A stretch of DNA of 60,586 nt, counting the filler, from Dugesia japonica (lineage: Eukaryota), in assembly GCA_001938525.1 (NCBI GenBank). It is 6 parts of 6 records of this genome, joined end to end, with 100 filler letters (N's around TTAATTAATTAA, not from the genome) between each part and the next. Parts side by side here need not be neighbours in the genome. Positions count along the whole stretch, not along the records: positions 39,588 to 50,081 come from MQRL01641892.1; 5 more parts are not named here. One strand, written 5' to 3'. Positions 1 through 60,586 of this stretch are shown piece by piece. Under the pieces are notes generated by a model that worked only from the letters and a program-made list of their open reading frames with translations, was not told the origin of the DNA and ran no database searches. The number at the start of each line of letters is the position of its first letter. Positions within the stretch are counted from its first letter, which is position 1. Position numbers and translations under genes: made by a program.

Positions 1-13410: not shown

Positions 13411-15064
13411 CTTTCTGGCGATGCTGACATTTCCTGCTTAATAAAAACAGATTCCTTCTATAATAAGCTTTCTGGTTTTTCAGTCCTTGACGTTTACTGA
13501 TGGTTCTAATTCCCATTTTTCTTATTCTAATCATAATTAATCTTCCTTTTTTCCAGATAATTAATTATTTATTATTTTATTTTTAATAATATTCTAAATA
13601 AATCGAATATTTTTACGATTTCTTTTTTAATTATGGTTGAACAACTATCGTCTTCCTTATTATTTGTTATTATTTTCTTATTAGTACCATAATTTATTTG
13701 AATTATTCTCCAATGTTTGTAATTACTTATTTGTAATTTGTTTTCATCTTAAATCAAGTTGCATTTGTTATTAATTGGTTGCTTGTTTTATCGTTGCTGG
13801 CCTTGTTGTATTGATTCTTCTCATTGCCCACCAAGTATTTCATTTTCTGGCTTTGGGGCCCTATTTTTCTTAGCCGCGTGTTTTATCACAAAAGTACTAT
13901 TAACGCATAAAATAAAACTTTGATATTTACTATATTTGTAATGTTTTTTAATGGATTGATTTTGTAAAGTCTGAAGCATTTATATTATAAAAGAAAAATG
14001 TATATTAATAAGTCTGATATAGTTTAATTAATGAATAATAAATATTAGTAATTGCAATGAGTATTTCTTTCAAAATATAATTTTTTCATAGTATCTTTGA
14101 AACCTTGTATTAAATTAAAATTAATTTAATTAATAGCGAATAATTTGATATTCTAATTAATATATCCATGTTTAATTATTACTATTTAAAACATTAAATT
14201 TTTATAAAAATCTTGAAACTCTAAAAATCATATTAATAATAAATATTAATATTATTTTTATGATTGTTAATCAACTCATTAAAAATATTGACCGAAATAA
14301 GTTTTATTTGAAACATTTTTTGTATACATCCATCAAATGGATAAATAAATTTAAACGGTATAACAATAAATTTTTACATAAAAACATTATATTTATTTAT
14401 CGATTATTATAATTATCGGCTAGTTTTAATTAGTTGATAAATATTACTATAAAATGGATTCTTTTTTGAGACAAATAAAGTGCACAATTATTTAAATTAA
14501 TAAGAAAATTCATTTCTTTAAGATAAATTTAAAAGAAATAAATTCTAAAGAAAATCCAAAAATGAATATTTTTAAATTAATTTTGGAAGTTGTAAAAATA
14601 AATTTTGTTTTTCATATGCGAACAAAATTAATTCTTCTGCTTCATTGAGTAGAAATAATGATTATTAATTAAGTTTAATAAAAAAACTGTTAATAACATT
14701 AACATATATATTATAATGTCAATAAAATAACTAATAATAATATCTGCAATAACGATAGTAATAAAATTATTATACATTTTATTAGTGTTAATTAAAAAAA
14801 AATATTTAAAAATTATATAATTAGTAATAACAAAGTCTAATATTGAATTTTTCTTTAGAAACATAAATAAGCCTGTTGGGTTGCTAGGCTTTGGATGTTG
14901 TATTTTTATCTGTAATGAGTTCGTTCGTTAAATTTTAATATCATTTTTACCGTCTATGTTATTTCACATATCTTTTCTGTCTGGGGGATCACACCTAGCA
15001 ACCACAGAAATTTGTTAATATCATCGAGTGGTACTAGCACCTGTTGCAAAATAGTCTCAACTTT

Positions 15065-15523
15065 TCAGGAGAGTCGTTCACTGAGTTTCGTGTGCTCCTC
15101 TGCTTCTAACTGGGTCGCTCGCATTGAAGTAATAACTCGCTGCTGATTGTTAGCCAACTCGGTAGTCCGTATGAGTAGTTTAATTAACTCTTTTNCCCGT
15201 TCAGCCTGGTACTGGGTGAGTTCCGCGAGCTGTCGTTGAAATCGTTGCTCTTGTTGATCAACTCTGACTTCCATCTCTCCTAGAGCTATCAGCTTCTGTC
15301 GTAGTATGTCCTCCTGAATGGCCAGTTGTTTCCTCAAGTCTGTAATCTGTATATCTTTTTGTTGTAATTTCTCTTGTGTGATCCACCAAGGATCGACATC
15401 GGTTCCATAAACTGCGATTGAGTCCCACAAGTTTGGCATAGAGTTTATCTCGTTTGTTTGGATATAACATCCCTCTGGCTTTAGAGATTGGACCGCTGTT
15501 GCATTGGTAATTAATTTAAACAT
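15065..15523 (-). CDS. Orphan coiled-coil protein, 152 aa
   Basis: ATG-started ORF in a GC-richer island; Q/E/L/R heptad-like helix from ITQEKLQQKDIQITDLRKQL onward. Confidence 0.5.
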   Translation of the reverse strand: MFKLITNATAVQSLKPEGCYIQTNEINSMPNLWDSIAVYGTDVDPWWITQEKLQQKDIQITDLRKQLAIQEDILRQKLIALGEMEVRVDQQEQRFQRQLAELTQYQAERXKELIKLLIRTTELANNQQRVITSMRATQLEAEEHTKLSERLS

Positions 15524-16259
15524 TATCTACAATTTATCACAGCATTACCAGATTATCATACATTTAATAATTATAAAATTTTATTATTATGGTTTAGGAT
15601 AATTAAAATAAGATACACAAGGTTACTCGCAGACCATCGATCATCCATCATGAGTAGAAGGAGTTGGATCTTCTTCGTAAACTTTGCACATACAATTCAT
15701 AAATCCATTAATCAATAGCCGTGTTCATAGTGAGTATTTATCTGCCATCATCTGAAAACTCATCTCCTTCATCATCACGAATGGTCCTCCTGCTCTATCT
15801 ACTAAATTCTATATTAATTGTATTTTATAATGATTTCTGTATAGAAGAATATGTCTACAATAAACGAGACTAATAAAAGTCATAGGTATTTGAATATGAA
15901 TGTAATTTTTTCATCACAGATACAACACATAATAATGTATAACGATTTATCGAAAAATTACTAAATAGAATTTAAAAGCTTAGGANTCAATCACCACACC
16001 GATTTTTATTCGTTGATTTGTTTAAACCCATCATCGTTCATAAGTATATTCATCTAATTATAACAACATATTATCACTTTATTTCCCAATTCAATTCATA
16101 TTCACTAATCGTTTTATTATTCATTAATCACTCTTCCACACCATCAACCACAACTTTCTCTAAACTTTGACATCGCGAAGAAAATAGTCCAGTGCAACTA
16201 GGACCCTAAAAAGGAAAAACGTACCACCTTCCAGAGGGGTATGATAAGGATTCTAAGAT

Positions 16260-16470
16260 CTGACCAATCAGCGGCCAGAAAATAAAAATAGAACAAAGAC
16301 ACCGATGTCAGATGCTGTTCTAAAAATAAATGCCAATCATGGCACCAAAATTCTTAGAAAAAATATGAAAATCGGTGCTAGCACCAATAGAATCCGAAAA
16401 GAGCCGTTCTAAAAATACCGGCAAATCCAAACATAGTAGTGGTGCCCACAAAATCCTATAAAAGGACCTT
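16260..16470 (+). promoter_or_regulatory. LTR-U3-like promoter block: three CCAAT boxes and a TATA box
   Basis: CCAAT at ~16264, ~16333 and ~16384, then CCTATAAAAGG at ~16455; preceded by a purine-rich AGAGGGG tract at ~16233. Confidence 0.5.
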
Positions 16471-17539
16471 CAAACTTTAGTTGATAACCTTCAAAATTTC
16501 TCAATTCATTAAGTCGTGAGACTACACACAAAATTATCTCTTATATCAGCTTAATTGAGTTAGTGTCAAAGAAAAACTTGAACACCGGAAATTGTTTCAG
16601 GAAAACTATCACCAGTTTGCAAAGCTTCAGTTGAATTAGAGAACAGGACGAACGAAAGGAACAAAAAATCTAATCACTATCGGAATAATCCCACTTATTT
16701 ACCGACTAGACTTCATATAGCCTATCAATTCCCGTTGCAGAAGCTCTCCTTGCTCCACCTCAGTATTGCCAAGTTATTTGTGAAAATTATATTTAGAAGT
16801 AATAATTTTATTTTTTAATTATTATTATATGAAATAATCATTATACCTGGATTTGTGAAAATAAATGTTATTAATTTAATCTATTCNNNNNNNNNNNNNN
16901 NNNNNNNNNNNNNNNNNNNNNNNNNNNNNNNNNNNNAATGTTATTAATTTAATCTATTCATTTCTGAGATAATTATTAACTCACCTTTAACAATTGTAAT
17001 CAAGCGACTAATATAAAATACTAATATAATTAGTTAAGAGAAAGAAGAAATTTGTTTGTTAAATGCTAAGTTTATAGTGTATTGCTATTAATTATTCCAA
17101 TAAATAGGACTAAAATCCCTAAATATAACGTCATTGTAACTTCGATCTAAAGAAAATATAGTTGCCATCTTTAGATTGAAAAAAAAAATTTATGAACGCC
17201 CAGTTGATTAAATTCAATTATCAATCCAGTTTTTTTTGTTAACTGAAAGTGATAGGAAAAATGTTCAAAACCACCCAACGGTAATGAATTATTGTAGACT
17301 ATTCAATTGTAGCACTAATCATTAATTGTAAATAACTGAGTACGAATAAATTTTGTCAACTCAGCAAACCACATGACAACTCTAAAGTCGAACTAATTAA
17401 CAATTGGCATCAGCATTTTTCCTAAAGTAAAATTACTCTATTATGTACACCCCGACAGTTATCAGATCGGAGTGACAAACACCGCCATTGCCAGATCATA
17501 TCTTTAAAAACCTACGTCTGAACAACAATCAGAGAAATA

Positions 17540-17715
17540 CAAATTAAAAATAATTAATAACGTACTAAACAACAATTTTATTAAGAAAATTATAAGATGA
17601 ATATATAAATCAAATTAAAAATAATTAATAACGTACTAAATAACAATTTTATTAAGAAAATTATAAGATGAATATATAAATCAAATTAAAAAACTGATAA
17701 TGTAATAAATAACNN
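17540..17715 (+). repeat. Tandem repeat, ~71 bp unit, just over two copies
   Basis: AATTAAAAATAATTAATAACGTACTAAA...GATGAATATATAAATCA repeated head to tail. Confidence 0.85.
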
Positions 17716-18437
17716 NTGTATTAATAAAATGATAATTTAGCATCACAAGGAAAAAATATTGTCATACCCAAATGTATTAAAAATCATCAAATCCAGAATA
17801 ATCGAAATTCCCCAAGAAATCCACTGATGAATGACTATAAATAATTTGTGAGCAACTGCTGAAGTGGAAGCGGATAACTAGACTGGGATTCTAATTATAA
17901 AATAAGTAATAACACTACACATGTATGAAACTTTGAATGCAGACGAGACACACCTACTCCTGATTCCCATTGGAAAATATTTTGATACAAGCATGATTAT
18001 GACCTTGGGGGTAACCAAGGGCAACTCAGGTTGCGGAAATTTCAAGGTATAAAAAGGAGATAATTTGAGACAAAATCCATAGGCTGAAACTTATCTAAAA
18101 TTAATAAAATATTTTGTAAGCCAACCGGGTACAAATCATAATACGGCCGGATTCTACCAGTTATTAAAATCTTAAGACCTATTTTTATAGTTACCGTATT
18201 AATAATAATAATACCCATAGTGATGGTGGTCGTAAATAGTAATAACGATAATAATTATGATAAGGAATAATACTGTTAACAATGATAATAATATCGATAC
18301 TAATAAGTAGTACCAATCCTAATAATAATGATAATTATAATAAGGAGAATAAATAGTAATGACCATAACCATAATAATAATAAATAACGATAACACCAAC
18401 GATATTGATAATATTCGAGTCAACTAACGACCCGTCT

Positions 18438-18776
18438 TTAGATTCCCAGGCCACCTTCCCCTTCTACACATTTATGTAATTTAACTAAAAATTTACAGTA
18501 ACGATTTTGTTTCAGCAATGACTGCCAGATTGAGGAACATGTTAAGTTGGATCCAAAAGCAGCGTCGAACTGCCAGAATGAAACAATTGTTAGTACACTA
18601 CTTAACCAAAGGGGCTGTGGAGCACCACGACGAAACCGACCTACAGTGTTTCGTCGAGATGTTCCCCCTGGAACATAAAGTAGACATAGATGAATAGTAG
18701 CTCCACTTTCTAGATCAAATCCCCAATCACCAAAATGCAACCAATGGCTATATTTAATTACCCTATTTTCTGGCAA
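18438..18776 (-). CDS. Orphan ORF, divergent from the 18902 ORF
   Basis: 112-codon open frame in a GC-richer island; no recognised family. Confidence 0.35.
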   Translation of the reverse strand: MPENRVIKYSHWLHFGDWGFDLESGATIHLCLLYVPGGTSRRNTVGRFRRGAPQPLWLSSVLTIVSFWQFDAAFGSNLTCSSIWQSLLKQNRYCKFLVKLHKCVEGEGGLGI

Positions 18777-18901
18777 TAGTGATTTTTATTTTTAAATAAA
18801 ACAAATTGAGTGTGTTACTTGCGTAATTCTTGTTGTTATTTATTCCTGTTGTGTGATGATCGGGTTTAATCTGTGATATTTTATTTTTATAGTATTAAAC
18901 A

Positions 18902-19306
18902 ATGGTCTTCAAATGGGAAGTATTGTGGGATCGATATGCCCAACGTACCATTTTCAAGCGATATCGTAATCCACATGACCGCAACGCTGGGCTCATGGTG
19001 GACTATTCAATTGTATCACCAGAAGATGCCGATAGTGAGCGAGAATGGGCAGCCACTGAACGCCAGGCTTATCTGGAATGGGACGGTCCCGATAGGAGTC
19101 GCGAGGTATTACACCGCGTCACATCAGTCGATCCAATAACAAATCGGGTTATTACCCATTGGCAGGAGGGACCTTCCTTGATACCAGTTCCACTTGGTCA
19201 CCTGTCTAAGAGTACCACCTTCATAATTGACATAGGAGATCATGTGTGGGAACTCCCGCCACTGCCCGGCGGGGGGTCAGTTGAACAAGCTGGACCCCCG
19301 GCGTGA
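18902..19306 (+). CDS. Orphan 134-aa Trp-rich protein of a small family with a second copy in this contig
   Basis: Intact ATG-TGA ORF, much more GC-rich than its flanks, with an acceptor-like TTTTATAG just upstream; protein-level similarity to 11085-11348(-). Confidence 0.65.
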   Translation: MVFKWEVLWDRYAQRTIFKRYRNPHDRNAGLMVDYSIVSPEDADSEREWAATERQAYLEWDGPDRSREVLHRVTSVDPITNRVITHWQEGPSLIPVPLGHLSKSTTFIIDIGDHVWELPPLPGGGSVEQAGPPA

Positions 19307-19626
19307 TCCCTTTTCCAACCCTCTTGGGATGAAACCCCTGTGTGTTCTCTTATTATATTTGTGTTATAGTGTTTAATAAAGAACTGATTTACTACGAGTT
19401 GTTCTGATTGTTTTCGGGATTTATTAGTCTTATATCTCCAACTTAGTAAATGTAAATTTATCATCCTGTTGTTATAGACTTCGCCCTCATAGATCATATC
19501 TGGAATGTGACTACCGATATTCGAACTGGATTGTCTACTTTCCGGAAATTCAGAAACCCCCATAATCGCAATGCCGGAGTTTTAGTCGACAATTCCAACG
19601 TACCCCCCCAGTTAGCGGAAGAATAT

Positions 19627-19726
19627 NNNNNNNNNNNNNNNNNNNNNNNNNNNNNNNNNNNNNNNNNNNNTTAATTAATTAANNNNNNNNNNNNNNNNNN
19701 NNNNNNNNNNNNNNNNNNNNNNNNNN
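19627..19726. other. Artificial contig-joining spacer
   Basis: N44-TTAATTAATTAA-N44. Confidence 0.97.
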
Positions 19727-19797
19727 TTATATTATATTATATTATATTATATTATATTATATTATATTATATTATATTATATTATATTATATATTAT
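19727..19797 (+). repeat. (ATATT)n microsatellite
   Basis: Direct reading of the pentamer array at the contig start. Confidence 0.95.
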
Positions 19798-20478
19798 AAT
19801 CGTATAAATAAACATTTTATAACAATATGAATGTAAATATTATTAAATACTATTCTTTAATAAAAGTTAACAGGATTTTTCAATTTCTTTATTTTTATTC
19901 TTCATCCGAATTGTCCGCAGTGGAATTTTTTAGTGATTTACTTTTAAAAATGAATAATAGAAAAATTTATTTTTGTCAAAGATTTAGATAACTATAAAAA
20001 CTTAAAATTTTGATGTTATTTAGTTTCATTTAAAATTAAATTCATCACATTCATTTCTAAGTCCAAGAATTATTCTAGAAATAATGGTTATTCTAAGTAC
20101 ATACTGAAATCTGAAAATTAATTGATTATTTTTCAATTTCAAATACTCTCTGTAAAATTGGAATGAGATTGGTTTGATACAATCAACAGAATTAAATTAA
20201 ATTTAGTTATTTCATTTATTATTATAAAAAATATTTTGATGAAATTTTGTATGTTTTTGATTTTTTTTTCAATTATATGATGTTACAGAGTTATAATTTC
20301 ATTATTCTAATCATATTTTTGTTATATTTACGTAAACTTAGGAAATCTAATTAAATTCTTCTTTTTGAATTTTATTTTTAAGTCAAGTCATTTGAACGAT
20401 AAAATAAATTCAATGTTACTACAGGCTTTCTAATCTCTTTTTATTATTCTCTTAGACTTTTCTAATTTTGATTTCTAG

Positions 20479-23400
20479 AATTAAGTCAAATTGAATATTT
20501 TGGTGGATATGATTTTCTGAAAACCATAAAAAGCCAATTAGACATTATACGACTTGGAAATATTCACGAAAATGCAACATTTGTTGTTTCTTTAAATTCA
20601 AGTATACTTTAAATAATATTTTGTTTTAATTTTAATAAAAAATTAACTGTCATTAGCATTATGGAATCGAGATATTAAAAGAAAAACGTCATTATGGGCG
20701 ACTGATTATGATACTAATTGTCAAACGGATTTAAATGAATACGAACATTGTGAATTGTCGAAATCTTCAGAAACAAATGACAGATTAACATTGGTTTTTA
20801 AATGCAAACAACCTCTGAAAAATTTCATTTTCATTAGCCCATTGTTAATAAGTCAATACAACTTTGAATTTCGATTGGGTAGTATTTATGGAATCGAAAA
20901 ACCGTTGAGTTCAAAATTTCTAGATTATCAAAAAAAGGTTAAATACTTTTTAGTTTATATTATTAATTTAACTATAAAATGTAACTGAAAATGAGTGAAA
21001 GTTGCTCATTATGTAATATACAAAATTTAAGCTATTAGCATTTTATAGTTGCTTGAACTCTACATAGAAATTACAAAGTGAAGATAGAAATTTTATAATT
21101 ACAATTATTGTGAGAATAATTGTTGGACTTAACCATTGATCGGATTTGAGATTTCATTAAAATAAGATAAGGNTTCGATCGAAGCCTTATCTTATTTTAA
21201 TGAAGATAGAAAATTCAATAAAATTCAATAATTTTTCTATTTTAAAATTAAATCTCAAAAATCTTTTTTTAATTAAATTGAATTGAAAATCTCAAAATAA
21301 ATTTAAGATATTTTCAATTTAATTTAATTAAAAAAAGATTTTTTGAAATTTAATTTTAAAATAAAAAAATATTTTTTTTAATTAATGAATATTTTCAAAA
21401 TATAAATACATTGATTTTTAAACAGATAAAACAATAACATATAAATAATAACAATAAACATATAGCTGATGAAAGAAAAAGCTAATGTAGTTGGTTTCTT
21501 GAAAAATCAAATGAAGGACGAATAATCTTGTTTTCTGATCAAATAGGATTCCAAGTTACAATGAGAAAATAATACGGGAGGTCAAAAAATTGAAAACGCA
21601 ATTGAAATAACACCCAGAATTAGGTCAAGAAACAAGACGGTTATAGCTTGTATGTAGAAAGGATAATTAATACTTTTAATACCATTTTAACAACGCAAAA
21701 ACAATGAAAGACATGTTACTAATAACACCATGAAATGCTTAGGAAATTTTAATGTATTTGAAGAATAGAATTGTTTTTAATGTTTTATTTGTGTTTATTG
21801 TTATTATTTATATGTTATTATGGTTACGGTGTATTATTAATTAAATTAATAAGTCACTTGTTTTAATATTATAATAAATCTTGACTAATCATGTTACATT
21901 TGAATTCTTATTACTGTATTATGAAATCCGATGTTGTAGAATGCATAACTGGCGACCACGCCAAAATATCAGCGCAGTTACAAAGCATCAAGAGAACAAA
22001 TTAATTATTGATTCACTTCCGAAGAAAGCGCAAGGTATGTTCAATTTTAATGTTCAAAAATATGATGAACGAAATTTCAAAGCTGCAAAATGGATTACAG
22101 ATATTGAGAAATGGCTGCGAGTAAACAATTTATATTTGATGAGTTCATTCGATCTATTGCTAACTGATGAAGCTGCGATTTTATGGAAAGATTTTAAAAC
22201 AGATTCCACGACAAAAGATGAAGCAAAATCTTGGTTTATCGATACTTTCACGATAAAGAAATCGAATTCAGATATGTTTGTTGAATTAGTTGGAATTAAA
22301 AAACTAGATAATGAAAGATTTGCAACGTTCGAGATTAGGATAAAACATCTTTTGGATAATATTTTTAATTCAGGATTAAGTCGTGACGAAATAATAAAAG
22401 ATTTTATTTCAAAACGATCAAAAGGTTCTGCTTTAAAAGAAAAATTATAACAGTGATGAATAAAAAGTGTTGGGAGAATATTGGAAAACCTTATTTATTA
22501 GATACGAATATTATGCTCTCTGGTGTATTTTCTAGAATGAGTGAAAAGCCGATGGAATTTGTGTCAGTAAATGTGAGATGGAAAGGTAAGATTCCATCGG
22601 TAAATATATTAATAGTTTGACAAATTTATCCATATGAAGGGTTTTGGAATAAAACTAGTGGAAATAAACAATATTGATACTTCTATAATCAAAAACAACT
22701 ATTCAGATACAGAAAGAATCATAATTGTCTAAGAATGTTTCAATAACCAAAACAACAATACATTGAAAAATCTGATAAATATGTATGGGAAAATTCTTTT
22801 GGCTTCGAAATTCAATCTGGGTCATACGACATTGATAAAGCATGAGATAAAAGTAAATAGTGCACCAGTACTGATACAAATCAGACGTCAACCAATGCAC
22901 TTAGAATCAAAAATCGATGAACTAGTGAAACATTTTATCAAAACAGATGTGGTAAGAAAATGTAAAAGCCCATGGAATTCCTCACTAGTAACTGTTAGTA
23001 AAAAAGANGGATCAATCCGGATGTGTGTTGATTATAGACAGTTAAATGCAGCTACAGAAAAGTTTACTTTTCCAATGCCGGATATACATTTTCTGGTTGA
23101 TTGTTAAGCTGATTTATATTATTTCTCATCTATCGATCTGGGCCAAACTTACTACCAAGTAGAGTTTACTGCTTTCAGTACTAAACGAGGTCAGTTTTGT
23201 TTTAATCGTATCTCTTTTGGCTTGGCAACTGCACCAGCCACTTTTCAAAAACTTATGCATGAACTCCTAGATGGATTAATTTTTAATGGTGTTATTGTTT
23301 ATCTCAATGATATCTTCGTATATGGAAAATCTAAGCAAGAAAATGACAAAATGTTAGAGGAAGTTTTTATACGGATTTTTAATTCCGGATTAAAAATCAA

Positions 23401-26400
23401 CACAGAAAAGTGCAAATTTCATCAAAAAGAACTCATTTATTTGGGTCACACTATTAATTCCGATGGAATTTAAACAAATAATTTGAAAGTTGCAGAAATT
23501 CCAAAATGCTCATCAAAATTAAAAATCATTTCTTGAGTTAAAAAAATTATTATCGCCGATTTATAAAGAGTTATGCTGAAATTGCAGCACCGCTTTATGC
23601 GGCCATATCAGGATGTGAAAAAAGCTTTATTGGACAAATGAATGCGATCAAAGTTTAAATGACCTGAAAAATAAATTATGTTCCGCGCCTATTTTGGATT
23701 ATCCAAGAAAAAATCGAATGTTTATTTTAGATACAGATGCTAGTTTTGGAACAATTTGAGCTGTATTAAGTCAAATTAAAGAAAATGGTGATGAAACAGT
23801 AGTCGCATATAGATCACGACATCTTTCGGCTCATGAAAAAGGTTATTGTGTTACTAGAAAAGAATTATTAGCGTTGCATGAACATGTTATGTATTTCAAG
23901 CAATACTTATATGGTAAATGTTTTATCGCTAGAACTGATCACAAAGCTCTATTTTTTATGAACACAACAAAAAAACCGATAAGTCCTCAATTTCAAACTT
24001 GGATGGCCAATCTTTCAGAGTATGATTTGGATCTTCAATATATAAAAGGAAGTGATCATAATAATGCAGATGCTTTATCAAGAATCTCTTATGTATTATG
24101 TTCACAGTGTGAAACGAAACACAAAGATGACAAAAGCAGTAAGTCAAAAGTTAAATACATAAATGGTCGTGACCAAACATTGAATTTTGTGGACAATATT
24201 AAAATTAGTCAGAATAACGACATAAATTTTAACGAAATTAAAAGGAACTTAATTAGTGGAATTACGGAATGCTCAGAAATCTGTAAAAATAGCTACCTGT
24301 ATAAAAGTATTGAAAACTTGAAAATTATTGATGNNNNNNNNNNNNNNNNNNNNNNNNNNNNNNNNNNNNNNNNNNNNNNNNNNGACGGTAAAAATATATT
24401 AATTTTAGTACCAATAAATTTTGCTAATGAATTAGTAATAATGATTCACAACGATCTGTGTCATCTTGGAGAAAAAAAGATTTTTAATTATCTTAAGGAT
24501 CATTATTTTTGGCCATCAATGATGAATACAATACAAGCGTGTTTACAACAATGTATAGTTTGTNNNNNNNNNNNNNNNNNNNNNNNNNNNNNNNNNNNNN
24601 NNNNNNNNNNNNNNNNNNNNNNNNNNNNNNNNNNNNNNNNNNNNNNNNACATTTCATATTTGGACAAAACTGAGTCTAATAAAAAGTATCTTGTTGTTAT
24701 TGTAGACAGATTTAGCAAATTAGCTGGTTTAACAGCGATATCTATATTGGATGATCAATCTGTATTCAAAGTTATTTTGAATAATTGGATATATCGTTAC
24801 GGAAAGCCAATCAGTATTTCGACAGACAGAGGAAAAATTTTGAAAGTAATTTTATAAAAGAAAAGATGTCAAAACTGAATATAATACCTCACTTTATCAA
24901 CACCAATCAAATGGTTTGGTAGAACGAGTGATACGAAGTGTACGAGATATGATGACAACATGAATAAAAAATAAATGCGAAGAAAGGACTTCGTTTGAAT
25001 TACTGCCAAGAATTGAATTCAGCATTAATGCAACTCGACAGAATTTGATTTAATTTTCTCCTTTTGAAATTGTTTTAGGGTGGAAAATAAATATTCATTC
25101 TAAATATAACAATTCAGAAACCGGTAAAAAAGAAATAATTGATGAAGCTAGAAAAAATTTAGAAAAACCTGCTATAAAAATGAAAGTTTTCGAAAATGTA
25201 AAAGAGGATCTCGGAGTTTTACGGAAGGAGAGTGGGTTTTGGTGCGAGTAGAACCCCTACGAGAAAGAAAAATGATTTTTCAATATGAAGGACCATTTCA
25301 GATAATTAAATATATTTCTTCTCATTAAGTGGAACTCAAATGTAAAGATGGAATAAAACAGCGAAGAATAGAATGGTTAAAGAAGTGGACAGTTTCTTAA
25401 AGAAGGAAAAAATTACGGTGTATTATTAATTAAATTAATAAGTCCCTTGTTTTAATATTATAATAAATCTTGACTAAGCGTGTTACATTTGAATTCTTAT
25501 TACTGTATTATGAAATCCGATGTTGAAGAATGCATAACTGTTTTATCTGTTTAAAAGTCAATGTATTTATTTTTTGAAAATATTCATTAATTAAAAAAAT
25601 AAAGATCAATTAAAAAATTAAATTTAAACTAAAACCATATACTAAATTATTAAAAGTATAAATGATAAAATTCAATTCAAAATCATAAATTTAATTTGAA
25701 ATATATAATTTTATAAAAATTATCTTTTCCATTTAAAAGATAGTACTTAATCAAATTTTCACAAAATCAAATATANNNNNNNNNNNNNNNNNNNNGAGAA
25801 ATTTTAATATTTAATTCAAAACATTTTCTTACAAAAATTATCTTTTCAATTTTAAAATTTAGACCATGCTAAATTTAATTAAATTTTCATCTAAATAATT
25901 TCAAGAATAGATTTTAATATGCTTTAATAATTTTAATACACTAAATAAAATTTAAGAGTTTTTAAGGCATAAACTAATTGCATAAACTAATTTCCTACGT
26001 AAAATAAATACATTCACAGATATTTCATATAATATATTTCTAATTTTTAATAATTTTTTTTGTTGATTATATTTTTGACAAATTATACAATTACTAAATT
26101 ATAATTATAAAATTATACTTATAATTATAAATTACCAAAATCATTATTATTTTTACAATTTAAATGTAAAATGTCTTACTTGTAAAGAAATTATATCCAT
26201 TTTAACTAGTTATCTTTAATTTAATATGAGTTTTCTATGATTTTTAACTTATTTTATTAAGGTTTATAGTTACTTAAATCTACAAGAAAAAGCATCTGTT
26301 ATTATTCCTTCTTGTTCAAATCACGGGAGCTTTTATTTGATCGATAATAATGTCGTTCCATATGCAATAAATCCTGGTGGAAAAGTAGTTTTTACAATAT

Positions 26401-28505
26401 CTGAAGTCGGAAAAGGCCGAATCGGTTTTATCGGTTGTGAAGATTTTACAAATGAACAGCTCTATCCGAAAATAAATAATTTCTTACGTAAAGTTTATAA
26501 TAGAACTGAAATTAAACCGATTTCATTGACAAAAAATATTTTACAATCAGTAATTGAAGAAAGTAAACTTGGTAAAGATATTTCTATTCAACTTATTTGG
26601 AATTCCCATAATAAAATCGGAGTTGAATTCGTGAAATTGTTGTTGGAATTAATTAAAGATGGGCTGAAAATAGTGATTGGAATTAAACCTTGGGCATATA
26701 ATTATTACAGAGAAAATCTTGAAAATAGTGAATTGAAATTGTTATTTAAAAGCGCTGGTATTTGGCCATCATTAGATAATTCAAATGAAAATATGCAAAT
26801 TTCTAATGAGAAAATAATTAAAACATTCCCATTAATTCATTTATTAGAATTTGCTCAAACAAGTTTTGCTAATTTAAAAGAAGTGGCAGAAAGTATTGGA
26901 AATATTTTATTTGAAATACCTTTTGAATTTATTGGAAATGAAAATGAATTTACGGAAATTAATAGTAGAATTCAAGAATTATCTCAGATTTATATTCATC
27001 AAATTAGACCTCTTATTCCATGCTTGAAAAAACCTCTAACTGATAAAATGAACAAAGATTTAATTTATTTTTTCAATGGTATTTTAATTTATCCATTTAT
27101 TAAGAAAACTATTGCTCCGGGTATTTCATTTTACCCCGGTAAAGTTCAATCAAACTATGATAAAACAATATCAATTGAAATGAGATTAAATCTTCAATTT
27201 AACGATGAAGTCTATCAGTTAGGACAATATATTTCTCCCGGTAGTAATGCAACAGTTAACCTCATCAATTCTAAATCTCCGTTTTGTACATTACACATAA
27301 ATTTCCATTTATTTAATGTAGTAAATAAAAATGAATGGGAAAAGTGGCCATTAACAAAAACGAAAATTATAATTTATAAAAACATTTTAAAAGTATTTTC
27401 CTTTCCATTTGGTGGTCTTTTGTCATTATCATGCAAAGAAGAAAACGACAATATTGATATTATATTTACTGGTGTTTATCAAGTCCCAGTATTCGATAGA
27501 CGAGATCCTACTCATAATGTTAACTGGAACAGAGTTCAACAAACAAACGTTCCATGGGCGATTTTAGCAGGTGATTCGGTAGTATTTGTTGTTTCTATCA
27601 ATACAATTCGTAATTTTGCCCAGCCAGACAAAGTACTTAAATTGTATGATTCGATGATTAAAGAAGAAATGCATCTAAGAGGAAAATCGATTTCGGAAAA
27701 TCGTAGAGAATTGATTTCTACAGATTTACAAATTAAAGCTGGATATATGCATGCTGGATATCCGATTGGTACTATGATTCAATATATTACCAATCCTCAT
27801 CTTTCAGCAAAATATTTATTTGATGAAGAAAATATAAAAATTGAAGGNAGATGGGGTATACTTCATGAAATCGGGCATAATTTGCAAGACTCATATTTCA
27901 CATTTTCTGGAACTGTAGATGTTACTAATAATGTATTTACTTTAGTTGGAATTGAATCCATGACTAAAAAGAATTCATGGTCTTCCACAGAAGGTTGGGC
28001 TTCAGATAGATCTGTTGTTGATAGGTTTATTGAATATATAAACTATGGAGACTTTAAACAATGGCAAAATGAGCCATTTTTAGGTTTGGGAGTTTATGCA
28101 CAATTGCGTGCTAATTTCGGATGGGAACTTTATTCACAAGTATTTCGAAAATATGATAAAATTAGAAAGGGTTTAGGTAAAATGTCAGATGTAGAAAAGA
28201 TCCAATTATGGATAAAAGAAACTTCATTTCACACTGGTATGAATTTATGTCCACTTTACGACTTATGGAGATGGCCAATTGATGAAAAAACTAATCAGAA
28301 TTTGAGCAAATATTCTTATTTTTTACCAGATGATTTTCTTACTAAATTATTACCAATTCGTACCGATGAAATCATATTTAAATATGGAGATTTGTCAAGT
28401 GTCAAACGAAAACCGATCGAAATTCAGCAAACAATTGGTCCTTTGGAAAATCCATTAGTTATAGAAGGTAGAAAAGTCATTGAAAAAATGACAATTTTGC
28501 AATAA
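20479..28505 (+). CDS. TCAF/FAM115-like M60 (enhancin-like) metallopeptidase; exons ~20479-20601, 20658-20937, 26262-28505
   Basis: The last exon has PFGGLL, VPWAIL, DLQIKAGYMHAGYPI, WGILHEIGHNLQ, VTNN, YAQLRANFGWELY and NLCPLYDLWRWP. The two upstream stop-free exons join with matching phases (1, then 0) through GT-AG introns 20602-20657 and 20938-26261. The upstream exons are less certain than the last one. Confidence 0.85.
21153..21204. repeat. Perfect ~52 bp palindrome centred on CGATCG
   Basis: TTCATTAAAATAAGATAAGG(n)TTCGA|TCGAAGCCTTATCTTATTTTAATGAA. Confidence 0.85.
21228..21372. repeat. Imperfect ~145 bp AT-rich fold-back
   Basis: TTTTAAAATTAAATCTCAAAAATCTTTTTTAATTAAATTGAATTGAAAAT is mirrored by ATTTTCAATTTAATTTAATTAAAAAAAGATTTTTTGAAATTTAATTTTAAAA. 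Confidence 0.7.
21376..25600. mobile_element. MITE whose right TIR is split by the Gypsy insertion
   Basis: Left arm 21376-21460; its reverse complement is found in two pieces, 21792-21819 and 25540-25600, either side of the LTR element. Confidence 0.7.
21822..25539 (+). mobile_element. Ty3/Gypsy LTR retrotransposon, two LTRs, degenerate gag-pol
   Basis: 129-bp LTRs at 21822-21950 and 25411-25539 (termini ..TTAC / TAACT); PBS TGGCGACCACG at 21950; PPT AAAGAAGGAAAA before the 3' LTR. RT motifs SPWNS, RMCVDYRQLN, APATFQ, VYLND; RNase H DTDAS and TDHKAL; integrase HNDLCHLG, VIVDRFSK, TDRG. Many stops and frameshifts. Confidence 0.95.
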
Positions 28506-28573
28506 GTATTGAGTTTATTATAAAACAATGATTTTTAATTTTTATTTCATTAAAACAAACTATTGAAAATTAG

Positions 28574-30221
28574 TTTTGTTACACATGAGTTCTGCTTTAT
28601 AACAAAAAGTTTAACAATATTATTTTTTATTTTATAAATTTAAAGATNNCGATTTTTACGAAAATAATTTGCTATTACCTATGATATTTCAAGGATAATA
28701 GTCAAAATGTTCGTACACATTCTTTGTATCCCACCGCAGTTTATTTAAAAGTTTGACCTTTTATAAATAGATAAATCGTGTGTATTCTAATCAATGTAGA
28801 TATTATTAAATAAAAAAAGTAACAATAATTTTAATCTGTCAATTACACAGTAATATAAATTGGTAACATAACTCCATTGATAACATCTAGTGCAACCAAC
28901 AGTCAATGAATAAAATTATCTTTTACAAAAGAAAGTTTAATTCTCGAACCTAGCTTATTTTTCTTGGCCCCTTTTTCTGTTGACATCCGTGGACAAAGTA
29001 ATGCCAAGGCCATCTATAACCAATATATCAAGGCATCTTATTATTAAATTGTTCCTGACAATGCACTATTTCCTGCTGTTGAAGGTATTGAATAACTGCT
29101 TCCTCTTTACTACACAATACAGCAATCCTTAAATCCCTAATTCTTTAAATATTTGCCACATGTTTAACTAACACCCTGTAAGAAATTCATTAAGATAAAT
29201 ACACTAAGTCTGTTGATCTACATACAGATATGCATCAATTACTTTAAATTATAACAATGTATTCTAACATATTTAAGTATCGTACTAATTTCATATTAGC
29301 CAAAACAAATGTGAAATAATATTATATACCCATACATCAGTTGACTACTTCATGTCGATGAAACCACAAACNNNNNNNNNNNNNNNNNNNNNNNNNNNNN
29401 NNNNNNNNNNNNNNNNNNNNNTTTTGTTACACATGAGTTCTGCTTTATAACAAAAAGTTTAACAATATTATTTTTTATTTTATAAATTTAAAGATGCCGA
29501 TTTTTACGAAAATAATTTGCTATTACCTATGATATTTCAAGGATAATAGTCAAAATGTTCGTACACATTCTTTATATCCCACCGCAGTTTATTTAAAAGT
29601 TTGACCTTTTATAAATTGATAAATCGTGTGTATTCTAATCAATCAATAAGACATTATTAAATAAAAAAGTAACAATAATTTTAATCCGTCAATTACACAG
29701 TAATATAAATTGGTAACATAACTCCAATGATAACATCTAGTGCAATCAACAGTCAATGAATAAAATTATTTTTTACAAAAGAAAGTCTAATTCTCGAACC
29801 TAGCTTATTTTTCTTGGCCCCTTCTTCTGTTGACATCCGTGGACAAAGTAATGCCAAGGCCATCTATAACCAATATATCAAGGCATCTTATTATTAAATT
29901 GTTCCTGACAATGCACTATTTCCTGCTGTTGAAGGTATTGAATAACTGCTTCCTCTTTACTACACAATACAGCAATCCTTAAATCCCTAATTCTTTAAAT
30001 ATTTGCCACATGTTTAACTAACACCCTGTAAGAAATTCATTAAGATAAATACACTAAGTCTGTTGATCTACATACAGATATGCATCAATTACTTTAAATT
30101 ATAACAATGTATTCTAACATATTTAAGTATCGTACTAATTTCATATTAGCCAAAACAAATGTGAAATAATATTATATACCCATACATCAGTTGACTACTT
30201 CATGTCGATGAAACCACAAAC
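28574..30221 (+). repeat. ~800 bp near-identical tandem duplication across an N gap
   Basis: TTTTGTTACACATGAG...GAAACCACAAAC at 28574-29371 and 29422-30221; both copies end at a gap. Confidence 0.9.
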
Positions 30222-30321
30222 NNNNNNNNNNNNNNNNNNNNNNNNNNNNNNNNNNNNNNNNNNNNTTAATTAATTAANNNNNNNNNNNNNNNNNNNNNNN
30301 NNNNNNNNNNNNNNNNNNNNN
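30222..30321. other. Artificial contig-joining spacer
   Basis: N44-TTAATTAATTAA-N44. Confidence 0.97.
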
Positions 30322-31069
30322 TAATATAATTAAAATTATTAAGACATGAAATCGAATACAAGAACATTTATCACTTATCAAATGAAATTTTCGTATCCGC
30401 CCATTTTACTTGCTGTAAATGATACTATATATATTTAATTAGATTTTACTCAAGCGAAATTTATCCATAAAATTTAGTGTCAATGTGCTTTTCTATTATA
30501 CATACAATCGTAGATGATAAAAGAACAAAAACTAATTAGATACTAATATGCTTCATATATNNNNNNNNNNNNNNNNNNNNNNNNNNNNNATACGAGCTAT
30601 GTTTTTGTTAACAACTAATTAAATTTGTTATTTTCAAAAAATATAAATCAATGATGAAAAATTTATTAAATAAAAATGTATTCAAACCAGTATACATTCA
30701 CATTTTCTCATAATTTAATTTTTTTTCTTTACAAAAAGATACTCAAAGTCAAATTACAGAATAGAAAAGATCGATTCCTCGTAATTATTGCTTNAATAAA
30801 TTTTCTTTCCAAATAATAGTAATACACGATGTAAAAGGTTAAATTTCAAAATCAATGTAATTGGAGTAAAACATTTAAAATAAAAGTCATTTAATATCTT
30901 TTTTCGGCTTTTAGGAATAAACCAATCGAATCACATATTTAAAACTTTAAAAATTCTTATTAATTTATTATANNNNNNNNNNNNNNNNNNNNNNNNNNNN
31001 NNNNNNNNNNNNNNNNNNNNNNNNNNNNNNNNNNNNNNTCGACCATATTTAAGTATTCATAGAAAATAT

Positions 31070-31511
31070 TTGCAAATCAAAATGACAAGAAGATATATAG
31101 AAAATACTGATGTGAAATTGAGTCACGATATCATATACTTTGCCCTTACCCAACAAACTCGTATTGTCATAAACACACTTATTGCCATTGATAATCTGCT
31201 TTACACAGCTTTGCAAGATTTATATCCAAATCTCAATATTATCAAAGATTGTAAATGTGTCTTTGTTAATAATGCGTGTAAATCTGCGAATTCAAATCAC
31301 AAAGAGCAAACAACTATGGCTCATCGACATGATAATTCCGTATTACAATCATAACAACATTGATGAACCACACATAGCCAACATCACGAAGTATCAAAGT
31401 CTCAAAGACGAAATTCGTGATTGGTACATCTTTTTCAACGCGTTGTTTGGGATACTAAGGAGCCAAAATAACCATTTTCTCTCAAAAAAAGCAGAAACAA
31501 AGCAACCATGA
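31070..31511 (+). mobile_element. Degenerate 3' fragment of an RLE-type (R2/R4/NeSL-like) non-LTR retrotransposon
   Basis: SKQLWLIDMIIPYYNHNNIDEPHIANITKYQSLKDEIRDW fits the restriction-like endonuclease pattern IDVxxP...KxxKYxxL. Confidence 0.6.
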
Positions 31512-32039
31512 AATGAAGCAATATTACCCGGAAGGCTCACAACATAAAGAGTCTCATAGAGGGTGCTCTTAGCAATACAAAATGAATGATGGTAAACAAA
31601 TGCTTTATGGAAAAAACTAATTAGTATTTAATCTCATAAAAGACCTATTGATGATGAGAAAAGATCAATAGATTGGAATCTAATGAGATCTGAAATACCC
31701 GTTGAAAATCCAACAGTCTACTTAAGTCCAACAAAGCTCTCAATAAACAATACTGCTTCCACACATGATAGTAGTCTGAATATGTAAGATCAATGAAGCA
31801 TTTGTGCGACTTTTGATAGTACTATGAACCCTGTAGTCGAAAGGGGTAGTACATTAGAACTTGTACTTATCTGAGATTGAAATACGTGTTTCTAACCCCT
31901 AGCAGTATCACCATTAGATGAGATTTTGAAGTGGTTCATAAGAAAAATAATTGTAAAACAATTACAAAAAATTATTATTGTTATATTAAAATCTTGACAC
32001 GATCAAATAATAGTTGTTAGATGTAATATTTAAACATAT

Positions 32040-32845
32040 ATGTTAAAATATTGTTTCATTTATTTTTATTTTAAATATACTTATTAAATGGCATGTTAAG
32101 TTGTGATATTTCAAATCAAAATGGCGAACATGATCACAACAAAATAGAATTTTGGGTATATAGATTCAGCAAACCAAAATTNNNNNNNNNNNNNNNNNNN
32201 NNNNNNNNNNNNNNNNNNNNNNNNNNNNNNNNNNNNNAGAAATTTGAAATTATCCACAAATTTTCGTCTTCATACCAGACGGTTTTGCAGAAAAAACAAT
32301 CAGGACTCTGATAAGATTATCACTGCAATAAAAAAGTGGGAGTGTAAAAGTTGATTGTGATAAGCTATTACATTGAATTCAATTTTCAATTAATGAAACC
32401 CAACAAAAGGCTACGGGGATATCACCGTTTGATATAATTTATGGAAGAAAAGTTATGATTCATAGACCAATACTAAATGACAATACAAATCGAGATGAAG
32501 ATAATTAGTTGATAAAAGTTTTAAAAATGCAGCACTAAAATCAAATGAATATGAATAAGAGAAAGGAGGATATCGGAATTTTAATGAAAGGGAAGAAATT
32601 CTAATAAAGGTGGAACCTCAAAATATGAAGAAATATAGATAAATTTATGAAGGTCCGTTTAAAATATTAAAATTTTTAAGTTTTTAAATTATTCTGGAAT
32701 TCCTAAACCATGAAGGATTGGGTGGATAAAAAAACAGATGTTCAAAAAAATTACATTTGTTTAAATATTGCTTGATTTATTTTATTTTAAAAATACTTAT
32801 TAATTATGTTATGTTATGAAATTTAAAATCTAACTATAACAATAG
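32040..32845 (+). mobile_element. Heavily deleted Gypsy remnant
   Basis: Diverged direct repeats at ~32041-32120 and ~32758-32835, PBS-like TGGCGAAC at 32122, integrase-tail traces (HKFSSSY; SPFDIIYGRK; YEGPFKILKFLS) similar to 25000-25400. Confidence 0.6.
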
Positions 32846-34759
32846 TGGAAACTCCATATTAACAAGTAACTTTTTAAATATCGAATTAAATAGATCAATT
32901 AAAATGAAAAGAAAGAAATTAAATACTAAATATAAGACTAAATATACTTGGCTATTTAATTTTTAATGCTACATCAAATAAAAAAAACTTTCATACATTT
33001 ACAATTTTATAGTCCAGAGTAAATCAGTTATATTTATTTTAGAAAAATTGTACGTTAAACTCGACATTTTAAATGCACAAAAGCATTTATTTCATTCAAT
33101 GATGTCAATAAAAGTTTTCAAAAATAAATAAACGAGAANGAACGTAATAGGAAATGTGTGATTTAAAAATGACAGTTATGATTAAACCAATTTCTTATTA
33201 GGAGATAGTAGTAGAAGTTTATGTTATCAATGAATAAATAAATTAGAAACATTTATAACTGAAATTTTTAATTCAGAAAGAAACTCAATAAATATATAAT
33301 TATACAATAAACATTCTATAAATTATGATAGTATTATCACGCAAAAAGTTAATCAAACAAACGTTTGCATAAAATTATTTAATTATGATGTTTATACGCA
33401 ATTATTTTTATTAAAGAATATTATAGTCATAAATATTTTCACTAAAAATTACTATAATTTAATCGAGCATAAATATTTATAAAAGCAAAATTAGGTGAAA
33501 ATAATTATTTAAATTAACGGTAAATTTAGATTACATCAATAATATAATTTAATTAAATCAATTAGATTATACCAATAATCACTATAAACAGATTCTTCTC
33601 TTACANNNNNNNNNNNNNNNNNNNNNNNNNNNNNNNNNNNNNNNNNNNNNNNNNNNNNNNNNNNNTTTTATTACGAGTATGTGTTCTAATAACCATGTCG
33701 TTCTAAGAATTATACACACATAGATAATCTATTACTACCTTTGAATTTTTTTAAAGTATTGATCTTAAAACATTAAAATTGTTTCTCACATTAGTAGTTG
33801 AATACTTGCGCAATAAAGTTATAGTGACTTAAAAATCTATACAGCAAGTTATGTAATCGTTATCTGCGGATTATAGTATACATATGATTACGTTGTTATT
33901 CACGAGTACACCATAGTTACGTATTAGTGACATAATCATTTGAAGATTAAATAACAATACAAATTAGATCATAGCTATATTGTTTAAATTAACCGAATTT
34001 TTAAAACATTTTTCAAACATGAAAATATTTAGCGATCATTTTTGGTATAATTTCTATTGTTTCGAAAAAACTTTTTCTTCTCAAATTTATCATCAACTCA
34101 TCTATTCAATAGAGAATTTTATACTGATCAAGAATANAATAGTTAATAAATTGCCAAAACTTATCCTTGATGAAATAAAATGAAAAAACTAAATTTTAAA
34201 AACAAACAAGTAAGTACAAGATATGTGCACACAGAGCGCGTACACGAGTAAAGTGCTTACACAGTTTTGGGACAAGAGAGCCCTAGTGTATATATAAAGC
34301 CGCTCTAAAAATATCAATATATAAATTATCCCCAGCAATATTAATATTGAAATTAGTTACTCACCAACAAAACTGTGGTTAATATTAGTTGCTTCGTGGC
34401 AATAGTAATGTTAATATTACAATCTCCATGCAATATTATTGTTAGATGTTCCCTCTAGGTATGTTTAAACTTTAAAACAGTTTACAGTGATTGCTAACAC
34501 TGAATTTAAACCAATTTTACTAACAATTCTAATACATTTCATTAATAATTTAATTAGAATAATTTTGAATACAACAATGCTAAGTAAGCTTGTTGAATGT
34601 TTTGTGATTATTGTCTGTATTAGGTTTATTAAATGTACTTGACTTATTAAATAAGTATTATATTTATTTTTTTCCAAGTAAAAATTAATTTCCTAGAGTT
34701 CTTTAAAATCTTTCTTCTTATATCAATATTTAAATACTTACTTAGTTATTATTAAAACC

Positions 34760-35040
34760 TTCCCAGTGAATGTTTTATAGCTTCCATGATATCGATCTCC
34801 ACTTTGAAATGCAGCTAGAATAAAGTTTGGCAATCAATAATCCCCCAATGATTTACGTCTTATAAAGCGATTAACTATCTTTACTAATTGCATATGATAT
34901 AATTTCCTTGGTTCTCATTGGATAAATATCATTTTGTGTGTATATACTAATTTAATGTCCTGCTAGAACTGATGATTCAACTCGAACTTATCTAACCATT
35001 AATTTGGCATCCAATAATACATATTTTGGCTCATTATTTA
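34760..35040 (-). pseudogene. Polinton/adintovirus major capsid (double jelly-roll) remnant
   Basis: Minus strand reads NNEPKYVLLDAKLMVR*VRVESSVLAGH*...IYPMRTKEIISYAI, then LPNFILAAFQSGDRYHGSYKT. This matches the Polinton MCP pattern L.DAxLxVRKV.V..SV..GH...YP...LP..I......GSY. Confidence 0.7.
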
Positions 35041-36047
35041 CTAATTCTCAGTAGACTGGTATAAAACGTTTTGTGTTTTAAAACAAATATTATTTTTGAA
35101 AAATTTTAAAATTTCGCTGTATTTAAACAAAAAATGACTTTTCCGCTGAATTACAGTGAAAAAATGAAGTTTCCCCAGTGAATGTGTAATAAATGATATA
35201 TTGTGCATCGTCATTAGGCTTTCTCGCGTTAGAAATAAAAGAGCATCTTTGAAGTTAATAAATATTAATAGAAAAAGAATATAAAACATGAATAAATATA
35301 TTACAATAAACATGTATATTTTGAAAAAAAATTATTAAAATCCAAATATATAATTTAATAATAAAATTCTATATATTTCTTGCATTTTCGAATAAAATGT
35401 CTACAGAATTAAAAAATTCTCATGTTTAGATTCAATTTTCAAATAATTTTAATCTTACTCCGTAATTATTGTTTTGTCACTTATTTTTAATTTTTTGTAA
35501 TTTTAATTTTATTTCTAGTATTTTATACTGTTTCAATTGACATTTAAAACATAAATTAGTAGATTTATATATATTTAAAATAGGTTTGGAACTGAAATAC
35601 ATTTTCGCAAGTTAAATAAATTTAAATTATGTTAATTACACATTTTTTAATGGTTTATATTAAATTTTTATTAAATTCATTAGTTTGATGTTTGAATGTT
35701 CAGTAATTTTTGTTTGATGTTTAAAAAAAATTTCAATTTATTTAAACGACAATTTGGCGAAATAAAATTTATCAAATTCAAAATTGAAATTAATGAATTT
35801 CAATCAATTGTAATAATAACCAAAAATAATATTAAAATAACTGTTTTATGTTGTTATAAATTCAACTCATTTCAAAGAAATATTTAATAACAATGGCCAT
35901 TTTACAAAAAAAATTAGATATTTGATTAAATAAAGCTCTCTAAAATATTTATTTTTTTAAAATATTACTGATAGGAAAATATTTGGATTTTTATTTGAAT
36001 TGAATATTAATTTATTTATCATTTAATTATTATTTTATTTAATAAAA

Positions 36048-36058
36048 TTAATAATAAA

Positions 36059-36092
<34 letters not shown>

Positions 36093-36095
36093 TTA
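36048..36095 (+). repeat. (TAA)n microsatellite
   Basis: Direct reading. Confidence 0.9.
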
Positions 36096-38006
36096 ATTTG
36101 TAAATTAGTTAAAATTTTTGTAATTAATTGTATTATTTTAAATTTTATAATAAAAATTAATATTATTTTAAATTTTATAATAAAAATTAATATTATTTTA
36201 AAATTTTGGAATTTTTGTAAATTTGTAAACGTTTGATTTGAACAATGTTGTAAGTTTCCATGAATTAAATTAAAATTTTTTTGTTAATTTTTAAATAAAA
36301 TAGTTTTATGAAAATTTTAATATGAGAATAAATATTTGGAATAAACATGAACAGAAGGAAAATTACAAAACAAATTTTGAAGTAGAAAAGTAGATTAAGT
36401 ACGGAACTATTGAAAAAAATCAAATTATGTTATGTTAAAGTTGTGTTAAAAGAAATTCTCTTAATAAACTTAATAATAAATTGGTTTTTATTTATGCATC
36501 ATTTAAATGGTTTCACTAAAACAAAATGGATACTTATAATTCCACGTACCCCAAAAAAGTATCAAAATAATTGATCAAAATTTATTTTAAACTTTATTAT
36601 GATGAAACAGTTACTTTATCGTTTCATTATTAAAGCAGTATGGATCGGTAGTTTAACGGGCAGAAATAGTTTGCTATTATAATATTGATAACAAATTGTA
36701 ATCAAATGAAAAGGCTGATAAAATAAAAACTGCAATAATAAATTGAAAAATGTTTTCTAAATAACTGTAAACATATTATTGAATATAAACATATAAACAT
36801 ATCTAAATGAATACAATGCACAATAAATAATCTACAATTTTCACCCATTATTCTAGTTACATAAAATATTGTGCATATTAATTATTTATAAATAAAATTT
36901 ATTTATAAATTAAACCGCGAATAAGTTTGAAATTTAAGGAAGTTACATTTTTTAAATTAATATCCTATGGAAAAATATTTTTNAAATTGCCTTTTTATAG
37001 AAAATCATTCTAATTTATATACAAATTTTTAATAGAAACACACTTTCAATAGTATTCAATTAAATGGCAAATTTTAACACATCGATTTTAATCTTATGTT
37101 TGAAATAGCAAACGCATTATATTATAATCGATTTAATATTAAACACAACTGTTTTCCTATTTATAAAGTAATATATTTCTCAATGGAAACAAACCACAAA
37201 GGAATTATTTGGAAACTATTGAGAAATTCATAAAACTTTATTGTTTATCTTGTTGCAGATATATATATATATATATATAATGAATATATTTCAGTTAAAC
37301 ATGTTGAATATGATCAATAATTACATTTTGAAAGCGTCTTGTAATGATTTCAAGTTATTCTTTTAAATCAATATTTAAATTTAGTAAATTTTCAATAAGT
37401 ATTACCACCTTAATATAAAAATTCAATTCTCTCGTTTAACTGAAACGTTTCTATTTAACTGAAATAATATAAAGAAATATTTCATTATAAATGCTTTCTT
37501 TTAATTTATATTAAAATCTTACAGTAAAGTATAAATTTCTGCATTCGAACATTTTCCGGAAATCATTTATTATTTCTTATATTAGAAAATTTAATTAATA
37601 TACATATCAGTCACTAGGCAATTATTTTACTCCAGAGACTCATTAAATTCTACTAACCATCTANNNNNNNNNNNNNNNNNNNNNNNNNNNNNNNNNNNNN
37701 NNNNNNNNNNNNNNNNNNNNNNNNNNNNNNNNNNNNNNNNNNNNNNNNNNNNNNNNNNNNNNNNNNNNNNNNNNNNNNNNNNNNNNNNNNNNNNNNNNNN
37801 NNNNNNNNNNNNNNNNNNNNNNNNNNNNNNNNNTGTTTAAAACAAAAGTTGTTCAATTTTGACTAAGACATTCTTCTCTGTGTATGTTAATTTTAAGTAT
37901 TAATAATTATTAACGAAACCAATATTAATATTAAATATTTTTAATTTAATAAATGTTTTCATTTAATTTGAATAATATTAAAATTGTTTACAAAAGGCAT
38001 TGTACA

Positions 38007-38717
38007 TGTGAGATATGACTAAGAATAATATAATATTANNNNNNNNNNNNNNNNNNNNNNNNNNTATTATAGCAGCCCTTTGCCACAACCATTTCTTAAT
38101 TTTACAATTTTTCATTTTTCATAAAAATCGTGATTTTACATAAAAAATTCACGATTTTCGATTTTAATTTAAAATAAACTATGAAAATTTTCTATGCATG
38201 AATTTTTTNNNNNNNNNNNNNNNNNNNNNNNNNNNNNNNNNNNNNNNNNNNNNNNNNNNNNNNAAAAATACTCGATTTTTTATAGTCAATTTAAAATCTC
38301 AATTAAAAATCGAAAATTTTTTATCTCCGATTTTTTATACTCGATTTTTCATGTCCGATTTTAAATTACTCATAAAAATTCATGCATAGAAAATTTTCAT
38401 AGTTTATTTTAAATTAAAATCGAAAATCGTGAATTTTTTATGTTTTATGAAAATTTTTTTATGTAAAATCACGATTTTTATGAAAAATGAAAAATTGTAA
38501 AATTAAGAAATGGTTGTGGCAAAGGGCTGCTATAATACTATTACTGACATGTATGTGATAATAGGTGAATGCGTGATTGACTGCTTCAATGTGTGTATGA
38601 TTTTAGTTCTCAGACATTACATAAACGATTCCTCAAAAGCTATATATATTTGATACTGTGTAATTTTGTTCTTTAAATATAATTTTTATGCTTAACTCTA
38701 TTTAAGCAAGTCTAACA
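38007..38717 (+). mobile_element. Solo LTR (TG...CA) of the family at 51211-51445, interrupted by a palindromic element
   Basis: GAGATATGACTAAGAATAATATAATATT and ATGTATGTGATAATAGGT..GCTTAA..AAGTCTAACA match the reverse complement of 51211-51445. Confidence 0.8.
38065..38537. mobile_element. ~470 bp near-perfect fold-back (palindromic MITE)
   Basis: TATTATAGCAGCCCTTTGCCACAACCATTTCTTAATTTTACA... mirrored by ...TGTAAAATTAAGAAATGGTTGTGGCAAAGGGCTGCTATAATA; arms are at least 140 bp. Confidence 0.85.
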
Positions 38718-39487
38718 GCAAAAAATACATTTATAAGAATAAATAAATAGCGAATAAGAAAAGATTCCAAATATTTACTTAAACATGTAATTAAATTAGT
38801 TACACTAATTGATTAATTAAATAAACCAAAACCAATAACAAAATCATTATTATTTTAGATATTGCATCGATAATTTTACAGACGATTGTACATCGATTCT
38901 TATTAGTTTAGTCTTTCATGTACCGCTTTTCAGTGTTTCCAAAATTCTTCGGTTTAAAATAATCAAAGCTTATTTTAATATAGTAATACATAATATTAAA
39001 AATAAAAAATAATATAAATCTAACGCCATATTTACCACATTTAGCATTTGTTGCTGGGACATTGATTGGTTCAAAGTTGAATATAATTGACTTTATTGTA
39101 TTTTATGACAATTTTATATGATAAATGTTTTTGACAGCTTACATTTAATAGTCAAAAATTATATATATATAAATAAACAAGTAAAATAAAAATTGTGATA
39201 TCTAATTGAATATATAAATTTAATATAATTTCAATTCAGTCTAAAATATATTAAACACATAATCTAATAAATTAATCAATTTCATCGAAATTGGTCTACT
39301 TAAGTACCGTTGTTTTCCGCTGTATAGTGCGCTTCGGTAGATAACGTGAGGTGCATATTTTCGGCATAAATTTTAATTTTAATCATAGATAATGCACTCC
39401 GTTATATAGTGTGATCTCATTGCAGAAAAAGAAAAGATAATTTCATAACATTTCCAAAATTCTGAGACAGAATGTAGATATAAAAAA

Positions 39488-39587
39488 NNNNNNNNNNNNN
39501 NNNNNNNNNNNNNNNNNNNNNNNNNNNNNNNTTAATTAATTAANNNNNNNNNNNNNNNNNNNNNNNNNNNNNNNNNNNNNNNNNNNN
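39488..39587. other. Artificial contig-joining spacer
   Basis: N44-TTAATTAATTAA-N44. Confidence 0.97.
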
Positions 39588-39720
39588 TGTTCTTTAATTC
39601 TTGTACGGATGGTTCTGAATGATTCTCCTATATATGTATCCTTACATAAGGGGCATGTTATAATTTCCTTATATAGGTTTCACAATTCTCGAACATGCTA
39701 AAGAGGTGATGTATAATTTT
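39588..39720 (-). mobile_element. Penelope-like GIY-YIG endonuclease fragment
   Basis: Minus strand EIITCPLCKDTYIGESFRTIRTRIKE(H) fits the Penelope pattern I.C..C...YIGE..R....RI.EH. Confidence 0.8.
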
Positions 39721-39732
39721 ATATAAGAACAA

Positions 39733-40635
39733 ATGGATCCTTTAATAGAAGAAAATAACTATAAAATACACTACAGTGATAGTGTGACAAAAGACACTCC
39801 AATAATACTACGGAAAAATAATTAAGTTGTAATAAAAAAGATTTCAGAAATATCAACATCATATGAAAAAAATATTTGTGGTAGTAAATTTTAAGAAAAA
39901 CTACCAACAGAAAATAAAGTAGTAGAGGAAAAAATAAAGTAGTAGAAGAAATTAAACCAGAATTAGTAGATGAAGAAATTAAACCATTTGATATTAAAAG
40001 AATTAAATCAGGTGTAACTCTTGAAGAAGAAGAATTTAATGAAATGTTATTAAATAAAAATATAAAAACATATCATCTTAATAATATGGAAATTAATAAA
40101 GATGCAATAAAAGGAAAATTAATTCCTATAATGGGCGAAGATAGAAAATTTCAAACAATAGAGTATGAAGAAACTGGTGTGATTATATATTTATTTATAT
40201 TTTTATCAGAAATCATATTGTACAATTAATAGAAAAATTTATGATTATTCATATAAATTAAAGGATATAATTATATGAAATGTGAAAAAAATACAATCAA
40301 ATAAAGTTACGAAAAAATATATTGAAATATTTTTAAATGATATAACAAAACATGCAGAACCAAAATGTGAATATTAAAGTTTTTTAAAATCAAAATTAAT
40401 ACCCTGTAGAGCGCAAAGTTTACCTAGAGCTTTTAAAAAAGAAGGAAAAGGTATAAAGTCGCCGATAAGTTTATTTGAAAAGTTAACATTAATAATATCA
40501 GCAGCAAAATCTGGACATGATAATGTTGATGAAGAAATAAAGAGTGTTTGTAAAAAATTAAAAACTATTGGTTTAATATCTAACATGATTTATAAAAAAT
40601 ATAAAATAAAATATTTCTCATCTGCTCATGCATGA
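39733..40635 (+). pseudogene. Conserved Polinton/adintovirus hypothetical protein, frameshifted
   Basis: C-terminus GKGIKSPISLFEKLTLIISAAKSGHDNVDEEIKSVCKKLKTIGLI fits the Polinton pattern P..L..RL.L......AGN....EI..I...L...G.I. Confidence 0.6.
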
Positions 40636-40664
40636 TCAAATTATTTAAATTTTCTGTAGTAGAA

Positions 40665-41369
40665 ATGTCACATAAATTTTTAGTAGTTGGAAAAGAACAA
40701 GATTTAAAATTAGATTTAAAATTTCCTATAGAATTAGATTCAGAATATGTACTTGGATTGATATGCTTTACATGTTACAATATTATTTTTAACATTACAA
40801 ATGTAAATAATAAATTCAATATTACTAAAAGTTAAAATAAAACTAATGGAAGTAGTAATAATTTAAATTTAAAGATTGAACCTGGAGCTTATGAAATAAA
40901 AGAAATTTTAAGTAGATTAGAAAAATATGGAATAGAAATTGCGGCTGACACCTTTACAACAAAATGTAATATGAAAACAAAAAACTTATTAACTTTTGAT
41001 GATAAATCTTTTTTTCATAAAATGTTAAGTTTCACAGTAAATCCTTATATACCTGGAAATTATTATTCAGATAATAAAATTGACATTTCAAATATTAACA
41101 AGATAAATATTATTTGCAATATTCTTAAAGGTAATTATGTTAAAAGTAAAGAAACCCAACAAATAAATTTATTATATTCATTTCCAATTAATACAGTTCC
41201 TTTTGGATTTAAAATTATAGAAAGACCATCTGTCACAATTTATTCTAAAATTAATACAAAATATATTGACAGTTTAAAATTTAACATTGTAGATGAAAAC
41301 TTTAACACAATAGATTTTAACCAAGAGATGATATCAATTTTTGTACATTTAAGAAAATATCGTTTATAA
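40665..41369 (+). pseudogene. Minor capsid protein (penton, single jelly-roll) with one in-frame stop
   Basis: PIELDSEYVLGL..YN..FNIT..NNKF, IEPGAYEI, INIICNI, LLYSF...VPFGFKIIERP...Y, IVDEN...IDFNQE.ISI.VHLR. ORFs 40632 and 40971 share a frame and are split by TAA at 40833. Confidence 0.85.
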
Positions 41370-41409
41370 TTTTATGGGTCCCTTTGGGTTTTCCAAGGCA
41401 TGCATGCCT

Positions 41410-41758
41410 CGATAATTTTACACTTACCACTTTAAATTTTTTAAAAATATTTGGAATTAACACAACAACAAATTTTGATTTATATTCAATTGCTGACTTT
41501 TTAGATTTACCCTTGGAGATTTATATGAAAAATGAACTACCTAAAATCTTAAACAATAGCACCCCGACAGGTAATTTAAAAATTAATTATCAAAATACAA
41601 ATCAAAAAGGAACACATTGAACAGCTTACACAAATCATCAATACTTTGATTCTTTTGGTTTAAAACCTTTTGATGAACTTGAAAAATTAGTCACGAAATA
41701 TAATAAAATTCAAGTGCAACATTTTGGTTTAAAAATTTGTGGTGTATTTTTTATATAA
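41410..41758 (+). pseudogene. Adenain-like cysteine maturation protease
   Basis: INYQNTNQKGTH*TAY...YFDSFG...IQVQHFGLKICG: catalytic H, D, Q and C are present, and the Trp of GTHW is replaced by TGA (41618-41620). Confidence 0.85.
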
Positions 41759-41838
41759 AATTCAATATGTTGACTTCGATGAAATAATTTCAGAAATGAA
41801 AACAATTTATAAAAAATTATATTAATAAAAAGGTAGTT

Positions 41839-43764
41839 ATGAATAAGTTTGGTGAAAGTTTATTTGGTGTAAATAATTCATAATTAATTAAANNNNNNNN
41901 NNNNNNNNNNNNAATATCAAATGCAGAAAATGAAAATAAATATGTAAATGAAACAGGTGACACAATTACATGTTTAAAAATAACAGATGACCCTAAACAT
42001 TTAACAAATGCAGTTAATTTAAAATAAATTCAACTACTAGAAGAAAAAGTAGTAAGTCATGAATTAATTTTCACAAAAGTTTTAAAAATTGATAAATCCA
42101 CAATTAATTAAATTTATTTACAATTTAAAGCTGATGAATTAAATAAATTAAATAATATAGATTTCTCTAAAGAACTTAGTAGTATTAATGATAAAATTAA
42201 AAATCTAACTAAAAACTGTAATCAGGAAACATTTGATAAAATAGGTTCTGAAATTAAAAGAATAAAACTAGAAGTTTTCCCATTTAAAAGAAGTGATTTA
42301 TTGTATAGATTAAAAAAATAAGTGAAGAGGATGTAAATATTAAAATTAAAAAAGAAATTGTTATATTAACTAAGAAAGCTAATAAATTACTTACTGATTT
42401 AGATAAGAAAACTTTTGACCATTATTCATATCTTATTGATGTAATTAAATTAAATAAAGAATCTTTTAAATATGAAATTTCTGAAATACTTAAAGACATT
42501 AAAATAATAAAATCAAGATTACATAAAATTTTTGATAATAGAATTAATATTTTATTTAAAACTTATAAAGAAGCCTTTTCTGAACCAACACTTAAAACTT
42601 TAAGAGGGTTAATTGTTAATTACTTACTTTATGTTTTTAGGTCTACTGATGAAATAATATTTTCAATTATCTGTTATGAAAAACATGAAACTTTCCCACA
42701 ATTTTCTGTTATGGATAACTATGTACATAATTTAGATTTTATAAGAAAGGGGGAAATAAAAATTATAAAAAAATACAATATTTCTATCTTGAAGATCCTT
42801 TTAGCATTTACTTACATACAAATATTAATGAAAAACTTTTTATAAATATAGAGGGGTATTGTGAAATTGAAAACTTTAATTATATTATTAGAACTAATAA
42901 TATTGCAAAAACATTTACATATGATAATTGTGATGGTAGTACTAAAGAAAGTGGTAAAGAAGGTAATATAAAAATTTACCAAGAAAGCAGTGAAATTAAT
43001 AAAGATACTACTAAAGAAAGTGGTAAAGGTAGTATTATAAACTATATTGTAATAATGTTACCAAAAGGAATTTATTTATATTAATTTAGTGTTAAATTGT
43101 TAAAATTAAAAATTCATTAAGAATTATTTAATGAACATGAAAGAATAAGACCACAACTCCACATCAATTTTAGAAAAGAAATTGTTTCTTTATTAAAAAA
43201 ATATAAAGAAAATGGTTCTGAAGTAACTCTTAAAAGTTTAAGACACTTAATTTATAATTACTTACCTATTATTATTTTTAATATTTTAGATAAACATGCA
43301 ATATTTTTAATTTACACTCCTAATCCTAACTCCCATGTCAAGGGGATTTACCAGGTTTTTATTTTAAAACTTTATAATCTCCACTTTATGATATAGATTT
43401 TTTAAGAAAAGGTAAAATGATAAGGATTGGAGATATATTTTATTATCGTCTCGATGAACCATTTACTATTAATTTATCAGTAATTATTAATGTTAGAATT
43501 TATTTTCGGATTATAGGTTATTCTAAAATTAAAAGTCTTAATTACATCAATAAAATTAATCATTTTGCAGTATCATTTTTATGTATCATACCTAAAGGTG
43601 ATTTATTTGATATTAAAGTAGTAAGCACTAGAGTTAATAAATATAAGAAAATAAAATCTATTATAATAATTTTACTAAAAGGTATTTATATTCATCAAAT
43701 TTGTTTTGGAATATGTGAATACTCTGAATTGCTCATTGATTATACAGAAAAAATTGAAAAATAA
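41839..43764 (+). pseudogene. Fibre-like gene region with coiled coil and an internally duplicated distal domain
   Basis: Starts MNKFGE. KYVNETGDTI...DPKHLTNAVNLK resembles the YV...GDTM...P....DA.NK fibre repeat. Multiple stops and frameshifts. Confidence 0.5.
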
Positions 43765-43905
43765 AAAGTAACTACTAAAATATTAAAAAGTAACTACTAA
43801 AATATTAAAAAGTACTACAGTTAATATTAAAAAATGGTATGTAAAATCTAAAATATTAAATTTGTTGTAACTACTTTAAAAACAATTAAATTTAATGTAG
43901 TAAAA

Positions 43906-44667
43906 ATGGAGGACTACCAAGAGAATAAAAACTACAAAAATAATGAAAGTATTTATCTAAGTTTAGACGACTACCGAGGAGAAATTGAAAGAAGTAGTAC
44001 TATAGTAGATTTAAAAAATAAACTTGCATTATCTAGAATAAAATATTTTGAAAATGTTCTTTACTTTATAAAAGATAAAATAAAACATTTTAAAAAAATA
44101 CATAGAAGATGGGAAAGGATAGATTCAATAATAAAATTTACACAAATAATTGTTAGTGCAGGTATTGGAATTGGAGGTATAATTTTGATTGCACCAATTG
44201 GCATTGCACTTTCCCCCGTTGGTATACCAATTTTGACAGCTGCAATTTCCGTGTTGCCTATAATTGGTACATTAAATTCATCATTAATAAAATCAAGAAA
44301 GGAAAGATATGAAAAGTTAATTAAGAAACTTGAGGCTGTTAAAAATAAATTATTTCTATTTCAACAGAAAGCTGTCAATGATGAAATTTTAACTGATGAT
44401 GAATTGGCAATAAGTAAAAATATGGTAAATGAAGTCCATGAACTAATATCTTCTAATAAAGTTGAAAAGGATAAATCTAATGATGTTAGTTTAAAAATGT
44501 TAGTAGAAAATCAAACCANNNNNNNNNNNNNNNNNNNNNNNNNNNNNNNNNNNNNNNNNNNNNNNNNNNNNNNNNNNNNNNNNNNNNNNNNNNNNNNNNN
44601 NNNNNNNNNNNNNNNNNNAAATATTAAAAGTACTACAGAAAATATTAAAAGTAGTAATCTAAAGTAG
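43906..44667 (+). CDS. Polinton-type two-TM membrane protein
   Basis: Basic helix, Gly-rich hydrophobic hairpin (IIVSAGIGIGGIILIAPIGIALSPVGIPILTAAISVLPIIG), then KAVNDEILTDDE, similar to the KAL.D..I...E tail of a common Polinton membrane protein. Confidence 0.7.
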   Translation: MEDYQENKNYKNNESIYLSLDDYRGEIERSSTIVDLKNKLALSRIKYFENVLYFIKDKIKHFKKIHRRWERIDSIIKFTQIIVSAGIGIGGIILIAPIGIALSPVGIPILTAAISVLPIIGTLNSSLIKSRKERYEKLIKKLEAVKNKLFLFQQKAVNDEILTDDELAISKNMVNEVHELISSNKVEKDKSNDVSLKMLVENQTXXXXXXXXXXXXXXXXXXXXXXXXXXXXXXXXXXNIKSTTENIKSSNLK

Positions 44668-44761
44668 TAACATGTTCTCATGAAAACAGTTACTATGATT
44701 AGATTACTACTATAGAAAAAAGAAAAGAAAAAGTAGTACTATAGAAAAAAGTAGTTATAAA

Positions 44762-45034
44762 ATGATAATTATTGGAAGTGAATGTGATGGCAAAAAAGAA
44801 AAAATTAATAAAACAAAATTAGTTGAGAAAATTAGAAAATTATTTAAAACAAAAGAAGAAGAGGGTGAATTTCTACATATTTTATTGGATAGTCCAAATT
44901 CTTGTGGTGATGCAATATACTATAAAATGACAACTAAAGATCATTTGTTATTTTATATAAAAATGGGAAATCAAAATAAAAGTCATGGAAAAAAAATGAA
45001 AATGTATAAGAGAAAAAAAATAGAATTTATTTAA
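44762..45034 (+). CDS. Viral hypothetical protein
   Basis: ATG ORF within the element, preceded by the GTAGT motif. Confidence 0.45.
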   Translation: MIIIGSECDGKKEKINKTKLVEKIRKLFKTKEEEGEFLHILLDSPNSCGDAIYYKMTTKDHLLFYIKMGNQNKSHGKKMKMYKRKKIEFI

Positions 45035-45110
45035 AAAGTTCATGGGGAAAAATATTATAAAGATAATGTAATGTTTATAAATTATCTAAATCTTAGTAAG
45101 TAATACAGAA

Positions 45111-45551
45111 ATGGAAATATTTAAAGATAAATTTTTAAAATTTTTTGAAACCACTTCACATAATAATCAAATTGTTGGGTTATCAGAGACTGTTGATTTA
45201 ATTAATTCTTTTGAAAATGAAAGTTTAGAGAATTTAAGTGTTAATATAAAAAATTGGTATAATATTTTAAATATAGGAAGAAAAATTACTTTAATTTCTT
45301 ATTCACAATTAGGGGCTTTATTTAAAGCAATAAAATCAAAAATTAATAATAATAAAGAAATTGAAAAATATTTAGAAAGTATTGGAATTCTTTTTAAAAT
45401 TAATTATGTAAATAAATTAATTAAATTTAATGGGTTGGTTGAAATGTATCCAGAAATTGAAAACACTAATTTTTCACTTCGTACAATCCAAGAACATTTC
45501 CAAAAAATAAAAGAAATACTTCATGAAAAAAATATTCAACAGTTAATATAA
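45111..45551 (+). CDS. Viral helical protein, paralog A
   Basis: Shares NIKxWYN.LNI...I.LISY..LG...K.IK.K.N.N.E.E..L..IGI.FKINYVNK.IKF with 46309-46665. Confidence 0.7.
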   Translation: MEIFKDKFLKFFETTSHNNQIVGLSETVDLINSFENESLENLSVNIKNWYNILNIGRKITLISYSQLGALFKAIKSKINNNKEIEKYLESIGILFKINYVNKLIKFNGLVEMYPEIENTNFSLRTIQEHFQKIKEILHEKNIQQLI

Positions 45552-46308
45552 AACTACTACAGAAAAATTTAAAGTTGTACAGAAAAAATGTAAACGGTTA
45601 AATGTAAAGTGTTAAATTAAAAGTAGTAAATGTAAAGTTGTTAGTCTGGTAGCATGCTACCAGACATATTAAATTATTACTATAGAAAAAAGAAAAGAAA
45701 ATGGATGATAAACTTATAAAAGATTTAAGTGTTGTAATGAATGTGTATATAAAATTAAATATTATTTACAAACTTCTGAAAAAACAACTACTACAGAAAG
45801 AAATAAAGAAAGTTGTACAGAAAATATTAAAAGTAGTAGAGAAAGAGGTTATGGTTTTGAAAGTGGTAATTGGGTTGAATTCAATAGATTAAAAGAAAGT
45901 TGTTGGAATGAAATACCTTATGAACTACTTAAAAATAAAAAACCTAATACTAAACAAGTTAAAAAAGAATTTGAATATATTGATGCACCACCCGATTATG
46001 TTCCATTAAATACTCATTTTGAAATTACTACAGAAGGTAGTGATGGTGAAAATACTACTACAGAAGAAATAAAAAGTAGTACACAAGAAATGGAAAATAT
46101 TACACAAGAAAATACTACACGATAAATGGAAAGTAGTACATAAGAAAATACTATAGAAGAAAATAATGGTCTTGAAAGTACTACAGAAGAAAATAATGGT
46201 CTTGAAAATGGTACACAAGAAAGTGATGATGAATTTTTTGAAGAATTTTTAAAATCACTTAAAAATGAAATAATCATTCCTCAATCATTTAATTTAACAA
46301 ATGTAATA

Positions 46309-46665
46309 ATGAGTCCAGAGAATTCATTAAAATATAGAGAAGAAACTGTAGAAAATATAAATGATAATATTAAATACTGGTATAATAATTTAAATATTGA
46401 AAAACGAATTAATTTAATAAGTTATTACCTATTAGGTTTTTTCTTAAAAATGATAAAAACAAAATTTAATACTAATCGTGAAGTAGAAGAACATTTACAT
46501 AAAATTGGAATAAACTTTAAAATTAATTATGTAAATAAAATAATAAAATTTTATCGGTTTGCTAAGAAATATATAGATATTTTAAGATCAGATTGGTCAT
46601 TTAGAAGAATTGAAAAAAACTTTAATAAAATTAAAATATTTTTTCGAGAAAATAGATTCAACTAA
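46309..46665 (+). CDS. Viral helical protein, paralog B (probably the C-terminus of a longer frameshifted gene from 45701)
   Basis: Clear protein similarity to 45111-45551; the open frame extends upstream through an acidic EENNGLE repeat. Confidence 0.7.
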   Translation: MSPENSLKYREETVENINDNIKYWYNNLNIEKRINLISYYLLGFFLKMIKTKFNTNREVEEHLHKIGINFKINYVNKIIKFYRFAKKYIDILRSDWSFRRIEKNFNKIKIFFRENRFN

Positions 46666-46736
46666 TTCTACTACAGAAAAATTAAAAAAGTAGTACACTA
46701 AATTTAAAAGTACTAAAGAAAAAATATTTAAAAGTA

Positions 46737-47470
46737 TTAAAATAAGTCGTCTAACATTTCATCAGTTTCCTTATTCAAATAAAAATAGTTGTATTTGGTC
46801 TTCCAATGATAATTGACCTCATAATCATATTCTGATTTGTTAGTGAAAATATTAGAAAACAATTCATCATACACATTATCTCTATCTGTTTTATTTAATT
46901 TAAAAAAGATGTAACAATTTGAATTGCTACGTATAGAATTTTTATCTAAATCATAATATGTTTGTGAAATATAAATTACATTACAATTTGAATGTCTCTC
47001 GCGGGTGAAATAATTTTTTTGTATCTCTTGATTTTTCTCATAAACAACATCATCAAATATTATTAAATTTTTCTTTTCTTTTGAAAGTCTATCACATGAA
47101 ATTATTTCATTAGGTTTATTACTTAATGTTACAATTATAGATCTTGGTTTTTTAATTACTAATTTTTTATCCAAATAGAATGATAAAACTTGATATGGTG
47201 TAATACAATTATTTGAATTTCAAATTTTAATTTCTTGTTTAGTTAAACCATTTTCAAAACCAATGTAAAGTAATTGAATTTCAAATTGATTGATTGTTGT
47301 CGAATAAAAAAATTAAAACATCATAATCTAAAAATTTAGGTGTCAGTAACATTTTCATTAATAAAACATTTTTCCAACAACCTGATGAACCTATCATAAA
47401 GTCTAAAATTATTTGGTAATACTTTATTATTAAATGTTGTTATATTTTTATTCCAGATGTAAGATGTCAT
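46737..47470 (-). pseudogene. A32/FtsK-like genome-packaging ATPase
   Basis: Walker A remnant MIGSSGCWK (~47370-47397), Walker B LIIFDDVV, YFTRERHSNCNVIYISQTYYDL and IRSN. Frameshifted 5' part with ATG at 47470. Confidence 0.9.
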
Positions 47471-47509
47471 TTACTACAGAAAAAAAATAAAATGTTGTAA
47501 CTACTTATT

Positions 47510-47767
47510 TTACTTTTTTATTTTTTCTGTACCACTCTTCATTTTTTTCTGTAGTACTTTTTTATTTTTTCTTTTCTGTAGTGGTTTTATAATTGGTTCA
47601 TCATCAATGTCTTCTTTAAGATGTTTTATTCTTAATATGGATCTATATTCTCTTATATTTTTTACAAAAATTTTAAAATAATCCATTTGAGATTCTTCAG
47701 ATTTTAAATTTTCTAAATCTTCACAACCTTCTATAATTTTATCTAATTCTTTTAAAAGTTTATCCAT
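47510..47767 (-). CDS. Small charged viral hypothetical protein
   Basis: ATG ORF between PLA2X and the ATPase. Confidence 0.45.
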   Translation of the reverse strand: MDKLLKELDKIIEGCEDLENLKSEESQMDYFKIFVKNIREYRSILRIKHLKEDIDDEPIIKPLQKRKNKKVLQKKMKSGTEKIKK

Positions 47768-47863
47768 TTTAATATTTTATATTTTAATCACAACCATCTT
47801 TTTTTATTAAATCACTTTTCTGTAATTCATTTGAGTAGAATCTTCCCAACATTTTATTGCCGT

Positions 47864-48430
47864 TTAGATTTGAGATTTCAAATGTAAAAGGTTTTCTACC
47901 AACATTTTCATTTTTAGATTTATTATGTATTTGTATTGTACTTTTTGAAATGGATCTTTTTGTGTACCACCTTTTCCTATAACTACCTTTGCTTTCATTG
48001 CTAATTTTACCAATGCTCTTTGTAATTTTTCTGAAGTAGTTGGATTTGGAATATTATTTAAATCATGTATTAAATTTACATCTGCAATTTGTCGATCTCT
48101 AATATTTTCTGAATTTTCAAGGGTTTTAATTCGTTCTTCACCTGGATTTGGAATATTATTTTCATCAAGACGGATATCTAATCGTGTTCCAGGTCCAGTG
48201 TAATTGTGTTTGAATAAATGTCTTTCACCTGGATATTTTACCCATGTAAAAGGTTTTAAAATTGCAGATGTAACTTTAGAAGATTGGAGATCTCCTCCTT
48301 TTATATTACTACTCTGTTTTATATTACTACTATTCTGTTTTATATTATTAGTGCATAAATCTAAATGTCTTGATTTATTTTTCTTTAAAATTATTTTACC
48401 ACAATTGTCACATATAAATTTTGGTGTCAT
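47864..48430 (-). CDS. Zn-finger plus parvovirus VP1u-like phospholipase A2 (PLA2X), catalytic helix apparently deleted
   Basis: N-terminal CDNCGK....K.RH...C. KYPGERHLFKHNYTGPGTRLDIRL holds the YxGPG Ca loop and R..AD follows, but the expected D.AA..HD..Y segment is missing between them. Confidence 0.8.
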   Translation of the reverse strand: MTPKFICDNCGKIILKKNKSRHLDLCTNNIKQNSSNIKQSSNIKGGDLQSSKVTSAILKPFTWVKYPGERHLFKHNYTGPGTRLDIRLDENNIPNPGEERIKTLENSENIRDRQIADVNLIHDLNNIPNPTTSEKLQRALVKLAMKAKVVIGKGGTQKDPFQKVQYKYIINLKMKMLVENLLHLKSQI

Positions 48431-48824
48431 TTATTAAATTTAATACTTAAAATACTAATTTTTAATATTTTCTGTAGTACTTTTCATTTTTTCTGTAGTA
48501 CTTTTTATTTTTTCTGTAGTAAATCTGCTCATGCATGAGTAATATTTTATTTTTTTATATTAGGGATAAAACAAGTTTGCTTCGCAAGCACATTTTTAAT
48601 TAACATCTATTCCTCTTACATTTTCTATCATAATAATTTTACTATTTGCTAATTTCATTTCTAGATGTTTTTCTTCAATAATACACCAATAAATAGTTCC
48701 TTTTCACTCGAAATTTTACACTCAACATTTTAAATTTTTCATTTTTCACTCAAAATTTTACACTCGACATTTTACATTTTTCATAAAAAATAATGAAGGG
48801 AAGGGTATCCCCCTGGCTGCAAAC

Positions 48825-49350
48825 AGTATATCTATATATTTGTTGCATTGTCATTTTTGTTGAATGAATATATTTTATGCTTAACTTTATTTCCAAGTCT
48901 AATAGGGCTACCCCACGAATTCTGAATTCGTGTATTTCAACACTCTAGAATTTCGATATAGGAGGAAATATTAAAGAATTTATTAAAGAAGCAAATATAT
49001 TTTTTAAAATTTCTATAACTTCGAATCAGTTTTTAAAAAGGTAATTATACAAGTATTTATGATAACAGATGCAGTCAAATTATATAAAGCAGTGGATTCA
49101 AAGATTAAATATTTTAAAACATGATTTAGAGAAGCATTTTCTAAACATGCATATCTTGGTAAGTATTTGATTATTGCCTTGAAATATTGAAGACTTAATG
49201 AATCTTCAATTTCATATTTCTCAAATATTGATAAATTAGCAGATAATATTCTGCGTCATCAGTTAACGAAGGAAAAACTAGTCAAATTCATTTTACAAAA
49301 TTCAATGGATGATAAAGACATTTAAAATGCGAGACATAAAAGATGTTATA
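48825..49350 (+). mobile_element. Gypsy LTR-end plus gag remnant, same family as 50200-51445
   Basis: Shares TATATTTTATGCTTAA, GATA.AGGAGG.AATATT.AAGAATTTATT and TTAGCAGATAATATTCTGCGTCA.CAGTTAAC.AAGGAAAAACT with the minus-strand copy. Confidence 0.8.
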
Positions 49351-50081
49351 TTTGGAAGAAAACTGCTGCATAACTTAGCTGAATTAATACAAAGATCAGT
49401 TTATCTAAATTAATATTATTACAAATAAATAAGATACATAGACAATGTAAAATTTTAAATTATTTACAAACCGTAATATTCAAAGCATTGATAAGCGAAT
49501 AGTAATATTCGGTTACCGCATTGAAAACATATTTTTCCCAAGTCATTTCCGGGTATCCGGTAATGATATTCAGATATCTTTGCTACTTTAGAATTAAGGG
49601 AACTCATTTTTATATTACTAATTAGATCTTTAGTGATGATTTCATCTGGATAAATATCGCAAGTCACATCAAGAGGTTTATTTTTTTCATAAATCTTCGA
49701 ATAGTCTGGATTGATTGATATTATTATTATAGCGTCTAAATAAAGGAATAAATACTAAAAAATATAATGAAATTTTATATCGCTTAATTAGCTCTTTTCA
49801 TCCCAATGGGTTTATATGGGCCCATCGAATTCTTTTTATATTTATACTCCACATGGAACCATTGCTGTTTAATAAATTCATTATGTTGCTAGATGGCATA
49901 TTTAACATGATTTCATGCAATTTATGGCATTCACTAACGTTAGAAATAAATCGATGTGTTCTATGAGTGAGTTAACTGCTTTTTGTTTTGCAATAATTTG
50001 TTCTAAAAAGAATTTTGTTACAAATAATTGTTTTTTACAATCAAATAATCAAAAAAGTTTTATTAATTTATGGCGATCATT

Positions 50082-50181
50082 NNNNNNNNNNNNNNNNNNN
50101 NNNNNNNNNNNNNNNNNNNNNNNNNTTAATTAATTAANNNNNNNNNNNNNNNNNNNNNNNNNNNNNNNNNNNNNNNNNNNN
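50082..50181. other. Artificial contig-joining spacer
   Basis: N44-TTAATTAATTAA-N44. Confidence 0.97.
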
Positions 50182-50199
50182 AGCTTTGGCATTTCCCGA

Positions 50200-51445
50200 A
50201 TTATCTACTTGATCTACTCCATCACTGGGACAGGCGTCATCATTTCGTCATCATTGGTATTCATTTGATATTTTCGTGTCTTGTTGTACATTTATCTTCT
50301 TTCTGCTCTCAAAGGATTAATTTCATGGCATAGTAATCGGAGATTTCCTGGATTTTTACAATGCGAATGTGACCTTCTCTGCATGCCCAACATTTTCTCA
50401 CTCTGAAAGTCTGAACATTGGGTTCATAATGTTCGCTCATAGNNNNNNNNNNNNNNNTTCGATAAATCTTGGAATCATATTTCTGCTCATAATTTTTACT
50501 TTGATTTAAATTTCCATTGAATCTTGGTTTATTAAATCTATTATTTGAAATTTCCCGCGCTACGGTTGCAAATGTACTTTTTTTTCAACGCTGATATTTC
50601 ATATTCTGGTTCCATTTCTTTTTTCAATCCATCAATTTTAATTATAATTTCTTTCATTTTTTCAACATNNNNNNNNNNNNNNNNNNNNNNNNNNNNNNNN
50701 NNNNNNNNNNNNNNNNNNAATCCATCAATTTTAATTATAATTTCTTTCATTTTTTCAACATCTTCTATATCTCGCCTTTTAATTTCCTTTTTAACTTCTT
50801 CATCATCTATTGAATTTTGTAAAAGAAGTTTTACGAGTTTTTCCTTAGTTAACTGGTGACGCAGAATATTATCTGCTAATTTTTCAACTTTTGTAAAAAA
50901 TTGAAATTGAGGATTCATGTAGTCAACAATATTTCAAGGCATTAATTAGATCTTTACCAAGGTTTGCAGGCTCTGAAAATTCTTTTCTGCTTCTTGTTTT
51001 GAAATCTTCAATCTTTGAATCGACTGTTTCATATAATTTGACTGCGTCTGTTGTCATAAAAGCTTTTATAATACTTTCTTTTTAACTGTTTCGAAGTCAT
51101 GGAAATTTCAAAAAATCTCTTTGCTTCATCAATAAATTCTTCAATATTCCCTCCTATCTCGAAAATCTTGGGTGTTGGAATCCGCGAGTTCAGGATTGGC
51201 GTGGTTTCCATGTTAGACTTTGAAAACGAATTAAGCATAAAATATATATTATAAACACAAAATGACATTGTAAAAAATATTATANCTTTTGAGCAATCAG
51301 TTATGTAATAATGTCTGAGCACTAAAATCATACACGCATTCAAACAGTCCATCACGCATTTACCTATTATCACATACATATATAAATTTACTTATATAAA
51401 GGTCAATATGAAAATATTATATTATTCTTAGTCATATCTCTCAAT
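50200..51445 (-). mobile_element. Gypsy 5' LTR, PBS and frameshifted gag
   Basis: LTR ends ...AAGTCTAACA at 51211, followed by PBS-like TGGAAACCACGCC. Gag-like METTPILNSRIPTPKIFEIGGNIEEFIDEAKRFF, with Cys/His knuckle traces near 50330-50400. Confidence 0.75.
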
Positions 51446-52114
51446 ATATACCATGCATGTACATCTCATTTTACAGTGTTGATTGTTGAAATGGGAAATT
51501 GAAAGTGAATATAAAGCAACTATTATATTTTGTTGGCAATTGATAAAAAGTCCTTACGCGATTGACCGGTAGATCAATTATAAAAAGAATAGTAAATTTT
51601 ATTTTATTCAATTATAAATTAATTTTAAATTTTATTATAACTTTTCATTTTAATAATTTTGTCGACTATTATTATTGATGTTATCAAACTATGGACTTAA
51701 TTATCAAATTTCATCAATTAAAAATAAATTCCATTTGACCAGAAATTTTATGTGAAATTTTGTGAAATTTTATTCTTAATATTTACAATTCTAATTATTT
51801 TACTATTATGTAAATGACGTACACACATCCTGGAAATAATGTATAAATACATTTGTAAAACTTAAAATTTTACCCTAAAAATAGTTTTCGACTTTTGTAG
51901 TTGAAATATTTCGAGAAAAATAATACCTTGTAAACGCATTTGTAAAACTTTTTCTATTGATAAATTAAATTTCGAAATTAATAATTAAAGCTATAAGGTA
52001 ATTCATATAACTTGATCTATCGGATTGTCAAAAATCTATTTCTTAAACTCAATCGCCTGTTGATTTATTTTGGTTATAATCCCCAAAGTATCTTAACAGA
52101 CTTATTTACTGTAT

Positions 52115-52760
52115 TTACATTGGAGGTGAACATAATTATACCATCAGAAATACCTTAAAAGTCTTCTAGACGCAGCGAAATATCAAAGCGCTCCAGGATC
52201 AAACGTGAAAAAATTGATGTTAATCATTACCAAAAAAGAATTACATCGTTCACTGGAGACTTCTGCAAATGTATATAAGGCCGGCTATACAAGTGACCAA
52301 TGTACAAAAAGGCGTTAAATCTTTTCAGGCTCCAATATTTGAGTATTATATAAATGTCAATGCATATTTGAGAACGCAATGCAAAATAGATTTGGAAAAA
52401 AATTATTACGATTTGTTAAATAACAGTATATNTGGTAAAACTGTAGATAATTTAAAGAAGATGATTAATTTGCGCTGATGCAAATTAGCAAAAAAACTCA
52501 TAACGTATATTTCAAAAGAAGGATTCGAAAATTCAACAAAATCGATGACGATTTAATAACTATTTTAATGAACAAATAAGTGGTTGGCGCAGATTGACCG
52601 GAATACATAGGACAGAATGTACTGGACCTCTAAAAAATGCGAATGTACAATGCAGTACATTGAGCTGAAAAAGTACAGACGGTTAAGAAAATTGTAAAAT
52701 AAATATTGAAGCCGGTGATACATATATATTTTCGTAGAGGTTGTAAATATAAATTTTAAA
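52115..52760 (+). pseudogene. Polinton/adintovirus protein-primed DNA polymerase B remnant
   Basis: KNYIVHWRLLQMYI...V.NV.KG..SFQ...EYYINVN...R......EKNYYDLLNNSI.GKTVDN matches the pPolB region K.YVVHY...F.Q...YI..N...R...EKDF.KLMNNS.FGKTMEN. Confidence 0.85.
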
Positions 52761-54895
52761 AAACTAACAGAATTAATGGTGAGATTGGATAGTAGATACG
52801 TCAAATGATAACACAAGCCATCCTCTTTATTCTGACTATTTAAATTTATATTGATATAAATTATTCATTTTCTATGGAAACAATGGAAGTGGTAAAAAGT
52901 ATAGACTTTTAGTCCGTTCTAGCCATTAGTTAATTCAAAGAACGATAAGATTAATGAAGTAAATTAATAATTATTGTGAGAAAGTATATCGGCCTTCATT
53001 AGGACCACGAATAATGATTTTAAATAAGTAAAAATAATAATAATTTTAAATTTAAAAGTAGCGGGAAAAATTTTTAATCAAACAAATTCTGCACCAAATA
53101 TTTTTTCTTACCCCATATTTTCGACCAATTAGATTCTGCGTCAATAATTTTTTTACCTCCCCCCAGAGGGATTGGTGTAGTGTGCCATTATGTACTTAAT
53201 GTAGATAAAAATATTTAATTTTTAATATTTTGCCATATTAATTTTGTATATTATTTTCTAATAAGCTTTCTCTCAATTATAATTCCTACTCTTAATAAAA
53301 TTACTAAATTATAATAGAATTTTTAGTAATATCCTGTAAAAAAAGCTTCATTATAAGCGCTCTAGTCTGTACCTAATTTTTTAAATTTTAATAACTAAAT
53401 GTCTAAATAAGTTATCTATTAATTTCTCAATATTTTCTATGATGAAGTGATATTTAACATAATAAATATCAAACTTCAGTATTAATATCTAATTTCTGTA
53501 TCTATATAACTATTAATAACAAAGAATTTATTACCCCAAACAATATTTAGAAAATATCTTAAAACATCAAATATGCAAATAGCACAGAAAACTATATAGA
53601 TATAATTGATAATATAAACAAACTAGATCCATCAGGTTTAAGCGGTTATTGAAAGAACATATGAATCACGTTAACTTAAGTTCTCATTTAGTTAAATAGA
53701 TAAATATTAACTTAATAAATTTGTTAGATAATTAAATAATTAATAATACGATTGATGAACATTTTCCAGTTTTTTATATCATCACTTAAAATAACACTAT
53801 TGATGTACATAATTCTGTATTTTATTTAGAGCAAAAAGACAGTTACTTGATATTATTTTTATCATTTTGTTATTACATTCAATAGATAATTTGGCATCTG
53901 TTGACATGACTATCGTTAATTGACCGTGTTATTGATAAGACAATTTTCTTTTATGTAAATCATTCGGTAATTTATTTTATGGCTACTTTGTGGTAGATCT
54001 TTCAACCAAATTTGGTTAAAAACATTAATATAATTAATAGAAAATCGAATATTTGTTATCTAACAAAAAAATAACTTTAAATTAAAAATAAACTTTTAAT
54101 TTCATCATCAATTAAAAAAACATTTTCGGTAAAATTGTGGTCACCGAAAATAATATTTTTGGTAAGAAACATCTTACAATAATAAAACCAATTGGAAAGT
54201 GTACCAGTTGACACTAATTATGTTACTAGGCTGGTGTAATACAGCAAGGTGTCAATGATGCACACTTGAAATACGAGCCGAATGATATTAAATAATTATA
54301 AGTGTCATCATTTAACACATTTTTTAAGTGGTGTGTGTTTGTTTACATATCCTATACTTAGTCGTTGATGGGTTAGCGATTATATTGACTAGGATCAATT
54401 GAAAATCTTCACATACACGAATGGTTACTAACCGACACTCTTTGCGATAATTCTAGATAAATTTCCCACTTGAGTTAAAAAATATTATCGAAAATTTTAA
54501 TATAAACAATGAAAGTAATAAATGTATTAGGTTACTATTTTTTTTTGAATACGAATATTAAAGAATGAAGCTATGTTAAATGTATTACTTTATTAACTTG
54601 TTTTTAAATAATTTATTTCAATTAAAATAATATTTGTCTAAAAAAGTCGAAAAATTTGGTATTACATACTATAATAAAGAAAAAGTATCCAAATGAATTT
54701 TATTGGTTGAAGGAGAAGACATATTTCAAGTAATTTCGTTATTCGTAAATTGCAATGTTTAGTGAAATTTTATTGGTGCAATTCGATACAATTCCGTTAA
54801 GTGTGTGATTTGATTAAAATGAAATATATAATGACGATATTAACAGATTTATTAATTAGATAAAAAAGTGAAGCTTTATTTTTATAAGGATCTAT

Positions 54896-56288
54896 ATGGA
54901 TAGAGATTCTAAAAAATCTCAGAAATCTTTAACTGATCAAACTCCAGAATTTTCAAGAAATTTTTTAAAATTAATGCAGCCACCAATTTATCCAATTACA
55001 GAAAAAGGAGCAAGAAAACCAAAGTGTGCGAGATGTAGAAATCATGGAATGGTATCATGGCTAAAGGGTCATAAAAGGCATTGCCACTACAAAGATTGTC
55101 GATGCGCTAAATGCAATTTGATAGCTGAAAGACAGAGAGTTATGGCTGCTCAAGTAGCCTTGAAAAGACAACAAGCAGCTGAAGATGCAATTGCTATTGG
55201 ATTGAGAACAGCTTTAAATGAATCTCAACTTCCACTTTTAACAGCTGGGCCTTTGTGGGGTCCAGGTTCTGTAAGTGCTCCAATATTAGGTTCACCAAAT
55301 ACTTCTAGTTACTGTGAACCAGATAAAATGAATGAAGAAGTTACTAAACAGCATCTAGAATTTAAAAAACTAGAAGATAAAATAAATAATTCAGACAATT
55401 TAAGCGATTCGGATTCAAATTCTGAAAAATTTGACGATAATATTAAAATATTTGAAGGTATCATAATATTCTTTGAGATTATTTTATGATTTATATTTAG
55501 GAAATGCAAAAATAAATAGCAGAAATGATCAACCGATGAAAAATAAAGAAATTTCATTAAACTACACTGAAAATGTATTAAGTGGATCTGATGATGACAA
55601 AAGTTATTCTACAAACAAAACCATTAATAGTAAATCAGATTTACTTGAATTGTTGAAGCATTTTTTCTCTCATAAAATGACAATTGACCCATTTTTGATT
55701 GATACATTAATGGAGAAATATAATAACAATGCGTCTAAATGTTTGGAAGAAATCATTAGGTATTCATCAAACTTTACATCGCTCAACAGCGAATCATCAA
55801 AAAACAATATTCTAGATGAGATTCATGAAAAAAATCTGTTGAGTTTGAAGCGTTTTATTATACCTTTTAATAACCCAAATGTACCGATTAACATGTGTCA
55901 AAATTCTCTCATTCATCGAGTACCTTCAAATGTAGATTACAATAATTTTTTCCATAACTCAAATTTTAAAAATGTGAATTTACATTCTGTCAATCCTACA
56001 AGTTTCCAGTTTAAGCCCCCAAATTATAATTATCCTTGTAATCCGTATTCAACATTACCTTATTTTTACCTTAATCAAAGAATTCAACAGAAGCAAATTT
56101 CTGAAATGTTAATAACTAAATCAATAAATGAAATTTCACCAGAGAAACCAATTAATTATTCTGATAAAGATGATTTTAAGAATAAAATTTCAGATAATAA
56201 ATTGATTTCGAATTCAAATACTGGCAGATCAACATTTTGGTCTTTGGTTGACTTGGTTAATGAAGAATCCTCTTTAACTTCTACCTAA
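54896..56288 (+). CDS. dmrt: Doublesex/mab-3-related transcription factor, Dmrt93B-like, 449 aa (exons 54896-55457, 55501-56288)
   Basis: DM domain [62 protein letters not shown] phase-1, 43-nt GT-AG intron 55458-55500 fuses the two ORFs. DMA-like LELLKHFF...[20 protein letters not shown] in exon 2. Confidence 0.95.
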
Positions 56289-56824
56289 AAATTAAATAAA
56301 ATTATATTGTGTACATATTTAACATAAAATATATTATTTTAATTTTGAGATTTTTGATTTGTAATTTATTTCCAAGATAAATAAAAGTTAAATTTCAGTT
56401 GAAATTCAGAATTATAAATATTTATTTAAAGAATTATTATTTGAAGTGTTAATTAATATTTTGTAATATTAGATTTTCAGTTTTTCTCTCAAATTTAAAA
56501 TGCTATATTAGAACAGCTGAATATATTGTAATTTTAATGACTTACAAAATTAATTAAACCCTAATAGCTAATCTTACATATTACTAATTATTTTAAAATT
56601 TAAATAAAAAAGTAATTATTAGAAATTATAAATGAAAATTAATTTCGAATTTTAATTGAATAAACAATGTAAATTTTATTAGAAGTTTGTTTACTATTTA
56701 AAATAGTACATTGAAAAATTAAATAGAACAGCAAAAATTTTAACCCATGAGATCAACTTGTCAGTAAAATTAGTCAAAATAAAAATTAGCAAAAGAAGTT
56801 TTGTTATAAATCTTATGTGAATTG

Positions 56825-57640
56825 TAATGTAGTAGTTCAATTCATGTTTATAACATTCATTTTGTAGTATAATTAAAGAATAATATGGTACATATGACCG
56901 AAGAATTATCTGAAACGTTTCGATATGAAAGACGTTAATTTTCAGGTGACATCTAAAATACACTGATCTCTCAATTTTTACAAAAAAAGTGATTTTTTTA
57001 AAAAAAGAATTAAAATTTGAAATATCGCTTTTAACTGTCATTTTGGCAACTAAATAATATTTTTAAGTGNATCGAAAATTATGGTACTATCCGCTGCTCT
57101 CGGAAATTTTATTTTATAAATTACTAATTAGCACTTCAAATAATAAATTCTTTTAAATAAATATTTATTATTTAAATATTTTCAGTTTAAAGAATATATT
57201 TTTATTCAAATTTATCATATATTGGTTATCCAAACAGTAAAGCGCATATTTTGTCAAAACCTAATTTTGTATGATAAAATTTTTTTTAACAAAATATTTG
57301 CCGTTTCCATGTATACTTTATTCTTTTGTTCAGTATTTTTCTGTGAGTTATTTCTTTTCCCTTTACTCAAGACATCTGTCTATTTACTTCTTTCTGGCTA
57401 TTAGTAATTTGTTTTAGTACTTTGTTTTAATTCATTCCATTTTTGCATATTTAAATTGTTTTTCGATTTAGTTTTTGTTGAGAACGCAATAATTTAAAAA
57501 GTAAAATATTATAGTGTAATAGTTCAAATCATGTTTATGAGATTCATTTTGTATCACATTTGGTACATATGACAGACTAATTATTTGAAACGCTTAGATG
57601 TGAAGTAAGTTAATTTTCAGAAGACATCTAAAATACACTA
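56825..57640. repeat. Two diverged ~140 bp direct repeats (56825-56965, 57515-57640), possibly Penelope pseudo-LTRs
   Basis: Both contain AGTTCAA.TCATGTTTAT..ATTCATTTTGTA, GGTACATATGAC, GAAACG and GTTAATTTTCAG..GACATCTAAAATACACT. Confidence 0.7.
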
Positions 57641-57767
57641 TATAAGAGTTTTTTAAAAGAACAGATTTAAAATTTTTTATCTTTGAAAACGGAATTTAGT
57701 AAAATCAAAAGTATATTTAAAATTATATCATAAAAATAAACTATAAAATAAATTAATAAAATTTAAG

Positions 57768-57940
57768 GATTTTTTAAAATATAAAATGAAATGAATAAAA
57801 GATTTTTTAAAATATAAAATGAAATGAATAAAAGATTTTTTAAAATATAAAATGAAATGAATAAAAGATTTTTTAAAATATAAAATGAAATGAATAAAAG
57901 ATTTTTTAAAATATAAAATGAAATGAATAAAAGATTTTTA
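57768..57940 (+). repeat. 33 bp minisatellite, ~5 copies
   Basis: Unit GATTTTTTAAAATATAAAATGAAATGAATAAAA. Confidence 0.92.
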
Positions 57941-58669
57941 TTATAATGTACTTTTTTAAATCAAATATATTCTAAAAAGAATAAAATATAAAATTAAATT
58001 TCTATTGTAATATATTTTTTTAAAATCAAATGTGTTTTAAAAAGAAAAAAATGTGAAGTTGAGTTTCTGTTGTGATGTGTTTTTTTTNNNNNNNNNNNNN
58101 NNNNNNNNNNNNNNNNNNNNNNNNNNNNNNNNNNNNNNNNNNNNNNNNNNNNNNNNNNNNNNNNNNNNNNNNNNNNNNNNNNNNNNNNNNNNNNNNNNNN
58201 NNNNNNNNNNNNNNNNNNNNNNNNNNNNNNNNNNNNNNNNNNNNNNNNNNNNNNNNNNNNNNNNNNNNNNNNNNNNNNNNNNNNNNNNNNNNNNATGTTT
58301 TTTACATTATTTATTTATTTTTATGCACAAATTTTGATTTTATGTTTTAATTTTCATGTACAAATTTTAATTTTATTATTTATAAATATCTATATTTCAC
58401 GATTTCAACTGTATACAAATTTTATTTACAAATTTCGATAAACGAATTTGAATTCGGATACTAATATATTATCACAGTAATGTTAGATTATTGATCAATT
58501 TTATGTAAATATTTTAATAATAAAATAAAAATAGAAAATTTAATACACAATTTTAATAAAATTAGAAAAGTTTTGTAAATATTTATAAATCTTTAATGAA
58601 TTATTGTAGTATTTTTATAAACACTTTTGATTTTCAGTAATATGCATGCGTATCTCTCTAGTATAAATA

Positions 58670-59410
58670 CAGTATACTCCCGATTATCCGTGNNNNNNNN
58701 NNNNNNNNNNNNNNNNNNNNNNGGATACTATTAAGAAAACGCATACTTGTTTAAATAAATACACATTATTTATTTTAAGAAGTACAATTTTAATTTTATT
58801 GCTTTGCTATTGATTTATTGTTTATTTTTCTATAGGTTTAAAATTCCCTATGATAATTAAAATTTTAATTAAAATTAAAAATTAAATTTTTTAAATTTTA
58901 AATTATTTTAGAAAAATACCCTATCGCAATGTCAAATAATCGCAAAAGAGTCGTACTGACTGTGAAATAAAAACTTCAATTAATTAAAATGAGTGAAAAG
59001 GGCAAATCCACACCGAAACTTTCGGAAGAATACGGAGTTGGTGCTCAAACAGTTCGCGATATAATTAAGCAAAAGAGAAAGTTGGAGGAGTTTACAAGAG
59101 ACTGTGATAGTAATCCAGGTCCTTCAACTAGAAAAACTATGAAAATGTCATCATATGAAGATTTAGATACAGCTATACTTAAATGGTTTTATCAAAAACG
59201 AGCAGAAAGAATGCGAATTACAAGCTCTGTAATTGCACATGAAGCCAAATTCTTTTATGATTCATTGGAATTCAAGGACGACTTTAACGCATCTTCTGGA
59301 TGGCTAATCAAATTTAAGAAACGTCCTGGTATCAGTGAGCTTTCAATCCAAGGAGAACGCCTTAGCGGAGATGTTGACGCCGCTACTAAATTCCTGATTG
59401 AATTTGAGGA
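58670..59410 (+). mobile_element. Tigger/pogo (CENP-B-like) DNA transposon, 5' part
   Basis: TA then TIR-like CAGTATACTCCCGATTATCCG at 58670. The ORF from 58929 (RKRVVLTVK*KLQLI) continues with HTH motifs EEYGVGAQTVRDIIK, LDTAILKWFYQKR, FNASSGWLIKFKKR, IQGE. Truncated before the DDE domain. Confidence 0.9.
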
Positions 59411-60586
59411 AGCAAATGATATAAAGAAAGTGTAGCAAAAGACCTAAAAGAAACGTTATCATTAGTTGAAAAAAATAGAAAGAAGAGAACCTATTAATGT
59501 AGTAAAGAGTTACACTGGTGAATCACGTGGAGAACGTTTCGGAGAAAGGAAANAAAGTATTGAGAGAGTTACAAAAAGAACAGAACCACAGTGTTTGACA
59601 TGCCAGAGTTATGGGCATAGAAAAAGAGTGTCCGAAAAATTCTCATGTAGAATGTTGGACTTGTCACAAAAAAGAGCAATTAAGTAGAAATTGTTCAGAC
59701 AAGAAACCACCAAAATGTTTTGGGTGCGGTAAGATTCGTCATGTCAGAAGGATGTGCACAGAAATTGTATGCGGTAGATGTAAAAGACCAGGTCACATAG
59801 CAGAAGAATGTTATTCGAACATTAATAAACCTAGACTAGAAGAGAGAAGATACAATTTTAGAAGCCGACAACAAACAAAAGATTGGAGTCGGACAAAACC
59901 AATTCATGCCATTCAAGAAGAGTATGATGAAGAGAATGAAGATATATTTTCTGGGAACATAATAGAAAATGAAGATCCAAGAAGAGAATACCCAAAAGGC
60001 AGGGCTCCATCAGTAAAGGAGTTGGTCGGAGCCATTCATTAAACGAGTTAACGTTTGAATATCCTCAAGAGGCCGAGAAATGAGATCAGACGAGTAAAGT
60101 GAGAGAAAAGGTTTACAGATTCCTAAAAAGAGAAAGTTTCAATGATGCGAAAGTTAANAAAGGGAAGTGATAGAAATAATTGATGAGAATCAGAATACCG
60201 AAATTTTGTATGATAAGATGCAAGGGATACCTAGCATTTCAGTGATGATCAAGGGTGAACAGTTTTATTGTTTGTTGGATATAGGAGCAAGAATAAATGT
60301 GATGAACATGAAAAGATTTGATAGACTCGGAGAAATATTGTTAGAAAAAAGCGACGAACGATTGCATTGTGCGAATATCAGCTGGTTGGAGACGATTGGA
60401 AAGATACGTGTCAAAGTTGTAGTTTCAGAAGTGTGCAAGAAAGTAACATTTATAATAGTATAGAAATTAATAACAGATCTAATTGATGGAGTGAAATTTC
60501 AGAATACTTTTGGGTATCATTTTCAGAAAAAGTGCAAGGTAGACATCAATAATCATCGAGAAAAATTTGTTTGCAACATCAAATCA
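59411..60586 (+). mobile_element. Gypsy gag (four Zn knuckles) and aspartic protease, degenerate
   Basis: CLTCQSYGH, CWTCHKKEQLSRNC, CFGCGKIRHVRRMC, CGRCKRPGHIAEEC; protease CLLDIGARIN. Confidence 0.85.

What the first reader, a model, noticed from the sequence alone, without database searches (positions are those of the whole stretch)
39733..48800. Endogenous adintovirus/Polinton-like virus with a largely complete morphogenesis module
Seen: penton, adenain, A32-type ATPase, PLA2X, fibre-like and TM genes, intronless and densely packed, each core gene carrying only a few lesions. Known: this gene set typifies Polintons/adintoviruses. Inferred: a relatively recently inactivated provirus from a possibly undescribed lineage, with several orphan genes.
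Basis: partly seen in the sequence, partly recalled or inferred. Interest (0 to 1): 0.8.

Follow-up and report, generated by a model that had tools for sequence, protein, structure and literature searches.

The report
Decayed Polinton remnant lacking major capsid
This 9-kb stretch of an AT-rich animal genome carries broken genes for a virus vertex protein, protease, DNA-packaging motor and phospholipase-like protein but no detectable major capsid gene, and is likely one dead copy of a large family of Maverick/Polinton virus-like transposons, an ordinary kind of genomic fossil.

Summary
Partly confirmed. The penton, adenain protease, A32-type ATPase, PLA2X-like gene and a two-helix membrane gene are real, intronless and carry few lesions. 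The module is not 'largely complete': no major capsid gene is detectable in the 60-kb window, only a short C-terminal tail of the integrase survives, and I found no polymerase or terminal inverted repeats. The fibre call is weak. About 21,800 diverged contigs in each of two public runs lie on the stretch, so this is likely one decayed, truncated copy of a large Maverick/Polinton family. Such fossils are common. Strict family membership is not established, because the defining replication genes and ends are missing here, possibly in assembly gaps. The ATPase falls in a clade whose Walker A has Asn where Thr/Ser is usual (8 of 8 versus 0 of 72). An element-specific repeat containing the Maverick end motif clusters between genes (19 hits versus 0 elsewhere). 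Comparison with catalogued Polintons was not possible. Interest 0.27.

The parts
39588..39661 (-). Unrelated high-copy repeat bounding the element on the left; reads like a GIY-YIG endonuclease fragment (Penelope-like; label recalled, not confirmed by Pfam)
   Evidence: Loose ends pile up at 39661 in all 4 runs, depth bin about 130,000; translation; no GIY-YIG hit
39733..40620 (+). Broken conserved Polinton gene of unknown function upstream of the penton (several stops and frame changes)
   Evidence: C-terminal part hits L002 ORF at E 8e-9, profile iE 7.6e-8; same position before the penton in L005 and L013
40665..41369 (+). Penton (minor capsid protein, single jelly roll), one in-frame stop
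   Evidence: mavirus penton E 2e-7; Z 10.8, rmsd 12.5, 211 aligned; PBCV-1 chain Z 11.2, rmsd 3.1, 117 aligned
41426..41758 (+). Adenain-type maturation protease, stop beside the catalytic His
   Evidence: tblastn E 8e-13 to L005; profile iE 1.3e-11; related L017 ORF hits Peptidase_C5
41839..42318 (+). Possible fibre-like gene start, 3 stops and a 20-N gap; weak assignment
   Evidence: 12-residue match E 0.04, profile iE 1.2, follows adenain as in L009; stop count
42309..43764 (+). Broken unassigned ORF pieces with an internal duplication
   Evidence: blastn 71% over 146 nt; BLASTP 42%, E 4e-9; no Pfam hit under E 0.06
43909..44518 (+). Two-helix membrane protein, likely SLATT-like; open up to an assembly gap
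   Evidence: Hydrophobic stretch about residues 73-127; 124 homologs; model pLDDT 84.2; 8 of top 50 BFVD rows labelled SLATT, E 0.04-0.35
44761..45034 (+). Small unassigned ORF
   Evidence: no Pfam hit; low contig depth
45111..45551 (+). Unassigned ORF, paralog 1 of a duplicated pair, no stops
   Evidence: 49% over 106 aa to paralog 2, E 1e-30; no lead
45702..46665 (+). Broken ORF with repeat-rich front and paralog 2 domain (46333-46650)
   Evidence: tandem arrays
46737..47470 (-). A32-type packaging ATPase, two frameshifts and one stop; Walker A with Asn at the Thr/Ser position, Walker B intact
   Evidence: (phrog_2666, E 4e-8)
47510..47767 (-). Small unassigned ORF
   Evidence: low contig depth
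47808..47981 (-). C-terminal tail of an rve integrase; catalytic core absent
   Evidence: E 2e-6 to L012 piece, E 0.001 to residues 256-282 of the L009 integrase; L009 ORF is rve plus chromo
47864..48430 (-). PLA2X-like gene with N-terminal Cys-rich part; 12-residue gap over the catalytic His-Asp stretch
   Evidence: E 2e-14 to L014 ORF, which hits Phospholip_A2_4 at E 5.5e-11
39806..48521 (.). Dispersed element-specific motif TACTACAGAAAA, often in 21-22 bp arrays or as a TACTAC...GTAGTA dyad, mostly between genes
   Evidence: 19 hits inside, 0 in the rest of the window, Markov mean 0.88, max 3 of 100; 12 of 19 in the 15% intergenic share; arrays
48701..48784 (.). 14-nt tandem array near the right edge; no matching inverted copy at the left edge
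48833..49347 (.). Unrelated repeat bounding the right side, also at 50757-51379 (inverted) and 38549-38717; gag-like by eye only
   Evidence: no Pfam hit for 51032-51391

Best explanation
The stretch carries broken penton, adenain, A32-type ATPase and PLA2X-like genes plus an integrase tail, with no detectable major capsid gene, and is likely a dead, truncated copy of a multicopy Maverick/Polinton (adintovirus-type) element. Shown: gene identities, their lesions, gene order matching related loci (unknown gene-penton-adenain as in L005; PLA2X directly before integrase as in L009/L014), and thousands of diverged contigs in the same organism. Inferred: an ancestor entered the germ line through its rve integrase and the family amplified. 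This copy then lost most of the integrase by an internal deletion, lost or was cut off from its capsid gene, polymerase and termini, and gathered stops and frameshifts over roughly 1-4% substitution. It would now be unable to copy itself, integrate or build a particle. In the intact ancestor, by analogy with known Polintons, penton and major capsid would form the shell, the ATPase would package DNA, adenain would mature it and PLA2X would aid membrane entry.
For: Penton by sequence and fold. Adenain. ATPase. PLA2X and integrase tail. Synteny. Animal host context: DM domain E 6.7e-22, Tc5 transposase, eukaryotic Pus10 and retrotransposon domains. Multicopy family: 21,778 and 21,810 contigs laid in two studies, only 1,858 and 1,900 at 99% or more; summed word depth about 18,000-94,000 in bins over penton, adenain, membrane, ATPase and PLA2X genes versus 12-220 over several unassigned spans, with near-identical contigs at depth 4-6. 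3 stops in 1154 codons, implying 1.4% (0.3-4.0%) substitution. 96% of vertebrate Maverick loci are degraded (PMC8097293, passages).
Against: The features that define Polintons (pPolB, integrase core, TIRs, 6-bp TSD) and the MCP are not seen here, so assignment rests on the morphogenesis genes and gene order. The window's own adenain, ATPase and PLA2X pieces give no matching Pfam hit; identities are transitive through homologs. Summed depth is not a copy number, and the contig totals include flanking repeats. The listed near-identical contigs do not bridge the ATPase frameshifts and none spans the stretch, so some lesions could be assembly errors. Three N gaps could hide genes. No named reference was in the tree.
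Confidence: 0.8

Rival explanations
1. The broken and incomplete look is partly an assembly artefact: a short-read scaffold collapsed or stitched pieces of several copies of a very repetitive family, and the capsid and polymerase genes lie in the gaps.
For: N gaps at 39488-39587, 41893-41912 and 44519-44618; no listed contig spans the stretch; near-identical contigs differ from the window by 18-48 gap letters in repeat arrays; listed pieces do not bridge the ATPase breaks. In L005 the MCP lies upstream of the gene found at this element's cut left edge.
Against: Low-depth contigs with 0-4 differences support local sequence in two studies. The left edge abuts a different repeat before the gap. 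In-frame stops and an in-frame 12-codon gap are not typical collapse errors (inference). Gene order matches related loci.
Confidence: 0.12
2. This is a member of a non-autonomous deletion subfamily that lost polymerase, integrase core and capsid early and was copied in trans by helper Polintons.
For: High depth runs across PLA2X and the integrase tail alike; the retained genes have few stops.
Against: No terminal inverted repeats, which trans-mobilisation would need; both edges abut unrelated repeats; the listed joints cannot show whether other copies share the deletion.
Confidence: 0.06
3. The stop-free membrane gene and paralog pair have been kept by the host as functional captured genes.
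For: 0 stops in 397 codons of these spans.
Against: At the element's overall stop rate only about one stop is expected there, so zero is uninformative; the membrane gene is part of the multicopy family.
Confidence: 0.02

Closest known systems
Maverick/Polinton elements = adintoviruses (Polintoviricetes; Starrett et al. 2021, PMC8502044; Krupovic et al. 2014, PMC4028283)
   Same: Penton, adenain, A32/FtsK-type ATPase, PLA2X, rve integrase remnant, intronless dense genes, a likely SLATT-like gene (SLATT is a label in Fig. S2 of PMC8502044). PLA2X marks Alpha (Mayetiola-class) virion modules in that paper.
   Different: No MCP/hexon, pPolB, integrase core, TIRs or TSD detected in this copy; PLA2X lacks the catalytic stretch; ATPase Walker A has Asn; extra duplicated unassigned genes. 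Alpha/Beta class unresolved without PolB and hexon.
Degraded Maverick fossils of vertebrate genomes (PMC8097293)
   Same: Stops, frameshifts, lost TIRs; 96% of 3,511 loci degraded.
   Different: Invertebrate-like AT-rich host; different accessory genes; (AGT)2/(ACT)2 end motif found here enriched internally, not at ends.
Planarian Mavericks/Polintons (PMC8532177; bioRxiv 10.64898/2025.12.11.693146; bioRxiv 10.1101/2025.04.19.649669)
   Same: Abundant, expanded, piRNA-silenced Polintons and Orthopolintovirales insertions are reported in AT-rich flatworm genomes (passages).
   Different: That the host is a flatworm is my untested guess; no sequence comparison with those elements was possible.
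Unnamed metagenomic Polinton-like ATPases P0011-P0016, P0049, P0050, P0055
   Same: One clade with the window's ATPase (100 SH-aLRT); Walker A GxxGCGKN in 8 of 8 that have it.
   Different: Only up to 60% identical; short contigs with unknown gene content and hosts.

Membership tests
Maverick/Polinton (adintovirus) | Minor capsid protein (penton, single jelly roll) | tested here: met
   pseudogene with one stop
Maverick/Polinton (adintovirus) | A32/FtsK-type packaging ATPase | tested here: met
   pseudogene in three pieces
Maverick/Polinton (adintovirus) | Adenain-type cysteine protease | tested here: met
   linked to Peptidase_C5 through L017; pseudogene
Maverick/Polinton (adintovirus) | Double jelly-roll major capsid protein | tested here: not met
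   No hit with 4 MCP ORFs or their profile in six frames of the window; penton and adenain controls positive. Holds for the assembled sequence; gaps not readable.
Maverick/Polinton (adintovirus) | rve integrase | tested here: inconclusive
   C-terminal tail only; catalytic core absent from the assembled element
Maverick/Polinton (adintovirus) | Protein-primed family B polymerase | tested here: inconclusive
   No Pfam hit in 21 element ORF pieces, no PolB A/B/C motif match, no hit with the 1224-aa L017 ORF, but that query is not confirmed as pPolB and no confirmed pPolB query was at hand
Maverick/Polinton (adintovirus) | Terminal inverted repeats with (AG)3 or (AGT)2 ends | tested here: not met
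   Best inverted match between the ends is the internal motif arrays, 73% over 79 nt, not terminal; both edges abut other repeats
Maverick/Polinton (adintovirus) | 6-bp target site duplication | not testable with these tools
   Original ends are not present in the assembled sequence
Alpha (Mayetiola-class) adintovirus virion module | PLA2X gene | tested here: met
   catalytic stretch missing in this copy; pX-like C-terminus not tested separately
Alpha or Beta adintovirus | PolB class and hexon/penton cluster against named references | not testable with these tools
   No PolB or hexon; reference sequence files of PMC8502044 lay beyond the readable part of the supplement
SLATT 2TM proteins | SLATT profile or fold match | tested here: inconclusive
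   No SLATT family among the 25 shown of 32 Pfam families for 100 aligned members; 8 of 50 BFVD rows SLATT-labelled at E 0.04-0.35; Atlas DUF4231 at 0.85, 16% of members

The most novel reading that the evidence does not exclude
The copy belongs to an undescribed clade of animal Polintoviricetes whose packaging motor works with Asn instead of Thr/Ser in Walker A, and whose genes are controlled by an internal repeat built from the Maverick end motif, acting as a virus-specific promoter or protein-binding site (and, inverted, as an acceptor-like signal just before the penton and ATPase starts), perhaps bound by the duplicated 45111/46333 protein.
Probability: 0.2. Interest if true: 0.55.

Novelty: new member of a known kind. 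Interest (0 to 1): 0.27.

Why it matters
As a fossil copy it matters little: degraded Mavericks are the rule. It marks a large Polinton family in this host. If the two side observations hold, they give testable handles on open questions about animal Polintons, for which no virions have been seen (bioRxiv 10.64898/2026.06.19.733378, passage): how their genes are switched on, and whether a packaging ATPase can work with a non-standard Walker A.

Tried and rejected
- No whole genome is held for this window, so copies, termini and gene content of the family could not be surveyed.
- Pfam on 26 ORF pieces gave nothing useful inside the element; PHROGs gave one real hit in 21; PDB sequence searches gave nothing significant for penton, membrane protein, paralog pair or the L017 large ORF.
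- Four scans of viral contigs found no relatives. Genome contigs gave 1 distant locus, L017.
- Atlas: no lead for paralog 1; unnamed clusters at 0.90 for the membrane protein. Its PDB fold search stayed at helical background, best Z 9.6. The remaining unassigned ORFs had no broad homolog search, so 'orphan' is unproven.
- Expression: no RNA holder listed. Laid RNA runs gave 414 and 63 reads, 74% and 89% running on into unlike sequence, many from the left-edge repeat, strandedness unclear. Inconclusive.
- The motif is absent from L001-L016 and has 2 hits in the 16.8-kb L017, so it is not shown to be clade-wide; none of those loci is in the Asn clade.
- Earlier findings: three look-ups returned nothing.
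- Literature: searches for Polinton + Walker A + packaging ATPase (3 listed), polinton + promoter motif + capsid + endogenous (10 of 12 listed), Polinton + flatworm + major capsid protein (1 listed) showed no title or abstract start on an Asn Walker A or this motif; only listings were seen, apart from passages of the paper. The supplement of PMC8502044 was cut at 4.0 million characters, before its sequence file and host table, so its zero hits mean nothing. Kapitonov and Jurka 2006 is not held. bioRxiv supplements, including the profile set of 10.64898/2026.06.19.733378, were not seen and may place this lineage.
- Rejected: free contaminating virus (lesions, host genes and repeats around it, many diverged contigs); hidden MCP in 42309-43764 (no profile hit).
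Full report
Setting. The window is AT-rich animal DNA with many assembly gaps: a DM-domain gene, eukaryotic Pus10, an M60-like peptidase, and retrotransposon and Tc5 fragments. That the host is a flatworm is my guess and was not tested. The element runs from about 39662 to 48820. It is bounded on the left by a different high-copy repeat (loose ends at 39661 in all four runs) and a scaffold gap, and on the right by a repeat with further copies at 38549-38717 and 50757-51379.

What is there. Penton: 40665-41369, one stop. Read with X it finds 10 of 408 candidates, best 42%. The model (pLDDT 75.5, 11 sequences) matches mavirus, Sputnik and adenovirus pentons (E 2e-7 to 1e-3; Z 10-11 for the top four rows) and a MELD-virus penton in BFVD (E 1.5e-10). 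Adenain: profile iE 1.3e-11 with His, Asp, Gln and Cys positions and a stop beside the His. ATPase: three pieces on the minus strand, the longest 58% identical to P0011; 17 of 20 homologs carry Pox_A32. PLA2X-like gene: 34% to an L014 protein that is Phospholip_A2_4, with a 12-residue gap over the catalytic stretch. It is overlapped by the C-terminal tail of an rve integrase. In L009 and L014 the integrase follows PLA2X directly, so most of the integrase was likely deleted. A conserved unknown gene precedes the penton as in L005 and L013. The membrane gene has 124 homologs and is likely SLATT-like on weak fold evidence. The fibre call rests on a 12-residue match and position. A paralog pair (49%) and three other spans remain unassigned.

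What is not there. Four MCP ORFs from related loci (one confirmed as PF21738) give no tblastn hit and no profile hit in six frames, while penton and adenain profiles from the same loci hit strongly. No pPolB was found, but the test lacked a confirmed query. No terminal inverted repeat exists between the ends. 'Largely complete morphogenesis module' is therefore overstated. Gaps at 39488-39587 and 44519-44618 could hide genes.

Copy number and age. Two runs held as contigs, from different studies (one may be the assembly's source), lay 21,778 and 21,810 contigs on 39588-49400 at 85% likeness; 1,858 and 1,900 are 99% or more alike. Summed depth is about 18,000-94,000 in bins over the core genes and 12-220 over several unassigned spans; near-identical contigs have depth 4-6. 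Summed depth is not a copy number and the totals include the flanking repeats, but up to 95 separate contigs differ at single sites in the core genes. This points to a large diverged family. Homology-defined spans hold 3 stops in 1154 codons, implying 1.4% (0.3-4.0%) substitution since selection ended. I left the fibre-like span (3 stops in 160 codons) and the front of the first gene (2 in 68, read) out of that count; adding them gives about 3%. RNA evidence is inconclusive.

Two side findings. First, a quick IQ-TREE tree (careful search unfinished; SH-aLRT only; 84 rows: the window's longest ATPase piece, proteins over 190 aa among P0011-P0024 and P0049-P0109, and 10 locus ORFs; P0025-P0048 and P0110-P0157 left out; no named references) places the window with P0011 (99) in a 10-row clade (100). 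All 8 clade members with a Walker A have Asn at the Thr/Ser position; 0 of 72 matched outside rows do (69 Thr, 2 Ser, 1 Met; 4 rows had no match). The window's own motif has the Asn too. The analogy to the Ras S17N change that weakens Mg-nucleotide binding is recalled, not tested. The search profile was built from this clade and its neighbours, so sampling is biased. Second, TACTACAGAAAA (up to 1 mismatch) occurs 19 times in the element and never in the other 51 kb (Markov mean 0.88, max 3 of 100). 12 of 19 lie in the 15% intergenic share, by gene bounds I set. 17 of 19 follow the local gene strand, partly expected from A-rich coding strands; the 2 inverted ones form a pyrimidine tract plus AG just before the penton and ATPase start codons. 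ACTACT/AGTAGT, the end motif of vertebrate Mavericks (PMC8097293, passage), occurs 31 times (3.4 per kb versus 0.38 outside; Markov mean 5.2, max 11 of 200). A promoter or binding site, an acceptor, or a functionless minisatellite all fit.

Mechanism. The most likely reading is a dead, truncated copy: integration by the rve integrase and family amplification (inferred), then deletion, truncation and point decay (lesions shown, order inferred). It would not replicate or form particles. Rivals are partial assembly artefact (0.12), a non-autonomous subfamily (0.06) and host capture (0.02).

Comparison with what is known. It looks like a Maverick/Polinton/adintovirus, terms treated as synonyms in bioRxiv 10.64898/2026.06.19.733378 (passages). 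The gene set is that of PMC8502044 (sections 3.1 and 3.2 read, passages, first part of a cut supplement) and PMC4028283 (first quarter read). I do not file this copy as a strict member, since MCP and TIRs were tested and not met and pPolB and integrase are inconclusive; it is a remnant of that kind. Degraded copies are the norm (PMC8097293, passages), and Polintons are reported as abundant in planarians (PMC8532177, 10.64898/2025.12.11.693146, 10.1101/2025.04.19.649669, passages only). PMC6431247 was seen as passages. Whether this family is already catalogued could not be tested.

Verdict. New member of a known kind; interest 0.27. Most novel open reading: a distinct clade with a non-standard packaging motor and an end-motif-derived gene signal, probability 0.2, interest 0.55.

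Noticed in passing
window 54872-56288 (+): DM-domain (doublesex/mab-3 related) host gene, apparently in two exons (DM E 6.7e-22).
   Followed up: partly
window 1988-3731 (+): Eukaryotic Pus10 pseudouridine synthase; a 506-codon open frame.
   Followed up: partly
window 26241-28505 (+): 754-codon single open frame with an M60-like peptidase domain.
   Followed up: partly
window 21878-24857 and 59599-60463: Decayed LTR-retrotransposon gag/pol pieces; Tc5/CENP-B transposase piece at 58971-59435.
   Followed up: partly
window 9374-9473, 19627-19726, 30222-30321, 39488-39587, 50082-50181: Identical artificial linkers (44 N, 12 bases, 44 N) about every 10 kb: assembly joins, so adjacency across them is not assured.
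   Followed up: no
window 40624 and 48527 (+): A 12-bp sequence GCTCATGCATGA occurs twice in the element, each next to a motif site, and nowhere else in the window.
   Followed up: partly
window 48530-48703 (-): Short broken reading frame in a high-depth part of the family; unassigned.
   Followed up: partly
L017 (contig of a bacterial MAG), 844-11936: Polinton-like contig filed in a bacterial genome bin: rve integrase, adenain, A32 ATPase, deoxynucleoside kinase and a 1224-aa ORF with a PolB-B-like motif; likely mis-binned.
   Followed up: partly
L014 1-6005: Tandem repetition of a PLA2X-integrase-adenain-partial ATPase block about every 2.6 kb; rearrangement or assembly artefact.
   Followed up: no
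L001, L002, L004, L005, L009, L012: Small genes with a hydrophobic GG-x-LPL stretch near the ATPase; their profile does not hit this window.
   Followed up: partly
window 48412-48415 joined to 41374 in X1 and X3 contigs: Contigs in both runs join the PLA2X start region to the adenain start, hinting at a different gene order in other copies.
   Followed up: no
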